Assembly: GCA_043738565.1 (NCBI GenBank) | Contig: JAYUGA010000323.1 | Span: 12,895-76,894 of the forward strand | Reading direction: 5' to 3' | Length of the DNA: 64,000 nt | Source: Rhodobacterales bacterium | GTDB lineage: Bacteria > Pseudomonadota > Alphaproteobacteria > Rhodobacterales > Rhodobacteraceae | In this document: positions 1 to 64,000 of the stretch, piece by piece | Layout: every line of letters begins with the position of its first letter | How positions within the stretch are numbered: position 1 is the stretch's first letter | Translations under genes and position numbers: made by a program | The notes under the pieces: model-generated | What the model saw: only the letters and a program-made list of their open reading frames with translations | Databases searched by the model: none | What the model was told of the DNA's origin: nothing

Positions 1-281
1 AGGGCATGGTGATCTACTACCCCGATTTCTCGACCCATCGCGGGCAACCGGGGGTCTATGTGCAGGATATCTATGTGGAACCTGCGGCGCGGGGTTCGGG
101 CATGGCGCAACGCCTGCTGGCCGCCGTCCTGCAGCACCAGACCTGGGGTGCCCGCTACCTGACCCTCGGCGTCAGCCCCGACAACCTTGTGGCCAACCGC
201 TTTTACGCGCGACTTGGCTTTCGCCATCGCGGTTATGATTTTCTGATCCTCGACGGCGACCACTTGAAAGCCCTGCCATGA
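1..281 (+). CDS. GNAT-family N-acetyltransferase, C-terminal part (5' end lies outside the window)
   Basis: ORF 6..281. It has the acetyl-CoA pocket-like VEPAARGSGMAQRLL and the C-terminal NRFYARLGF typical of the GNAT fold. Its stop overlaps the next start (ATGA at 278-281). Confidence 0.7.
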   Translation, partial: GMVIYYPDFSTHRGQPGVYVQDIYVEPAARGSGMAQRLLAAVLQHQTWGARYLTLGVSPDNLVANRFYARLGFRHRGYDFLILDGDHLKALP

Positions 282-1288
282 TCACCGTTTGCGATGCCGC
301 CCAAAGCGCCCACGACCCGCAGTTCTTCCTGTCCTCCGGTGCCCTGAAACCCTGCCCCGAGAAACCCGCCCGCATCCCGGCGCTGCTGCAAGCCGCCCGC
401 CGTTTCGGCCCGGTGGTCGCCCCACCCGACAAGGGTCTGCGCCCGATTGCCGCCCTGCATTCCGCCCGCTATCTGACCTTCCTCGAAACCATCCACCCAC
501 GCTGGTCGCGCATCGCAGGGGCCAGCCCGGAAGTCATCGCCAGTATCCACCCCGCCACCCGCGCCGATGGCTACCCGCTGTCCGCCGTGGGGCAGGCCGG
601 GTTCCACATGACCGACACCTCCTGCCCGATCGGCCCGCAGACCTGGACCTCTGCCTATGCCAGCGCCCAGACCGCGATCCATGCCGCCGACCTGACCCAT
701 GACGGCCAGATGGCCTATGCCCTGTGCCGCCCGCCCGGCCACCATGCGTTCAGCGATCTGGCTGGCGGCTTTTGCTACCTCAACAATTCCGCCATCGCCG
801 CCGAACGCCTGCGCGCCGCCGGTCGCAGGCCGGTCATTCTGGACGTGGACCTGCACCACGGCAACGGCACGCAAGGCATCTTCTACCACCGCGCCGATGT
901 GCTGACCGTCTCGATCCATGCCCATCCCGAGCGGTTCTATCCGTTCTTCTGGGGCTACGCCGACGAAACCGGCGTTCAGGAAGGCGAAGGGGCCAACCTC
1001 AACCTGCCCCTGCCCCGTGGCACTGGCGACGTGGCTTTCCTGCACACGCTTGACAAGGCTTTTGTCAAAATCGGTGATTGGCGGGCCGATACAATCGTGC
1101 TGGCCCTTGGCCTCGATGCCTTTGTTGGCGACCCGTTTGCCGGGCTTGGCGTGACGACGAACGGCTTTGCCGAAATCAGCCGCGCCATTCGCCGACTGAA
1201 CCTGCCGACCGTGATCATTCAGGAAGGCGGCTATCTGTGCCCCGAACTGGGCGACAACCTTGCCGCAGTTCTGGGGGAATGGGCGTGA
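278..1288 (+). CDS. Histone deacetylase-family protein (acetylpolyamine/acetoin-type amidohydrolase)
   Basis: 336-aa ORF with the HDAC active-site signatures PPGHHAF and DVDLHHGNGTQ, and EGGY near the C-terminus. Confidence 0.85.
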   Translation: MITVCDAAQSAHDPQFFLSSGALKPCPEKPARIPALLQAARRFGPVVAPPDKGLRPIAALHSARYLTFLETIHPRWSRIAGASPEVIASIHPATRADGYPLSAVGQAGFHMTDTSCPIGPQTWTSAYASAQTAIHAADLTHDGQMAYALCRPPGHHAFSDLAGGFCYLNNSAIAAERLRAAGRRPVILDVDLHHGNGTQGIFYHRADVLTVSIHAHPERFYPFFWGYADETGVQEGEGANLNLPLPRGTGDVAFLHTLDKAFVKIGDWRADTIVLALGLDAFVGDPFAGLGVTTNGFAEISRAIRRLNLPTVIIQEGGYLCPELGDNLAAVLGEWA

Positions 1289-2202
1289 TCAAAGGCTCCT
1301 CCGCCCCCCTGATCGGCGTTGGCCTGATGCTGCTGGCGATGGCGATCCTACCCGGCATCGACGTGATCGCCAAATACATGGGCCGCGGCGGCATGCCGGT
1401 GATGGAGCTGGTCTGGGCACGGCTGACCTTTGGCGCGGTGCTGACCGCCCCTTTCGCCCTTCGCCACAAAGGCTTGCCGGGTCTGATCCCCGACCGGCCG
1501 TTCTATCACGCGCTCAGGGCCAGCCTGCTGATTTCCGCCGCTTTCACCTTCTTCCTGTCGCTCAAATTCCTGCCCATCGCCGACGCCCTGGCGATCTTCT
1601 TCGTGCAGCCTCTGGTGGTCACCGCGCTGTCGCCGCTGATCCTGCACGAACAGGTCGGGCCGCGCCGCTGGGCTGCCGTCTGTGTCGGCTTCATTGGCAC
1701 CCTGATCATAATCCGCCCCGGCTTTGGCACGCTGAACCCCGGCAGCCTGCTGGCCTTGGCCGCCGGCATCTGTTTGGCGCTGTATTTCCTGATGACACGG
1801 CGGATTTCGGGGCAGCAAGCCGCCGTCCTGACCACGTTTCACACCAATGTCATCGGCGGGCTGATCGCCTCTGCCTTGGTGCTGCCGGTCTGGAAAATGC
1901 CAACTCCGGTCGAGTGGCTTTTGCTGATGGCATTGGCCGCCATCGCCAGCCTTGGCCACTATTTCATCGTCCGCGCTTATGATCATGCCGAGGCGTCGCT
2001 GCTGGCACCCTTGGCCTATACCGAGATGGTGACATCGACGATTCTGGGCCTGATCTTCTTTGGCGACTTCCCCGATGGCTGGACCTTTGTCGGCGTCGCC
2101 ATCCTGATCGCCAGCGCCATCTATATCTCGATCCGGGAACGGGCCAAGGGGCTGGCGGGACTGTCGGCCACCGCCGTTGCCACCCGGGAACTGTCGGATT
2201 GA
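1279..2202 (+). CDS. DMT-superfamily (EamA-type) transporter
   Basis: Start taken at the internal ATG 1279 (MGVIKGSS...). The Arg/Pro-rich N-terminal extension of ORF 1078..2202 looks non-coding. The protein is highly hydrophobic with two EamA-like halves. Confidence 0.8.
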   Translation: MGVIKGSSAPLIGVGLMLLAMAILPGIDVIAKYMGRGGMPVMELVWARLTFGAVLTAPFALRHKGLPGLIPDRPFYHALRASLLISAAFTFFLSLKFLPIADALAIFFVQPLVVTALSPLILHEQVGPRRWAAVCVGFIGTLIIIRPGFGTLNPGSLLALAAGICLALYFLMTRRISGQQAAVLTTFHTNVIGGLIASALVLPVWKMPTPVEWLLLMALAAIASLGHYFIVRAYDHAEASLLAPLAYTEMVTSTILGLIFFGDFPDGWTFVGVAILIASAIYISIRERAKGLAGLSATAVATRELSD

Positions 2203-2777
2203 CCGGGTGGCAAAGCCTGATTGGCGGGCTGGCGGGCGCTTTGTCTCTGGCGGGATTCGGGCTGTATGTCTGGTCCACCCTTTTCGGCCGGACCAGACCG
2301 AACCGCGCGACATGGTGGGTGCTGACGCTGGTCGGCGTGATGATCGCGTCCAGCTATTTCGCCGCAGGGGCGCGCAACACGATCTGGATTCCAGTGAGTT
2401 ACGTCGCAGGCCCCTTGATCGTGGCGCTGCTGTCGCTGAAATACGGTGAGGGCGAATGGGAGGCTCTGGACCTCTATTGCGTGATTGCCGCCGTGATCAG
2501 CGCCTTGGTCTGGCTGGTGTTCAACGCTCCGTTGGCCACTTTGCTGATCAACATCGGGATGGATTTCATCGCCTTGATCCCGACGATCAAGAAATCCTGG
2601 GCACGCCCCGATGGCGAGGACCGCACCGCCTGGGCCTTGGAAACCGCCGCCTGTGCGCTGAATGTGGTGGCGGTGGAAAGCTGGGTCTGGGGCATCGCGC
2701 TGTATCCCGTCTACCTGGTGCTGATGAACGGCGCGATCACGTTGCTGCTGTATCGCGGCAGGTTCGTCGCGCGGTAG
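2199..2777 (+). CDS. Hypothetical polytopic membrane protein
   Basis: 192-aa hydrophobic ORF with GC3-rich codons. A TTG start overlaps the upstream stop (TTGA). The start is uncertain and no family was recognised. Confidence 0.5.
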   Translation: MTGWQSLIGGLAGALSLAGFGLYVWSTLFGRTRPNRATWWVLTLVGVMIASSYFAAGARNTIWIPVSYVAGPLIVALLSLKYGEGEWEALDLYCVIAAVISALVWLVFNAPLATLLINIGMDFIALIPTIKKSWARPDGEDRTAWALETAACALNVVAVESWVWGIALYPVYLVLMNGAITLLLYRGRFVAR

Positions 2778-3039
2778 GTGAGATTTTGCGGCGTCGATCG
2801 CCATTCATGAACGCCTGGTAAATTGCAGAATCTTAACCCATTGATTTCATGTTGTTTCGAAAAACGTCCAGAACTGGACACCCTTACCCCCCATCCCCCG
2901 GCAACCCATTCCGCGTCACCTGACGCATAGGGCCGAGCACCGGTGCAGCCCCGGACCTGCGGCCGCAGCGGGTCGGACGAGGCCATTTCATTGTGGTGGC
3001 CGCTGACGGAGGGGCCGGGAACGAAATGGGCTTGCAGGG

Positions 3040-4829
3040 TCACGACTTGGCTCCGGCAAATGCCTGCTCCAGAAATGCTGCGGTACGGGTCAGATAGGCA
3101 GCGACATTGCTGCGACGAAAGACGCCGTGGCCCTCGTCTTCGAACAGCAGCAGCTCATGGGGAATGCCCGCCGCCGTCAGTTCCCGCACGGCGGTGTGGG
3201 TATTTTCCGGCCCGACATTGTTGTCGGCAAGACCGTGGACGATCATCAGATGACCCTAGATCTGGTGGATGAAATTGCCGGGGCCGGCATTGGCATATTT
3301 CTCGGGGAACTGTTCCGGCGTGCCACCCATCATCTCTTCCGAATAGGCGCGGCCGTGCGGCATTTCGGTCGCGTGATAGTCGATGTCCAACCGGTACATG
3401 CCGCACATAGGAATGGCGGCATTCACCAGATCGGAATGGCGGGTGATGGCAAACCAACTGGAAAAGTCGCCATAGGAATTGCCCGCAACCGCAATCATTC
3501 CCTTTGTAGCATAACCTTGCGCGATGGCCGCCTCGATACCGGCGCGGATATCTGCCTGTTCACGTCCACCCCAGCCATCTGCCTTGACCGCCTCGCGCCA
3601 AGCAGACCCAAAACCGGTCGAGCCGCGATAGTTGAGGTCCAGCACCGTGTAACCCGCTTGCACCCAAAAGCCGATCTTGGGGTTGACCCAATCCTCGGAA
3701 TGCCAGGTCAAGCCGCCGTGAACATAAGCGATAAAGCCTTTCGACGGGCCTGCGGGTTCGTAAGGCAAACCCTGACACTTCGACCCATCGACCGATTCCC
3801 AACAGAATTCCCGACCCGCCCGATGCTGCCGCGTTGATTGTGCTGCTGTCCATAGTGGCACCCACGACCCATCCGGCATGACCCGCAGCAAGTCGTGCGG
3901 GGCATCTCCGTCATAGGCCTCGGCGATCCCGCCACCATCTGGCAAAGACGCGTGGGGCAGCAGGGTTCGCCGCCCCGACATGTTGGGAAAGCCACCGGAT
4001 ACAACCGTATGTGAATGATCGTGCGCAATGCGAATAAGTTCGCCGTTATGCCCCGGCAGAACCTCGTGAGGCAGCAGAACCGGCTCGCCTCCCCGCCATT
4101 CAACCGCGCCTGTGGAGATCGTCAAAACCCCAAGTAATCGGATCGTTCGCCGTCTGTGATAAAGGCGATGCAATCCTCGGAAATCCACGCGCCACGGGTG
4201 TTGTTCGTGTCGCCAAGGCACAGAACTTCCCGCAGATTTCTACCTTCCAGGTTGATCAACCATAGCTGCGTCGACCCTGGCGAACGATCGTTCATGTTTA
4301 AAAGAATACCTTGACCGGATGGCGACAGGCTGGGCGGGCGGTCGAAGAAATGCTGGGTATTTGTCAGACATTTCCTGGCGCCCGTCGTCAGATCTTGCAG
4401 CCAGACCATGCCGCCGTCGATGACCTGTTCGTTAACGTAATCGTAATCGGTGCAGAAGATGATTGCGCGCCCGTTTCGGGTCAGCTTGCCGCCATTGACA
4501 TAGTGGGTGTGCTGTTTGGGGGTCAGCAGGTGCAAACGGTTTCCGACCCGGCGATCCAGCAGCAGCAAGTGGTCATGTTCGCTGGCGTGACGAGATTGGG
4601 CAAGGATCAGAACCATGCCGTCCGCCGAAACATCGCGGATCAGGTGATGGTCGGTCCCCAAGCTCAGTTGTTCGGGCGGGCCGCTGCCATCGGTGCGGAC
4701 GGCGTAGACCTCGTCGACTTCATTCAGGCCCCAAGCGCAGAAAAAAGCCCATTTGCCGTCCGCCGAGGCGTGGATGCTGGACAGTTGCGGCAGGGCGACC
4801 CAGGCTTGAGCTAGTTTGTGAACGTTCAT
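3040..4829 (-). pseudogene. S9 (prolyl oligopeptidase family) serine peptidase, disrupted
   Basis: The N-terminal propeller-like part is in the ORF 4122..5591 frame, starting at MNVHKLAQAW. The hydrolase domain has the nucleophile elbow GNSYG, then MIVHGLADNNV and EDEGHG. A frameshift lies at C-run 4128-4131 and an in-frame TAG at 3256-3258. Confidence 0.75.
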
Positions 4830-5801
4830 TCCAGTCTCGACGAAATGGTAGGCGGCTTGTCTGCCACCCAAGTCGCGCAATTCCGGGCGTTCGCCACGAC
4901 AGCGGGCTTGGGCTGCAGGGCAACGGCTGGCGAAGACGCAGCCGTGCGGTGGGTTCAGAACCGAGGGCAACTCGCCTTGCAAGGATTGGCCGATCCGGCC
5001 CTTTTCGCGTTTGGGATCGGGTTCCGGGACAGCGAGCATCAGGGCTTTGGAATAGGGATGCAGGGGCTTGGCGTAAAAGGCGTCGTGCGGAGCGGATTCG
5101 ACCACCCGGCCAAGGCACATCAACATGACGTCATGGCTGATGTGGCGCACGACGGCGAGGTTGTGCGAGATGAAAACGAGGCCGAGGCCATGCTGATCTT
5201 GCAGGTCCATCAACAGGTTAACCACCTGCGCCTGAATGGACACGCCCAGCGCCGAAACCGGTTCTTCGCAAAGGATCGGCCTGGGGCGCCCGATGATGGC
5301 GCGGGCGATGCCGACCCGTTGTGCCTGACCTCCGGACAGTTCGTGGGCGTAACGCTGCGCGAAATCGGCGGAAAGACCGACAAGACGCAGCGCCTCAATG
5401 GCCTGGTTGTTGAGTATGGCGCGGCTAAGGCCGGGTTCTAAGGTGGCAAGGGGGCGCGAGACGATGCGACCGAAGGTCATTCGCGGGTCGAGGGCGGCAA
5501 CAGGGCCCTGGAAGATGATCTGCATTTCCGAACGGCGTTTGCGCAGGGTGCCCTCCGGCATTGCGGCCATATCCTCGCCTTGCCACAACACGCTGCCGGA
5601 GGTTGGTTTGATCTAGCGCAGCAGGGCGCGGCCAAGAGTGGATTTGCCGCAGCCGCTTTCGCCGGCGACACCCAGTGTGCGGCCCGGTTCCAGCGACAGG
5701 TTGTTATCATGGACGATGGTCAAGATCCGTGGACGGGCGAAAATGCCCGCACCGGCAATGGGATAGCCGACTTCCAGATGCCGGGCTTGCAGCAGCGTCA
5801 T
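4830..5801 (-). pseudogene. Peptide ABC transporter ATP-binding protein (DppF/OppF-like), disrupted
   Basis: Walker A GESGCGKST and signature LSGGQAQR are present. An in-frame TAG at 5613-5615 interrupts ALLR*IKPTSG. The Walker B region reads ILCEEPVSALG, where family members normally have ADEPxSALD. No in-frame stop precedes the peptidase ATG at 4829. Confidence 0.8.
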
Positions 5802-6769
5802 GCGGCACCTGTCAGATGGCAGACGGCTTGGCGGCCCGGCGCGATGGTTTTGAGAGGTGGCTGGGTAATCTCGCAAGCGGCGATTTTCACCGTGCAGCGC
5901 GGAGCAAAGGGGCAGCCTGGCAGCATCGCGCCACCGGATCGTGGGGTGCCCGGGGTGGTGCCGAGGCGTGGCGTCAGGGCATTTGCAAGGCGGGGTGTGG
6001 CGGCGAGCAGGCCTTGCGAATGGGGATGCGCGGGGTTTGCGAACAATTGTTCGGCGCCGGCTTCCTCGATGATCCGCCCACCATACACAACGATCACCCG
6101 GTCGCACAGGTGAGTGACGACGTCGAGGTCGTGGGTTACAAGAATGATGGCAGTGTCGATTTCGCGGCCCAATTCGGCCATCAGGTCAAGCACTTGCGCC
6201 TGAGTGGCAATGTCCAGCGCGGTGGTGGGTTCGTCAGCCAAGAGCAGCGCGGGGCGGGCCAGCAAGGCCATTGCGATCATCACGCTCTGCCGCATGCCGC
6301 CGGAGAATTCGTGGGGGTAATGGCGGGCGCGGCGGGCGGCATCAGGGATTCTGACGCGGTCAAGCATGGCAGTGGCGGCCTTCCATGCTTCGGTTTTCGA
6401 CAGGCTTTTGTGAACGCGCAAGCCTTCCGCCATCTGGTCGCCGACCCGCATATAGGGGTTGAGCGAGGTCATCGGGTCTTGGAAAATCATCGACAGGGTG
6501 ACGCCGCGCAATCGGTCCAATGCGGCGGGCGGCAGGGCCGGCAGGTCCTGGCGCTGGAAATTGGCCGTCCCTGTCGCGGTGCCGTTGGACGCCAAAAGGC
6601 CCATCAGGCTGAACAAAATCTGGCTTTTGCCCGAGCCGCTTTCGCCGACAATGCCCGGAACCTCGCCCGGTGCCACGTCGAAACTCACCCGGTCAACGGC
6701 GGTCATCGCCCCGACCGGCAGGCGAAAGCTGACCTTGAGGTCGCGGACGGACAAGAGGCTATCGGTCAT
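5798..6769 (-). CDS. Peptide ABC transporter ATP-binding protein (DppD/OppD-like), apparently intact
   Basis: Walker A GESGSGKS, signature FSGGMRQ, Walker B LLLADEPTTALD and a C-terminal CPFAPRC motif. The stop overlaps the downstream start (ATGA). Confidence 0.85.
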   Translation of the reverse strand: MTDSLLSVRDLKVSFRLPVGAMTAVDRVSFDVAPGEVPGIVGESGSGKSQILFSLMGLLASNGTATGTANFQRQDLPALPPAALDRLRGVTLSMIFQDPMTSLNPYMRVGDQMAEGLRVHKSLSKTEAWKAATAMLDRVRIPDAARRARHYPHEFSGGMRQSVMIAMALLARPALLLADEPTTALDIATQAQVLDLMAELGREIDTAIILVTHDLDVVTHLCDRVIVVYGGRIIEEAGAEQLFANPAHPHSQGLLAATPRLANALTPRLGTTPGTPRSGGAMLPGCPFAPRCTVKIAACEITQPPLKTIAPGRQAVCHLTGAA

Positions 6770-7625
6770 TGGGGTCAAAGGCGTCCCTAAGACCATCGGC
6801 GATGAAATTGAGGCAGAACAGGACCATAGCCAGCAAGATACCCGGCAGCAGCAGCAAGCGCAGGTCGGTGTCCATCGCAGAAGTGCCAGTCTGGATCAGG
6901 TTGCCCCAACTGGCCTGCGGTTCCTTGATGCCGATGCCGAGGAAGCTCAGGAAACTCTCGGACAGGATCAGTTCGGGCACCAGCAGCGAGCCATAGACGA
7001 TGACCACGCTCGCGCAGTTCGGCACGATATGTTCCAGCACGATCTGCCACGGCGTCATGCCAGCGGCCCGCGCCGCCTCGACAAATTCGCGCTTGGATAG
7101 GCTTTCGGCCTGGGCGCGGACGATGACAGCGGGGGTGAGCCACAGGATGAAGGCGATGGCGGCGAACAAGGCCACGTTGCCGCCGCCGAACAGCAGGCTG
7201 AGCAGGATCACCAAAATGACATAGGGAAACCCCTACAGCAATTCGACCGTGCGCATCATCAACCGGTCGGTGCGGCCGCCGGCATAACCCGCCACGGCCC
7301 CACATAACACGCCGATCAAGCCAGCGGTAACGGCGCCGAGAAAGCCAATGGTGAGCGAGACGCGGCCACCCTCCAGCACCCGTACCAAGAGATCGCGGCC
7401 AAAATCATGGGTTCCGAACGGGTGGCGAGACGCGAAGTCGATGGGTGCGCCGATATAGTCGAAATCGGCATCCCAGCCGCTGAAGGGAAAGGCAAAGGGG
7501 CCAAAGAAGCAGGCCAATGCGATCAGGGCCAGCACGGTCACGGAAACCATCGCAAGGCGGTTCTGGGCAAAGCGACGCAGTTGGAGCTGGAAGGTGGAAA
7601 GGGACCGGGATGCCAGATCAACCAT
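6759..7625 (-). pseudogene. Peptide ABC transporter permease (DppC/OppC-like), disrupted
   Basis: Two co-linear ORFs (7233..7646 and 6759..7214) lie in the same frame. They are separated only by TAG at 7233-7235, giving RTVELL*GFPYVILVILL. Confidence 0.8.
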
Positions 7626-8541
7626 GACCGCGCATCTTAGGGTCAAGCCTGCCGCGCACCAGATCGGTCAGGATATTGAAAAGGATCAACAAAGCGCCGT
7701 ACAGCAGCGTGATCCCCATCACCGGCGGATAGTCGCGGTTCAGGGCGGCATCTACGAAATGGCGGCCAATGCCGGGGACGGCAAAGATCGTCTCGATCAG
7801 GACCGAGCCGGTGATGATCCCCGCTGTGGCCGGCCCAAGATAGGCGATCACCGGCAGCAATACGCCCCTCAGCGTGTGCATGACCAGCGTGCGGCGTGCT
7901 CCGATCCCCTTGGCGCGGGCGGTGCGGACGTAGGTTTCCCGCATCGTGTCGATCATCGAGTCACGGGTCAGGCGTGAGATATAGGCGATGTTGGGCAGGC
8001 TGAGCACCAGCGCCGGCATGACCAAAGACCGCCAGCCCGGATCAGAGCCGCCGACCGGCAGTCAGTTCAGTTTCAGCGCAAAGATGACCTGACACAATGG
8101 CCCGATCACAAAGATCGGCACCGCAACCCCGATGACGCCGACCACCCCGGCCAGATAATCGGTGGCGGTATTGCGGCGCAGCGCCCCGGCAATCCCCAAG
8201 CCAATGCCGACCAGTGCGGCGACGACAATCGCCAAAAGACCGATGGTCAGCGAATAGGGCAAGCCAGAAAGGATCAGATCGCTGACCAAATAATCGCGGA
8301 ACCTTGTCGAGGGGCCAAAGTCGAAATGCAGCAACCCCCAGACATAGCGAGTGAATTGCTGCCAGACCGGTTCATCCAGATGGAAGGCCGCCTTGATGTT
8401 CGCCAGCACCTCCGGCGAGATTTTGCGGGTCTTGGAAAACGGCCCGCCGGGCGCCAGGCGCATGCCAAAGAAGGACAAAGTGACCAGCGCCAGCAGTGTC
8501 AGCCCGCCCTCCCACAGCCGCTTTCCGACGAATCTCGGCAA
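7618..8541 (-). pseudogene. Peptide ABC transporter permease (DppB/OppB-like), disrupted
   Basis: ORFs 8062..8541 and 7618..8025 lie in the same frame. TGA at 8062-8064 sits where family members have Trp (FALKLN*LPVGG). Confidence 0.8.
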
Positions 8542-8611
8542 CCTGAACCTTTCATCTGTCCCTAAATATCCCGGGGAGTCCGGCGGGCTGGCCCCCCGGC
8601 CTATCCACCAG

Positions 8612-10192
8612 CTAGTCCAGCGTCAGGAATTGCGAATTGTTGTAGCCCGCCGGCGAGTTTGACCAGCCATGCACCGTGGGTTTGACCAGATGGCGGTACG
8701 GGAACGGCGAGATCGGGCAAAGATATTCGTCCAGAAGGATCTTTTCGGCCTTGGCCAGCGCCTCATACCGCGCCGGGCGGCCGGCGATCCTGGACGCCAC
8801 ATCCATCGCCGCATCGTATTCGGGTTTCACCCAGTTATACCCCGGCTCGGCAGAGGGGCGCTGGTAGGACAAAAAGGTTTCCGGCCCCGGGTAATCGCCG
8901 ACAAGGTCGTCGGAAAACACATCCCAACCGCCGGCATAGAATGCATCGAGCCACGCCTTGCGCTCCATCGGCTCGTTGCTGGCCTCAGACCCCCAGCACC
9001 TTTTTCCACATCAGCGCCACGCCCTGCGCCCGCCGGGTGGCATCTTCAGACACGGTGGAGACGATGTTGATTTTCAACGGGTTATCCGGCCCGTATCCAG
9101 CTTTGGCATACAACTCCTTCGCCAATGCCTCCCGCCCGGCCTGGCTCATCGTCGCTTCGGCGATCTGCGGTCCGTGGTAATCGGCATCAAAGCCACCGGC
9201 AAAGGAATAGGTCGGGATCGAGCCGCCCTTGACGATCTTGCCCTCCAGCACATCGCGGTCGATCACCAGCGACAAGGCCCGGCGCAGATCGGGGTTCTTC
9301 ATCGGCTCCTGGGTCAGGTTGAAAGAATAATACAGGATTTCGGTCGATGGCCCGATCTGGACCTGATCCGGAACCCGCGCTTACAGCGCCTCGATCTGGT
9401 TCAAGGGAATGTCATAGGTGATGTCGATCTCACCGGCCTGATAGCGTTTCAACTCGGTCGCCACGTTTTAAGTCACCAGGTGTCTGACGAAGGGAATTTT
9501 GACATTGGCGGCGTCCCAGTAATTGGGGTTCCGCGCCAGCAGCACCTGGCCTTGCGGCACGATTTCCTTGATGATATCGGCTCCGTTAGACACCACCTGC
9601 GCCGGGTCGATGAACACAGCCGCGCCGTATTGTCTGAAACTGGGCGAGTGCAGCGGAGCGATCTGATAGGCGCCCATTAGTTGCAGCATGTCAGGTGCCG
9701 GGTTCAAAAGCTGGATGACCACAGTGCGCGGGTCAGGTTCTGTCACCCCCAGCGTGCTGACATCCGTGACCGTGCCATCGATCAGCTCCTTGGCGCCTTT
9801 GACCTGAATGACGGAGGAGAAATAATAGCCCTTCTCGGATGCGGTATCCTTGTTCATCGTCCGCAGCACCGAATTGACGAAATCCTGCGCCACCAGAGGA
9901 TCGCCGTTCGACCATTTCAGCCCATCGCGCAGGTGGAACGTGTAGGTCAGCCCGTCGGCGCTGACATCCCACTTTTCGGCGGCCCCGGCATGACATTGCC
10001 GGTGCCGTCAAAATTGATCAGCCCCTCATAGACATCCTGCTGAATCCACGCCGCCGCATCGAAATTGACCTGCGGGTCCAGCGATGACCATTCCGAACCG
10101 ACCCCACGATCCAGCGTGTCATCGGTAAAGACCGGTGCTGCGAGGCCAAGGATCAAAGCCAAGCCCAAACTTGCCAAACGCATCTTCTTCAC
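8612..10192 (-). pseudogene. Family-5 peptide/nickel substrate-binding protein (DppA/OppA-like), disrupted
   Basis: Four co-linear ORF pieces. The signal peptide is (VKK)MRLASLGLALILGLAAPVF. Lesions are a frameshift at C-run 9983-9986, TAA at 9468-9470, TAA at 9381-9383 and a 1-nt insertion near 8987 that creates TGA at 8985-8987. Confidence 0.8.
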
Positions 10193-10218
10193 GGCAAGCT
10201 CCCCGTTCTTGTTATCTC

Positions 10219-11335
10219 TCAGTCTGACAGCAGATCGTCGGTGCGGACAACCTTTTCGCCTGCAACATGCGCCAGCGATTGCCCGCGCAGGCAGAAGCGC
10301 CAGAGTTCGGTGCGAAACAGCATGCCCGCGACCGAGGCCGTGACCGAAAGACAGCGGCGGCTGACCGGATCGGTGACATGGGCCAGGGTCTGCCCCGCCT
10401 TGACCTGATCGCCAGGCCGCGCCAGCCATGACACCACACCGCCCTGCGGCGCATAAACCTCATCCGCGCCGCCCAGCGGCAGGTGCAGGGCGTCCGGATG
10501 GGCCGGTTTGTCGATCCAGCCCCGCACCGCGCGACGGCGGACAGAAAGGTCATCAGATTGGCGGCATCCTGAGCGGCGGTGGCATCGTCCACGTCAAACT
10601 GGCCGCGATATTCCAGCGTGCTGGAAAGGCAGCCGGAGGGGATCGGGAACGGTCGCCATAACGGGTGCGCAGGTGCAGCCACGGCACGGTATGGGCCTCG
10701 TCAAAGGCGTTGCCGCCCGAATCATCCTCGATCAGCGCCAGTTTGGCCCCGACAGCGCGGCACAAAAGTTCGGTGATCTCGGGGCGGGTGTTGGAGGCGT
10801 AGAGGTGCATGACCGCGAAATGGTCGCAATGCAGATCCAGCACGTAATCGGCATCGCAGGACCAGTTGAGCAAGGCAATCTGCAATTCCTGCACATCGGT
10901 GCGCGGGTCAAGCTCCGCCAATGCCCCCCGAAAGGCGCGGCGGATCAGATGCAGGTTTTCCTCTGCCGACCTGGTCAGAACACCGTCCAACGCGTCACCG
11001 ACCAGCTTGGCCAATTCGGGATAAGAGCGGTGGAAGTTTTGCAGACCTTCGGCGTCCTGCCGCCCAAGGGGGCGCTGATGGGTCCATTGCGCCAGGCCGA
11101 TCGGGTTGGCGGCGGGCACCACCAGCACCTCGCCCAGCACTCCGCCATAGCTTTCGGCCTGATCCAAGAGCGTCATCAGATGCTGCAATACCAGAACACC
11201 CGGCATCTCGTCGGCATGCAGACCGGCTTGCAGATAGACCTTTGGCCCCGAGCCTGCCGCACCATAGCGATACAGCGTCAGTTCGCGCCGCGTTCCGGCT
11301 GAGGCACCTGTCATCGGGCAGGTTTCAATCCGCAT
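10219..11335 (-). pseudogene. Succinylglutamate desuccinylase/aspartoacylase-family (M14-like) hydrolase, disrupted
   Basis: The N-terminal 220 aa are intact (YLQAGLHADEMPG, LDLHCD). The C-terminal part continues in two other frames (ORFs 10212..10682 and 10219..10527). Frameshifts lie near 10650 and near 10530. Confidence 0.7.
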
Positions 11336-11414
11336 CGAAATTATCCAGCTGGCTAATTCGCTAGAGGCCAGCTTGATCAGGGCCTGTCGATTCCGTCAAG
11401 CATAAGCACACGCG

Positions 11415-13073
11415 CTAAAGCCAAAGCTGATCGGGGTCAGGCAGCGGGATCGCCTCCGGCAATTCGCGGGTGTATTCCGCCCGAGGCGTGGCAAAAAGCT
11501 GCGCTGTGGCTGCGTTTTCGACGATCCGCCCCTGTTGCAGCACCAGAACGCGGGAGCAAAGGCGGCGGATCACGCTCAGGTCATGGCTGATGAAAGCAAG
11601 GGTGAGGCCTAGGTCTTTGACCAGCCCTTCCAGCAGGTTCAGCACCTGCGCCTGCGAAGATACGTCCAGCCCCGACACAATCTCATCGGCCAGAATGAAT
11701 TCCGGTTTGAGTGCGATGGCCCGCGCAATCCCGATGCGCTGCCGCTGACCGCCGGACAGTTCGTGCGGATAGCGTTGGGCGAAACTGCGTGACAGGCCAA
11801 CGTGATCCAGCGCCTCGGCTGCCCGTGCGGGAGAATGGTCAAGGCCCAGCACCTGGAGCGGTCCGGCGATGATCCGGGCAACCCGGTGGCGCGGGTTCAG
11901 CGACGACATCGGGTCTTGAAAGATCATCTGAAACCGCCGCCGCAGCGGGCGCAACTGATCCTCTGGCAGATGGGTGATGTCCCGTCCGTCAAAAGTGATA
12001 CGGCCGCCGGTCGGCTCCAACAGCCGCAGCAAGGCCCGCCCGAGCGTCGATTTGCCGGAGCCAGAGCCGCCGACGATGCCCAGAACGTCACCTTTGGCGA
12101 TGGTGAAACTGAGTCCCTTTGGAATTTCAATGCGCGGGGCGGCACCCAGCACCGGCTTGCGCGTCATGTCGGGCAGGGACAGGTGGAGGTCCTTGACCAC
12201 GTAGAGATCGGCCATGCCAGGCCGCGTCCGCCGCCGCGACCTGCATCTGCACCGCCTGCACCACGGCCTCGGGCACCGGCAGCAGACTGGCGTCCGGATC
12301 GGTGAATTTCGGTGTCGCAGTCAGCAGTGCGCGGGAATAGGGGTTTCAGGGACGCGGAAGAAGGCGCGAACCGGGGCGTCTTCGACCACAAGCCCGCCAT
12401 ACAGCACGGTCAGGTTCTGGCAGACCTTGGACACCACACCAAGGTCGTGGGTTACAAACAGCTGTGCCGTATTGCGCCGCGCCTGCATCCCGGTGATCAG
12501 CCTAAAAATCTGCTTCTGCACCGTCACATTCAGCGCGGTCGCCGGTTCGCCCGCGATGATCAGCTTCGGTTCCGCCGCAAAGGCCGAGGCGATCAGAATG
12601 CGCTGCCGCATCCGACCCGACAGTTCGTGCGGATAGCACCGCAGCACCCGCTCCGCCCCCTCGATCTGCACCGCCGCCAGCAGTTCCCGCGCCCGCTCCT
12701 CGGCCCTTGCGCGGGTCCAGCCCAGAATATCCACCAAGCGGTCGGTGATCTGCGGGCCTATCCGACGCGAGGGCTTCAACGCAGTCAGCGGGTCTTGCGG
12801 GATCAGCGCCGCCAAGGCCTCGATCTTTTGGCGGCGCTGACCCGGCGGCTTGGTCATCAGATCCACCCCGTCCAGCAGGATTTCGCCCGACATCACCTCC
12901 ACCGTATGGGGCAACGTTCCCAGAACAGCCTTGCCGATCATCGACTTGCCGGCACCGCTTTCGCCGGCCAGACTGCGGACCTCGCCCGGCTCCACCTCCA
13001 GCGAAACTGCGCGCGGCAGGCGCTCGCCGCCCTTCAGCCGCACTGACAGGTTGCGGACGCTCAGTAAGCTCAT
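11415..13073 (-). pseudogene. Duplicated-domain peptide ABC ATPase (GsiA/YejF-like architecture), disrupted
   Basis: The N-domain is ORF 12321..13175 from MSLLSVRNL. The C-domain is ORF 11415..12215 in the same frame. The conserved HPYSRALL...linker is readable only in a shifted frame between about 12345 and about 12220, and TGA lies at 12321-12323. The N-domain signature reads LSGRMRQR and its Walker B reads LIIAGEPATALN, so the usual Gly and Asp are lost. Confidence 0.65.
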
Positions 13074-13921
13074 CGCAGCACCGGGTCGTCGCGGTCCTTC
13101 AACCCCTCGCCCAACTGGCCAAAGGCCAGCACTGTCAGGAACAGGGTGGCCAGCGGGAAAATCAGCACCCACCACGCCTGAAGCACGCTGATCCGTCCTT
13201 CCGCAATCATGCCGCCCCAGGTCGGGTCGTCAGTGGCAATCGACAGGTTCACGAAGGACAATATCGCCTCGACAATCAACGCGATACCCATTTCCAGCGG
13301 CAGCAACACCACGATGGTCGGCAGGACATCGGGCAGGATTTCAACCAGCATCGTGCCGATCCGCGACCGCCCCGCGACCTGCGCCGAGGCTACATAATCC
13401 ATCACGCCCTGCCCCATCGCCTCTGCCCGGATCACCCTGGCAAACCGGGTCCAGTCGATGATGACGATGGCGGAGACGATCGAAAACAACCCCGGCCCCA
13501 GCACCGCGATCAGCAAGATCGAGAACAGCACCGGCGGAAACGTCATCCAGATGTCGATCAGCCGCGAGATCAGCACATCGACCCAGCCGCGCAGGAACCC
13601 CGCCAGCAGGCCCAAGGTCGCGCCGACAAGGCAGGTCAGCGTTCCGGCGATCAAAGCCGCCTCCAGCGCGATCCTTGCGCCAAAAATGATCCGGCTCAGC
13701 ACATCGCGGCCCGGACTGTCGGTGCCCAGCAGAAACGACGGGTCCGCGCCACGCACCCAGAACGGCGGCAAGCGGCCCGAGAGCAGGTCTAGCGCCAAGG
13801 GGTCTTTCGGCGCGACCCAAGGCACCGCCACAGCGACCAAGGCGACGAACGCCAGCCACAACACCGACAACCACAACCGTGACCCCGCGCCCCGCCTGAC
13901 CTGCGTGCGCCCAGCAGCCAT
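13070..13921 (-). CDS. Peptide ABC transporter permease (DppC-like), apparently intact
   Basis: 283-aa ORF with typical binding-protein-dependent transport features (SRIIFGARIAL, EAA-like loop region). The stop overlaps the downstream start (ATGA at 13070-13073). Confidence 0.85.
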   Translation of the reverse strand: MAAGRTQVRRGAGSRLWLSVLWLAFVALVAVAVPWVAPKDPLALDLLSGRLPPFWVRGADPSFLLGTDSPGRDVLSRIIFGARIALEAALIAGTLTCLVGATLGLLAGFLRGWVDVLISRLIDIWMTFPPVLFSILLIAVLGPGLFSIVSAIVIIDWTRFARVIRAEAMGQGVMDYVASAQVAGRSRIGTMLVEILPDVLPTIVVLLPLEMGIALIVEAILSFVNLSIATDDPTWGGMIAEGRISVLQAWWVLIFPLATLFLTVLAFGQLGEGLKDRDDPVLR

Positions 13922-14909
13922 GCCGCAACCTCGGGTTCAGCGCGGCATAGCACAGGTCCACCGCCAAATTGACCCCGGTGAAGATCACCGCGAACAGGAT
14001 CACGATACCCTGGATCAGTGGCAGATCGCGGTTGACCGCCGCATCAATCGCCATGTTCCCCAGCCCTTCATAGGAAAACAGCCGCTCGATGATCACCGTG
14101 CCACCGATCAGAAAGGTGAACTGCACCCCGACCAGGGTAAGCGTCGGCAGCACGGCATTCGGCAATGCCTCGCGCAGGATCACATGGGTTTCGCCGTAAC
14201 CCTTGGTGCTCGCCAGGGTGACATAATCCAGATGCATCACCTCATTCAAACTTTGCTTCAAAAAGCTGGCTGATGATCGCGGCAAAAGGGATCGCGAGTG
14301 CCAAAGCCGACGTGAACATGTGGCTCAGAAGGTCGCGCGTCAGGTCGAACCGGAGCCGCAGGACACTTGCCACCAGATAGAAATTGGTGGTGAATGGCAG
14401 GGTCAGCAAGGGCGTCACCCGCCCGGAAATCTGAAACACCGGCACCAGCACGCCAAACCGCAGGATCAGCGCGGCCCCCACAGGAAATCGGGCACCGACA
14501 GCGCCATGCCGTTGCCCACGTCAATCGCCGCCTCGACCCGCGTGCCGCGCAGCCGGGTTCCGGTCAGCGGCGCCGCACCGCCCAGAGCCACGGCCATCCC
14601 CAACGCCATGACCGACAACTCCAGAGTCGCAGACAAATGGTCCAGCACCAGCGCCAGCACCGGCTGACGGTTGGTGATCGACACCCCGCAATCGCCGCGC
14701 AACACCCCCGCTCCCCAGATCAGGAACTGCGAGGGATCGGCTTGTCCAACCCGTACAGCGCCGTCAGCCGCGCCACATCGGCCTCCGTCGCCTGCGGCGG
14801 CAGCATCATCGCAATCGGATTGCCCGGCACCACCCGGATCACGAAAAACACGATCACCTCCACACCGAACAGCGTGACCGCTGTTGTGGCCAGACGCAAC
14901 AGGAGGCAT
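13922..14909 (-). pseudogene. Peptide ABC transporter permease (DppB-like), heavily disrupted
   Basis: The family-typical sequence can be followed only by switching frames at four points: about 14905, G-run 14733-14735, C-run 14475-14479 and A-run 14260-14264. After ...AALNPRLRHG no stop codon is present, and the frame runs on through the next gene. Confidence 0.7.
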
Positions 14910-14933
14910 GCACCAGCCTAATCTCTTCCCCCG

Positions 14934-14987
14934 TTCATTTCGGCAAAAATACTCCACAGTGGGTCCGGGGGGTGTGAAACCCCCCGG
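14934..14987 (+). repeat. Intergenic repeat family, diverged copy (box plus 9-bp G/C hairpin)
   Basis: Box TTCATTTCGGCAAAAATACTCC, then CCGGGGGGT-GTGAA-ACCCCCCGG (14965-14987). Confidence 0.6.
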
Positions 14988-14995
14988 CCTTTCCA

Positions 14996-16009
14996 TCAAG
15001 CCCGCTTCACCAGATGCGGCAACGGCGCCCCCGAGGCATGCGGCGTCACCACCACGCCCGTCGCCGACAGGATCGGCTGCACATATTGCAACAGCGGGAT
15101 CACATTGGCGTTTTCGGCGATGTAGCGGTCCACATCCTTCCGGCCCTGAATCCGCTTGGCCTCATCCGCCTCACCCCACAGGGGGCCGATCTTGTCGATC
15201 AGATCCTGGCTGTCCCATACCGAATGGGGGCTGGGGCCGAACATCGCAAACCCGGTGGAAGTCGTTGGATCGCGCACCGAATTGCCCCAGTTGTAGAACG
15301 CCGTCGGGGCCAGTCTGTTTGCCGCGCGCAGTTCATAATGTTTGGCGATTTCATAGGTTTCGATCCTCGCCTCGATGCCGACCTTGCGCCACAGGCCGAC
15401 GATGGCCTGGATCATCTCGTAATCCTTCGGCTTGAAACCCTTGGTGGTCTGGATGGTGAACTTGACAGGTTTATCAAACGAGTAGCCCGAAGCGGCCAGC
15501 AGTTTCACCGCCGCATCCGGGTCATAGGGCGTCTTGATCGTCGGATCATAGGCGTCATAATCCGGGGTCTCCAGCGTATCAATCGGCACGCCATAGCCGG
15601 ACAGCAGACGGGTGATAATGGTCTGCTTGTCGATGGCGGCGACAGCGGCATGGCGGACGTTGGGGTCAAGCATGACTTCGATATCATTGAGGAAAATCAT
15701 GCCGATGTCAGAAATCGGATGGGCGATGCCGTTGAACGTGCCCTTCAGGCGGTCGTCTTCCTCATAGGGCATTTCCAGCGTGACATGGCTGTTGCCGGAT
15801 TCCACTTCGGCGACCCACGCCGCAGGATCGGTGACGAATTTTATCGTCACCGTGCCTAACTCCGGCTTGCCGCCCCAGTACTTCGCATTTGCTTGCAAAC
15901 GCACGTATGCGCCGCGTTCGAACTTCTCGACTTTGTAGGGGCCGGTGCCGATGGGGGCTGCCTCGGAGCCCTCTGCCCCGACCTTTTCGCAATAGGCTTT
16001 CGGATGAAT
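14996..16009 (-). pseudogene. Family-5 substrate-binding protein, 5'-truncated remnant
   Basis: The frame of ORF 14996..15904 extends upstream to TGA at 16010-16012. It starts mid-protein (IHPKAYCEKVGAEGSEAAPIGTGPYKVEKFERG...), so it has no signal peptide or N-terminal lobe. Confidence 0.75.
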
Positions 16010-16260
16010 TCAAGGCCATGCCTGATCAGCTCCGCTGAATATGCCTTGAAAAACGCCGATCCGGCAAACAGCGACAGGTTCATCGCGGCCCAGTCACGGC
16101 GGAAGCCGGGCAAAGTGTATTCGCCGGTCTTGACCGCGCCGCCCGCCACTGGCGCCTGTTCGAACACCCCGACGCGCCAGCCCCTCGCGGCCAGATGCGG
16201 GGCTGCGACCAGCGTGTTGTGGTCGGCTCCGATGAAAACCGCGTCAAAGCTGGTTGGCAT
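16010..16260 (-). pseudogene. FAD/NAD(P)-dependent oxidoreductase (CrtI/phytoene-desaturase-like), N-terminal remnant only
   Basis: About the first 85 aa of ORF 15856..16260 look like a Rossmann N-terminus (DAVFIGADHNTLVAAPHLAARGWRVGVFEQAPVAGG). The dinucleotide motif is degraded to GADHNT. The reading then runs into out-of-frame binding-protein sequence. Confidence 0.55.
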
Positions 16261-16280
16261 TTATCGCTCCGGTTGACGTT

Positions 16281-16296
16281 GGGATATTTGCAAATG
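16281..16296 (-). repeat. Partial core of the intergenic repeat box
   Basis: GGGATATTTGCAAATG shares GGGATATTTGC with the reverse complement of the box. It overlaps the palindrome AAATGCATTT (16292-16301). Confidence 0.35.
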
Positions 16297-16407
16297 CATT
16301 TAATTCTGTCTAGTCTGATTCAGGCGGGTGAGGCCAAAGTGGCTGTCTTCTTTGCGTCTTGCCCACGTCTTGCTTGCGTGAAGACAAATGGCGACAGGGA
16401 AAATGAC

Positions 16408-17199
16408 ATGACGTCTGCAACGATGCTGGCCGATCTGGCCGGAATGCTGGCCTCGGGTGGGGTCGAGGTGGTGGACCTTACCGGGGTTCTGGGGCCGGAC
16501 ACGCCGCTGCTGAAACTGCCGCCCGACTTTGCCCGCGACACCCCGGCGATCGAAATTCATCGCATCAGCGAATATGACAAGGACGGCCCGTTCTGGGCGT
16601 GGAACTGGCTGAAGGTCGGTGAACATTCGGGGACGCATTTCGACGCGCCGCACCACTGGATCACCGGCCGCGACTACGCCGACGGCTATACCGACACTTT
16701 GCCGGTGCAGCGGCTGATCGCCCCGGTCAACGTGCTGGATTTCTCCAAGGAATGTGCGGCCAACGCGGATTTCCTGCTGACCATCGCGCATGTGAAGGCG
16801 TGGGAGGCCGGGCATGGTGCGATCAGGGCTGGCGAATGGGTTGTTTTGCGCTCGGACTGGGATGCGCGTTCGCACGACGCGGCACTGTTCCTGAACGCCA
16901 ACGACACCGGGCCGCATACGCCGGGGCCGACCGCCGAGGTGGTGGAATATCTGATCGGGCAGGGAATTGTCGGCTGGGGCAGCCAGTGCATCGGCACCGA
17001 TGCGGGGCAAGCCGGTGGCATGAACCCGCCGTTCCCGGCGCACAACCTTTTGCACAAGAACAACCGTTACGGGCTGGCGTCTCTGGCCAACCTCGACAAA
17101 CTGCCGCCCAGGGGCGCGATCCTGATTGCGGCACCGCTCAAGATCAAAAACGGCACCGGGTCGCCGATCCGGGCGCTGGCTTTGGTGCCGAGGGGCTAG
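16408..17199 (+). CDS. Cyclase-family protein (kynurenine formamidase-like fold)
   Basis: Motif HSGTHFDAPHH. Start taken at internal ATG 16408 (MTSATMLADL). Confidence 0.85.
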   Translation: MTSATMLADLAGMLASGGVEVVDLTGVLGPDTPLLKLPPDFARDTPAIEIHRISEYDKDGPFWAWNWLKVGEHSGTHFDAPHHWITGRDYADGYTDTLPVQRLIAPVNVLDFSKECAANADFLLTIAHVKAWEAGHGAIRAGEWVVLRSDWDARSHDAALFLNANDTGPHTPGPTAEVVEYLIGQGIVGWGSQCIGTDAGQAGGMNPPFPAHNLLHKNNRYGLASLANLDKLPPRGAILIAAPLKIKNGTGSPIRALALVPRG

Positions 17200-17202
17200 G
17201 AT

Positions 17203-17673
17203 ATGCCTGACGGCGCCACCAATTATCCACGCCTGGGCGAGATCGGCTTGGGCAATTACGCGCCCTATCTGATGAACCGGATCATGGGGCGCTATAATGC
17301 CAGCTTGCGGGCCGAAATGGCCGAACTGGGGTTGAGCACGCCGAAGATGCGGGCATTGGCGCTGCTGTCGGTGGTGGAAGGCCCGCTGATCGGGGAATTG
17401 TCGGTCTATACGGTAGTGGAGGCTTCGACGTTGAGCCGCGCCTTGGACCAGTTGCAGGCCGATGGGCTGGTGCGGCGCGAGGTGGATGCGGCCGACAGCC
17501 GGGCGGTGCGGGTCTTTGCCACCGATGCGGGGCGGGCGACGTTCGAGACCCTGTGGCCGCATATGGCCGCCGGGCAGGCGCGGATGTTTCGCGGGATCCC
17601 GGCGGAGGAACGCAGCGCCTTTGTCGGCACCTTGCAGAAGATGCTGGCGAATATCCGGAGGCATGACATCTGA
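17203..17673 (+). CDS. MarR-family transcriptional regulator
   Basis: 156 aa with a winged-helix region (LSTPKMRALALL...EASTLSRALDQLQADGLVRR). The stop overlaps the iorA start (TGATG). Confidence 0.85.
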   Translation: MPDGATNYPRLGEIGLGNYAPYLMNRIMGRYNASLRAEMAELGLSTPKMRALALLSVVEGPLIGELSVYTVVEASTLSRALDQLQADGLVRREVDAADSRAVRVFATDAGRATFETLWPHMAAGQARMFRGIPAEERSAFVGTLQKMLANIRRHDI

Positions 17674-19817
17674 TGGCAGAACGTTCATTCAAGGCGGAGG
17701 TCGAACATCTGCGGCTGGGGGAGGGCGGCACCTTCACCGGCGAGGGGATTCTGGCGCTGACCAAGGCTTTGCTGGAAAATTGCGTCGGCTATGTCGGCGG
17801 CTATCAGGGCGCGCCGATCAGCCATCTGATGGATGTGCTGGCAGATGCGCAGGAACTTTTGGCGGAACTCGGGGTGCGGTTCGAGGCCAATGCCAATGAG
17901 GCGGCGGCGGCGGCGATGCTGGCCGCTTCGGTGCATTATCCGATCCGGGGTGCGGTGACGTTCAAAGGGCCGGTCGGGGTCAATGTCGCCTCGGACGCTT
18001 TGGCGAACCTCGCGTCGTCGGGTGTCACCGGCGGCGCTTTGGTGATTGTCGGCGAGGATTACGGCGAAGGCTCGTCGATCATGCAGGAGCGCAGCCATGC
18101 CTTTGCGATGAAGTCGCAGTTCTGGCTGTTGGATCCACGGCCGAATTTGCCCAGTATTGTGAAGGCGGTCGGCGACAGTTTTGCGCTGTCAGAGGCGACG
18201 AATACCCCGGTCATGCTGATGGTCCGCATCCGGTCGTGCCATGTCACCGGGCAGTTCGCCACCCGTGACAACCAGCGGCCCAAGCTGTCGGTCAAGGATG
18301 CGCTGAAGGCGCCGCGCTCGGATTTCAACCGGGTTGTCTTGCCGCCGATGTCCTATGTCCACGAACAGGACAAGGTGAAAAACCGCTGGCCGGCGGCGCA
18401 GGCCTTCATCAGGGACCACCGGCTGAATGAGGTGTTCGGGCCGGACGCCCGCGTCGGCATCGTCGTGCAGGGCGGCATGTACAACGGCACCATCCGCGCC
18501 CTGCAACGGCTGGGTCTGGCGGATATCTACGGCGAGACGCTGGTGCCGCTCTATGTGCTGAACGTCACCTATCCGCTGGTGCCGGACGAGTTTCTGGCCT
18601 TTGCGGCGGGCAAGGACCATGTTCTGGTGATCGAGGAAGGCCAGCCGGAGTTCATCGAACAGGCGCTGGGGTCCATGCTGTACCGGGCCGAGGGCAGCAC
18701 CAGACTGCACGGCAAGGGCGCGTTGCCGATGGCGGGAGAATATACCGGAACGGTGATGTTCCAGGGCATCGAGGCTTTCCTGAAAGCCGCCGCACCGGGG
18801 ATGCTGGCCGCGACCGTCCGAGCGCCGAATGAAGACAAGCCGCAAATCCCCGACCTGAGCAAAACCGTACCGATCCGCCCGCCGGGGTTCTGCACCGGCT
18901 GCCCGGAGCGGCCGATCTTTGCCGCGATGAAGCTGGTGGAACAGGAACTGGGCAAGCACCAGATCGCCGCTGACATCGGCTGTCACCTGTTCGCGGCACT
19001 GCCGCCGTTTGAAATCGGTGGGGCGACGATGGGCTATGGCCTTGGGCCCGCCGCCAATGGGGCGTTTGATGGCGGCGGCGAACGCAGGCCGATTGCGATC
19101 ATCGGCGATGGCGGGTTCTGGCATAACGGGCTGTCGTCCAGTTTCACCAACATGGCGTTCAACAAATCCGACGGTGTCGCCATCGTGGTCGACAACTACT
19201 ATTCCGCCGCGACCGGTGGCCAGGACAACATGTCGTCCCGCGCCAACAATGCCACCAAATCGACGAAAAACCCGATCTCCAAGGCGCTGAAAGGCGTGGG
19301 GATCGACTGGGTCCGGCAGATTGACCACACTTATGACGTGGGCAAGATGCGCGACACGCTGCGTGAGGCTTTGACGACAAAGACGCCGGGGCCGAAGGTG
19401 ATTGTGGCGTCATCGGAATGCATGCTGAACAAGCAGCGCCGGGAAAAGCCGTTGCGCGCCCGCGCGATCAAGGAAGGTCGTCGGGTCGAGGTGCCGCGCT
19501 TTGGTGTCGATGAAGACATCTGCACCGGCGATCACGCCTGCATCCGGCTGTCGGGTTGCCCCTCGCTCAGTTTGAAAAAGCTGGAGGATCCGTTGCGCGA
19601 TGACCCGGTGGCCTCGATCGACCAAAGTTGCGTCGGCTGCGGCAATTGTGGCGAGGTTGCCGATGCCGCAATCCTGTGCCCCAGCTTTTACCGCGCCGAT
19701 GTGGTCCACAACCCCTCGGCTTGGGAACAGCGATTGGCGGCATTCCGCGCCCGCATCTTCCGCTGGCTGCAAACCCGCCGCGCGGCGAAACGCCTGTCGT
19801 TCGAGGGGGCACCATGA
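17673..19817 (+). CDS. iorA: Indolepyruvate/2-oxoacid:ferredoxin oxidoreductase, alpha subunit
   Basis: 714 aa. It has a TPP-binding GDGGFWHNG region and two Cys clusters (CTGDHACIRLSGCP, CVGCGNCGEV). Confidence 0.8.
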   Translation: MAERSFKAEVEHLRLGEGGTFTGEGILALTKALLENCVGYVGGYQGAPISHLMDVLADAQELLAELGVRFEANANEAAAAAMLAASVHYPIRGAVTFKGPVGVNVASDALANLASSGVTGGALVIVGEDYGEGSSIMQERSHAFAMKSQFWLLDPRPNLPSIVKAVGDSFALSEATNTPVMLMVRIRSCHVTGQFATRDNQRPKLSVKDALKAPRSDFNRVVLPPMSYVHEQDKVKNRWPAAQAFIRDHRLNEVFGPDARVGIVVQGGMYNGTIRALQRLGLADIYGETLVPLYVLNVTYPLVPDEFLAFAAGKDHVLVIEEGQPEFIEQALGSMLYRAEGSTRLHGKGALPMAGEYTGTVMFQGIEAFLKAAAPGMLAATVRAPNEDKPQIPDLSKTVPIRPPGFCTGCPERPIFAAMKLVEQELGKHQIAADIGCHLFAALPPFEIGGATMGYGLGPAANGAFDGGGERRPIAIIGDGGFWHNGLSSSFTNMAFNKSDGVAIVVDNYYSAATGGQDNMSSRANNATKSTKNPISKALKGVGIDWVRQIDHTYDVGKMRDTLREALTTKTPGPKVIVASSECMLNKQRREKPLRARAIKEGRRVEVPRFGVDEDICTGDHACIRLSGCPSLSLKKLEDPLRDDPVASIDQSCVGCGNCGEVADAAILCPSFYRADVVHNPSAWEQRLAAFRARIFRWLQTRRAAKRLSFEGAP

Positions 19818-21397
19818 CGGTCCACGAGGCATTGTCCCCGATCCCGCAAGACCCGCGTCTGGGTGGGATCATCAAGCTGGCGGTGCTGGCGGTCGGCGGC
19901 CAGGGCGGTGGCGTGCTGACCTCGTGGATCGAAGACCTCGCCCGCGCGAATGGCTATGCGGCACAGGCCACTTCGGTTGCCGGGGTGGCGCAGCGCACGG
20001 GGGCTACGATCTACTATGTCGAGATGTGCCCGATCTCGCCGCGCCAGCCGGTCTTTGCCCTGATGCCGGCGGCGGGCGATGTCGACATCATGATCGGCTC
20101 CGAGATGATGGAGGCCGGGCGGGCGATCCTTCGCGGCTTTGTGACGCCCGACCGCACCACCCTGATCACCTCGACCCACCGGGCGCTGGCGGTCAGCGAA
20201 AAGATGACGCCCGGCGATGGGATTGCGTCCAGCGCCGAGGTGATGGCGGCGGCGGAAATCGCCGCCCGCCGCCTGATCAGCGCCGATTTCGACGCTTTGG
20301 CGATCGCACAGGGTTCGGTGATTTCCGCGTCATTGTTCGGCGCTTTGGCGGCGTCCAGAGCGCTGCCTTTCCCGGCTGCGGCATTCGAGGCGGCGATCAA
20401 GGCGGGCGGCAAAGGGGCGGAAGCCTCGCTGCGCGCCTTCCATGCCGGGTTCGACGCCGTGCGGTCACCTGCGGTGGAAACCGCCCCGGCCAAGCCCGCC
20501 GCCATCACCCCGAGCGGCCCGGCCAGTCTGCTGGCCGAATGGCAGGCTCTGACCGCCCGCGTGCAATGCCTGCCTGCGAACGTGGCCGAACTCGCCGGCC
20601 CAGGATTGCAAAAGGTGGTGGATTTTCAGGATGTCGCCTATGGCGCGGAATACGTGGCCCATGTGGAGGCCGTGCTGGCCCGTGACCCCGGCCCGGACCA
20701 GAGCCTGACGGTGCAGGCCGCGAAATACATTGCCAATGCAATGGCTTATGACGACGTGATCCGCGTCGCCGACCTGAAGACAAGGGCCAGCCGCCAAAGC
20801 CGTATCGCTGCCGAGATGGGAATGGACGCCGCCAAGGTCATGCATGTCACCGAGTTTTTTCACCCGAGGGCGGAAGAAATCATCGGCATGCTGCCCGCCA
20901 AACTGGGCGCAAAACTCGACGCCAGCCCGACATGGACCGCGCGGATCGACCGCCTGTTCAACAGGGGCCGCAGGCTGCGGTCGGATGGGCTGGCGGCCTA
21001 TGGGCTGCTTTATGCCCTCAGCGGGTTGAAATCCCGTCGCCGTCGCAGCTATCGCCATGCGCAGGAACAGGCGCATCTGGCCCGCTGGCTGGATACCGCC
21101 CTTGGCTACCTGCCCAACCACGCGCTGGCCAGCGAAGTCGTCAGATGCCGCCGCCTGATCAAGGGCTATTCCGACACCCATGCCCGTGGTCTGTCCAAGT
21201 TCGACCGCGTGCTGGCAGGGATCACCCTTGTCGCCCACCGCGACGACGCCGCCCTTTGGGCCCGCCGCCTGTGCTCCGCCGCGTTGCAGGATGAGGAGGG
21301 CCGCGCCCTGGACGGTGCATTGCAAACCATCGCAAGTTTCAGCTCACTGCCGCGCGATCATGGTAAACGAACCGTCACCAAAAATCACGATGTCTAG
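19814..21397 (+). CDS. iorB: Indolepyruvate:ferredoxin oxidoreductase, beta subunit
   Basis: Start at ATG 19814 (MTVHEALSP...), overlapping the iorA stop (ATGA). It has the motif GVGGQGGGVL-type (LAVLAVGGQGGGVLTSW). Confidence 0.8.
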   Translation: MTVHEALSPIPQDPRLGGIIKLAVLAVGGQGGGVLTSWIEDLARANGYAAQATSVAGVAQRTGATIYYVEMCPISPRQPVFALMPAAGDVDIMIGSEMMEAGRAILRGFVTPDRTTLITSTHRALAVSEKMTPGDGIASSAEVMAAAEIAARRLISADFDALAIAQGSVISASLFGALAASRALPFPAAAFEAAIKAGGKGAEASLRAFHAGFDAVRSPAVETAPAKPAAITPSGPASLLAEWQALTARVQCLPANVAELAGPGLQKVVDFQDVAYGAEYVAHVEAVLARDPGPDQSLTVQAAKYIANAMAYDDVIRVADLKTRASRQSRIAAEMGMDAAKVMHVTEFFHPRAEEIIGMLPAKLGAKLDASPTWTARIDRLFNRGRRLRSDGLAAYGLLYALSGLKSRRRRSYRHAQEQAHLARWLDTALGYLPNHALASEVVRCRRLIKGYSDTHARGLSKFDRVLAGITLVAHRDDAALWARRLCSAALQDEEGRALDGALQTIASFSSLPRDHGKRTVTKNHDV

Positions 21398-21445
21398 CGT
21401 TTTCAATGCATTAGAACAGTGTCCAGATCTGGACGCTGGCAAAAC

Positions 21446-21937
21446 CTAGTCTGCCAGTCCGCGATAACCACCGTTCCAGTAGATCAGCGCCCCCTGCCCC
21501 GGTGTCGTGCGGATCGACAGCACCCGGCCGATCACGATGGAATGGGTGCCGCGGTCCAGCATCTCGTCCACCGCACAGTCAAAGGCCAGCGGCGCATCCG
21601 CCAGTGTCCGCGCCCCGGCCTCGCCCACAACCCAGTCGGCTCCGTCATAGCGGGCCGCGCCCCGCGCCCCGGCAAAGCCCGAAAACCGCACTGCCACGGC
21701 CTGATGCTGCGCACCCAGCGCCGACCAGCCGAACACCCCGGCCTCTTTCAGCAACGGCCAGCCCGACGAGGCCCGGTTGATACAGGCCAGCACCATCGGC
21801 GGCTCTGCGGTCAGCGAGATGCCGGAGGTCACGACCAGACCCGACGCCGCTGCCCCCGCGCCCATCGTGATCAGGCTGCAAGAGCCGACAAAGCCCCGCA
21901 TCGCCGTCTTGAAGGCCTCTGCCGTGGGTTCTTCCAT
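21446..21937 (-). CDS. Flavin reductase-family protein (HpaC-like)
   Basis: 163 aa. FKTAMRGFVGSCSLITM and the SGISLTAEPPMVLACIN pattern are typical of the flavin reductase domain. Confidence 0.85.
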   Translation of the reverse strand: MEEPTAEAFKTAMRGFVGSCSLITMGAGAAASGLVVTSGISLTAEPPMVLACINRASSGWPLLKEAGVFGWSALGAQHQAVAVRFSGFAGARGAARYDGADWVVGEAGARTLADAPLAFDCAVDEMLDRGTHSIVIGRVLSIRTTPGQGALIYWNGGYRGLAD

Positions 21938-22074
21938 GCCGTCTCCGATCTTAGCGTGAGATAGAACACTCCCGCCCCGGTTTCCAGCGACCCGCGAGGT
22001 TTACGAAGGCGGCGTCAGGCCTTAGTCTGCACCAGCCGCCAAAACCAAGGCGCACCCCGAATCCCAGAGGCCGC

Positions 22075-23814
22075 ATGTCCGACCCCGATCAAACCTACCG
22101 CGTGCTGGCCCGCAAATACCGGCCGGAGACATTTGCCGATCTGGTGGGTCAGGAAGCAATGGTGCGGACGCTGAAGAACGCCTTTGCCGCCGACCGCATC
22201 GCCCATGCGTTCATCATGACCGGGATTCGCGGCACCGGCAAAACCACCACGGCGCGGATCATTGCCAAGGGGCTGAACTGTGTCGGACCCGATGGCAAGG
22301 GTGGCCCCACGACCGAACCCTGTGGCCTCTGCGAACCCTGCCGCGCCATTGCCGACGGCCGCCATGTCGACGTGATCGAAATGGACGCGGCCAGCCAATC
22401 CGGGGTGCAGAACATCCGCGATGCGATCATCGACACCGTGGCCTATCGCGCCGCTTCGGCCCGCTACAAGGTCTTCATCATCGACGAAGTGCATATGCTG
22501 TCGACCTCGGCCTTCAACGCGCTGCTTAAGACACTGGAAGAACCGCCCGAACATGTGAAGTTCATCTTTGCCACCACCGAGATTCGCAAAGTGCCGGTGA
22601 CGGTGCTGTCGCGCTGCCAGCGCTTTGATCTCAAACGCATCGAACCCGAAGTCATGCTGGCCCTGATCCGCAAGATTGCCACGGCGGAAGGTGCGGCGAT
22701 CACCGATGGCGCGCTGGCGCTGATCACCCGGGCTGCCGAAGGCTCTGCCCGCGATGCGACCTCGCTCTTGGATCAGTCGATTTCCAATGGCGCGGGCGAG
22801 GTTTCGGCGGAACAGGTCCGCGCCATGCTGGGGCTGGCGGACCGCGGCCGGGTGCTGGACCTGTTCGACCTGATCATGAAGGGGGCGGCACCGCAGGCTT
22901 TGGCGGAACTGGCGGGGCAGTATTCGGATGGGGCTGACCCATTGGCCGTGCTGCGCGATCTGGCAGAGATCACCCATTGGATTTCGGTGGTCAAGATCAC
23001 GCCCGAGGCTGCGGAAGACCCGACCACGCCGCCGGATGAACGGGCGCGCGGGCTGGACATGGCACAGCGGCTGCCGATGCGGGTGCTGAGCCGGATGTGG
23101 CAGATGCTGCTGAAGGCGCTGGAAGAGGTGCCTTTGGCCCCGAATGCGATGATGGCGGCCGAGATGGCGGTGATCCGGCTGACCCATATCGCCGACCTGC
23201 CCGACCCGGAAACCCTGATCAAGCGTCTGCAAAGCCAGCCGCAGCCGACGGGGGGTGCCCCTGCGGGGGGCGCGGGCGGAACGGTGCATGGGCCGATGCT
23301 GCGGCTGGCTCCGGCCACAATGGCACGCGGTCCGGTGATGCAGGGCGGCCAGGCCCTGGCATTGGCCGAGGCGCCGCTGACGGTTTACGCGACGTTTGAG
23401 CAGGTCGTGGCGCTGATCCGCGAAAAGCGCGATCTGCGGTTGCTGGTCGAGGTGGAAACCACGCTGCGGCTGGCCCGATATGCGCCGGGGCGGATCGAGT
23501 TCGAGCCGACCGCCGACGCCGCACCCGACCTTGCCGCGCGGCTGGGGCAAAGGTTGCAGGGCTGGACCGGCGGGCGCTGGGGCGTGTCGGTGGTATCCAG
23601 CGGCGGTCAGCCTACGATTGCCGAGGTGCAGGATCAGGACTTGAACGCGGCCAGGGCGGAGGCCATGTCCAACCCGCTGGTCCAGGCGGTGCTGGCGGCG
23701 TTTCCGGGCACCGCAATTACCGCGATTCGCACGGCGGAAAGCATGGCGGCAACCTCTGCGGCAGAAGCCCTGCCGGAAGTGGAGGACGAATGGGATCCGT
23801 TCGAGGACGAATGA
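22075..23814 (+). CDS. dnaX: DNA polymerase III subunit tau/gamma
   Basis: YRPETFADLVGQE, Walker A GIRGTGKTTTARI, zinc module CGLCEPCRAI and box FIIDEVHMLS. Confidence 0.95.
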   Translation: MSDPDQTYRVLARKYRPETFADLVGQEAMVRTLKNAFAADRIAHAFIMTGIRGTGKTTTARIIAKGLNCVGPDGKGGPTTEPCGLCEPCRAIADGRHVDVIEMDAASQSGVQNIRDAIIDTVAYRAASARYKVFIIDEVHMLSTSAFNALLKTLEEPPEHVKFIFATTEIRKVPVTVLSRCQRFDLKRIEPEVMLALIRKIATAEGAAITDGALALITRAAEGSARDATSLLDQSISNGAGEVSAEQVRAMLGLADRGRVLDLFDLIMKGAAPQALAELAGQYSDGADPLAVLRDLAEITHWISVVKITPEAAEDPTTPPDERARGLDMAQRLPMRVLSRMWQMLLKALEEVPLAPNAMMAAEMAVIRLTHIADLPDPETLIKRLQSQPQPTGGAPAGGAGGTVHGPMLRLAPATMARGPVMQGGQALALAEAPLTVYATFEQVVALIREKRDLRLLVEVETTLRLARYAPGRIEFEPTADAAPDLAARLGQRLQGWTGGRWGVSVVSSGGQPTIAEVQDQDLNAARAEAMSNPLVQAVLAAFPGTAITAIRTAESMAATSAAEALPEVEDEWDPFEDE

Positions 23815-23821
23815 GGGCAAG

Positions 23822-24175
23822 ATGCTGAAAGGTTTGGGCGGTCTGGCAGGACTGAGTGATCTGCAGAAGATGATGAAAGCCGCGCAAGAGGCGCAGGCCA
23901 GGATGGCCGAGTTGCAAGATGAGCTGGCGCGGATCGTGGTCATGGGCGAGGCGGGCGGCGGGCTGGTCAGGGTGCGGGCAACGGCCAGAGGTCAGGTCAC
24001 GGGGCTGGAGATTGACCGCTCGATCCTGGTGGCGTCCGAGAAGGAGGTCGTGGAAGACCTGATCGTGGCGGCGATCCAGGATGCGCAAGGCAAGGCTGAG
24101 GCGCGCCGACAGCAGGAAATGGCGCGGCTCGCCGAAAGCATGGGCCTGCCTGCCGATATGAAGCTGCCGTTTTGA
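23822..24175 (+). CDS. ybaB: Nucleoid-associated protein YbaB/EbfC
   Basis: 117 aa. It holds the conserved position between dnaX and recR and has the YbaB-like pattern LQKMMKAAQEAQARMAELQDEL. Confidence 0.9.
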   Translation: MLKGLGGLAGLSDLQKMMKAAQEAQARMAELQDELARIVVMGEAGGGLVRVRATARGQVTGLEIDRSILVASEKEVVEDLIVAAIQDAQGKAEARRQQEMARLAESMGLPADMKLPF

Positions 24176-24208
24176 GGCGGTTGTGCGGGCGGCAAGCGGC
24201 GATTGGCG

Positions 24209-24253
24209 GTTTCACACCCCCAAACCCCCGTGGGATATTTGTGCCAAAGTGAA
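24209..24253 (-). repeat. Intergenic repeat family copy (inverted orientation), upstream of recR
   Basis: The reverse complement gives TTCACTTTGGCACAAATATCCC followed by CGGGGGTTTGGGGGTGTGAAA. Confidence 0.65.
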
Positions 24254-24289
24254 ACGAAATTTTAGATAAATTGGCCTAAAAGGCGAGGC

Positions 24290-24889
24290 ATGCAGCAGAC
24301 ACCGCGCGACATTGAGCAGTTGATCGACATCATGGCGCGGCTGCCCGGTCTGGGGCCGCGGTCGGCGCGCCGCGCCGTGCTGGCGATGCTGAAGAAGCGC
24401 GAGGCGCTGATGGCACCCTTGGCGCAGGCCCTGGCGGGCGTGGCCTTGTCGGCGCGGGATTGCGGGATTTGCGGCAATATCGGCACGGCGGACATCTGCG
24501 CGATCTGTGCCGATGACGCCCGCGCCAATGGCGAGATCTGCGTGGTCGAGGATGTGGCCGATCTGTGGGCGCTGGAGCGCAGCCGGGCGTTCAAGGGCCG
24601 CTATCATGTGCTGGGCGGCACCTTGTCGGCGCTGGATGCGGTAGGGCCGGAGAATTTGCGCATCCCGCAACTGCTGGACCGCATTGACCGCGAGGGTCTG
24701 CGCGAGGTCATTCTGGCGCTGAATGCCACGGTCGATGGCCAGACCACCGCGCATTACATCGCCGATGCGCTGGCGGGGGTGCCGGTCAGCATCAGCTCAT
24801 TGGCGCAGGGCGTGCCGATTGGTGGCGAACTGGACTATCTGGATGATGGCACGATCGGCGCAGCGCTGCGGGCGCGGCGCGGGGTTTAG
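24290..24889 (+). CDS. recR: Recombination protein RecR
   Basis: 199 aa. It has the [11 protein letters not shown] helix-hairpin-helix, the C4 zinc finger CGICGNI...CAIC and a Toprim region. Confidence 0.95.
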
Positions 24890-24917
24890 GAAGCGTGTCA
24901 GGCGCGGCGTCCGCGGA

Positions 24918-25664
24918 TCAGCCTTCGTCATCCTCGTCATCTTGGGCATTCGGCAGGTTGAAGAAGCTGTCAGCATCCGAGAAATTGGCCGGCTTGTCCT
25001 CGCGCGCCTTCTCGTCGCGGGCGGCCTTGGTGAACGCCTGCAGACCCGAGGGCATTTTCGGCTCGTCGGGCATGCCCAGCGATTGTTCGGTGGACACCAG
25101 CTTGCGGCGTTCGTCGTCGGTCATCACCACACCTTCGGCGGCTTTCTTGCGGGCGGCGGCCTGCACGGCGGCGTCAAGTTCGGTCTGCTTGCACAGGCCC
25201 AGCGCCACCGGGTCGATCGGGGTGATCTGGCTGATGTTCCAATGGGTGCGTCCGCGGATCGACTGGATCGTGGGCTTGGTAGTGCCGACCAGTTTGCCCA
25301 CCGCGCCATCCGACAGTTCGGGGTGGAATTTCACCAGCCACAGGATCGCAGCGGGACGGTCCTGCCGTTTGGACAAGGGCGTATAGCGCGGGCCACGGCG
25401 CTTTTCCTCGCCCACCGCAGAGGCGATGAATTTCAGCTTCATCCGGTACAAGGGATCAGCCTGCCCACGTTCAATCTCGACCGCGTCAAGCTGGTTGTTG
25501 GCGACCGGATCAAAGCCCTTGACGCCGGTGGCGACATCGCCATCGGCAATGCCCTGCACTTCCAGCTCGTGCATCCCGCAGAAATCGGCGACCTGACGGA
25601 AGGTGAGCGTGGTGTTGTCCACCAGCCAGACGGCGGTGGCCTTGGACATCAGCGGCTTGGTCAT
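24918..25664 (-). CDS. DUF1013-domain protein (alphaproteobacterial TrcR-like cell-cycle regulator family)
   Basis: 248 aa with the conserved N-terminus ATAVWLVDNTTLTFRQVADFCGMHELEVQGIADG and an acidic C-terminal tail. Family assignment is from memory of DUF1013 proteins. Confidence 0.7.
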   Translation of the reverse strand: MTKPLMSKATAVWLVDNTTLTFRQVADFCGMHELEVQGIADGDVATGVKGFDPVANNQLDAVEIERGQADPLYRMKLKFIASAVGEEKRRGPRYTPLSKRQDRPAAILWLVKFHPELSDGAVGKLVGTTKPTIQSIRGRTHWNISQITPIDPVALGLCKQTELDAAVQAAARKKAAEGVVMTDDERRKLVSTEQSLGMPDEPKMPSGLQAFTKAARDEKAREDKPANFSDADSFFNLPNAQDDEDDEG

Positions 25665-25781
25665 CGGATCACTCCTTTACAAATCTCTCCCGTGCCGGGA
25701 AAACGGTTGCGACTTTTGGATCGCGGTAGTCTCGTTTTCGGGAAGTAGGCGCTCTATAGTGCCGTTTGGGGCCGAGGGAAA

Positions 25782-26426
25782 GTGAAAATGCGCCTGCTTT
25801 GTCTGATCCTTTGGGCAATTTTCGCGGCTTTTCCGGCGCAGGCGCAGGGCGAAGGCGCAGGGAGGTTCGACTATTACGTCCTGTCGCTTGGTTGGTCATC
25901 GAACTGGTGCGCCCTGACCGGCGACAATCGCGGCGATCCGCAATGCGCGGCGGGGCGCGGGCTGACCTTTACGCTGCACGGGTTGTGGCCGCAGTTCGAG
26001 GTGGGCTATCCGTCTGATTGCCGCACGGAAGAAGCCGATCCGTCGCGGTCAGACACCGCTGCGATGGCCGATATCATGGGCGGCTCCGGCGTGGCGTTTC
26101 ACGAATGGCAAAAGCATGGCCGCTGTTCGGGCCTGTCAGCGCAGGACTATTACGCGACGATGCGCAAGGCTTACGCGGCCGTGGCGATTCCGCCGCTGTT
26201 CGCCAAGGTCAGCCGGAATTTGCGCCTGCCAGCCTTGGTCGTCCAGGATGCGTTTCTGGACAGCAACCCGGGCCTAGCAGCCGACCAGGTCACCGTCACC
26301 TGCACCAGCGGCGTGATCCAGGAGGTTCGGATCTGCCTGACCAGGGATCTTGCGCCTCGCAACTGTGCGGCCGATGTGGTGCGCGATTGCACGCTGAGCG
26401 AGGCCGAACTTGACGCGGTCCGCTGA
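25782..26426 (+). CDS. Ribonuclease T2-family protein, secreted
   Basis: Signal peptide MKMRLLCLILWAIFAAFPAQA. The catalytic CAS motifs are FTLHGLWPQ and HEWQKHGRC. Confidence 0.85.
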   Translation: MKMRLLCLILWAIFAAFPAQAQGEGAGRFDYYVLSLGWSSNWCALTGDNRGDPQCAAGRGLTFTLHGLWPQFEVGYPSDCRTEEADPSRSDTAAMADIMGGSGVAFHEWQKHGRCSGLSAQDYYATMRKAYAAVAIPPLFAKVSRNLRLPALVVQDAFLDSNPGLAADQVTVTCTSGVIQEVRICLTRDLAPRNCAADVVRDCTLSEAELDAVR

Positions 26427-26465
26427 GCGGGCGTGAAGAAAGCCATTTCGGCTTGATGAACGCCT

Positions 26466-27165
26466 TTACTGCCGCGCCGGGACCACCGCACCGCGCTGCA
26501 CCGCCGGACGGCGAGGGAGCGGTCGAGATAGGCCAGCACGTTCTTGCAGTCAGCCAGCCTGGCAATATCGTCTGCCTTGTAGAAATCGCGCAGGGTCCGG
26601 TCCGCAGCCAGGGACAAATGGTGATATCGGCGATGGAATATTCGCCCGCGATCCAGTCGCGCCCTGCCAGTGCCTGATCCAGCATGTTCAGCAACCGCTC
26701 CGCCTCGGCCCGGCAGCGTTCCTTGGGGCCCGGGTCTTCGATCTCTTTGCCGGCGAAGACCCTGAAGTAGCCCAACTGCCCGAACATCGGCCCGATGCCG
26801 CCCATCTGGAACATCAGCCATTGCAGCACTTCGTAGCAGTTGGCCGCGGGCAACAGTTTGCCTGGCTTTTCGGCGAGATAAATCAGGATCGCCCCGCTTT
26901 CAGACAGCGCCAAGGGCTTGCCGCCCGGCCCCATCGGATCAAGGATCGCCGGGATTTTGTTGTTGGGGTTCAGGCTGAGAAACTCGGGACTCATCTGCTC
27001 ATTGGTGGCGAAATTCACCAGATGCGCGTCATAGGCCAGCCCCATCTCTTCCAGCGCGATCGAGACTTTCTGGCCGTTCGGGGTCGGCAGCGAATAGAGC
27101 TGGATTGCGGTCGGGTTGACCGGAGCCCAGCGTTTGGTGATCGGAAAAAGGGCCAATGTGTCCAC
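26466..27165 (-). pseudogene. Glutathione S-transferase (YfcG/YghU-like), two frameshifts
   Basis: The N-terminal 190 aa are intact (SPNNKIPAILD, SESGAILIYLAEK, GEYSIADITICPWL). The C-terminal helices (RTLRDFYKADDIARLADCKNVLAYLDRSLA, then RPAVQRGAVVPARQ*) lie in two other frames. 1-nt losses are inferred near 26597-26601 and 26508-26512. Confidence 0.7.
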
Positions 27166-27314
27166 GAAACCGCTCCTTCAGGGTTCTCGGGTCGAGATAG
27201 GGAAAATTTCCCCGTTAAAAAGAGGCCTGGCTGTGCCATCATGCAGAGGGCCTGCCCAGGAATGCAGGCTGCAACAGGCGCCGGAACAGCCGCCAGCCAG
27301 CAGGGACAGAGAAA

Positions 27315-27725
27315 ATGCTCAAAGAGTTCAAGGACTTCATTGCCAAGGGCAATGTGATGGACCTCGCGGTCGGTATCATCATCGGGGCGGCTTTCACCGC
27401 CATCGTCAACTCGCTGGTCGGCGATCTGATCAACCCGATCATCGGCCTGATCCTGGGCGGAATCAACTTTTCAGACATGTTCATCGACCTGTCGGGCAAG
27501 GCCCCGGCCTCGCTGGCCGCCGCCAAGGATGCCGGCAACGCGGTCTTTGCCTATGGTGCCTTCATCACTGCGATCATCAATTTCCTGATCGTCGCTTTGG
27601 TGGTGTTTATGCTGGTCAAGACGGTGAACCGCATGATGCCCAAAGCCCCGCCGGCGCCTGCCGCGCCGGCTGGCCCGTCCGAACTGGACGTGTTGAAGGA
27701 GATTCTGGTGGCGGTGAAGAAGTAA
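27315..27725 (+). CDS. mscL: Large-conductance mechanosensitive channel
   Basis: 136 aa with the canonical N-terminus [27 protein letters not shown]. Confidence 0.95.
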
Positions 27726-27857
27726 GCCCGCTCAGTGAAGACCTGTTGCGGGACCGCCTTGCTTTTCCGGTCGTCCCGTTCCGGGCATGCCGCAGACATC
27801 GTAGGTTGAAGCCCGGGAAAGCGCCCGGAAAGAGTCATCATCGCATGAGGGACATTC

Positions 27858-28187
27858 ATGACAGACCTCGTTTGGTACGAGATTACGGTAACGGCAGAGG
27901 ACGACACCGGTCCGGTCCTGACCTCGGAACTTGTCGCGCGTCGAGATGGCATCATCGAAAGCTGGCAGCCGATGTACCAGCGCGGCCAGCCGAAGAAATT
28001 CAAACTGTCCTGCGATGTACCGGATCCCGACAACGTAGCGTCGCTGGTCTCGCAAAACTGGATCATCACGGCGCACAATTATGATCCGTCAGGTGGGCCG
28101 ATCTATGACACCAGTATCCCAATAAACATTACCCAAAGACAAACGGTAGCCATCGTCATTGGCCGAGGCGCGCCGATACTCGCCTGA
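27858..28187 (+). CDS. Hypothetical protein (orphan, lower GC than its neighbours by eye)
   Basis: 109-aa ORF with a plausible RBS (GAGGGA) upstream of the ATG. No recognisable motif. Confidence 0.4.
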   Translation: MTDLVWYEITVTAEDDTGPVLTSELVARRDGIIESWQPMYQRGQPKKFKLSCDVPDPDNVASLVSQNWIITAHNYDPSGGPIYDTSIPINITQRQTVAIVIGRGAPILA

Positions 28188-28243
28188 CACTGACCGGGTC
28201 AGGCCCAGAGCCAGAAAATTCGGCGGAGCTTGCCCTGCCCCGC

Positions 28244-29359
28244 TCACATCTTCAATGCCTCCTCCGCCGCGGCCACTGGCAGACCCAAAGCCGCGCCCAC
28301 CGCCGCATAGGTCAGCTTGCCCGCATGGGTGTTCAGCCCCGCCAGCAGGTGCCGATCTTCGGCACAGGCCTTTTTCCAACCCTTGTCGGCCAAAGCCAGC
28401 ATAAACGGCATGGTCGCATTGCCCAAAGCCAGCGTCGAAGTCCGCGGCACCGCGCCGGGCATGTTGGCGACGCAATAATGCATGATGCCGTCAACTTCAT
28501 AGATCGGATCCTGATGGGTGGTGGCGTGCGAGGTTTCAAAACAGCCGCCCTGATCAATCGCCACGTCAACCAGCGCCGCCCCCGGTTTCAACTCGGCCAG
28601 TTGCGCGCGGGAAATCAGCCGGGGGGCCGCAGCCCCCGGGATCAGCACCGCACCGATGATCAGATCGGCCACCCGCGCCAGTTCGATCGTGGTCGCCGCG
28701 TCGGAATAGGCCGATTTGAACGTGCCGCCAAAGACATCGTCCAGATAACGCAAACGGGTGATCGAGCGGTCCAGCACCGTCACATCCGCGCCCATCCCGG
28801 CGCTGATCTTGGCGGCATGGGTGCCCACAACGCCACCGCCCAGCACCAGCACGCGGGCGGGCAGAACCCCCGGCACTCCCCCCAGCAGCACACCGCGCCC
28901 GCCATTGGCCTTTTGCAGCGTCCACGCGCCGACTTGCGGTGCCAGACGCCCCGCCACCTCTGACATCGGCGCCAGCAACGGCAGGCCGCCGCGGTCATCG
29001 GTGACGGTTTCATAGGCAATCGCCGTCACACCCGACCGCAGCAGGTCATGGGTCTGCGCGGGGTCGGGCGCCAGATGCAGATAGGTGAACAGCACCTGGC
29101 CCTCGCGCAGCCTTGCCCGTTCGACCGGTTGCGGTTCCTTGACCTTGACGATCAACTCCGCCGCGAAAACCTCGTCCACCGTCGCGGCAATCCGCGCCCC
29201 CGCCGCGATATAATCGGCATCGCTGAACCCCGCACCATTGCCCGCGCCGGTTTCGACCGTGACCGCATGACCACGCAACACCGCCTCGCGCACGGCATTT
29301 GGCGTCAGGCCGACGCGGAATTCCTGCGGCTTGATCTCTTTCGGGCAACCGATTTTCAT
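28244..29359 (-). CDS. ald: Alanine dehydrogenase
   Basis: Start at the internal ATG (MKIGCPKEIKPQEFRVGLTP). The NAD-binding motif is VLVLGGGVVGTHAA. Confidence 0.95.
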   Translation of the reverse strand: MKIGCPKEIKPQEFRVGLTPNAVREAVLRGHAVTVETGAGNGAGFSDADYIAAGARIAATVDEVFAAELIVKVKEPQPVERARLREGQVLFTYLHLAPDPAQTHDLLRSGVTAIAYETVTDDRGGLPLLAPMSEVAGRLAPQVGAWTLQKANGGRGVLLGGVPGVLPARVLVLGGGVVGTHAAKISAGMGADVTVLDRSITRLRYLDDVFGGTFKSAYSDAATTIELARVADLIIGAVLIPGAAAPRLISRAQLAELKPGAALVDVAIDQGGCFETSHATTHQDPIYEVDGIMHYCVANMPGAVPRTSTLALGNATMPFMLALADKGWKKACAEDRHLLAGLNTHAGKLTYAAVGAALGLPVAAAEEALKM

Positions 29360-29498
29360 ATGTCTCTCCACCGGGAACCCAGTCCCTTCGGGACAAGTTT
29401 CGCGCAACCAAACCGCAGATGCTTTGAAACCTGGGTGGTGTTTTCGCGCAAACTTGATAGATTATCGCGCGAGACAGCCTTTTAGCGCAGAAATCATC

Positions 29499-29963
29499 AT
29501 GTCGCAGGAACTTGACGCTACCGACCGCCGCATTCTGGCGGTGCTGCAAAAGCAGGGCCGCATCACCAATGCCGAACTTTCGGACCTGGTCAACCTGTCG
29601 CCCTCGGCCTGCCACCGCCGGGTGCAGCGGCTGGAACAGGACGGCTTCATCGCCGCCTATGTCGCCCTGCTCGACAACCGCCGCATGGGGCGGCCCACCA
29701 CGGTCTTTGTCGAAATCACCCTGCAAAGCCAGGCCGAAGACCTGCTGGACGCCTTTGAACGCGAGGTGGCACGGGTGCCGGACATTCTGGAATGCCACTT
29801 GATGGCGGGCACGGCGGATTACCTGATCAAGATCATGGCCGAGGATACCGAGGATTTCGCCCGCATCCACCGCCAGTTCCTGTCGCGCCTGCCCGGGGTG
29901 CGGCAGATGCAGTCGTCATTCGCGCTGCGGACCGTGGTGCAGACCACGGCGCTGGCGGTGTAA
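29499..29963 (+). CDS. Lrp/AsnC-family transcriptional regulator, divergent from ald
   Basis: Start at internal ATG 29499 (MSQELDATDRRILAVLQKQGRITNAELSDLVNLSPSACHRRVQRLE). Confidence 0.9.
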   Translation: MSQELDATDRRILAVLQKQGRITNAELSDLVNLSPSACHRRVQRLEQDGFIAAYVALLDNRRMGRPTTVFVEITLQSQAEDLLDAFEREVARVPDILECHLMAGTADYLIKIMAEDTEDFARIHRQFLSRLPGVRQMQSSFALRTVVQTTALAV

Positions 29964-29974
29964 CCTCCTGAAAC

Positions 29975-30036
29975 TTCGGCCTTACATATTGGTCCAAATA
30001 TCCCACCGGGGGTCTGATGGGTGTGCCCCCCCCCCC
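29975..30036 (+). repeat. Intergenic repeat family copy ending in a C11 homopolymer
   Basis: The 26-mer GCCTTACATATTGGTCCAAATATCCC (29979-30004) is identical to 43800-43825. It is followed by ACCGGGGGTCTGATGGGTGTG and C11 (30026-30036). Confidence 0.8.
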
Positions 30037-30087
30037 AGTCTTGCGTGAATCGCAGTCTTGCTTGAATCGCAGTCTTTCTTGAAACCC
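30037..30087 (+). repeat. 17-bp tandem repeat, three units plus a degenerate fourth
   Basis: AGTCTTGCGTGAATCGC / AGTCTTGCTTGAATCGC / AGTCTTTCTTGAAACCC. A further TTTCTTAGAACCCC overlaps the LysR gene stop codon. Confidence 0.8.
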
Positions 30088-30096
30088 GCGCCTTTC

Positions 30097-31032
30097 TTAG
30101 AACCCCGCCATGACCGCCACCGCCGCGTCGTGGTCCAGTTCGCCACTGAGCAGCGCCCGCATCCCGCGCAGTGCCTCGGCGGCAAAGGCCATGAAACGGC
30201 GGACCCGCAGCAAATTATGCGCCTCTGGGGCGGCCAGGATCCACCACGGCGTGAACATGTCGGGCAGCGGCGCAAAACAACGCCGCACCTCCGGTTGCAG
30301 GTCGCCAACGAAGCTGGGCAAAATCCCGACCCCCAGCCCGGCCTTGATCATCCCGGCCATGTTCGGCACTGAATTGCTGGTGCCGACCGCATCCCCGGCC
30401 GCCGTCTGCGCCATGAAGATTTTCGACACCGCCAGTTGCGCAATCGCCGGCCCATAGCCGATCACCCGATGCCCGGCCACCTCTGCCAGTCCACCCGGCG
30501 CGCCATGCTTTGCGGCATAGGAATCGGCGCAATAGGCGGTCCAGTAGATATCCGGCAGGCCGATGCTGATCAGCGTATCGCCCTCCAGCACGCCGCCAGC
30601 GCGAAAGGCGATGTCGGCATCACCCTTGACCAGATCCAGCCGGTGTTCCGCCGAGATATAGTCGAACCGCACCTCGGGGTGCTGGCTGCGAAACCGCAGG
30701 GTCAGCGGCCCGACGAACAGCGCCATCATCACCTCGGGCGCGGTGATGCGGATCACGCCGCTCAGGTTGCGCTTGAGCCGCCCGGCTTCGCCGTCCACCA
30801 GCAGCGCCGCCGCCTCGACCTGCCGCGCATGGATCAACAGCGCCTCGGCCTCCGGCGTCAGATGGCTGCCCCTGGCACCGCGAAAAAACAGGCAGACCCC
30901 CAGCGCATGTTCGAGGGCGTCGATCCGCCGCGTCACCGTGGTCTGGTTCAGCCCCAAAGCCCTGGCCGCCGCCAGGGCCGACCCTTCCCGGGCCACCGCC
31001 AGAAATATCCGCAGATCATTCCAGTCGAACAT
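30097..31032 (-). CDS. LysR-family transcriptional regulator
   Basis: Start at the internal ATG (MFDWNDLRIFLAVAREGSALAAARALGLNQTTVTRRIDALE). Confidence 0.9.
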   Translation of the reverse strand: MFDWNDLRIFLAVAREGSALAAARALGLNQTTVTRRIDALEHALGVCLFFRGARGSHLTPEAEALLIHARQVEAAALLVDGEAGRLKRNLSGVIRITAPEVMMALFVGPLTLRFRSQHPEVRFDYISAEHRLDLVKGDADIAFRAGGVLEGDTLISIGLPDIYWTAYCADSYAAKHGAPGGLAEVAGHRVIGYGPAIAQLAVSKIFMAQTAAGDAVGTSNSVPNMAGMIKAGLGVGILPSFVGDLQPEVRRCFAPLPDMFTPWWILAAPEAHNLLRVRRFMAFAAEALRGMRALLSGELDHDAAVAVMAGF

Positions 31033-31138
31033 CGCAGCCTCCGCTCTGCATATTTGCATACCAGAACCCCATCATGCCGGATAGTCCCGCGCCGCCCCTG
31101 GCCGCATCCTTGCCCTACCAACCCTTAGGGAGGATCCC

Positions 31139-32026
31139 ATGAATATCCCGGTCAAGACCCGCGAAATGCACAACCATCATTTCGACAGCACCATGTGGAA
31201 CGGCTTTGCCTTCCGCGATGACGATGTGATCATCGCGTCCTATGCCAAATGCGGCACCACCTGGACCCAGCAGATCATCGCCCAACTGCTGTTTGACGGC
31301 GCCACCGATCAGGCCGTTGGCGAGATGTCGCCCTGGGTCGATCTGCGGGTGCCGCCGCGCGAGGTGAAACTTCCGGCGATCGAGGCGCAAAGCCACCGGC
31401 GCTTCCTGAAAACCCACTTGCCGGTCGATGCGCTGGTGTTCTCGCCCAAGGCCAAATACATCTATGTCGCCCGCGATGGCCGCGACGTGGTGTGGAGCAT
31501 GTTCAACCATCATCTGAACGCCAACGACCACTGGTATGGCGCATTGAACGACACCCCCGGCCTTGTCGGCCCCAAGCTGGAACGCCCGGTCACCGATCCG
31601 GTGCAATATTTCCGTGACTGGCTGGCGCGTGACGGCCATCCGTTCTGGCCGTTCTGGGAAAACGTCCGCTCGTGGTGGGCCTTGCGCAACCGCGACAACC
31701 TCCACCTTGTCCACTTCGCCGACCTCAAGCGCGATATGGAGGGCGAGATCCGCCGCATCGCCGCCTTCCTGGATGTGCAGCCCAAAAATTGGGACGCCAT
31801 TCTGGAACATTGCTCATTCGACTATATGAAAGCCCACGCTGCCGCCTCGGCCCCGTTGGGCGGGGCGTTCTGGGAAGGCGGGGCGGAAACCTTCATCAAC
31901 AAAGGCACCAATGGCCGCTGGCAGGGCTTGCTGACCAGCGAAGACATCGCCGCCTATGAGGCCCGTGCCCTGGCCGAACTGGGGCCGGAGTGCGCCGCCT
32001 GGCTGGCCTCGGGCCGGAGGGGCTGA
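31139..32026 (+). CDS. Sulfotransferase-domain protein
   Basis: 295 aa. The PAPS 5'-phosphosulfate-binding loop is YAKCGTTWTQQII and the 3'-phosphate region is YVARDGRDVVWS. Confidence 0.85.
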   Translation: MNIPVKTREMHNHHFDSTMWNGFAFRDDDVIIASYAKCGTTWTQQIIAQLLFDGATDQAVGEMSPWVDLRVPPREVKLPAIEAQSHRRFLKTHLPVDALVFSPKAKYIYVARDGRDVVWSMFNHHLNANDHWYGALNDTPGLVGPKLERPVTDPVQYFRDWLARDGHPFWPFWENVRSWWALRNRDNLHLVHFADLKRDMEGEIRRIAAFLDVQPKNWDAILEHCSFDYMKAHAAASAPLGGAFWEGGAETFINKGTNGRWQGLLTSEDIAAYEARALAELGPECAAWLASGRRG

Positions 32027-32146
32027 GGCACTTGAGTTCTGGCGAGCGTCGGCCTGTCGCGGGCCGGCGCTTTGGTGGCACTTGCGCGGAGTGTCACAAA
32101 AGTTTCACCAAACCATGCCACAAGCGGGCAAAGCCAAAGGTGAGCC

Positions 32147-32638
32147 ATGCCCGAGCCCTATCACGTCCTGTTCCTGTGTACCGGCAATTCCGCCCGCTCG
32201 ATTCTGGCCGAGGCGATCCTGAACCGCGAAGGCACGGGCCGGTTTTTCGCCCATTCCGCAGGCTCGCAGCCCTCCGGCCAGCCCAATCCCTTTGCCATCA
32301 GCCTGCTTGCGCGGGAAGGTTTCGACACCGGTTTCGCCCGGTCCAAAAGCTGGGACGAATTTGCCACACCCGACGCGCCGAAACTCGGCTTTGTCTTCAC
32401 CGTCTGCGATTCTGCTGCCGCCGAGACCTGCCCCTACTGGCCCGGCCAGCCGATGACCGCCCATTGGGGCCTGCCCGACCCTGCGGCGGTTCAGGGCACT
32501 GCCGCCGAAAAGGCGCTGGCCTTTGCCGACACCTACCGGGCCCTGCTGCGCCGGATTCAGGCGTTCTGCGCCCTGCCGCTGGCGACGATTGACGCCCTCA
32601 GCCTGAAAGCCCATCTCAAGGACATCGGCACCAGATGA
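32147..32638 (+). CDS. arsC: Arsenate reductase, LMW-phosphatase type
   Basis: 163 aa with the P-loop VLFLCTGNSARS and downstream Cys residues (TVCDSAAAETCPYW). Confidence 0.85.
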   Translation: MPEPYHVLFLCTGNSARSILAEAILNREGTGRFFAHSAGSQPSGQPNPFAISLLAREGFDTGFARSKSWDEFATPDAPKLGFVFTVCDSAAAETCPYWPGQPMTAHWGLPDPAAVQGTAAEKALAFADTYRALLRRIQAFCALPLATIDALSLKAHLKDIGTR

Positions 32639-33291
32639 ACGCGCGCGCCTTGGCGGCCGAGGCGCTGGGCACCTGCCTGCTGGTCACCGCCGTCGTAGGC
32701 TCCGCCATCATGGCGCAGAATCTGACGCCGGATGGCGGGGTGCTGCTGTTGGCCAATGCCATCGCCACCGGGGCGGCGCTGCTGGTGCTGATCACGCTCT
32801 TTGCGCCGATCTCCGGCGCACAGTTCAACCCCGCCGTCAGTCTGATCCTCGCCCTGCGGCGCCAAATCCCCTGGACCGCCTGTGCCGCCTTCATCCTTGC
32901 GCAAAGCGGGGGCGGTGTTGCCGGAACCCTGCTGACCCATGCGATGTTCGAGTTGCCGCTCTGGCAGACCTCGAGCCATATCCGCAGCGGAGGGGCGCAA
33001 TATCTGGCGGAGGGGGTGGCGACGTTTGGTCTGATCCTGACCATTCTGGGCGGACAGGCCCGCGGTGCCAACATCGCCGTGCTGGTTGCCAGCTACATCA
33101 CCGCCGCCTACTGGTTCACCGCCTCGACCAGTTTCGCCAATCCGGTCATGGCCTTGGCGCGGTCGCTGACCGACACGCCCTCCGGCATCCGCCCCGCCGA
33201 CGCGCCCGCCTTCGTGCTGGCGGAACTTGCAGGGGCGGTGCTGGCGATGGCACTGAGCGGCTGGCTGTTCCGCAGCCCGGATCAGACCTGA
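32635..33291 (+). CDS. aqpS: MIP/aquaporin-family channel (AqpS-like, probable arsenite channel)
   Basis: 218 aa with two NPA boxes (GAQFNPAVS and SFANPVMALAR). It is translationally coupled to arsC (ATGA). Confidence 0.8.
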   Translation: MNARALAAEALGTCLLVTAVVGSAIMAQNLTPDGGVLLLANAIATGAALLVLITLFAPISGAQFNPAVSLILALRRQIPWTACAAFILAQSGGGVAGTLLTHAMFELPLWQTSSHIRSGGAQYLAEGVATFGLILTILGGQARGANIAVLVASYITAAYWFTASTSFANPVMALARSLTDTPSGIRPADAPAFVLAELAGAVLAMALSGWLFRSPDQT

Positions 33292-34091
33292 TCGACCCGG
33301 TCGGTCCAGATCTGGAACTTCTGCAACACATGCGGCCCGAAGGAATGGATCAGCGGCACATCCGCTGCATCGCGCCCGTAAGCCACGACCAAGCGCCCGA
33401 TCCGGGGCTTGTTGTTGCGCGGATCAAAGGTGTGCCAGGCGCCGTCCAGATAGACCTCCATCCAGGCCGCGAAATCCATCGGCCCGGTGACCGGCACCCC
33501 GATATCGCCCAGATAGCCATTCACATAACGGGTCGGAATGTTCATGCAGCGGCACAGCGTGATCGCCAGATGGGCGAAATCGCGGCAGACCCCGGTGCCT
33601 TCCTGCCAGCCCTCGTAAGCGGTGCGGGTGACGCGGGCGTTCATGTAGTTGAAGCGGATGTGGTTGTGGACATAATCGCAAATCGCCTGCACCCGCTGCC
33701 AGCCGGGCGCGGTCTGGCCGAACCTGTCCCAGGCGAACTGGCTCAGCTTGTCCGTCTCGCAATAGCGGCTGCCCAGAAGGTAGATCAGCACATCATCGGG
33801 CAGTTGGGCGATCGGGGTTTCCGGCAGCCAGGACAGCACCGGGTCGGACTGATCCGAGCTTTCAATCGTGCAATCGCTGCGCAGGCTGAACAAGCCGGCG
33901 GGTGCCACGCAGCGACGGCAGGTATTGCCGAATTGGTCGCGGTAGGCGGTGGTCGGCACTGCGGGAATCGTGGCGATCCCGACTTGCAGCCGCAGATCAT
34001 CGCGCCGCTCGTCGCGCACCTCCATCATGCAGACCATCGGCGTCTCTTGGGTGCAGGAAACCGTGATGTCGTAACCGTAGCGGATGAGCAT
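33282..34091 (-). CDS. Transglutaminase-family protein
   Basis: 269 aa with the transglutaminase core Cys motif GTGVCRDFAHL. Confidence 0.85.
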   Translation of the reverse strand: MLIRYGYDITVSCTQETPMVCMMEVRDERRDDLRLQVGIATIPAVPTTAYRDQFGNTCRRCVAPAGLFSLRSDCTIESSDQSDPVLSWLPETPIAQLPDDVLIYLLGSRYCETDKLSQFAWDRFGQTAPGWQRVQAICDYVHNHIRFNYMNARVTRTAYEGWQEGTGVCRDFAHLAITLCRCMNIPTRYVNGYLGDIGVPVTGPMDFAAWMEVYLDGAWHTFDPRNNKPRIGRLVVAYGRDAADVPLIHSFGPHVLQKFQIWTDRVDQV

Positions 34092-34359
34092 GGGGAATCC
34101 TTTGGCAGGGCCGCTGGGGCCGACAGGTTCAGCTAAGGCCGGAACGCCCCGCCCCGCGCGATAAATGCGGATGCGCGGCCCAGAAAGCCGGAATTGTCAC
34201 CAGTGCGGGCAGCAAGGTGCCATCTTTTCAGGCTTTCAGCGCCGCCAGAACCGCCCCGGGCCTTCGGTTTCGGACCCCGTCCCTTCGGTCGGGGACAAGT
34301 GCCCGCCCGGAAACGCACCACAAGATTCCAAGTCGGCTTCCGCGATCAGATCGGCAATG

Positions 34360-34548
34360 TCACGCGCTGCCCTTGTGCTCTGGCAGACCTTTGAGCTTGG
34401 TCGATGCGAGATCCTCGAGTTGCTTTTCGGTCATCGAATCGACCATTTCCCTGGATGCGCCTTTCAACGACGATTTCTTGCTCTCGCCGCGCTTTGCCGA
34501 CAAGGCCGCGCCCGCCGCCTTTTGCTGGGCCTTGGATCGTGCTGGCAT
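34360..34548 (-). CDS. Small basic DUF3008-like protein
   Basis: 62 aa (MPARSKAQQKAAGAALSAKRGE...), a pattern I recall for DUF3008. Confidence 0.6.
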   Translation of the reverse strand: MPARSKAQQKAAGAALSAKRGESKKSSLKGASREMVDSMTEKQLEDLASTKLKGLPEHKGSA

Positions 34549-34794
34549 GATCTGCTCCGTCCTTTAGCCGTGGCGCTGGATGCCACCAGTGGATAAAGCC
34601 CGACACCGTGGAAATTGTTCCGTCTAGCCCGCGCTTTTCTCGCCAAATGTGATCGCCCATGCAACGCCGGCTCGCCCAAGCGGCAGGCCGGTGGCTGCCA
34701 AGCGCAAAGAAAAACCCCCACCCTTCACAGGACGGGGGCAATTCGGTGGGGCCACAATCTTGCGAAAGTTTGGCCCCCAGCTTACGCTAACGGC

Positions 34795-35001
34795 TTAAAG
34801 ACCGCCTTCACGCTGAAGCTTTTTCCGGGCGAGTTTCCTCGCGCGGCGCACGGCTTCGGCTTGTTCGCGGGCTTTCTTGACCGACGGTTTCTCGAAATGT
34901 TGCTTGAGCTTCATTTCGCGGAACACGCCTTCGCGCTGCAGCTTTTTCTTCAAAGCCCGCAGAGCCTGTTCGACGTTATTGTCGCGGACGCTGACCTGCA
35001 T
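34795..35001 (-). CDS. rpsU: 30S ribosomal protein S21
   Basis: 68 aa ([31 protein letters not shown]...). Confidence 0.95.
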
Positions 35002-35106
35002 GTGGTTGTCACCACCTTCCTAGGTTAAAGTTGCACTGATGTGCAGGCCCGTGGCCCATAGCAAAGCCGCCCCGCCTTGTCTACCAATCCCGTGGAAGGA
35101 GCCGTG

Positions 35107-35790
35107 ATGGACCCCGAAAACACCATGCAAGCCGCCAAAACCCGGCTTCTGGAGGCAGCATTGCCGCATGTGCCCTTTGACGGCTGGTCGGACGCCACCC
35201 TCAAGGCCGCCATCGCCGATTCGCAAACCGCCCCCGGCCTCGCCCGCGCCCTGTTCCCGCGCGGCGGCGTCGACCTTGCGCTCGCCTATCACCGACAGGG
35301 CGATGCGCAGATGGGCGAGGCGCTGCAAGCGACCGATCTGGCTGCCCTGCGCTTCCGCGACCGCATCGCCACCGCCATCAAGCTGCGCCTTGCCCAGGCC
35401 GACCGCGAAGTCCTGCGCCGGGGGGCCGCCCTGTTCGCCTTGCCGCAACATGCCGGCGATGGTGCCAAGGCGATCTGGGGCACGGCGGATGCGATCTGGT
35501 CCGCTTTGGGCGACACGTCGAACGACCTGAACTGGTACACCAAACGCGCCAGCCTGTCGGTGGTTTATGGCGCGACGGTGCTGTACTGGCTGGGCGATGA
35601 CAGCCCGGATCATCAGGCAACCTGGAATTTCCTCGACCGCCGCATCGAAAACGTGATGCGTTTCGAGAAAACCAAGGCCGCCTGCCGCGAAAACCCGCTG
35701 GGAAAGGCACTTTTGGCCGGTCCCCTGAAGGTTCTGGAAAGACTTCATGCGCCAAAAGGGCAGCACGATCTTCCCGGCCACGCGCAATAG
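35107..35790 (+). CDS. COQ9-family (ubiquinone biosynthesis-associated) protein, divergent from rpsU
   Basis: Start chosen at ATG 35107 because AAGGAG lies 5 nt upstream. The ORF track starts at 35077. The conserved feature is RLLEAALPHVPFDGWS. Confidence 0.75.
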   Translation: MDPENTMQAAKTRLLEAALPHVPFDGWSDATLKAAIADSQTAPGLARALFPRGGVDLALAYHRQGDAQMGEALQATDLAALRFRDRIATAIKLRLAQADREVLRRGAALFALPQHAGDGAKAIWGTADAIWSALGDTSNDLNWYTKRASLSVVYGATVLYWLGDDSPDHQATWNFLDRRIENVMRFEKTKAACRENPLGKALLAGPLKVLERLHAPKGQHDLPGHAQ

Positions 35791-35801
35791 AAAGCCCGAA
35801 G

Positions 35802-36794
35802 ATGACCCTGTCCCACGCCATGCTCGCAATGGAAATCGTCAGCCCCGGCGGGCCGGAGGTCCTGAAACCTTGCTCGGTGCCGGTGCCGGTGCCCGGCCAC
35901 GGCCAGATCATTATCCGCGTGGCCTATGCCGGGGTGAACCGGCCCGACGCCCTGCAACGCGCCGGGGCCTATGCGCCGCCCGCCGGAGCCTCGCCGCTGC
36001 CGGGGCTGGAGGCGTCGGGCACCGTGGTGGAAACGGGGCCGGGCGTCAGCCGCTGGCAGATCGGCGACAAGGTCTGCGCCCTCTTGCCGGGCGGCGGCTA
36101 TGCCGAATATGCCGCCTGCAACGCCCACCACGCCCTGCCGGTCCCGGCGGGCACCTCGCTGCGCGACGCGGCCTGCCTGCCCGAAACCTGCTTCACGGTC
36201 TGGTCCAACCTGGTCATGCGCGGCGGCCTGAAAGCGGGCGAACGCCTGCTGGTCCACGGCGGCACCTCTGGCATCGGCACCACGGCCATCCAGATCGCCC
36301 GCGCTCTGGGGGTCGCTGTTTTCGCCACCGCAGGCAGCGACGCCAAGGCCCGCGCCTGCGAAACCCTGGGGGCCAGCCGCGGCATCAATTACCAGGCCGA
36401 GGACTTCGCCGACATCCTGCGCAGGGTCGGCGGCGCCGATGTCATCCTCGACATGGTCGGCGGGGCCTATATCCAGCAGAACCTCAAGGCGCTGGCCGAT
36501 GATGGCCGCCTGGTGCAGATCGCCTTCCTGCAAGGCGCTACCGCTTCGGTCAATTTTACCGAACTGATGACCCGCCGCCTGACCCTGACCGGCTCCACCC
36601 TGCGCCCGCAAAGCGACCTCGCCAAAGCCCGCATCGCGGCAGAGGTCGAACGCCACGTCTGGCCGATGATCGCCAGCGGGGCCGTCAAAGTGGTGCATGA
36701 CAGCGAATACCCCCTGCACGAAGCCCCCGCCGCCCATTGGCGGATCGAGGCCCCCGGCCATATCGGCAAAATCGTGCTGAAGGTGGAGGGATAG
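35802..36794 (+). CDS. qor: NAD(P)H:quinone oxidoreductase (zinc-independent MDR family)
   Basis: 330 aa with AGVNRPD, LVHGGTSGIGTTAIQIA and a C-terminal GKIVL. Confidence 0.85.
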   Translation: MTLSHAMLAMEIVSPGGPEVLKPCSVPVPVPGHGQIIIRVAYAGVNRPDALQRAGAYAPPAGASPLPGLEASGTVVETGPGVSRWQIGDKVCALLPGGGYAEYAACNAHHALPVPAGTSLRDAACLPETCFTVWSNLVMRGGLKAGERLLVHGGTSGIGTTAIQIARALGVAVFATAGSDAKARACETLGASRGINYQAEDFADILRRVGGADVILDMVGGAYIQQNLKALADDGRLVQIAFLQGATASVNFTELMTRRLTLTGSTLRPQSDLAKARIAAEVERHVWPMIASGAVKVVHDSEYPLHEAPAAHWRIEAPGHIGKIVLKVEG

Positions 36795-36805
36795 TCCCTA
36801 AAGTC

Positions 36806-36863
36806 TTCCGCCTTTCACATTGGCGCAAATATCCCCGGGGGTCCGGGGGTGGGAAACCCCCGG
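36806..36863 (+). repeat. Intergenic repeat family copy (box plus 8-bp G/C hairpin)
   Basis: The 22-mer CACATTGGCGCAAATATCCCCG (36816-36837) is identical to 50019-50040. The hairpin is CCGGGGGT-GGGAA-ACCCCCGG (36843-36863). Confidence 0.8.
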
Positions 36864-36979
36864 CGCTGTCCGCAGGCGCACGCATCAAAATCGACGGGCA
36901 ACCCCAAAACCCGCACCGCCTGAGCCGCTCCGGCCCTTCGCCGGAGCGGCGAGGCATAGACTCGCCCCGCAGGGGTCCG

Positions 36980-37930
36980 TCAGATTACGCCGCGCGGTGC
37001 CGCCGCCCGCCGCAGCCGGTCGTTGATCGCGCGGCCCAAGCCAATCTCCGGCACCGGCGCCACCGCAATCCCGCGCCCGGCCGCCAGCGCATCCGCCTGC
37101 CGCAGCAGGTGGAACAGGTTCGCGGCCGCCTCGACCAGATCGCCCGAGGCTGACAGGTTCAGATCACACACCCCCGCCCCGAACCCCAGCCGCACCTCAC
37201 CCGCCCGGACATCCACCGCCGCCAGCCGCACCGCCGACACCGGCGCGTAATGCGACGCCAACTGCCCCGGCGCGTTGGGCCGCTCGGCACTCCCGCCCAG
37301 CGGCAGCGACCACCCCAGCACCGCCTCCAGCGCCTCGACCGCCACCCCGCCGGGGCGCAGCAATTGCGGGCGGTCCACCAGCCCCAGAATCGTCGATTCC
37401 ACCCCAACCGCACAAGCACCACCGTCCAGCACCGCCGCAATCCGCCCGGCCAACCCGTCCAGCACATGGCCGGCCCGCGTCGGCGACACCCGCCCCGACG
37501 GATTGGCCGAGGGTGCCGCCAATGGCCCGCCGAATTCCCGCAACAGCGCCTGCGCCAGCGGATGCGCGGGCACGCGCAAAGCCACCGACCCAAGTTCCGC
37601 CGTCACCAGCGCCGACAATCCCGCCTCCCGCAACGGCAGCACCAGCGTCAGCGGCCCCGGCCAGAACTGTGCGGCCACCGCCTCGGCCCGGGCATCGAAC
37701 ACCGCGAACTCCCGTGCCGCCGCAAGGTCCGGCACATGCACGATCAGCGGGTTGAACCGGGGCCGCGCTTTGGCCGCGAATATCCGCGCCACCGCCAGAT
37801 CGGAGCGCGCATCGCCGCCCAGCCCGTAAACCGTCTCGGTCGGAAAGGCGACCAATGCCCCTTGGCGCAGCAGCACCGCCGCCCGCACCACCCCCGCCGC
37901 GTCCGGCGCTATCAGCTCTGTCGTGATCAT
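36980..37930 (-). CDS. tsaC: L-threonylcarbamoyladenylate synthase (TsaC/Sua5 family, long form)
   Basis: Start at the internal ATG (MITTELIAP...). The YrdC motif is FPTETVYGLGGDA. A Sua5 C-terminal domain is present. Confidence 0.9.
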   Translation of the reverse strand: MITTELIAPDAAGVVRAAVLLRQGALVAFPTETVYGLGGDARSDLAVARIFAAKARPRFNPLIVHVPDLAAAREFAVFDARAEAVAAQFWPGPLTLVLPLREAGLSALVTAELGSVALRVPAHPLAQALLREFGGPLAAPSANPSGRVSPTRAGHVLDGLAGRIAAVLDGGACAVGVESTILGLVDRPQLLRPGGVAVEALEAVLGWSLPLGGSAERPNAPGQLASHYAPVSAVRLAAVDVRAGEVRLGFGAGVCDLNLSASGDLVEAAANLFHLLRQADALAAGRGIAVAPVPEIGLGRAINDRLRRAAAPRGVI

Positions 37931-38034
37931 GGCGTGACGCAGCGTCTTTCTTGCTGGCAACCCGCAGGGGGTTAACGATTTCTCCTGACCCGCCGCATAT
38001 CCTGCGGCCCCCGGTTTGCCAAGTCAGAGGCCCC

Positions 38035-39732
38035 ATGCCCTACCGCGCCCCCCTCGCCGATTTCCGCTTTCTGCTCGACCGCGTTTTGGGGTTTGCCGAG
38101 GTCACGGCGCAACCGCGCTTTGCCGATGCCACACCTGACACGGTGGACGCCATCCTGACCGAGGCGGGCAAACTGTGCGAATCCCTTGCCCCCCTGAACC
38201 GCGCCGGTGACAAGACCCCGGCGCGGCTGGAAAACGGCGTGGTGCGCTGTTCGCCCGGTTTCGCCCAAGGCTTCCGCGCCATCGCCTCCGGCGGCTGGAT
38301 CGGCATGGCCGCCAGCCCCGATCACGGCGGCATGGGCCTGCCGATGGCGCTGACCACCTGCGTCAATGACATGCTCGGCTCGGCCTGCCTTGCCCTGCAA
38401 CTCAACCCGCTGATGACGCAAGGCCAGATCGAGGCGCTGGAACACCACGCCAGCGCGGAAATCAAAACCCTCTACATCCCCAAGCTGATCGCCGGGGACT
38501 GGAACGGCACGATGAACCTGACCGAACCACAGGCAGGGTCGGATGTCGGGGCGCTGAAGACAAAAGCCAGCCCCAACAGTGATGGCACCTATGCCATCAC
38601 CGGGCAGAAAATCTTCATCACCTGGGCCGACAATGACTTTACCGCCAACACCTGCCACCTCGTCCTTGCCCGTCTGACCGGCGCGCCCGATGGAACCAAA
38701 GGCATCAGCCTGTTCATGGTCCCCAAACTGATTCCAGATGCCGCAGGCAACCCCGGCCTGCGCAACACCGTCAAGGTTGTCAGTCTGGAGCATAAGCTGG
38801 GCCTGCACGGCTCGCCGACCGCCGTCCTGCAATACGATGCGGCGACGGGCTGGCTGGTGGGCGAGGAAAACAAGGGCATGGCGGCGATGTTCACCATGAT
38901 GAACAACGCCCGCCTTGGCGTCGGCATGCAGGGCGTCGCGGTGGCAGAGGCGGCGTTTCAGCACGCGCTGGCCTATGCCCGCGACCGCAAACAGGGCCGC
39001 ACGCCGAACGGTGCCACCGGCATCATCGACCATGCCGATGTCCGCCGCATGCTGGCCGAGATGAAGGCCGAGGTCTTCGCCGCCCGCGCCATCGGCCTGG
39101 CCTGTGCCGTGGCCATCGACATGGCCCGCGCCACCCAAGATGCGCACTGGCAGGCCCGCGCCGCGTTGCTGACCCCCATCGCCAAGGCTTACGGCACCGA
39201 CAGCGGCAACCATGTCGCGCAACTGGGCATTCAGGTTCACGGCGGCATGGGCTTCATCGAGGAAACCGGTGCGGCGCAATTTGCCCGGGATGTGCGCGTC
39301 ACTTCGATCTACGAAGGCACCAACGGCATTCAGGCGATGGATCTGGTGGGCCGCAAGATGCTGGACGGTGGCGAGGCGGCGTTTCGGCTGATCGACGAAA
39401 TGCAGGACGCGGCAGAGGCCGCCCGCGACACGCTGCCCGACCTAGCCACTCCGCTGTGGAACGCGGCAGAGGCGCTGCGCGAGGCGACCGAAAGCCTGCT
39501 GGCCCAAGAGGCGCAGGACCGTTTTGCAGGCTCGGTTCCCTATCTGAACGCTTTTGCCCGGGTGCTGGGCAGCCATTACCACTTGATCGCCGCCGGGGCC
39601 GATCCCGCCCGCACACCCTTGGCCCGGTTTGCCATCCGCCGCCTGCTGCCGCAACACGCCGCCCTTCTGGCCCAGTCCCGCGAAGGAGCCGCCGGTCTGT
39701 ATGCCCTGACCGCCGAGGCGCTTGGGGCGTGA
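38035..39732 (+). CDS. Long acyl-CoA dehydrogenase (DmdC-like architecture)
   Basis: Start at ATG 38035 (MPYRAPLADFRFLL). It has the ACAD middle and C-terminal motifs (NLTEPQAGSDVG, IYEGTNGIQAMDL) plus an extra C-terminal domain. Confidence 0.85.
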   Translation: MPYRAPLADFRFLLDRVLGFAEVTAQPRFADATPDTVDAILTEAGKLCESLAPLNRAGDKTPARLENGVVRCSPGFAQGFRAIASGGWIGMAASPDHGGMGLPMALTTCVNDMLGSACLALQLNPLMTQGQIEALEHHASAEIKTLYIPKLIAGDWNGTMNLTEPQAGSDVGALKTKASPNSDGTYAITGQKIFITWADNDFTANTCHLVLARLTGAPDGTKGISLFMVPKLIPDAAGNPGLRNTVKVVSLEHKLGLHGSPTAVLQYDAATGWLVGEENKGMAAMFTMMNNARLGVGMQGVAVAEAAFQHALAYARDRKQGRTPNGATGIIDHADVRRMLAEMKAEVFAARAIGLACAVAIDMARATQDAHWQARAALLTPIAKAYGTDSGNHVAQLGIQVHGGMGFIEETGAAQFARDVRVTSIYEGTNGIQAMDLVGRKMLDGGEAAFRLIDEMQDAAEAARDTLPDLATPLWNAAEALREATESLLAQEAQDRFAGSVPYLNAFARVLGSHYHLIAAGADPARTPLARFAIRRLLPQHAALLAQSREGAAGLYALTAEALGA

Positions 39733-40766
39733 CCGACGCCATCCTTTATCCGTTTAACGCGCCCCCCGGCGAAGGTGAGGCGATCAAGGTGGCCCCCGGC
39801 GTCCTCTGGCTGCGCCTGCCGCTGCCCCTGGCGCTGGGCCATGTGAATTGTTACGCGCTGGAGGATGCGGAGGGCTGGACGCTGGTCGATACCGGCATGG
39901 CCAGCAAACGGGGCCGCGCGATCTGGGCAGCGCTGCTGGCCGGGCCATTGCGCGGCAAACCGGTGCGCAGGCTGGTCGTGACCCACCACCACCCCGACCA
40001 CATCGGCCTAGCGGGCTGGTTTCAGGCGCAGGGGGTGGAACTGATCATCCCCCGCACCGCCTGGCTTTACGCCCGCATGCTGACGCTGGACGAACACGCC
40101 CTGCCGCCGCCCGAACAACTGCTGTTCTACCAGCGCGGCGGGATGGACGCGGCGCTGCTCGCCGTCAAGGCAACCGAGCGGCCCTTCAACTTCCGCGATG
40201 TGGTGGCGCCGTTGCCGCTGGGCTTCACCCGGATAAGCGAGGGCGACGTGATCACCGCAGGCGGCAGGCGCTGGTGCGTCAGGCTGGGGCAAGGCCACGC
40301 ACCGGATCACGCGACGCTGTGGAGCCTGGATGACAAACTGATCCTGGGCGGCGATCAGTTCCTGCCGACGATTTCACCCAACATCGGCGTCTATCCCACC
40401 GAACCCGAAGCCGATCCGCTGTCGGGATGGCTGGCCGCCTCGCGCGGCTTTCTGCCCTTTGCGCAGGCGGACCACCTTGTGCTGCCCGGCCACAAACTGC
40501 CCTTCGCCGGCCTGCCGTTCCGGCTGCGCCAGATGGTCGAAAACCACGAAACCGGGCTGATCCGTTTGCAAGCGCACCTCACCACCCCGCGCACGGCCGT
40601 CGAATGTTTTCCTGTCCTCTACCGCCGCGAGATCGGCCCCGCCGACTTTGGTCTGGCACTGGTCGAGGCTATGGCCAACCTGAACTGCCTCTTGCAGCGC
40701 GGCATGGTTTCGCGTTGGCTTGGCACCGAGGGAGCCTGGCACTGGCAGGCAATCGCGGGGGGCTAG
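39729..40766 (+). CDS. MBL-fold metallo-hydrolase
   Basis: GTG start overlapping the upstream stop (GTGA). The metal motif is VVTHHHPDHIGLAG. Confidence 0.8.
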   Translation: MTDAILYPFNAPPGEGEAIKVAPGVLWLRLPLPLALGHVNCYALEDAEGWTLVDTGMASKRGRAIWAALLAGPLRGKPVRRLVVTHHHPDHIGLAGWFQAQGVELIIPRTAWLYARMLTLDEHALPPPEQLLFYQRGGMDAALLAVKATERPFNFRDVVAPLPLGFTRISEGDVITAGGRRWCVRLGQGHAPDHATLWSLDDKLILGGDQFLPTISPNIGVYPTEPEADPLSGWLAASRGFLPFAQADHLVLPGHKLPFAGLPFRLRQMVENHETGLIRLQAHLTTPRTAVECFPVLYRREIGPADFGLALVEAMANLNCLLQRGMVSRWLGTEGAWHWQAIAGG

Positions 40767-40767
40767 A

Positions 40768-41142
40768 ATGGCGAAGGCTGCGACAAAACCTGACAAGGCC
40801 CGCGTCAAATCCGCCGCCGAATGGGCCTATGACCGGGTGATCCTGTATATCCGCGAGTTTGAGAAACATCTGAACGCCGATCAGGAGGTGGCGATGGGCT
40901 TTGCCGGGTCCGACGCCGGCGTGCTGCGGATCGAGGGTATGGGCTTTTGCGCGCCCGACATCCTGACCTTTTATGGCCGCGACGAAGACGGCGCCAGAAC
41001 CCAGTTGATCCAGCATGTCAGCCAGTTGTCGGTGATGCTGCACGCCCGCCCCAAAGCCGACCCGACCGAGGCGCCGCGCCGCATCGGGTTTCGCCTGAAC
41101 GCAGGCTGGAGCGGCGGCGAATCGGGCGACGGATCGGCCTGA
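40768..41142 (+). CDS. Conserved hypothetical protein
   Basis: 124 aa from internal ATG 40768 (MAKAATKPDKARVKSAAEWAYDRVILYIREFE...) with GC3-rich codons. Confidence 0.55.
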   Translation: MAKAATKPDKARVKSAAEWAYDRVILYIREFEKHLNADQEVAMGFAGSDAGVLRIEGMGFCAPDILTFYGRDEDGARTQLIQHVSQLSVMLHARPKADPTEAPRRIGFRLNAGWSGGESGDGSA

Positions 41143-41237
41143 TCACCACCGGGCCGCAGGATTCCGCCTTGCCCCCGTGACAGGGCCGATTTATTCCGGT
41201 AAGCGCAATCAAACGGATCAATCAAGGGGTTGGCATC

Positions 41238-41372
41238 ATGGCCGAATACAAACCGGGCAGCATGGATATCCGCGCCAAGGAAAAGGCGTTTGCAGGCTTT
41301 ATCCGCATGGTCACCTGGGGCGCGTGTATCGCGGTCCTGATTCTGATCGTGATGGCGCTGGCCGACGCGTGA
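41238..41372 (+). CDS. aa3-type cytochrome c oxidase subunit IV-like small membrane protein
   Basis: 44-aa ORF below the ORF-track cutoff (MAEYKPGSMDIRAKEKAFAGFIRMVTWGACIAVLILIVMALADA). The pattern matches the short bacterial COX IV family as I recall it (MDI..qEktf.gF, then one TM helix). Confidence 0.55.
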   Translation: MAEYKPGSMDIRAKEKAFAGFIRMVTWGACIAVLILIVMALADA

Positions 41373-41420
41373 CCCTGCGCCGGACGCGCGTTCCCCTGCC
41401 CCGCAACCGAGGATAGCCTG

Positions 41421-42044
41421 ATGTTCCGCGTGATGATGAGCCTGGTTGTCCTGCTGGTGCTGGCCGCCTGTGGTGCCGACAACAAATGGGCTAGCGATGA
41501 TGCAGTGGCGCGGGCGCGCTATGTCGATCCGGGCCGGCCGTCGATCACCCTGTTCACCTCGGTCAACACCCGCTCCAACACCGGGGCGCACAGCGGCCTG
41601 CTGATCAACGGCTCGCAGCGCGTGCTGTGGGATCCGGCAGGCTCGTTCGAACAGCCCAGCGTGCCGGAACGCAAGGACGTGCTGTATGGCATAACGCCGG
41701 TCATGCTCAGCTATTACGTCGATTTCCAGGGCACCGCGCCGTTTCAGGTGGTCGAACAGACCGTCTATGTGACGCCCGAAGTGGCCGAGCGGGCGATGCA
41801 GGCGGCGATTGCGCATGGCGCAGTGCCCAAGGCAGAATGCACCCGCGGGATTCTGGCGGTGCTGGACGGCGTGCCGGGGTTCGAGGGCCTGCCCGACACC
41901 TGGTTCCCGCGGGCGCTGTCCAAAGGGTTCGGCAAACTGCCCGGCGTGGTGGAGCGGACCCTGTCCTCGACCGATGGCGTGCTGAAACGCAGCCTGCCGG
42001 GTGCGCCGCTGTCGCCGCCGCCACCCGCGCCTGCGGCCGGGTGA
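41421..42044 (+). CDS. Putative lipoprotein, function unknown
   Basis: 207 aa with a lipobox-like signal (LVLLVLAAC|G) and a Pro-rich C-terminus. Confidence 0.6.
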   Translation: MFRVMMSLVVLLVLAACGADNKWASDDAVARARYVDPGRPSITLFTSVNTRSNTGAHSGLLINGSQRVLWDPAGSFEQPSVPERKDVLYGITPVMLSYYVDFQGTAPFQVVEQTVYVTPEVAERAMQAAIAHGAVPKAECTRGILAVLDGVPGFEGLPDTWFPRALSKGFGKLPGVVERTLSSTDGVLKRSLPGAPLSPPPPAPAAG

Positions 42045-42092
42045 TCCGGTCGGCCCGGCTTGACCCATGATACATTCGGGCTGACTGGGGGG

Positions 42093-42683
42093 ATGGTGCG
42101 GATATTCGGGGTGATCCTAGCCGGTGGTCAGGGGCGGCGGATGGGCGGGGCCGACAAGGCGCTGCTGTCCCTCGCCGGGCAAAGCCTGATCGCCCGCGTC
42201 GTGGACCGGTTGGAACCGCAGGTCGAGGCGCTGGCGATCTCGGCCAATGGCGACCCTGACCGCTTTGCCAGCCTCGGCCTGCCCGTCCTGCCTGACCGTA
42301 CCTCCTACGGCCCGCTGTCCGGCATCCTTGCCGCCATGATCTGGGCCGCCCCGCGCGGGGCCACAGCCGTCGTGTCCGCCCCGGTCGACTGCCCGTTTCT
42401 GCCGCAAGACCTGGTGCCGCGCCTGAGCCTTGCCGCCGAATCCACCGGCACGGCCCTTGCCGCCAGCGCTGGCATTCTGCATCCGACCTTCGGCCTGTGG
42501 CCCGTCACGCTTGCACCCGCCCTTGCCGTCTTCCTCGCCTCCGGTGCCAAAGCCCGGGTCCGCGACTTTGCCAATGCCCAACACGCCGCCCGTTCCGATT
42601 TCCCCGAAGACGGTGGGTTCGCCAACGCCAACACGCCCGAAGACCTGCGCCGCTTCGAGGCCCTGATCCGGGGTGGGCCATGA
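42093..42683 (+). CDS. mobA: Molybdenum cofactor guanylyltransferase
   Basis: Start at internal ATG 42093 (MVRIFGVILAGGQGRRMGGADKALL). Confidence 0.85.
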   Translation: MVRIFGVILAGGQGRRMGGADKALLSLAGQSLIARVVDRLEPQVEALAISANGDPDRFASLGLPVLPDRTSYGPLSGILAAMIWAAPRGATAVVSAPVDCPFLPQDLVPRLSLAAESTGTALAASAGILHPTFGLWPVTLAPALAVFLASGAKARVRDFANAQHAARSDFPEDGGFANANTPEDLRRFEALIRGGP

Positions 42684-43174
42684 AAGTCTACGGCATCATC
42701 GGCTGGAAAAACGCCGGCAAGACCGGGCTGATGGAGCGTCTGGTTTCCGCGATCACCGCCCGGGGGTTCACCGTATCGACCGTCAAACATGTCCACCATG
42801 ACGTCGATCTGGACCAGCCCGGCAAGGACACCTTTCGCCACCGCCTTGCCGGTGCCGCCGAAGTCGTCCTCGCCTCTGCCCACCGCTTTGCCATCCTGCA
42901 CGAACATCGCGGCCCGGAACCTGACCTGGCCACGATCCTGACCCGCCTGGCCCCGGTCGATCTGGTGCTGGTCGAAGGCTACAAACGCGATGCCCATCCC
43001 AAGATCGAAGTGTTCCGGCACCAGACCGGCCAAAGCCTGATTCAGCCCACCGATGCCCTGATCCGCGCCGTGGCGACCGATGCCACCCTGCCGCCGCTGC
43101 CAGTGCCAGTGCTGGACCTGAACGATACCGAGGCCATCGCCCGCTTCATCCTGCACGAGACTGGCCTTGCCTGA
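42680..43174 (+). CDS. mobB: Molybdopterin-guanine dinucleotide biosynthesis adapter protein
   Basis: Start at 42680, overlapping the mobA stop (ATGA). The Walker A-like motif is GWKNAGKTGL. It also has VKHVHHD. Confidence 0.85.
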   Translation: MKVYGIIGWKNAGKTGLMERLVSAITARGFTVSTVKHVHHDVDLDQPGKDTFRHRLAGAAEVVLASAHRFAILHEHRGPEPDLATILTRLAPVDLVLVEGYKRDAHPKIEVFRHQTGQSLIQPTDALIRAVATDATLPPLPVPVLDLNDTEAIARFILHETGLA

Positions 43175-43766
43175 CCGCCTTGCCGCCACCCTGCAAACCG
43201 GCTTGCCGGGTCATCTGCGCCCGCAGGCGGCGCGGCTCTACTGGCAGGCGTTTGGCGGCAAACTCGGGCTGGTGCTGGGGCCGGAACCCCGCGCCCTGCG
43301 GTTTTTGCAGCGGGTGATGCGGCTGGATCATGTCATCTGTGCCATCGGCCCGGACGGAGCGCTGTTGGGCATCGCCGGCTTCAAGACGCCCGAGGGCAGC
43401 TTTGCAGCGGGCAAGGCCGCTGACCTCACCGCGATTTACGGGCGGTTCGGCGGGTTCTGGCGCCGGGTGCTGCTGGGCTGGCTGTCTGACGACATCGACA
43501 ACAGCCGCTTCCTGCTCGACGGGCTGTGTGTGCAGGCCGAGATGCGCAGCCTTGGCCTTGGCGCGGCCCTCTTGGACGCCATCGCCGACGAGGCGCGCGC
43601 CCGGGGCTACACCGAGGTCCGGCTGGACGTGATCGACAGCAACTGGCGCGCCGTGGCCTTGTACAAACGCCAGGGCTTCACCGTCACCCGCCACCAGCAC
43701 ATCGGCCTGTTGCGCCATGTCTTCGGCTTTTCCTCCGCCACCACAATGGTGCGCCAACTGGAGTGA
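43167..43766 (+). CDS. GNAT-family N-acetyltransferase
   Basis: 199 aa with the motif VQAEMRSLGLGAALLDAI and a C-terminal ALYKRQGF. Confidence 0.8.
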   Translation: MPDRLAATLQTGLPGHLRPQAARLYWQAFGGKLGLVLGPEPRALRFLQRVMRLDHVICAIGPDGALLGIAGFKTPEGSFAAGKAADLTAIYGRFGGFWRRVLLGWLSDDIDNSRFLLDGLCVQAEMRSLGLGAALLDAIADEARARGYTEVRLDVIDSNWRAVALYKRQGFTVTRHQHIGLLRHVFGFSSATTMVRQLE

Positions 43767-43795
43767 CAGGCTAGGCCACTAAAACTAAACTCTGA

Positions 43796-43894
43796 TTTCG
43801 CCTTACATATTGGTCCAAATATCCCGCGGGTCGAGCCAGTGTTTCGCCATTGGTCCGAAAAGCGCTGGCGAGGGGGGGTGAAACCCCCGGCGCT
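43796..43894 (+). repeat. Intergenic repeat family copy (box, half-box duplication, hairpin)
   Basis: A 26-mer identical to the 29979-30004 copy. It has a second degenerate half-box GTTTCGCCATTGGTCCGAAAA. The hairpin AGCGC..GGGGGT-GAA-ACCCCC..GCGCT ends at 43894. Confidence 0.8.
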
Positions 43895-43911
43895 TGACCT
43901 CAGGTACCACC

Positions 43912-44928
43912 CTAGTCAAACGTCCCCGTCACCCGCCCGAACAGCATGAACGCTCGCGCCGTCCGCGTTTCGGCCAGGTCGGACAGTTCGGCATCACTGG
44001 CATTGGGCTCGAACGCCGCAAAGGTCTTGTCGAACGAGCGCAGAAAATGGTGCGCCGCATCCCGAAACACCGCATCCTCGCGCATCCGCCCCGCTGTCAG
44101 CGCCAGACTGGACCGATCCCGGATACCGCCCAAAGCCGCAATCGTCCGGCCGCGCTCGCCCCCGGCAAACTTGCGCCACACCTCTGGCCGCGCCCGGTCG
44201 GGCTTCAGATCGTCCATATAGATGCCCTCCTGGCTCAGCAGCGTCAGCACATCCTGCGCTGCGCGGATCAGCTTGGCCGTGCTGCGATCCTCCAGCGCCA
44301 GCCGCAGGGCGCGGAACCCCGGCTTGTCATCGGGGTTTTCGGGAAATTGCAGCGCGGTGATGAAATCCGCCACCGACAACGGTGCCCGCAGGTCCTCGGC
44401 CGGGGTGCCCAGGGCCAGACCCGGCTGCTCTTCACTCGCCAAGGGCCGCGGCACCGCCAGCGCCGCCTTGCGGTCGGCCGAGGGCACCGACAGCGCGGTA
44501 TCCCGCCGCGAACTGAAGGTGGCCAGCGCGGATTCGGTATGCCGGGCCGAGGCCGCCAATTCGTCCAGCTTGCGCTCGACCGAGGGTTTCAGCGCCGCCG
44601 CCGTCGCCGCCTGCTGGCTTTGCACATAGGCCAGCCGCATCGCATCGACCGTCGCCTGCAACCGCGCCGCCTCGACCCGCAGCGCCCGAACCGAGCGCAG
44701 CGTCGTCACCGCCGCCCAGATCAGCGCCAGCGGCAGGAACACGATCAGCAGGGTCAGCACCAGCCCCAGCGACCCGGTGTCCTGCGGCCCGGTCCAGACA
44801 TAGGCCGCCACCGCGACGACCCAGACCACCGACATCGCCGCCGCCATCCAGTCCATCGCACTGAACCCGGCGGGGCCGGTGGCGGTGATGCGCCCGAAAT
44901 CGAGCGGTGGGTCTTCCGGCTTGGTCAC
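43912..44928 (-). CDS. Conserved hypothetical membrane-anchored protein
   Basis: 338 aa with two N-terminal TM helices, then a coiled-coil-like region and a soluble C-terminal domain. GC3-rich codons. Confidence 0.65.
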   Translation of the reverse strand: MTKPEDPPLDFGRITATGPAGFSAMDWMAAAMSVVWVVAVAAYVWTGPQDTGSLGLVLTLLIVFLPLALIWAAVTTLRSVRALRVEAARLQATVDAMRLAYVQSQQAATAAALKPSVERKLDELAASARHTESALATFSSRRDTALSVPSADRKAALAVPRPLASEEQPGLALGTPAEDLRAPLSVADFITALQFPENPDDKPGFRALRLALEDRSTAKLIRAAQDVLTLLSQEGIYMDDLKPDRARPEVWRKFAGGERGRTIAALGGIRDRSSLALTAGRMREDAVFRDAAHHFLRSFDKTFAAFEPNASDAELSDLAETRTARAFMLFGRVTGTFD

Positions 44929-44943
44929 TCTGTCACCCGACTC

Positions 44944-45414
44944 TCAGATGAAACGAATGCTCAGGATTTCATAATTGCGCTGGCCGCCCGGCGATTTGAC
45001 CTCGACCGAATCGCCCGCGTCCTTGCCGATCAAAGCCCGCGCCAGGGGCGAGCGGATGTTCAGCAACCCGTTCTCGATATCCGCCTCCGGCTCGCCAACA
45101 ATCTGGTAACTCTTTTCCTCGCCCGAATCCTCATCGGCCAGCTTGACGGTCGCACCGAATTTGACCGACCCCGAGAACCTGGTCGGATCAATCACCTCGG
45201 CCAGCGACACCAGCGCCTCCAGCTCCTTGATCCGGCCCTCGATGAAGCTCTGCTTTTCGCGCGCGGCGTGGTATTCGGCGTTTTCCGACAGATCGCCATG
45301 CTCGCGGGCTTCCGCAATGGCGCGGATCACGGCGGGGCGTTCCACCGATTTCAGCAGCTTCAACTCGTCGTCCAGCGCGATAAAGCCGCGCCGGGTCATC
45401 GGAATTTTGTCCAT
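44944..45414 (-). CDS. greA: Transcription elongation factor GreA
   Basis: Start at the internal ATG ([22 protein letters not shown]...[16 protein letters not shown]). Confidence 0.95.
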
Positions 45415-45666
45415 CATTCCACTCGCGCAAATAACCAGGCTGCAAACAACAAGGCCACGGTCCGGGCGGGACCATGACCTTGTGCTGCTGGCTTCACAAA
45501 AGCCCCATGACCGCACAGATTGCAAGGGGCAGGACGCGAATTAACGGCACAAGGTCGCGCAAGTGGTAGAATATTGCCGCCAGCCCGCAACGCTGTGCCC
45601 CGATTGACCCCGCCTGCGCCTTGGGGCAATGACAAAGGGCAGATTTCGGGACCGAAGGGGAAGACC

Positions 45667-47322
45667 ATGCCGCAGGACGTGACCCGCGAAGAGATGGACT
45701 ATGATGTGGTGATCGTCGGCGCCGGTCCCTCGGGCCTGTCCGCCGCCATTCGCCTCAAGCAGCTTGACCCCAGCCTGTCGGTGGTGGTGCTGGAAAAGGG
45801 CTCAGAGGTCGGGGCGCATATCCTGTCCGGCGCGGTTCTGGACCCTGTGGGCCTTGATGCGCTGATCCCGGACTGGAAAGCGCGTGGTGCGCCGGTCACG
45901 GTGCCGGTCACCGAAGATAATTTCTACATCCTCGGTGCCGCCGGGAAAGTCCGCATCCCGAACTGGCCAATGCCCAAACTGATGAGCAACCACGGCAACT
46001 ACATCGTCTCGATGGCCAATGTCTGCCGCTGGCTGGCCCAGCAGGCCGAGGCGCTTGGCGTCGAGATTTTCCCCGGCATGGCCTGTTCCGAACTGGTTTA
46101 TGGCGACACTGGCGAAGTGCGCGGCGTGGTGGCGGGTGAAATGGGTTTGGCCAGCGATGGCACGCCCGGCCCCGCCTACGAACCCGGACTGGCGCTGATC
46201 GGCAAATACGTCTTCCTGTCCGAAGGCGTGCGCGGATCGCTGGCGAAACAGGTCATGGCGAAATACGACCTGAGCCACGGCAAATCGCCACAGAAGTTCG
46301 GGCTGGGCATGAAGGAAATCTGGGAGATTGACCCGGCCAAACACCACGCCGGCCGCGTCACCCACACGATGGGCTGGCCGTTGGGGTCGAACGCCGGCGG
46401 TGGCAGCTTTATCTATCACCTTGAAGGCAATCAGGTTTATGTCGGTTTCGTCGTCCACCTGAACTACCAGAACCCGCACCTCTACCCTTACATGGAATTC
46501 CAGCACTTCAAACATCACCCGATGGTCGCCGACCTGCTGAAGGGCGGCAAGCGGGTGGCTTACGGTGCCCGCGCCATCAGCGAGGGCGGCTGGCAGTCGA
46601 TCCCCAAGATGGTCGCTCCGGGCGTGGCCCTCTTGGGTTGCACCGCTGGCCTCGTCAACCTCCCCCGCATCAAGGGCAACCACAACGCCATGCTGTCCGG
46701 CATTGCCGCCGCCGAAGCCGCCGTTGCCGCGATCAGGGCAGGTCGCCGCGGTGACGAGCTTTCCGATTACGAAACGGACGTTCGCAATGGCGCGATTGGC
46801 AAGGATCTGAAAAAGGTCCGCAACGTCAAACCCTTGTGGTCCAACTACGGCCTCATCGCCTCGCTGCTGGGCGGCGGCTTTGACATGTGGACCAACTCGC
46901 TGTTCGGCCTGTCGATCTTTGGCACCATGCGCCACCGCAAGACCGACGCCGCCGCCACCGGCCTTGCCGCGAAATTCAAACCCATCGACTACCCCAAACC
47001 CGATGGCATCCTCAGCTTCGACCGCCTGACCAACCTCGCCTTTTCGGCCACCAACCACGACGCCAACCAGCCCGCCCACCTGAAACTGACCGACCCCACG
47101 ATCCCGATCTCGGTCAACCTGCCGCAATATGCCGAACCCGCGCAACGCTACTGCCCGGCAGGCGTCTTCGAGGTCATCGCCGAACCCGGTAAAGAACCGC
47201 GCTTTCAGATCAACTTCCAGAACTGCGTCCACTGCAAGACCTGCGACATCAAGGACCCGAGCCAGAACATCACCTGGACCACGCCAATGGGCGGCGGCGG
47301 CCCGAACTATCCCAACATGTAA
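45667..47322 (+). CDS. Electron-transfer flavoprotein:ubiquinone oxidoreductase
   Basis: Start at 45667. The FAD motif is DVVIVGAGPSGLSAAIRL. The C-terminal 4Fe-4S region is CPAGVFE...CVHCKTCDIKDP. Confidence 0.95.
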   Translation: MPQDVTREEMDYDVVIVGAGPSGLSAAIRLKQLDPSLSVVVLEKGSEVGAHILSGAVLDPVGLDALIPDWKARGAPVTVPVTEDNFYILGAAGKVRIPNWPMPKLMSNHGNYIVSMANVCRWLAQQAEALGVEIFPGMACSELVYGDTGEVRGVVAGEMGLASDGTPGPAYEPGLALIGKYVFLSEGVRGSLAKQVMAKYDLSHGKSPQKFGLGMKEIWEIDPAKHHAGRVTHTMGWPLGSNAGGGSFIYHLEGNQVYVGFVVHLNYQNPHLYPYMEFQHFKHHPMVADLLKGGKRVAYGARAISEGGWQSIPKMVAPGVALLGCTAGLVNLPRIKGNHNAMLSGIAAAEAAVAAIRAGRRGDELSDYETDVRNGAIGKDLKKVRNVKPLWSNYGLIASLLGGGFDMWTNSLFGLSIFGTMRHRKTDAAATGLAAKFKPIDYPKPDGILSFDRLTNLAFSATNHDANQPAHLKLTDPTIPISVNLPQYAEPAQRYCPAGVFEVIAEPGKEPRFQINFQNCVHCKTCDIKDPSQNITWTTPMGGGGPNYPNM

Positions 47323-47451
47323 ACCGCCCGCCCCGATCACCAAGAGTTGCGCCAGTATGTGCAAGCCGGGCGGCAAAGCCTGCCGCCCCGCATTGCCCTC
47401 GGGCTACCTTCCCTTTAGCCTTGTCGCCAAGCCCCAAAGGAGCCGCAGTTT

Positions 47452-49191
47452 ATGCCCAGCCGCCTTGCCCTGCCCCTAGCCTGCGTTCTGTCCCTTGGGG
47501 CGGCTTTGGCGAGTTTCGGCTCCGCCGATGCCGAGACGGCAAAACCCGCCGCCGAAATTGCCGACACCGCCGGGGCCTATCTGGCCGCGCGACAAGCTGC
47601 CGGCACGTATGACTTCACCGAAGCCGCCAAATGGTACGACCGCGCCTTGCCCGCCGATCCCGGCAACCCGACCCTGCTGGAAGGCGCCGTCACCGCCTAT
47701 CTCGCCATTGGCAATGTCACCCTGGCCGCCGAAAAGGCCCGCCTCTTGGCCGCGACCGGCTCGAAAAGCCAGATCGGCTTTCTGGCGATCTTGGCCGCCG
47801 ACACCCGCGCCGGTGATTTCGCCACGATCATCCGCAGCGAAAAGGCCGGGAATTCCATCGGCGTGCTGGCTGATGGCCTTGTCACCGCCTGGGCAGAGGT
47901 CGGCACCGGCAAGGTTTCCGAAGCCCTGGCCGATTTCGACAAGATCATCGCCACCCCCGGGATGGCGGCGTTCGGCACCTATCACAAGGCGCTGGCCCTC
48001 GCCTCGACCGGCGATTTCGAAGGGGCCGACAAACTGCTGTCCGGCCCCGGTGGCGATGCCATCGCCCAATTGCGGCGCGGCGTGATGGCGCGGATCGAAA
48101 TTCTCAGCCAGCTCGAACGCAATGCCGATGCGGTGGCGCTGATCGACAAAGCCTATGGCACCCGGATGGACCAGGGCATGGCCGATCTGCGCAAACGGCT
48201 GGTGGCGGGCGAACCCATCGCCTTTGACGCCGCCCGCAACGCAACCGACGGTCTGGCAGAAGTGTTCTTCACCATCGCCACCGCCGTCGGCGATCAGGCC
48301 GATGACACCTATACCCTGCTCTACGCCCGCGCAGCCGCCGCGCTGCGCCCCGATCATGTCGAAGCCCAGTTGATGACCGCCCGCATTCTGCAAAAGCTGG
48401 GGCAGTTCGATCTGGCCACCACGGCCTTTGCCACGATCCCGCCGACCGATGGGGCCTATGTCTCCGCCATGATCGGTCAGGCCGAATCCGCGATCGCCTC
48501 CGACCGGCTGGGCGATGCCGTCGCGCTTCTGCAAAGCCTCGCAACCGAAAGGCCCGCCGATCTTGACGTGCAGGTTGCGCTTGGCGATGCCCTGCACCGG
48601 CAGGACCGCTGCGATCTGGCGATCCGGGCCTATGACGCGGCGATTGCGATCCTTGGCCCGCCCGCCGCCAACAACTGGCCGCTCTATTACAAGCGCGCCA
48701 ATTGCCAGAGCGTCGTGAAAAACTGGCCTGCCGCCGAGGCGGACTACCGCCTCGCCCTGAAACTCGACCCGGCCGAGCCGCGTCTGTTGAACGAACTCGG
48801 CTACAGCTATGTCGACCGCGGCGAAAACCTGGACGCGGCGCTGAAGATGATCCAGCAGGCCGTGGCGATCAGCCCCGACACCGGCTATATCGTCGACAGC
48901 CTGGCCTGGGCCTATTTCCGCCTTGGCCGTTACGCCGATGCCGTGGTGCCGATGGAGAAAGCCTCGCTCTTGATGCCGGTTGACCCGGTCGTCACCGACC
49001 ATCTCGGCGATGTCTACTGGTCGGTTGGCCGCAAGCGCGAGGCACAGTTCCAATGGCACCGCGCCCTGTCCTACAAGCCCGAGGACAAGGATGCCGTCCG
49101 CATTCAGCGCAAGCTGGAGGTCGGTCTGGATCAGGTGCTGCAAGAGGAAAAGGCGGCCCCGGCAAGCACCTCAGGCACCAATGGCGGTTGA
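47452..49191 (+). CDS. Periplasmic tetratricopeptide-repeat protein
   Basis: 579 aa with the signal peptide [27 protein letters not shown] and multiple TPR-like A/L/Y-rich repeats. Confidence 0.8.
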
Positions 49192-50011
49192 GGCTTTCGC
49201 CCGCGCCAAGATCAACCTTGCCCTGCATGTGACCGGGCGGCGCGGCGACGGCTATCACCTCATCGACAGCATGGTAGCCTTTGCCGATCTGGGCGACCGG
49301 GTCACGGTAGAGCCTGCCAAAACCCTGACCCTGCACCTCACCGGACCCTACGCCGCAGACCTGTCCGCTGCCGACAACCTGTGCCTGAAAGCCGCCCGCG
49401 CCCTGCACCCGACCCGCAGCGCCCGCATCACGCTGGAAAAACACCTGCCGGTGGCTTCCGGCATCGGCGGCGGTTCCGCCGATGCGGCGGCGGTGCTGAA
49501 AGCCCTGGCGCAACTCTGGGATCTGCCGCTGCCACCCTCCGCAACCATCCTTGCCCTGGGCGCTGATGTCCCGGTCTGCCTTGCAGGCCATGCCGCGCGG
49601 ATGCAGGGCGTCGGCGACCAGATCACCCCAATACCCCTGCCCGAGGCGTGGCTCGTCCTCGCCAACCCCGGCATCGCAGTTGCGACCGCCGATGTCTTCC
49701 GCACCCTGCAACACCGCGCGAACCCGCCTCTGCAACCCCTGCCAGCGTTGCCCGATGTCGCTATCCTCGCGATCTATCTGCAAGCCCAGCGCAACGATCT
49801 CGAGCCCCCGGCCCGCCACCTCGCCCCGATCCTCACCGAGGTCATCGCCAGCCTCAGAACCCAACCCGGCTGCCTCTTTGCCCGCATGTCCGGCTCCGGC
49901 GCCACCTGCTTCGGCCTCTTTGCCGATGAAGACAGCGCCTTCCGGGCCGCCAGCATGCTCGGACATGGCCACAAACACTGGTGGATCAAGGCTGCCCGCC
50001 TGTCCCCCTGA
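49181..50011 (+). CDS. ispE: 4-(cytidine 5'-diphospho)-2-C-methyl-D-erythritol kinase
   Basis: Start at 49181 ([26 protein letters not shown]). The GHMP motif is [15 protein letters not shown]. Confidence 0.9.
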
Positions 50012-50018
50012 TCCCATA

Positions 50019-50076
50019 CACATTGGCGCAAATATCCCCGCCGGAGGCACCGGAGACAAGCGGCTGCTTCAGCCGC
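50019..50076 (+). repeat. Intergenic repeat family copy (box followed by a different hairpin)
   Basis: A 22-mer identical to the 36816-36837 copy, followed by the hairpin GCGGCTG-CTT-CAGCCGC (50060-50076). Confidence 0.7.
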
Positions 50077-50133
50077 GCAGCCGACTGAAAAACCGCGCGA
50101 CGCAGCCGCTCCGCTGGAGCAGCCGCCTCAGCC

Positions 50134-51135
50134 TCAGTTGATCCGCGAAACCACGTAATCCGCCAGATCCGCCAGCACGCTGCGCAGCCCGTGCTGCGGC
50201 ACCGCCGCCAAAGCCGCCCGCGCCCGCGCAGCCCAGCCCAGCGCCTCTTCCCGCGCCGCCCGCATCGCCCCGTGCCGCTCCATCAGCGCCAGAGCCTGCG
50301 CCAGATCAGCGTCCGATTGCTGACCCTTCTCGATCACCCGCACCCAGAACGCCCGCTCCTCGGGCGACGCCGCCGCCACCGCCTTGATCACCGGCAGCGT
50401 CACCTTGCGCTCACGGAAATCATCGCCGGTGTTCTTGCCAATCGCCACCGACGACCCGCCGTAGTCCAGCAAATCATCGGCAATCTGAAACGCGATCCCC
50501 AAGGCATCGCCATAGTCATAAAGCGCCCGCGTCACCGCATCGGGCGCCCCCGCAATCACGCCGCCCACTTCGCAAGCCGCCGAGAACAGCGCCGCCGTCT
50601 TGCCCCGCACCACCTGCAAATACACCGCTTCAGTCGTCGCCAGATCCTGCGCCGCGGTCAGCTGCAACACCTCGCCCTCGGCAATCGTGGCGCTGGCATT
50701 CGCCAGAATGTCCAGCACCCGCAGCGACCCGGTCTCGACCATCAACTGAAAACTACGCGAAAACAGATAATCCCCGACCAGCACGCTCGACTTGTTGTCC
50801 CACAACAGGTTCGCTGTCGGCCGCCCCCGCCGCCGGGTGCTTTCATCGACCACATCGTCATGCAGCAGCGTCGCGGTGTGGATGAACTCTACCACCGCCG
50901 CCAGATGCACATGAAAAGGCCCGCCATAGCCGCAAATCCGCGCCGCAGCCAAAGTCAGCATCGGCCGCAGCCGCTTGCCGCCCGCCTCGACCAGATGCGC
51001 CGTCACCTGCGGAATCCGTGGCGCGTGTTCGCTCGCCATCCGGTCGCGGATCAGGACATTCACCGCCGCCAAGTCAGCCGCCAAAGCCTCCGCCAGGACA
51101 TCTTGCGGCTTCGCACTTGGCTTGATCACGTTCAC
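50134..51135 (-). CDS. ispB: Polyprenyl (octaprenyl-type) diphosphate synthase
   Basis: GTG start chosen at 51135, downstream of GGGG. The two Asp-rich motifs are LLHDDVVDE and QIADDLLD. Confidence 0.85.
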   Translation of the reverse strand: MNVIKPSAKPQDVLAEALAADLAAVNVLIRDRMASEHAPRIPQVTAHLVEAGGKRLRPMLTLAAARICGYGGPFHVHLAAVVEFIHTATLLHDDVVDESTRRRGRPTANLLWDNKSSVLVGDYLFSRSFQLMVETGSLRVLDILANASATIAEGEVLQLTAAQDLATTEAVYLQVVRGKTAALFSAACEVGGVIAGAPDAVTRALYDYGDALGIAFQIADDLLDYGGSSVAIGKNTGDDFRERKVTLPVIKAVAAASPEERAFWVRVIEKGQQSDADLAQALALMERHGAMRAAREEALGWAARARAALAAVPQHGLRSVLADLADYVVSRIN

Positions 51136-51181
51136 GGCTACCCCTTGCCCTTCCCCCGCAAGCCCCCGTAGGCTTGGCCGC

Positions 51182-51412
51182 ATGAGGCTGCTCCTGCGCA
51201 CCACCGACCCGACCCTGATCGCCTTCGCCCAGGCCCTGCTTGCGGGCGAGGGTATAACGGCGTTTGAGATGGACGTCCACACCAGCATCCTCGAAGGCTC
51301 GTCCTTCCTCCTGCCGCGCCGCCTGATGGTCGCCGACCGCGACCATTTCCTCGCCCGCGCCGCCCTGATCGACAATGACTTTCCCCCCGACACCTGCCCG
51401 ATCTCCGCCTAG
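51182..51412 (+). CDS. DUF2007-like small protein
   Basis: 76 aa from internal ATG 51182 (MRLLLRTTDPTLIAFAQALLAGEGI...). Confidence 0.55.
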   Translation: MRLLLRTTDPTLIAFAQALLAGEGITAFEMDVHTSILEGSSFLLPRRLMVADRDHFLARAALIDNDFPPDTCPISA

Positions 51413-52165
51413 ATGTTCGCCGACCCCGACCTGTCGCGCGACGCCTTCCTCAGTGGTCGCCTGAACCTCTGGCAGCCCGTAAAAGGCTACCGCGCCGCCA
51501 CCGACCCCGTCCTATTGGCCGCCGCCTGCCCGGCAATACCCGGGCAAACCGTCCTCGACCTTGGCTGTGGCGCCGGCACCGCCGCCCTGTGCCTCGCCGC
51601 CCGCGTCCCCGGCCTCACACTCACCGGCCTTGAACTGCAACCCGCCTATGCCGCCCTCGCCCGTCGCAACGCCGCCGAAAACGCCATCGCACTGGCTGTC
51701 ATCGAGGCCGACTTCACCACCAGCCCGCTGAAAACCGCCTTCGACCACATCATCGCCAACCCACCCTATTACCCGCGCACCGGCTCCCCCTCGCCCACCG
51801 CCGCCCGCGACACCGCTCTGCGAACGCAAACCCCCATCACGGACTGGATCGCCTTCGCCGCCCGCCGCCTCGAACCCGGCGGCTGGCTCACCCTGATCTG
51901 CGGCGCAGACAGCCTGCCCGAAGTCCTCGCCGCCCTGCCTCCCAAACTCGGTTCCGCCACCGTCCTGCCGCTCTCGCCGCGCGAAACCAGCCCCGCCCTG
52001 CGCATCCTCCTGCGTGCCCGCAAGGGCGGCCGTGCCGCCTTCCGCCTCCTGTCGCCGCTGATCCTGCACCAGGGCACCGCCCATGACACCGATCGCGACA
52101 GCTACACGGCCAAGGCGCGGGCAATCCTGCGCGATGCCGCCGATCTTTCCGCCGCCTTCGGCTGA
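51413..52165 (+). CDS. Class I SAM-dependent N6-adenine methyltransferase (tRNA1(Val) m6A37-type)
   Basis: 250 aa with the SAM motif VLDLGCGAGTAAL and the catalytic IIANPPYY. Confidence 0.8.
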   Translation: MFADPDLSRDAFLSGRLNLWQPVKGYRAATDPVLLAAACPAIPGQTVLDLGCGAGTAALCLAARVPGLTLTGLELQPAYAALARRNAAENAIALAVIEADFTTSPLKTAFDHIIANPPYYPRTGSPSPTAARDTALRTQTPITDWIAFAARRLEPGGWLTLICGADSLPEVLAALPPKLGSATVLPLSPRETSPALRILLRARKGGRAAFRLLSPLILHQGTAHDTDRDSYTAKARAILRDAADLSAAFG

Positions 52166-52264
52166 ATTTGACCCATTCTCCGCCGCGCGCCGCTGAAGAT
52201 TTGGTGACAGGGCCTGCAAAACGTGTTGCAATACCGCCATTCGAAACGGAGAAGGAGGCACCAT

Positions 52265-52432
52265 ATGACCGTCGCTTCGCATATCGCGGAACTGAAGCGG
52301 AAACACGAACACCTCTCGAATGCGGTCGAACAGGCGCAACGGGCGCCCGGCATCGACGATCTGCACGTCGCGGACCTCAAAAAGCAAAAGCTCAAACTCA
52401 AGGAAGAGATTTCGCGCCTGCAAAGCGCCTGA
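52265..52432 (+). CDS. DUF465 (YdcH-like) small protein
   Basis: 55 aa from internal ATG 52265 (MTVASHIAELKRKHEHLSNAVEQAQ...LKKQKLKLKEEI). Confidence 0.7.
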   Translation: MTVASHIAELKRKHEHLSNAVEQAQRAPGIDDLHVADLKKQKLKLKEEISRLQSA

Positions 52433-53294
52433 ATTGTCGCAAGCTGGCGCGGGCGGCCAGCGCCGCCCCGCTGGTGATCAAGACCGCTGCCAGCAGCAGC
52501 ATCGGCGTGGCCTCGGCACGCCCCGCCAGAAGCAGAGCCAGCGTTGACAGCAAGGGGGCGGCATAGGACGCCACCCCCAGCATCTGAATGTCGCCCCGCT
52601 TCATGCCGATATCCCAGGTGAAAAACGCGATGCCCACCGGTCCCACGCCCAAGCCGGCGACCGAGGCCCAGCCCCAGGCACCCACCGGCCACAGCGTCGG
52701 CTCCAGCGCCAGATGCGCCAGCAGCGATGCCAGCGCCGCCGCCAGACAATAGACCGTCACCGCCTCGGTCGGCACCCGGCCCAACCTGCGCGACAGCACC
52801 GAATAGGCGGCCCAGGTCAACGCAAACACCAGCGCCACCGCAAACCCCGGCAAAGCCGCCGGATTTGTCGCCAAACCGCCGCGCAACACAATCACCGCCG
52901 CCCCGGCAAAGGCTACCAGCGCCCCGATGACATGCAGCCGCTGCAACCGCTCTCCCGGCAACAGGCCCGACAGCAGCACAATCAGAATCGGCCACAGATA
53001 GGCGATCAACCCGGTCTCGGCCAAAGGGGCCAGCCGGAACGCGGTGAAATACAGAAAATGCGCCCCGAACAAGCCCGCGGCACCAAAGCCGTAAACCCGC
53101 CACCTCACACCGCGCAACACGTCAAACCCGGCACCGCGCCAGGTCCAGATCAACCCGATCGCGCCGCCAATGCCAAAACACATCGCGTTCAACTGCAACG
53201 GCGGCACCGGTGCGGTGCCAATGGTCAGCAGCGCCAGCAATGCCCACATCAGCACCGCCGAAAACCCGATCAGCGTGGCGCGGCTGCGGGTCAT
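52398..53294 (-). CDS. DMT-superfamily (EamA-type) transporter
   Basis: Start at the internal ATG (MTRSRATLIGFSAVLMWALL). About ten hydrophobic helices. Confidence 0.8.
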   Translation of the reverse strand: MTRSRATLIGFSAVLMWALLALLTIGTAPVPPLQLNAMCFGIGGAIGLIWTWRGAGFDVLRGVRWRVYGFGAAGLFGAHFLYFTAFRLAPLAETGLIAYLWPILIVLLSGLLPGERLQRLHVIGALVAFAGAAVIVLRGGLATNPAALPGFAVALVFALTWAAYSVLSRRLGRVPTEAVTVYCLAAALASLLAHLALEPTLWPVGAWGWASVAGLGVGPVGIAFFTWDIGMKRGDIQMLGVASYAAPLLSTLALLLAGRAEATPMLLLAAVLITSGAALAARASLRQFRRFAGAKSLP

Positions 53295-53355
53295 GTGCCA
53301 ACCCCAAATTTCTTCGAAGAAATTTGCAAAAATCTTCGAAGATTTCTGGCCGTCC

Positions 53356-54078
53356 TCACACGAAGAACTGCCCGCCATTCGCCGAAATCGTCGAGCCGGT
53401 GATGAATCCGGCATCGTCCGCGGCCAGAAACACCACGCAGCGCGCGATTTCCGAGGCCTCGCCAAGACGACCCACCGGGATCTGCGCGATGATCTGTTCG
53501 CGGACCTTCTCGGGCACCGCCATCACCATATCGGTGGCGATATAGCCGGGCGCGATGGCATTCACCGTGATCCCGGCGCGCGCGCCCTCTTGCGCCAAGG
53601 CCTTGGTGAAGCCCAGATCACCCGCCTTCGACGCGGCATAGTTCGCCTGCGCGAACTGACCCTTCTGGCCGTTGATCGAGGAAATCGTGATGACCCGCCC
53701 GTACTTGCGTTCGCGCATCCCGTTCCACAGGCAATGCGTCATGTTGAAAGTGCCGGTCAGATTGGTATCGATCACCTCGTGCCATTGTCCGGGGGTCATC
53801 TTGTGGAACGGCGCATCCCGGGTGATGCCGGCATTGTTGACCAGCACCGAGACCGGCCCCAGATCGGCCTCGACCTGTTTGATCCCCGCCGTGCAGGCGT
53901 CATAATCGGCAACCGACCATTTGTAGGCCGGAATGCCGGTCTCTGCGGTAAACGCCTGTGCCGCCGCGTCATTCCCGGCGTAATTCGCGGCGACGGTATA
54001 GCCCGCCGCCTTCAGCGCCACCGAAATCGCCGCCCCAATCCCACGCGAGCCGCCTGTCACCAGAGCAACTTTTGACAT
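53356..54078 (-). CDS. phaB: Acetoacetyl-CoA reductase
   Basis: 240 aa SDR with TGGSRGIG, the NAG motif and YAASKAG, adjacent to the thiolase. Confidence 0.9.
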   Translation of the reverse strand: MSKVALVTGGSRGIGAAISVALKAAGYTVAANYAGNDAAAQAFTAETGIPAYKWSVADYDACTAGIKQVEADLGPVSVLVNNAGITRDAPFHKMTPGQWHEVIDTNLTGTFNMTHCLWNGMRERKYGRVITISSINGQKGQFAQANYAASKAGDLGFTKALAQEGARAGITVNAIAPGYIATDMVMAVPEKVREQIIAQIPVGRLGEASEIARCVVFLAADDAGFITGSTISANGGQFFV

Positions 54079-54171
54079 GATCCACTCCTCCTGAGAGTTC
54101 TTGAAATAATGCTAGCCAATGAAAAGGCGGCACGCAATTAACTTGCGCACCGCCAAGCTGAATGGGCCCGA

Positions 54172-55347
54172 TCAGGCTTGCTCGATGCACATGGCGACAC
54201 CCATGCCGCCGCCGATGCACAGGGTCGCCAGACCCTTTTTCGCGCCCTGCCGCCGCATCTGAAACAGCAGCGTGTTCAGCACGCGCGCGCCCGAGGCTCC
54301 AATCGGATGGCCAATCGCAATCGCCCCGCCGTTGACGTTCACAATCGCCGGATCCCAGCCCATATCCTTGTTGACCGCACAGGCCTGCGCCGCGAACGCC
54401 TCGTTCGCCTCGACCAGATCCAGATCAGCAACCTTCCAGCCCGCCTTCTCCAGCGCCTTGCGGCTGGCGTGGATCGGCCCGACGCCCATGATCGCCGGGT
54501 CCAGCCCCGCCGTCGCATAAGACGCGATCCGCGCCAAAGGCGTCAGCCCGCGCTTTTCCGCCTCTGCCGCCGACATCAGCAGCACCGCCGCCGCGCCATC
54601 GTTCAGCCCCGAGGCGTTGGCCGCCGTCACCGAGCCATCCTTGGCAAAGGCCGGGCGCAGCTTGGCCATCGATTCCAACGTGGCACCGTGGCGGATGTAT
54701 TCATCGGCATCCACCGTCACATCGCCCTTGCGGCCCTTGATCACAAAGGGCACGATCTCATCGGCAAAGCGCCCGGCCTTTTGCGCCGCTTCCGCCTTCA
54801 ACTGGCTGGCCAGCGCAAACTGGTCTTGCATGTCGCGGCTGATCTGCCACTGGTTGGCGACGTTTTCCGCCGTCTGGCCCATGTGATAGTTGTTGAACGC
54901 ATCCCACAACCCGTCGCGGATCATCGAATCGATGAAACTCATATCGCCCATCTTCTGCCCGGCCCGCAGATGCGCCACATGCGGCGACAGGCTCATGCTT
55001 TCCTGTCCGCCCGCCACGACAATCCCGGCATCGCCCAACTGGATATGCTGCGCCGCCAGCGCCACCGCCCGCAGACCCGAGCCGCAGACCTGATTGATCG
55101 ACCAGGCCGAGGCTTCCTTGGGCAACCCTGCCTTGATATGGGCCTGCCGGGCCGGGTTCTGGCCCTGACCTGCGGTCAGAACCTGCCCCAGAATGGTTTC
55201 CGACACTTCGGCCTTGTCCACCCCGGCACGGGCCACGACCGCCTCGATCACCGCCGCGCCCAGATCATGCGCCGGGGTCGCGGCAAATGCGCCGTTGAAG
55301 CTGCCGACAGCGGTGCGTGCCGCCGATACGATCACAACATTGGTCAT
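54172..55347 (-). CDS. phaA: Acetyl-CoA acetyltransferase (beta-ketothiolase)
   Basis: Start at the internal ATG ([19 protein letters not shown]). The active-site region is [11 protein letters not shown] and the C-terminus has [15 protein letters not shown] and CIGGGMG. Confidence 0.95.
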
Positions 55348-55478
55348 GGTTCCTCGCCCTTTTCCTAGCCCTTCGCAACGGACCAGAGCCCGCCCTTGAA
55401 AGCATGCCCTAGGCGGGATGGGTTGCAAAAGCAAGATTTGGTTGGCCCTGCATGGCAGCTATGATGCCGCAGCGTAAG

Positions 55479-56360
55479 TCAGCCGGTTTTGGCCAGCGCC
55501 GCAGTGACCCAGGCCGGCTTGACCGTGGGCGCCCCGAACAGAAAGCCCTGCTGGCAATCGACCCCCAGTTTGCGCAGGCATTCCGCCTCCTCCGCCGTCT
55601 CGACCGCTTCGGCGACCGTGAACATCTCGAAATGCTTGCCGATCGCCAACAAAGCCTTGGTCAGCGCCTGATTGTCCGGGTCGCGGTGGATGTTGCGCAC
55701 AAACTGGCCGTCGATCTTGACGATGTCGAACAGGAAATCCTTGAAATAACGGATCGCCGTATAGCCCGCGCCGAAATCGTCCATCGCGAAGGCCACGCCC
55801 TTGCGTTGCAGATCGTCCATCAGGTTGATCACCAGTTCCGGCACCAGCATGGCCGAGCTTTCGGTAATCTCCAAGATCAGCCGTTCGCCCACCGTCACCC
55901 CCAGATCCAGCCCCTTCTTCAAGGTCCGCACCCAGCGCGGATAGCCGATGGAGCGCGCCGACATATTGATGGAAATCCGCAGTTCGGGATGCCTGGCGAG
56001 GGTGGTCAGCCCCATTTCCAGCGCGGCACAGTCAATCTCGCGCCCCAGTTCATGCGCCTCGACAGCACCCATGAAATCCTTGGCCGGAATGACCCGGCCA
56101 TTGGGTTCCAAAACCCGCATCAGCCCCTCGTGAAACGCAATCCGGCCCGGGTCGCGCGACAGCACCACCGGCTGATAGGCCAGCCGCAAGCGCCGCGTCC
56201 GGACCGCATCCGCCACCATCGTCATGGTCAGCCGGTCCTGTTCCGAAACCGCCACCCCCAGCGGGCTGGACAGGCCGGGGCTGGACTGGCCCGGTTTGGA
56301 CTGGGCTGGTCTGGGCTGTTCTGGCCCGGCCCCGGTTGGCTGTGATGGCGGTGGCGGCAT
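55479..56360 (-). CDS. EAL-domain protein (putative c-di-GMP phosphodiesterase) with a P/Q/S-rich N-terminus
   Basis: EAL signature region LILEITES, DDFGAGYT and KIDGQFV. Start chosen at MPPPPSQ. Confidence 0.8.
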   Translation of the reverse strand: MPPPPSQPTGAGPEQPRPAQSKPGQSSPGLSSPLGVAVSEQDRLTMTMVADAVRTRRLRLAYQPVVLSRDPGRIAFHEGLMRVLEPNGRVIPAKDFMGAVEAHELGREIDCAALEMGLTTLARHPELRISINMSARSIGYPRWVRTLKKGLDLGVTVGERLILEITESSAMLVPELVINLMDDLQRKGVAFAMDDFGAGYTAIRYFKDFLFDIVKIDGQFVRNIHRDPDNQALTKALLAIGKHFEMFTVAEAVETAEEAECLRKLGVDCQQGFLFGAPTVKPAWVTAALAKTG

Positions 56361-56466
56361 GGCCGATCCTCTTGCCCGTTCTGATCGACAATGTGACGCC
56401 ACAACGGTAAAGGAGCGGTGAATATTCGGATTTTTTCCAATTTCGCCGCCGCCAGAAAGGTGCCGC

Positions 56467-57045
56467 ATGGACCAAGCCCGTTGCCCGTGGTGCGGCACTG
56501 ATCCGCTCTATGTCAGCTATCATGACACCGAATGGGGCGTGCCGGAATGGGACAGCCGCAGCCTGTGGGAAAAGCTGATCCTCGATGGCTTTCAGGCTGG
56601 CCTTTCGTGGATTATCATCTTGAGAAAGCGCGATAATTTCCGCGCGGCCTTTGCGGGCTTCAACCCCGAGGTCATCGCCGCCTGGGGCGAAGCCGAGGTG
56701 TTGCGCCTCCTCACCGACCCCGGCATCATCCGTCACCGTGGCAAGATCGAAGGCACGATCAAAAACGCCCGTGCCTGGCTGGCCATTCAGGAACGCCAAA
56801 ACTTTTCCGACTTTTTATGGAGCCATCTCGCCGACACCACCCAACAGAACCGCTTCACCCTTGGCCAGATCCCGACCGAAACCCCGACCTCACAGGCCAT
56901 GACCAAAGCGCTGAAAAAGGCCGGGTTCACCTTTGTCGGCCCGACGATCACCTACGCCTTCATGCAGGCCACCGGCATGGTCAACGACCATATCGTGACC
57001 TGCCCCCGTCACGACCAAGTCGCAAGGCTTGCGCGGCGGCCCTGA
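56467..57045 (+). CDS. tag: DNA-3-methyladenine glycosylase I
   Basis: 192 aa with CPWCGTDPLYVSYHDTEWGVP and LILDGFQAGLSW. Confidence 0.95.
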   Translation: MDQARCPWCGTDPLYVSYHDTEWGVPEWDSRSLWEKLILDGFQAGLSWIIILRKRDNFRAAFAGFNPEVIAAWGEAEVLRLLTDPGIIRHRGKIEGTIKNARAWLAIQERQNFSDFLWSHLADTTQQNRFTLGQIPTETPTSQAMTKALKKAGFTFVGPTITYAFMQATGMVNDHIVTCPRHDQVARLARRP

Positions 57046-57214
57046 TCCAGAAGCCTGCGATAAATGCCGGGACTAAACACCTAGATAACCGCGTCGGCCC
57101 ACCGGGAAGTGTCGCACGCGGGGAGCGCCCACAGCAGGGGGCGCGGGCTCCCCTGGAGACTGAGCCTGTCACCAACCGACCGCTGCCGCAGGCGGTCTGG
57201 ACTGGTGACGCGAG

Positions 57215-57476
57215 ATGAACGGCCACAACATTGACGAGCTTGCCGCCGCCGTGGCGGTGAAGGTTATTGAAGCCCTCTCCCGGGGGCGGCTGCCGATCAC
57301 GCCCGAATACCTGTCTGCCGATCAGGTGGCACAGATGGCGGGCTTTTTCGCCGAAGTGGCTTGAAGCCCGCCGGGCTGACCGCTCCGGCCCCCCTTACAT
57401 CAAGATTGGGCACAATGTCCGCTACCGCACCGCTGACGTGCGCGCCTTCATGGAAGCGGGCGAGGTGACGGAATGA
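57215..57476 (+). pseudogene. AlpA/excisionase-type HTH regulator, frameshifted
   Basis: The N-terminal 49 codons (57215..57364, ...EYLSADQVAQMAGFFAEVA*) and ORF 57267..57476 (..SPKWLEARRADRSGPPYIKIGHNVRYRTADVRAFMEAG) join into one AlpA-like protein if one T is removed from T5 run 57344-57348. Confidence 0.6.
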
Positions 57477-58597
57477 GCGGGGGCGAAATGGAAAGCGTCC
57501 CCCGCCGGGAAACGGGGAGCGCTCTGGAGAACTGCGGTGACAGTGACCCTTGCCGGATCAACTCCATTATAGCGGGGATTGACGGGGCGGGCGATGTAAA
57601 TTGCTTGTTGCCGTCCAAGGATGTGGTGCGTGACGCGCTCCGGCTGATCCACCCCGAAGGCCCGTGGCACGTCAGCGCCAAGCGGGCGAAGGGCTTCACC
57701 GGGGCCGTGTTTGCGCCTGACGCAGACGGTGGCGCGGCGGGTTGGGCGGTTGCCCAGAACCGGGAGTTGAACACCTATGTGTCGCTGGCCGCGCTCCGGG
57801 CGGGCTGGAACGGCGACAAGGCGACCAAGGCTGACGTGGGCAGCGTCGGGTGGCTGTGGGTGGACCTTGAGCCCCGGCCCAGGGAGGACGTTGAGGCAGA
57901 GCGGGCGCGCATCCTTGCGCTGCTGACCGACAACCTGCCCAAGGGCGTCCCGCCGCCCTCTGTCATCATCGACAGAGGGCGCGGCTTCTGGGGGCTCTTG
58001 CGGCTGTCGCAGCCCGTGGTGATGCCGCCCGCCGGGGATGATGGCTGGGACGCGGCGCGAGCGTCGGTGGAGGACCGGAACCGGGCGCTTGAGTCGGCCT
58101 TCGGGGCCGATGCCTGCCACAACATTGAACGCATCTGCCGCCTTCCGGGGACGGTGAACCGCAAGCCGGGCGGGCGCTTAGCGCGTGTCGTGGCGTCGGA
58201 TGCGTCGGTGCATGACCTGCTGTCCTTCCCCCCGGCGCCTGACCCGAAGGCGGGCGGAGCGGCGGCAATGGCAGGCGGTGGCAGCCCGGCAGCGCCCGGG
58301 CCTGTGGGGCGGCTGAACAGCCTTGACGACCTCCGGGGCGTGTCCGACAAGGCCAAGGCCTTGATCGTGCAGGGGCTGGACCCCGACAACCCGGGGAAGT
58401 GGGTGGCTGACCGCTCCAACCGCGCCGCCGCCGTTGCCGCCGCGAATGCTCTGGCCTTGGCGCGCGGCTTCAACGATGTGTTCACGCCCGCCGCATGGGT
58501 CACCACCGACATTGCCACCACGCCCGGCGGCTTGCACACCGACACCCTCGTGGACGGTGATTTCAGCACCGTGCGCGGCATCTGGCCGGGGAAGTGA
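57473..58597 (+). CDS. RepB-type DNA primase-domain protein (plasmid/phage family), no helicase domain
   Basis: 374 aa. The blocks NTYVSLAA...VGWLWVDLE, PSVIIDRGRGFWGLLRL and NIERICRLPGTVNRKPG resemble the RepB-primase catalytic core as I recall it. The start overlaps the alpA stop (ATGA). Confidence 0.6.
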   Translation: MSGGEMESVPRRETGSALENCGDSDPCRINSIIAGIDGAGDVNCLLPSKDVVRDALRLIHPEGPWHVSAKRAKGFTGAVFAPDADGGAAGWAVAQNRELNTYVSLAALRAGWNGDKATKADVGSVGWLWVDLEPRPREDVEAERARILALLTDNLPKGVPPPSVIIDRGRGFWGLLRLSQPVVMPPAGDDGWDAARASVEDRNRALESAFGADACHNIERICRLPGTVNRKPGGRLARVVASDASVHDLLSFPPAPDPKAGGAAAMAGGGSPAAPGPVGRLNSLDDLRGVSDKAKALIVQGLDPDNPGKWVADRSNRAAAVAAANALALARGFNDVFTPAAWVTTDIATTPGGLHTDTLVDGDFSTVRGIWPGK

Positions 58598-58601
58598 CCC
58601 C

Positions 58602-58958
58602 GTGACCCCGCAGGAGTTGATTGCCGGTTACGACATCCTCTTTGGTGCCCCGCTCCGGCTGGCCCATGCGGCGGTGCTGACCTACGTCGCAGAGGTGGAG
58701 CCCGATGGCTGGCCTTCGGTCCCGACCCTCTGGCGGTTCAGCCGCTGCTACGGTGTTGATGTTGGGCAGTTGTCGGCCCTGTGCGGCGTCCTGACCTGCA
58801 AGATCGGGCGCAAGACGGTGTTCTGCGCCAGCCGCCGCGCCCCGGCCCATGTTTGGATGACCCCGCCCGTGAAGTTCGGTCGCAAGGTCTTGGCGGCTTA
58901 CGGCTTCCATGCGACCGCAGCGGAGCTTTCCGCCCGCGACCGCGCGATGGTCCACTGA
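58602..58958 (+). CDS. Hypothetical protein
   Basis: 118-aa GTG-start ORF with GC3-rich codons, followed by the strong hairpin terminator at 58965-58998. Confidence 0.45.
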   Translation: MTPQELIAGYDILFGAPLRLAHAAVLTYVAEVEPDGWPSVPTLWRFSRCYGVDVGQLSALCGVLTCKIGRKTVFCASRRAPAHVWMTPPVKFGRKVLAAYGFHATAAELSARDRAMVH

Positions 58959-58964
58959 CAAAAT

Positions 58965-58998
58965 CGGCCCGGCTGTCACGCCGGGCCGGGTTTGGTTT
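58965..58998 (+). terminator. Rho-independent terminator-like hairpin
   Basis: Perfect 9-bp stem CGGCCCGGC / GCCGGGCCG with a 6-nt loop, followed by GGTTTGGTTT. Confidence 0.6.
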
Positions 58999-59005
58999 CC
59001 CTGCA

Positions 59006-59384
59006 TCACAATGTCGGGTGAAGCGCCGGGCACCTTTCCCAAACGCGGGCGGAGGTCCTCTTTGGTCAGGGCGTCCAGCGCATCGGTGGCGGCACGCAGG
59101 CGCTTCAACTCCGCATCATCTGCATCACTCTCGAACCAGTCCAGCATGTAGCCCAAGCCGCCGCAAATCGTTGCGAGCAATTCGGCACGGCTCAGCGCGG
59201 GCGTTTCACCCTCCCACTGTTCCACCGCCAGCGCCGCAAGGTCGGTCAACACCATCGCCGGAATGTCGGCATTGATGTTGCCGGGGCAGTCCGCTTTCTG
59301 AATCTCCACCGAAGCAAGGCGAAGGTCAGCGGCAAGGGCGGGAATGTCGGTCTGAAAATACCAGACATCATCATCGTCATTCAT
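59006..59384 (-). CDS. Hypothetical acidic protein (3' end uncertain)
   Basis: ORF 58563..59423 from internal ATG 59384 (MNDDDDVWYFQTDIPALAADL...). The in-frame stop is only at 58563, after the frame reads through the hairpin and the opposite-strand gene. An out-of-frame TGA at 59006-59008 would be a natural end, so a 3' frameshift is suspected. Confidence 0.35.
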
Positions 59385-59444
59385 TGTCGTTCTCCCTGAT
59401 TTGGGGGTGACGCCGCCCGACACTGCGCCGGTCGGCGCAGGGGG

Positions 59445-59747
59445 TCAGTTGGCCTTCATCTTCAGCACGAAGGGCCGCGCATTTGTATCCAAGAACAGAC
59501 ACCTGTTAGCCTGCAACGCCCTCGTCAGCACATCGGCGGCAGGCTGGATCATCGCAAGCAATTCACGATTCACGAGACGGTCGTGCCTGCCAAGGTAGAG
59601 GTGGACCTTCAAGACCCGGTTGCCTTCGGCGTCCTTGGGCTTGGTGATGTAAAGCGATCCAAACCCGCTGACGTGCCTGCGGACCATCTCAAGGGGCCGT
59701 GCAGCATCTACCGCCTCCTCAAGGGAAGGCGTCTTGTAAACAGTCAT
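59445..59747 (-). CDS. Hypothetical protein
   Basis: 100 aa from the internal ATG (MTVYKTPSLEEAVDAARPLEM...) with RBS-like AAAGGGG upstream. No family recognised. Confidence 0.45.
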   Translation of the reverse strand: MTVYKTPSLEEAVDAARPLEMVRRHVSGFGSLYITKPKDAEGNRVLKVHLYLGRHDRLVNRELLAMIQPAADVLTRALQANRCLFLDTNARPFVLKMKAN

Positions 59748-60038
59748 GTGTGCCCCTTTCAGGGATAGGGCACTGGCAGTCCGGGGGATTTCATCCGACC
59801 AACAGACACCAGCACCGAGTTTAGGTGGAGGTCTCATTCTGGTCGGCTTCCTATCTAGGTCTCTGGCGGTCAGATGCCGCCCTAGCCGTCAGGTTTAAGG
59901 GGGAGTGGCCCCGCGCCGGTGAATCGTCTCTGTGCATTTACAGACATAGGCAGAAGTGCGGATGCACGACCAGTTGCCGATCACACAACTGATGTAGCCG
60001 TGCTGCGGGCTCCGATCCAGCAATTTTTGACCCTTTGA

Positions 60039-60206
60039 TGCCGCGCGCCCACTGGACAGCTCCCGGTGTGGCTTGCGCTCCTGCTGCCGTTCTACTGGGT
60101 CCTGCACAACGTCGCGCTGGTGCTGGCCCTGTCCGACCTCGTGCGCGACCCCGCCCACTGGCGAAAGACCGACCACGGCGCGGCGGTGCGCGCTCAGGCG
60201 GCTTGA
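60039..60206 (+). pseudogene. C-terminal fragment of a family-2 glycosyltransferase-like membrane protein
   Basis: A 55-codon frame bounded upstream by TGA (60036-60038). It reads ...LPVWLALLLPFYWVLHNVALVLALSDLVRDPAHWRKTDHGAAVRAQAA*. The LLPFYW..., HW.KT.HG tail is typical of GT2 C-termini as I recall them. No N-terminal catalytic part is present. Confidence 0.4.
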
Positions 60207-60582
60207 GATCATGGGTAGCGCGAGGGGCAGATTTTGTGGCAAACGACAAGGAATACACAAGTAGAAGAATCAATGAAGCGACTGACGGCGATAGAGTCAT
60301 TTTGCGGGGCCGCTGCAACCCAATACTCAATTCTTGGTGGGCCAGCGAACATTCCGAAGGGGCGGAGCGTTGCATGATTGTTAAGGGCAACAAGGCAGCG
60401 CGCACCTGCCAACAGCGTCTCTGCCAGAGCGTTGCCGCCCTTGTCATACTTCTTCTTGGCGACCGAGAAGGCAGCGGCGATGTCGGTCAGCATTCGGCAC
60501 CGCCCGCCTTCAGCCGCTGATTTCGCAGTGCGAGAACATCATCATGAAGCGCCAAAGTCCGTTCCCCCACACAACCAGAATG

Positions 60583-60611
60583 TGGAGGGGATACAGCAGG
60601 TTGGAGGGGAT
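60583..60611. repeat. Direct repeat TGGAGGGGAT x2 (10 bp, 9-bp spacer), adjacent to the tRNA-like remnant
   Basis: Identical 10-mers at 60583-60592 and 60602-60611. Confidence 0.7.
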
Positions 60612-60624
60612 GTGAAGGAAGGGT

Positions 60625-60681
60625 TGGCGATCCCGGGACGACTCGAACGCCCAACATCCTGATTAGAAGGTCCTTGCTCTA
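60625..60681 (-). pseudogene. tRNA-like 3' remnant (Arg-UCU-type loop, not foldable)
   Basis: The reverse complement reads TAGAGCA AGGAC CTTCTAA TCAGG ATGTT GGGCG TTCGAGT CGTCC CGGGATC G CCA. The T arm and 3' acceptor are tRNA-like. About three quarters of positions match the neighbouring tRNA-Arg, with compensatory T-stem changes. The anticodon stem cannot pair, and the 5' acceptor and D-stem strands are missing. Confidence 0.55.
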
Positions 60682-60691
60682 GGAACCTAAC

Positions 60692-60708
60692 CGCTTAGTT
60701 TCTAAGCG
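60692..60708 (-). terminator. Hairpin CGCTTAG-NNN-CTAAGCG downstream of tRNA-Arg
   Basis: Perfect 7-bp stem with a 3-nt loop, about 40 nt 3' of the tRNA on the minus strand, followed by GTTAGGTT. Confidence 0.4.
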
Positions 60709-60750
60709 ATTTCCGCCACGTATTTTGACACTATGCAATTGCGATGCAAT

Positions 60751-60827
60751 TGGCGACCCCTGCACGACTCGAACGTGCGACATTCCGCTTAGAAGGCGGA
60801 TGCTCTATCCAGCTGAGCTAAGGGGCC
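60751..60827 (-). tRNA. tRNA-Arg (anticodon UCU), CCA encoded
   Basis: The reverse complement folds as a 77-nt cloverleaf: GGCCCCT TA GCTC AGCTGGATA GAGC A TCCGC CTTCTAA GCGGA ATGTC GCACG TTCGAGT CGTGC AGGGGTC G CCA. All four stems pair. Confidence 0.9.
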
Positions 60828-61065
60828 ACGCGAACGCGTGTAGCGTCTGGCGCTGGTCTGTGCAAGATGCCGCAACACTGCGTTTAAACGCTCTCACTGG
60901 AAACAACCCCACCTTTGGCAACTGATTGTTTCCAGTTCGCCCGTTTATCCGAGCAGCCGAGATCGCTAGGTTGGCCGAACAATGACCCAGCACCTTGCAC
61001 CCCTCAGTCATCTCCCCCAACCCGCGCGGCAATGAGGCCGCGCTGGGATAACCCAGGAGACTGAC

Positions 61066-61299
61066 ATGACCGACAAGACTGACTTCCACGCCCTCCTCGC
61101 GCTGGCCATCAACTTCGACCATGAATGTGTACTCGAACTCGCCTGCCACTCCAACAGTGGCTTCTCGCTCGCAGGCGAAGAGATCACGGAGCCCGACCTG
61201 ATGCTGGTCGCGCGCAACAGCGACGCTCTGACCGGCCAGCTCAAGTGGATCATCAAGCGCACGACGGAGATGCTCGCGCACGTCGAACGCACCGCCTGA
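61066..61299 (+). CDS. Hypothetical small acidic protein
   Basis: 77 aa with the strong RBS AGGAG 8 nt upstream of the ATG, followed by the hairpin at 61305-61330. Confidence 0.55.
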   Translation: MTDKTDFHALLALAINFDHECVLELACHSNSGFSLAGEEITEPDLMLVARNSDALTGQLKWIIKRTTEMLAHVERTA

Positions 61300-61304
61300 C
61301 GACA

Positions 61305-61330
61305 ATGGGCGGGTCGCAGGACCCGCCCAT
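61305..61330 (+). terminator. Hairpin terminator candidate
   Basis: Perfect 11-bp stem ATGGGCGGGTC / GACCCGCCCAT with a 4-nt loop. The T-tract is weak (CTTCAT). Confidence 0.5.
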
Positions 61331-61347
61331 CTTCATATCCGGCTGAG

Positions 61348-61383
61348 GATAACGCCCGCGGCCTCACGGTTGCGGGCGTTATC
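61348..61383 (-). terminator. Hairpin terminator candidate for the nuclease gene
   Basis: Perfect 12-bp inverted repeat GATAACGCCCGC ... GCGGGCGTTATC with a 12-nt loop, abutting the stop codon of the minus-strand gene. Confidence 0.5.
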
Positions 61384-62135
61384 TATTCCTCGACGTCGCT
61401 GCTTTCTTCTGGGCCAACTGGCACTGTCTTGTCGCCCCCAAGGGCCAAGTATCTTTGATCAGCCAGCCATTGCAGGCGTTTTGCTTGTGTCAGCAGAACG
61501 CGGCGAAGTCCCCCCTCGCCGCCGTCAATCTTTCGCTCCGCTATGCCTTGACTGAGTCGAGATATAACCATCGCTCGTCTGGAAATGCGAAAGTCGGGGT
61601 GCGCCCGAATCTCAATGACCGCGTCAGAAACGATGCGCCCTTTGAACGATGCAGGCTCCGTCACAACCATTTTTGGGGCTGGTGGGTCTTTCTCGTTCAG
61701 GATGGCCTTGAACCTGCTTTCGGCAATCAATTTCTGATGGATCAGGTATTCTAGCGCATTAAGATGCTTTTCCGCGATTTCATACTCAAGCGGCTTCTTC
61801 TTTGCCGTGACCCCTTTGAATTGCGGGAGCGGCCATATTTGAATATCTTTGACTTCGAGTGGATCAAGGACTGACTTTGCCACAGCGTCCGTCCGCTGGC
61901 CCGTCAGATGCCGCCCTACACGCCCGCTCACACTTTCCTTCGTCTGCCCGACGTAAATGGGTTCGCCGTCGTAATCGAAGAAGGCGTAAACCCCCCAAGT
62001 GAAACTGCCAATTCGGTTTGTCAGACCCGTGACAGGATCGACAAAGTCGCTGCGCATGAATTTTCCCAAACTGGAACGCAGTTCATCAGTTTCAAAGGGC
62101 GGTGTTTTAGTGTCGAAGGCATTCCGGTCTGTCAT
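61383..62135 (-). CDS. GIY-YIG-domain nuclease, putative restriction endonuclease partner of the adjacent methyltransferase
   Basis: 250 aa. The block GVYAFFDYDGEPIYVGQTKESVSGRVGRH fits GIY-(10-11 aa)-YVG plus a downstream Arg, as in GIY-YIG nucleases. The gene lies 19 nt downstream of, and is co-oriented with, the C5-methyltransferase gene. GC is lower than the core genome by eye. Confidence 0.6.
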   Translation of the reverse strand: MTDRNAFDTKTPPFETDELRSSLGKFMRSDFVDPVTGLTNRIGSFTWGVYAFFDYDGEPIYVGQTKESVSGRVGRHLTGQRTDAVAKSVLDPLEVKDIQIWPLPQFKGVTAKKKPLEYEIAEKHLNALEYLIHQKLIAESRFKAILNEKDPPAPKMVVTEPASFKGRIVSDAVIEIRAHPDFRISRRAMVISRLSQGIAERKIDGGEGGLRRVLLTQAKRLQWLADQRYLALGGDKTVPVGPEESSDVEE

Positions 62136-62154
62136 GACCGGAGGTTACTAGAAG

Positions 62155-63300
62155 TCACGCGACCAAGGCGAGTCGATTCTTGCGTAGGACGGGTTGGAAT
62201 ACTGACTCGGCCAAGAAGCGAACAACAGGAACAGCCACCCCGTCACCCGCAAGTTTATAGGCGTCATTATAGCGGACGGGCAGCTCATAGGTGTTGGGCA
62301 AACCCATCAGGGACGCTGCCTCACGCGGTGACAGCAGGCGTGATCGAACCCGCTTACCCTCAATGATCATGATGGTCTGACGGCTCGATCCACCCCCCGG
62401 AGTCCGCAAGCAGCCCGCGACCTCGTCGAAACGAACCTCTGCCCGCTGCCGCTTGATGCCGTTCTCGTCTGGCCGTGTGCGGCGGTAGATGGTGCCGACT
62501 ACCTTTGTGCCCAGCAGCATCGCCGCTTCCACCTTTTTGCGGTTCAGGTCGGTCATCATGTCGAGCAGATATTTCGTCTCTGCCTTTGTGTGCCACTTCA
62601 CGCCCTGCGGGTGATCCTCGATCAGGTCAGAGAGGGTCGTTTCGCGCATCTGCGGCACAGGCAGGTTCCACCAGACCCAGCGCGCCTTCGCCGTCGCCGA
62701 AAGCAGGTTGTGACCTTCGATCAGCGCGGGCGGATGCCAGATAGACGAGGGCGCGTCTTGGGTGCAGCTGTCAGGGATGCGAAGATCGCCACGAATACCG
62801 ATGATGAAGAAGCGCGGGCGCGATTGCGGCAGGAAGTGAACGGCATCGACGACGACCGCACCGAAACGATACCCAAGGCCAGAGAATGACGCAGCCAACG
62901 TGGCAAAGTCGCGCCCGCCGTTGCTTGTGATCGCACCATAGACGTTCTCAACTGCCACCATCTTCGGCCCACGCCCTTCGGCGTGGAGGTCACGGACAAG
63001 CTGCCAGAAGGGCTTGAACATGCCAGAGCGTTTGCCTGCCAAGCCCGCGCCTTTGCCAGCCAGCGAAAGGTCTTGGCAAGGGAATGAGGCCCAAACGAGA
63101 TCGGCTGTGCCGGGAATTTCGTCAGGTGTCACCGTGGCGACGTCCTTAAGCAGCAACTCCTTGCCGCCATGATGATTGGCACGGTAGCTGGCTGCTTTCT
63201 TGGCATCAATGTCATTGGCGAACAGGCATTGCCATTGCGACCCAAGACCGAACCCGGCCATTCCGCCGCCCGCGAAGAAATCGTAGTAAGTGTGCGGCAT
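62155..63300 (-). CDS. dcm: DNA (cytosine-5)-methyltransferase
   Basis: 381 aa with the full motif set: I DFFAGGGMAG, IV SFPCQDLS, VI ENV, VIII QSRPRFFIIG, IX LSPREAASLMGLP, X GDGVAVPV. Confidence 0.92.
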   Translation of the reverse strand: MPHTYYDFFAGGGMAGFGLGSQWQCLFANDIDAKKAASYRANHHGGKELLLKDVATVTPDEIPGTADLVWASFPCQDLSLAGKGAGLAGKRSGMFKPFWQLVRDLHAEGRGPKMVAVENVYGAITSNGGRDFATLAASFSGLGYRFGAVVVDAVHFLPQSRPRFFIIGIRGDLRIPDSCTQDAPSSIWHPPALIEGHNLLSATAKARWVWWNLPVPQMRETTLSDLIEDHPQGVKWHTKAETKYLLDMMTDLNRKKVEAAMLLGTKVVGTIYRRTRPDENGIKRQRAEVRFDEVAGCLRTPGGGSSRQTIMIIEGKRVRSRLLSPREAASLMGLPNTYELPVRYNDAYKLAGDGVAVPVVRFLAESVFQPVLRKNRLALVA

Positions 63301-63470
63301 GGTCCCTCCCTCGCTAAATGTTGACTACCTCAAGCCACTATCGGTTGTCCAAGGCTAACAATCGGTGGACGCGGAAGGTGACGCAAAAACTTCGGTTGAG
63401 CAAGAACAAAAGAAGAACTTATCGTTGTGTCACCGGGCGCGCTGTGCGCCCCATCAACGGAGTGACAGAC

Positions 63471-64000
63471 ATGACCGACCTGAACATGACCAAAGCCCAA
63501 CTCAACGCCCTGCTCGTCACCCCGCTGACAGCCTCGGCCTTGAAAAAGACCTCCCACGCCGACCTCGTCGCAATGTTCGACGCGATGCACCCGACAGACG
63601 CCCTCGACGCTGATATCCGCGACGCTCGCGCCGACGATCCGACACCCGATCCCGTCCTCGACAACTCGTCGGCCCTGACGCCGACTGATGCCGACGTGCT
63701 GAACGTCCTGAAAGGTCTGACGCCCGCCGAACACCACCTGCTTGTCGCGTTCGCCCATTGCGAGAACACTGTGGTCAACGCCGCACCGAAAAACGCGACG
63801 GGTCCGGCTGACCTGACGACGTGGGTGTGGCTCGAAGATCGGAAAGTCGGTGGCATGACCACCGCGCAGAAAAAGGGCGTGTTGTCGTCACTGGTGAAAA
63901 AAGGCCTCGTCCACGTCTCGCCGGATTCTGACGGTGACATGCTCGGCTGGTCCTTGCTCGGGTTCGAGGTCGTCAAATCCCTGCTGGATGAAGAACTGCC
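63471..64000 (+). CDS. Hypothetical protein, 3' end outside the window
   Basis: An open frame from ATG 63471 to the window edge, absent from the ORF track because it has no stop. It reads MTDLNMTKAQLNALLVTPLTASALKK...GVLSSLVKKGLVHVSPDSDGDMLGW. GC3-rich codons, with RBS-like ACGGAG upstream. Confidence 0.5.
   Translation, partial: MTDLNMTKAQLNALLVTPLTASALKKTSHADLVAMFDAMHPTDALDADIRDARADDPTPDPVLDNSSALTPTDADVLNVLKGLTPAEHHLLVAFAHCENTVVNAAPKNATGPADLTTWVWLEDRKVGGMTTAQKKGVLSSLVKKGLVHVSPDSDGDMLGWSLLGFEVVKSLLDEEL

Follow-up and report, generated by a model that had tools for sequence, protein, structure and literature searches.

In an uncultured freshwater Paracoccaceae population known from metagenome assembly, a block of neighboring genes centered on two predicted peptide importers is very probably a run of genuine pseudogenes, decayed in place after purifying selection lapsed on the whole array. 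We refer to the 64,000-nt stretch of DNA that was analyzed as "the window". All genes of the block lie on its minus strand. Ten of the 13 block genes are broken, with up to four lesions in one gene. The process is ordinary gene decay, a known phenomenon, and no new mechanism is revealed. What sets the block apart is the unusually full record of it, with later stages of the same loss visible in relatives.

State of the array

The main reference is L002, the locus of the closest relative, where the intact form has 14 genes in an array on one strand (the 13 syntenic genes plus g15). The array comprises a CrtI-like FAD oxidoreductase, two Opp/Dpp-type importers, an AstE/AspA-family hydrolase, an S9 peptidase, and a DMFA2_C-family amidase-like gene. 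Each importer consists of a family-5 binding protein, two permeases, and two ATPases. The syntenic L002 orthologues, g15 included, have 75–92% amino-acid identity to the window. Lesions were called by frameshift-aware alignment of the L002 intact-locus proteins to the window; supporting comparisons were tblastn of the L002 proteins, blastn blocks, Pfam and NCBIfam searches of the L002 orthologues, and precomputed Pfam matches on the window fragments. L002 is uninterrupted throughout the block, and L001, the other of the two closest relatives, is so over the part that its short contig covers. Farther afield, dozens of loci have intact genes at the lesion positions, the broken exceptions including L008 and L009.

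Table 1. Features of the decayed block and its surroundings (window coordinates).
Feature	Position	Strand	Lesions or basis
DMFA2_C-family gene g15, stump (first ~45 codons of 430 aa)	2915-3043	-	tblastn of L002 g15: only residues 1-48 match
S9 (prolyl-oligopeptidase family) peptidase pseudogene	3043-4829	-	1-nt deletion ~4136; TAG 3256-3258
OppF-like ATPase g13 pseudogene	4833-5822	-	TAG 5613-5615; stop loss
OppD-like ATPase g12, reading frame intact	5798-6796	-	frameshift-aware alignment
OppC-like permease g11 pseudogene	6762-7661	-	TAG 7233-7235 in place of conserved Tyr
OppB-like permease g10 pseudogene	7621-8562	-	TGA 8062-8064 in place of invariant Trp
OppA-like family-5 substrate-binding protein SBP1 (g9) pseudogene	8615-10190	-	~9982 (-1); ~8987 (+1); TAA 9468-9470; TAA 9381-9383
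AstE/AspA-family (succinylglutamate desuccinylase/aspartoacylase-like) hydrolase pseudogene	10222-11335	-	1-nt deletions ~10648, ~10532
ATPase g7, second ABC system, intact in window	11415-12215	-	frameshift-aware alignment
ATPase g6 pseudogene	12211-13073	-	1-nt deletion ~12344; stop TGA to CGA ~12208
Permease g5, reading frame intact	13070-13921	-	frameshift-aware alignment
Permease g4 pseudogene	13917-14922	-	four frameshifts: deletions ~14904, 14731, 14474; insertion 14262
Family-5 binding protein SBP2 (g3), C-terminal 335 codons left	14996-16003	-	N-terminal 178 codons deleted
Junction of 1,849-bp deletion	16003/16004	.	vs L002 positions 3473-5321, blastn blocks
CrtI-family FAD oxidoreductase g2, N-terminal ~86 codons	16004-16260	-	L002 comparison
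Site of missing 517-aa FAD oxidoreductase g0	17199-17203	.	between cyclase and MarR in L002 and L092
Glutathione S-transferase (GST) pseudogene outside block	26472-27165	-	5-nt tandem duplication CGGAC ~26600 (+5 shift); 1-nt deletion ~26512

An earlier, sequence-only reading of the block had counted 11 of the 13 genes as broken, one too many, since g5, g7, and g12 keep full-length frames. A TGA upstream of g5 is common to L001 and is not a lesion. The count of at least 17 point lesions in that reading was reproduced, as six nonsense codons, each at a residue conserved in 10 relatives, and 11 single-base indels. However, one of these indels, an insertion near position 10217, falls upstream of SBP1, in the gap that separates its start from the AstE stop, leaving ten in coding sequence, eight deletions against two insertions. 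Both missing stop codons that it reported were borne out by comparison with L002: one is in g6, and the other is a TGA to GGA change (~4830) through which the g13 frame continues into the S9 gene. The single deletion junction was confirmed as well; the lost DNA includes the 3′ portion of the gene for the FAD oxidoreductase and the start of SBP2. In total, there are two truncating deletions and one stump. Among 5.8e9 proteins, SBP2 has no intact allele above 91% identity, a 302-aa fragment alone exceeding that cut-off.

The limits first proposed for the block, 3040 to 16260, do enclose decayed genes, but the damage continues past both. On one side is the stump of g15, whose family was assigned by a Pfam match to the L002 orthologue. 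The remainder of the gene is replaced by unrelated DNA (2199–2915) with a 192-aa ORF for which none of the relative loci has a homologue. On the other side g0, a paralogous FAD oxidoreductase, is cleanly absent. About 20 short "genes" called across the block are pieces of genes, which metabolic accounts of the metagenome-assembled genome (MAG) should not list among its transporters or peptidases.

Authenticity and localization of the lesions

For a window drawn from an uncultured population, errors of assembly or consensus might account for the lesions, and in some relative loci from nanopore assemblies (L071, L077, and L026) many genes do contain frameshifts that look like errors. This reading is effectively refuted already. 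Illumina metagenome contigs assembled independently, from at least two datasets and at least four samples, cover the whole block at 99.95–100% identity with zero gaps. These contigs (ENA ERZ27314315; ERZ28573553 with ERZ28573534; Logan assemblies of SRR23617139 and SRR23617225) tile positions 1–27673 of the window and reproduce every lesion across several samples and pipelines, and scattered mismatches among them indicate that the assemblies are separate. Six of the lesions are substitutions to stop codons. None of the indels lies in a long homopolymer; the longest adjoining run is 5 nt, and most indels have no run at all. Thus, at the level of independent contigs, the lesions are present in the organism's DNA, as had been argued when poor sequence quality was discounted from the sequence itself.

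Several of the broken genes can be followed on individual contigs. The S9 pseudogene is identical in L085, L098, and L099, the g6 lesions are seen again in L090 and L091, and both the g4 sequence and the junction at 16003/16004 are identical in L081 and L082. A 260-aa AstE fragment is present on three other contigs. Contig L092 ends within the g2 orthologue, and the 385 aa that it includes are intact.

Long fragments of the broken genes survive, the sole point in favor of their being functional split genes, or genes rescued by programmed frameshifting or stop-codon readthrough. Relatives have a single uninterrupted gene at every site, individual genes carry as many as four lesions, two are truncated by deletion, and the indels sit on no slippery or repeat tracts, all of which makes split or recoded genes scarcely credible. 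The sequence-only reading had named split genes shared with relatives as one possible refutation, and this fails at L002 and L001. Programmed ribosomal frameshifting was rejected on the same observations. A phase-variable (contingency) locus was likewise rejected, the indels lying outside simple-sequence and long homopolymer tracts.

The damage is localized, as claimed from the outset, though not absolutely. Eighteen of 20 point lesions fall within 21% of the window (P = 7e-11), and 10 of 11 flank genes are clean by the same frameshift-aware alignment. In the rest of the window, gene calls, Pfam coverage, and a GC3 phase scan revealed no further breaks, and the 10 kb to the left of the window hold genes of normal length. 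The exceptions are the GST gene, with two frameshifts and the same sequence in L081, and the absence of both g0 and a secreted M10 protease that relatives carry nearby.

These further losses within 30 kb would fit a drift-driven, genome-wide reduction of which the block is the most visible part, being by chance the biggest dispensable region of the window, with nothing specific to peptide use. We consider this unlikely, given the clustering of lesions in the block, the clean flank genes, the lack of frame switches elsewhere in the window, and the normal-length genes to its left. Error, too, would not readily explain lesions so localized.

Mode and timing of the decay

Purifying selection very probably lapsed across the entire array in the lineage of the window population. 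Point lesions then built up at a uniform rate, with single-base deletions exceeding insertions; larger deletions have started to remove DNA from both ends; and a putative IS5-family element is now inserting into one remaining ORF in part of the population. The lesions are compatible with a single Poisson process (chi-square P = 0.32; four lesion-free genes observed vs 2.9 expected), being uniform at about 1.4 disabling point lesions per kb. The intact frames of g5, g7, and g12 are probably chance survivors and not functional genes.

Amino acid replacements suggest a modest acceleration in the window block. At conserved sites, 145 replacements are specific to the window vs 72 to L002, an asymmetry that can be inflated by the choice of outgroups by similarity to L002. 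Relative to a far-outgroup consensus, the window deviates by 9.3% and L002 by 5.6%, the acceleration overlapping the upper range of intact lineages (3.3–7.6%). Even g12, whose frame is intact, has 24 window-specific conserved-site replacements vs 5 specific to L002; AstE and g7 show no acceleration. By contrast, the flanking control gene, IorA, is symmetric (11 vs 13). The excess would correspond to about 1–1.5% neutral divergence since constraint lapsed. The reproduced lesions and the intact relatives support the original reading of relaxed selection and gene decay, and the apparent rise of replacement in the block but not in IorA agrees with it.

In part of the population, g7 is interrupted by a putative IS5-family insertion at a CCTAGG site (11608–11613). 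Both junction contigs depart from the window at CCTAGG and then share an 8-nt terminus, GTCAGGAC. The tail at one junction has 82–86% identity to the ends of annotated IS5-family transposase elements carried by Rhodobacterales plasmids. The site, the common termini, and the end similarity all resemble IS5-family elements that target CTAG-type sites; the g7 element is recognized from ~50 nt of each end. Since the insertion is segregating in the population, decay is still ongoing.

As to cause, the need for peptide scavenging by this route may have been lost. The loss of the importers, the S9 peptidase, and the M10 protease agrees with the relaxed selection on peptide scavenging first proposed, but two FAD oxidoreductases and the GST gene, which are not peptide-related, are also affected, and the functional rationale is correspondingly conjectural. 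An intact Peptidase_M19 dipeptidase gene lies just left of the window; it was counted against loss of peptide scavenging as the explanation.

Known systems and related lineages

Operons that decay under relaxed selection, and unitary pseudogenes in bacteria, have been described for Salmonella (Kuo & Ochman 2010, PMC2916853), with similar decay in reductively evolving genomes (PMC6054270; see also the Pseudofinder paper, PMC9336565). The block shares with known bacterial pseudogenes the intact homologues in relatives, the lineage-specific frameshifts, nonsense codons, and truncations, the excess of deletions over insertions, and the progression from point lesions through remnants to clean deletion. 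It differs in three ways: the host is a free-living freshwater bacterium, not a host-restricted pathogen or symbiont; ten neighboring genes are affected together with most of their length kept; and several stages of one locus stand side by side in related lineages. It is a clean, contig-verified example of a whole multi-operon array that probably turned neutral at once in a free-living bacterium.

The two ABC systems resemble Opp/Dpp (peptide/nickel, PepT-family) importers: each combines two ATPases with two BPD_transp_1 permeases, one of which carries OppC_N, and has its own family-5 binding protein. In the AstE-linked system the permeases and ATPases have all the domains of this importer type, the ATPases including an oligo_HPY C-terminal domain, a domain that Pfam and NCBIfam searches did not detect in g6 and g7 of the second system. 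NCBIfam equivalog scores for both systems are all below cutoffs, and peptide import is a prediction. Unlike known Opp/Dpp importers, both window systems are probably non-functional, judging from their reading frames.

Across one clade, about five related lineages have independently had the Opp-type importer disrupted, worn down to remnants, or removed. Such recurrence could reflect positive selection for loss, if for instance a knockout kept peptide antibiotics out of the cell or saved cost, with the co-transcribed remainder decaying neutrally. However, relaxed selection in a shared habitat predicts recurrence equally well, the uniform Poisson lesions give no sign of a privileged first hit, and lesions strike the binding protein and permeases in L008 yet almost everything in the window. 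Selected loss is accordingly a minor contender beside relaxed selection on the array.

With its divergence clock, its deletion bias, its segregating insertion sequence, and the later stages in relatives, the block forms a useful small data set on pseudogene dynamics. More speculatively, the window and its relatives may trace the extinction of pseudogenes in free-living bacteria as a natural time series, possibly recording how cold freshwater Paracoccaceae gave up scavenging by protease plus peptide import, a change linked to habitat and perhaps selected. If so, the series could serve to measure the spectrum of neutral mutations and the half-lives of pseudogenes in uncultivated bacteria. Intact loci make up its first stage, followed by point-lesioned ones (the window and L008), a remnant (L009, with multi-frame remnants alone left of the importer), and clean deletions (L005, L010, and L011, where the neighbors on each side are intact). 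L008 has two nonsense codons and two frameshifts at positions that differ from those in the window, and its nonsense codons are seen again in a Logan assembly.

Gene content and lesions of the block

Coding remnants at window positions 2915–16260 are all on the minus strand, and all are chopped into short ORFs. Scanning species-representative genomes with a fragment resembling the AstE hydrolase gene (g8) identifies 80 loci in relatives. The closest of these, L002, on the Rhodobacterales MAG contig JANYFE010000002.1, carries a same-strand array without interruptions. L002 shares 78% nucleotide identity with window positions 16003–2915, versus 86–88% with the right flank. Members of the L002 array were named by Pfam and NCBIfam (see table); every NCBIfam equivalog score is under its cutoff, so none of them assigns a substrate to either of the two Opp/Dpp-type importers. 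A plasmid search with the whole block returns just distant ABC-transporter similarity, which rules out a known plasmid island, and the flanks of the block (dnaX, recR, ybaB) are chromosomal. Third-position GC in L002 6400–19600 is 0.60–0.72 for block genes versus 0.74–0.81 for flank genes; in the window, it is 0.72–0.85 for block and flank alike. These differences in GC and identity may stem from recombination or transfer affecting a single lineage.

Array members as named in relative L002, and contigs of the window's own population aligned to the window
Item	Product or assembly	Basis	Window positions	Mismatches	Gaps
g2	CrtI-family FAD oxidoreductase	Pfam/NCBIfam, L002
g3	family-5 binding protein	Pfam/NCBIfam, L002
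g4, g5	permeases	Pfam/NCBIfam, L002
g6, g7	ATPases	Pfam/NCBIfam, L002
g8	AstE/AspA-family hydrolase	Pfam/NCBIfam, L002
g9	OppA-like binding protein	Pfam/NCBIfam, L002
g10, g11	OppB-like, OppC-like permeases	Pfam/NCBIfam, L002
g12, g13	ATPases with oligo_HPY domains	Pfam/NCBIfam, L002
g14	S9 peptidase	Pfam/NCBIfam, L002
g15	DMFA2_C-family protein	Pfam/NCBIfam, L002
L081	ERZ27314315		13555–27673	6	0
L082	ERZ28573553		13555–18372	1	0
L085 / L097	ERZ27314315		1–11688	1–2	0
L098	ERZ28573553		1202–11613	1	0
L086	ERZ28573534		9908–11518	1	0
L090	ERZ28573553		11608–13593	1	0
L091	Logan SRR23617139		11928–13573	0	0
L099	Logan SRR23617225		718–3709	0	0

Lesions were called by frameshift-aware protein-to-DNA alignment of L002 proteins against the window, and were refined by local nucleotide alignments and by comparing the codons of each gene with those of ten relatives. 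The frameshift-aware alignment yields six nonsense codons and eleven single-base indels. The nonsense codons sit at residues conserved among the ten relatives, e.g., at 8062–8064, where TGA stands in place of an invariant Trp. The indel at 10217 is rejected as a gene lesion because it lies in the spacer between the AstE stop codon and the start codon of SBP1 (the binding protein g9). According to the local alignments, the ten indels within coding sequence comprise eight deletions and two insertions, and none of the eleven indels is at a long homopolymer. Two stop codons have been destroyed by substitution (TGA to GGA in g13; TGA to CGA in g6), and a 1,849-bp deletion at 16003/16004 leaves g2 with its 86 N-terminal codons, fused to g3 from codon 179 onwards. 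This is almost exactly the tally of the sequence-only reading (6 nonsense codons, 11 indels, 2 stop losses and 1 deletion junction). Its figure of 11 broken genes among 13, by contrast, has to be lowered to 10, with permease g5 and ATPases g7 and g12 keeping full-length frames. Two further candidates are discounted: a “stop at codon 4” of g5, which also occurs in the intact relative L001 and is upstream of the true start, and a “frameshift” in the FAD oxidoreductase remnant, which is produced by forcing the alignment to be global.

Independent assemblies and a probable insertion in g7

Exact-product look-ups retrieved other contigs of the window's population, and all lesions recur in them without gaps, in assemblies from several samples and differing pipelines (see table). 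Scattered SNPs among these contigs indicate that the assemblies are not copies of one another. Consensus error is effectively excluded, as the sequence-only reading had anticipated. Record names (“BUSI22-1” for the population, “GFS_” for relatives) hint that the population may come from glacier-fed streams. In a search of 5.8 billion proteins, the remnant of SBP2 (the binding protein g3) has >91% identity only to the shortened 302-aa product, and no intact SBP2 allele of the window's population is on record. Look-ups with the g7, g5 and HDAC gene products gave no matches; the other assemblies break at ~11.6 kb and ~13.56 kb, which accounts for the lack of g7 and g5 hits. Pattern scans of JGI metagenomes for the window's population were likewise empty, which places it outside that collection.

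The first of these breaks has an identifiable cause. Contigs L098 (10408–10460) and L090 (1982–2037), both from ERZ28573553, reach the motif CCTAGG at 11608–11613 in g7 from opposite sides, and both leave window sequence there with one common terminus, GTCAGGAC. Ends matching one of the junction tails occur in annotated IS5-family transposase elements carried by 174 plasmids, most of them of Rhodobacterales origin. The shared terminus and the match to IS5 ends together point to a segregating IS5-family insertion, present in part of the population, in the otherwise intact g7 ORF, and such an insertion would also explain the assembly breaks at the site. Judged by this polymorphism, decay of the block is continuing. 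Contigs from three assemblies also end inside the 39-nt stretch 13555–13593 (L081 and L082 begin at 13555; L091 and L090 stop at 13573 and 13593, respectively). None of these four contigs has a foreign tail there, and a repeat search in the block found just weak ABC-motif paralogy, which does not account for the contig breaks.

Concentration of damage and relaxed constraint

We aligned eleven flank genes by the same method against the closest relatives, L092 and L093 (IorA 95% and 93% identical, respectively). Ten are clean: those for the cyclase, MarR, IorA, IorB, flavin reductase, DnaX, YbaB, RecR, TrcR and RNase T2. The exception is a glutathione S-transferase gene (26472–27165, minus strand), in which, near the 3′ end, five nucleotides (CGGAC, ~26600) are duplicated in tandem and one is deleted (~26512). 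This pseudogene loses its frame for the final ~45 codons, and its ORF runs on to 26296; the independent contig L081 is identical in sequence here, lesions included. No further interruptions were detected by gene calls with Pfam (21–52 kb), Pfam coverage (41–64 kb) or a GC3 phase scan, and genes in the 10 kb left of the window are of normal length. Overall, 18 of 20 point lesions fall inside 21% of the window (chance P = 7e-11). Damage is thus localized as first proposed, although the flanks are not wholly intact.

Within the block, the 18 disabling point lesions over 12 gene bodies fit one homogeneous Poisson process (1.4 per kb; chi-square P 0.32), with four lesion-free genes observed versus 2.9 expected. 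Since this number is near the Poisson expectation, the intact frames of g5, g7 and g12 need not be functional. At outgroup-conserved sites, replacements specific to one lineage number 145 for the window and 72 for L002 (P = 8e-7), including 24 versus 5 in the “intact” g12. The outgroups in this relative-rate test were ranked by similarity to L002, a choice that we judged biased, so the test was redone with far outgroups. Relative to the consensus of 41–54 far outgroups, deviation at conserved sites is 9.3% for the window, 5.6% for L002 and 3.3–7.6% for other intact lineages; the excess in the window is smaller, yet still present. Replacements in the flanking IorA are symmetric (11 versus 13). 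Three-taxon counts with L001 and L092 could not be polarized and were dropped as evidence. Three quantities bear on the time since constraint was lost: excess replacements at ~3.4% of conserved sites, six nonsense codons in ~4,300 codons, and ~ten indels in 13 kb. By standard codon arithmetic, we infer from each of them ~1–1.5% neutral divergence since that loss.

The defining tests for programmed frameshifting, phase variation and functional split genes all reject the block lesions; the last was an alternative that the sequence-only reading had itself raised. Judged from sequence, the block genes would instead be classed as in-place pseudogenes by the tests that define these, while the part of the claim concerning relaxed selection is only suggestive. 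Bacterial pseudogenes pass from inactivation through neutral decay with deletional bias to removal (Kuo & Ochman 2010, PMC2916853; PMC6054270; PMC9336565), and the block follows the same path. It is a further well-documented case of a known kind of decay rather than a new mechanism.

Decay in relatives and losses flanking the block

Relatives of the same clade display later stages of decay, with independent erosion of the AstE-linked Opp importer. In L008 (JAYSQA010000249.1, 11144–14589), this importer has two nonsense codons in SBP1 (TAG 11438, TAA 11519) and one frameshift in each permease (12906 and 14283). All of these positions differ from those in the window, and a Logan assembly from a different run reproduces both nonsense codons. 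L009 (6613–10072) has intact AstE and g15 genes, and between them SBP1, both permeases and the S9 peptidase are reduced to multi-frame remnants that occupy roughly half of their former length. The S9 gene directly follows AstE in L005 and L010, as does g15 in L011. In a single-gene neighbor-joining tree without support values, these losses occupy approximately five separate branches, beside lineages with intact loci. Frameshifts in L071, L077 and L026 were set aside: these are nanopore-derived MAGs with frame changes in most genes, an error-like spread that contrasts with the localized lesions of the window.

Other genes have been lost outright. In the window, g15 is a stump of ~45 codons, the remainder being displaced by unrelated DNA; the ~0.7 kb at 2199–2915 is unmatched in all 80 relative loci, and its ORF specifies a predicted membrane protein of 192 aa for which Pfam gives no match. 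A 517-aa CrtI-family FAD oxidoreductase paralogous to g2, which separates the cyclase gene from the MarR gene in L002 and L092, is cleanly gone at 17199–17203; the cyclase gene, flanked by the two oxidoreductase losses, is unbroken. Also gone is a serralysin-like M10 protease (545 aa, with RTX repeats), whose gene sits between those for TrcR and RecR in L006, L008, L010, L077 and L093, and adjoins that for RecR in L003 and L012. Window positions 24887–24923, between recR and the TrcR-family gene, retain no remnant of it. At ~59000–64000, GC falls to 0.58–0.59 and several ORFs have no Pfam match; a GIY-YIG-domain protein (61383–62135) and a C-5 cytosine DNA methylase (62155–63300) are encoded here, and the region is a candidate restriction-modification or mobile island.
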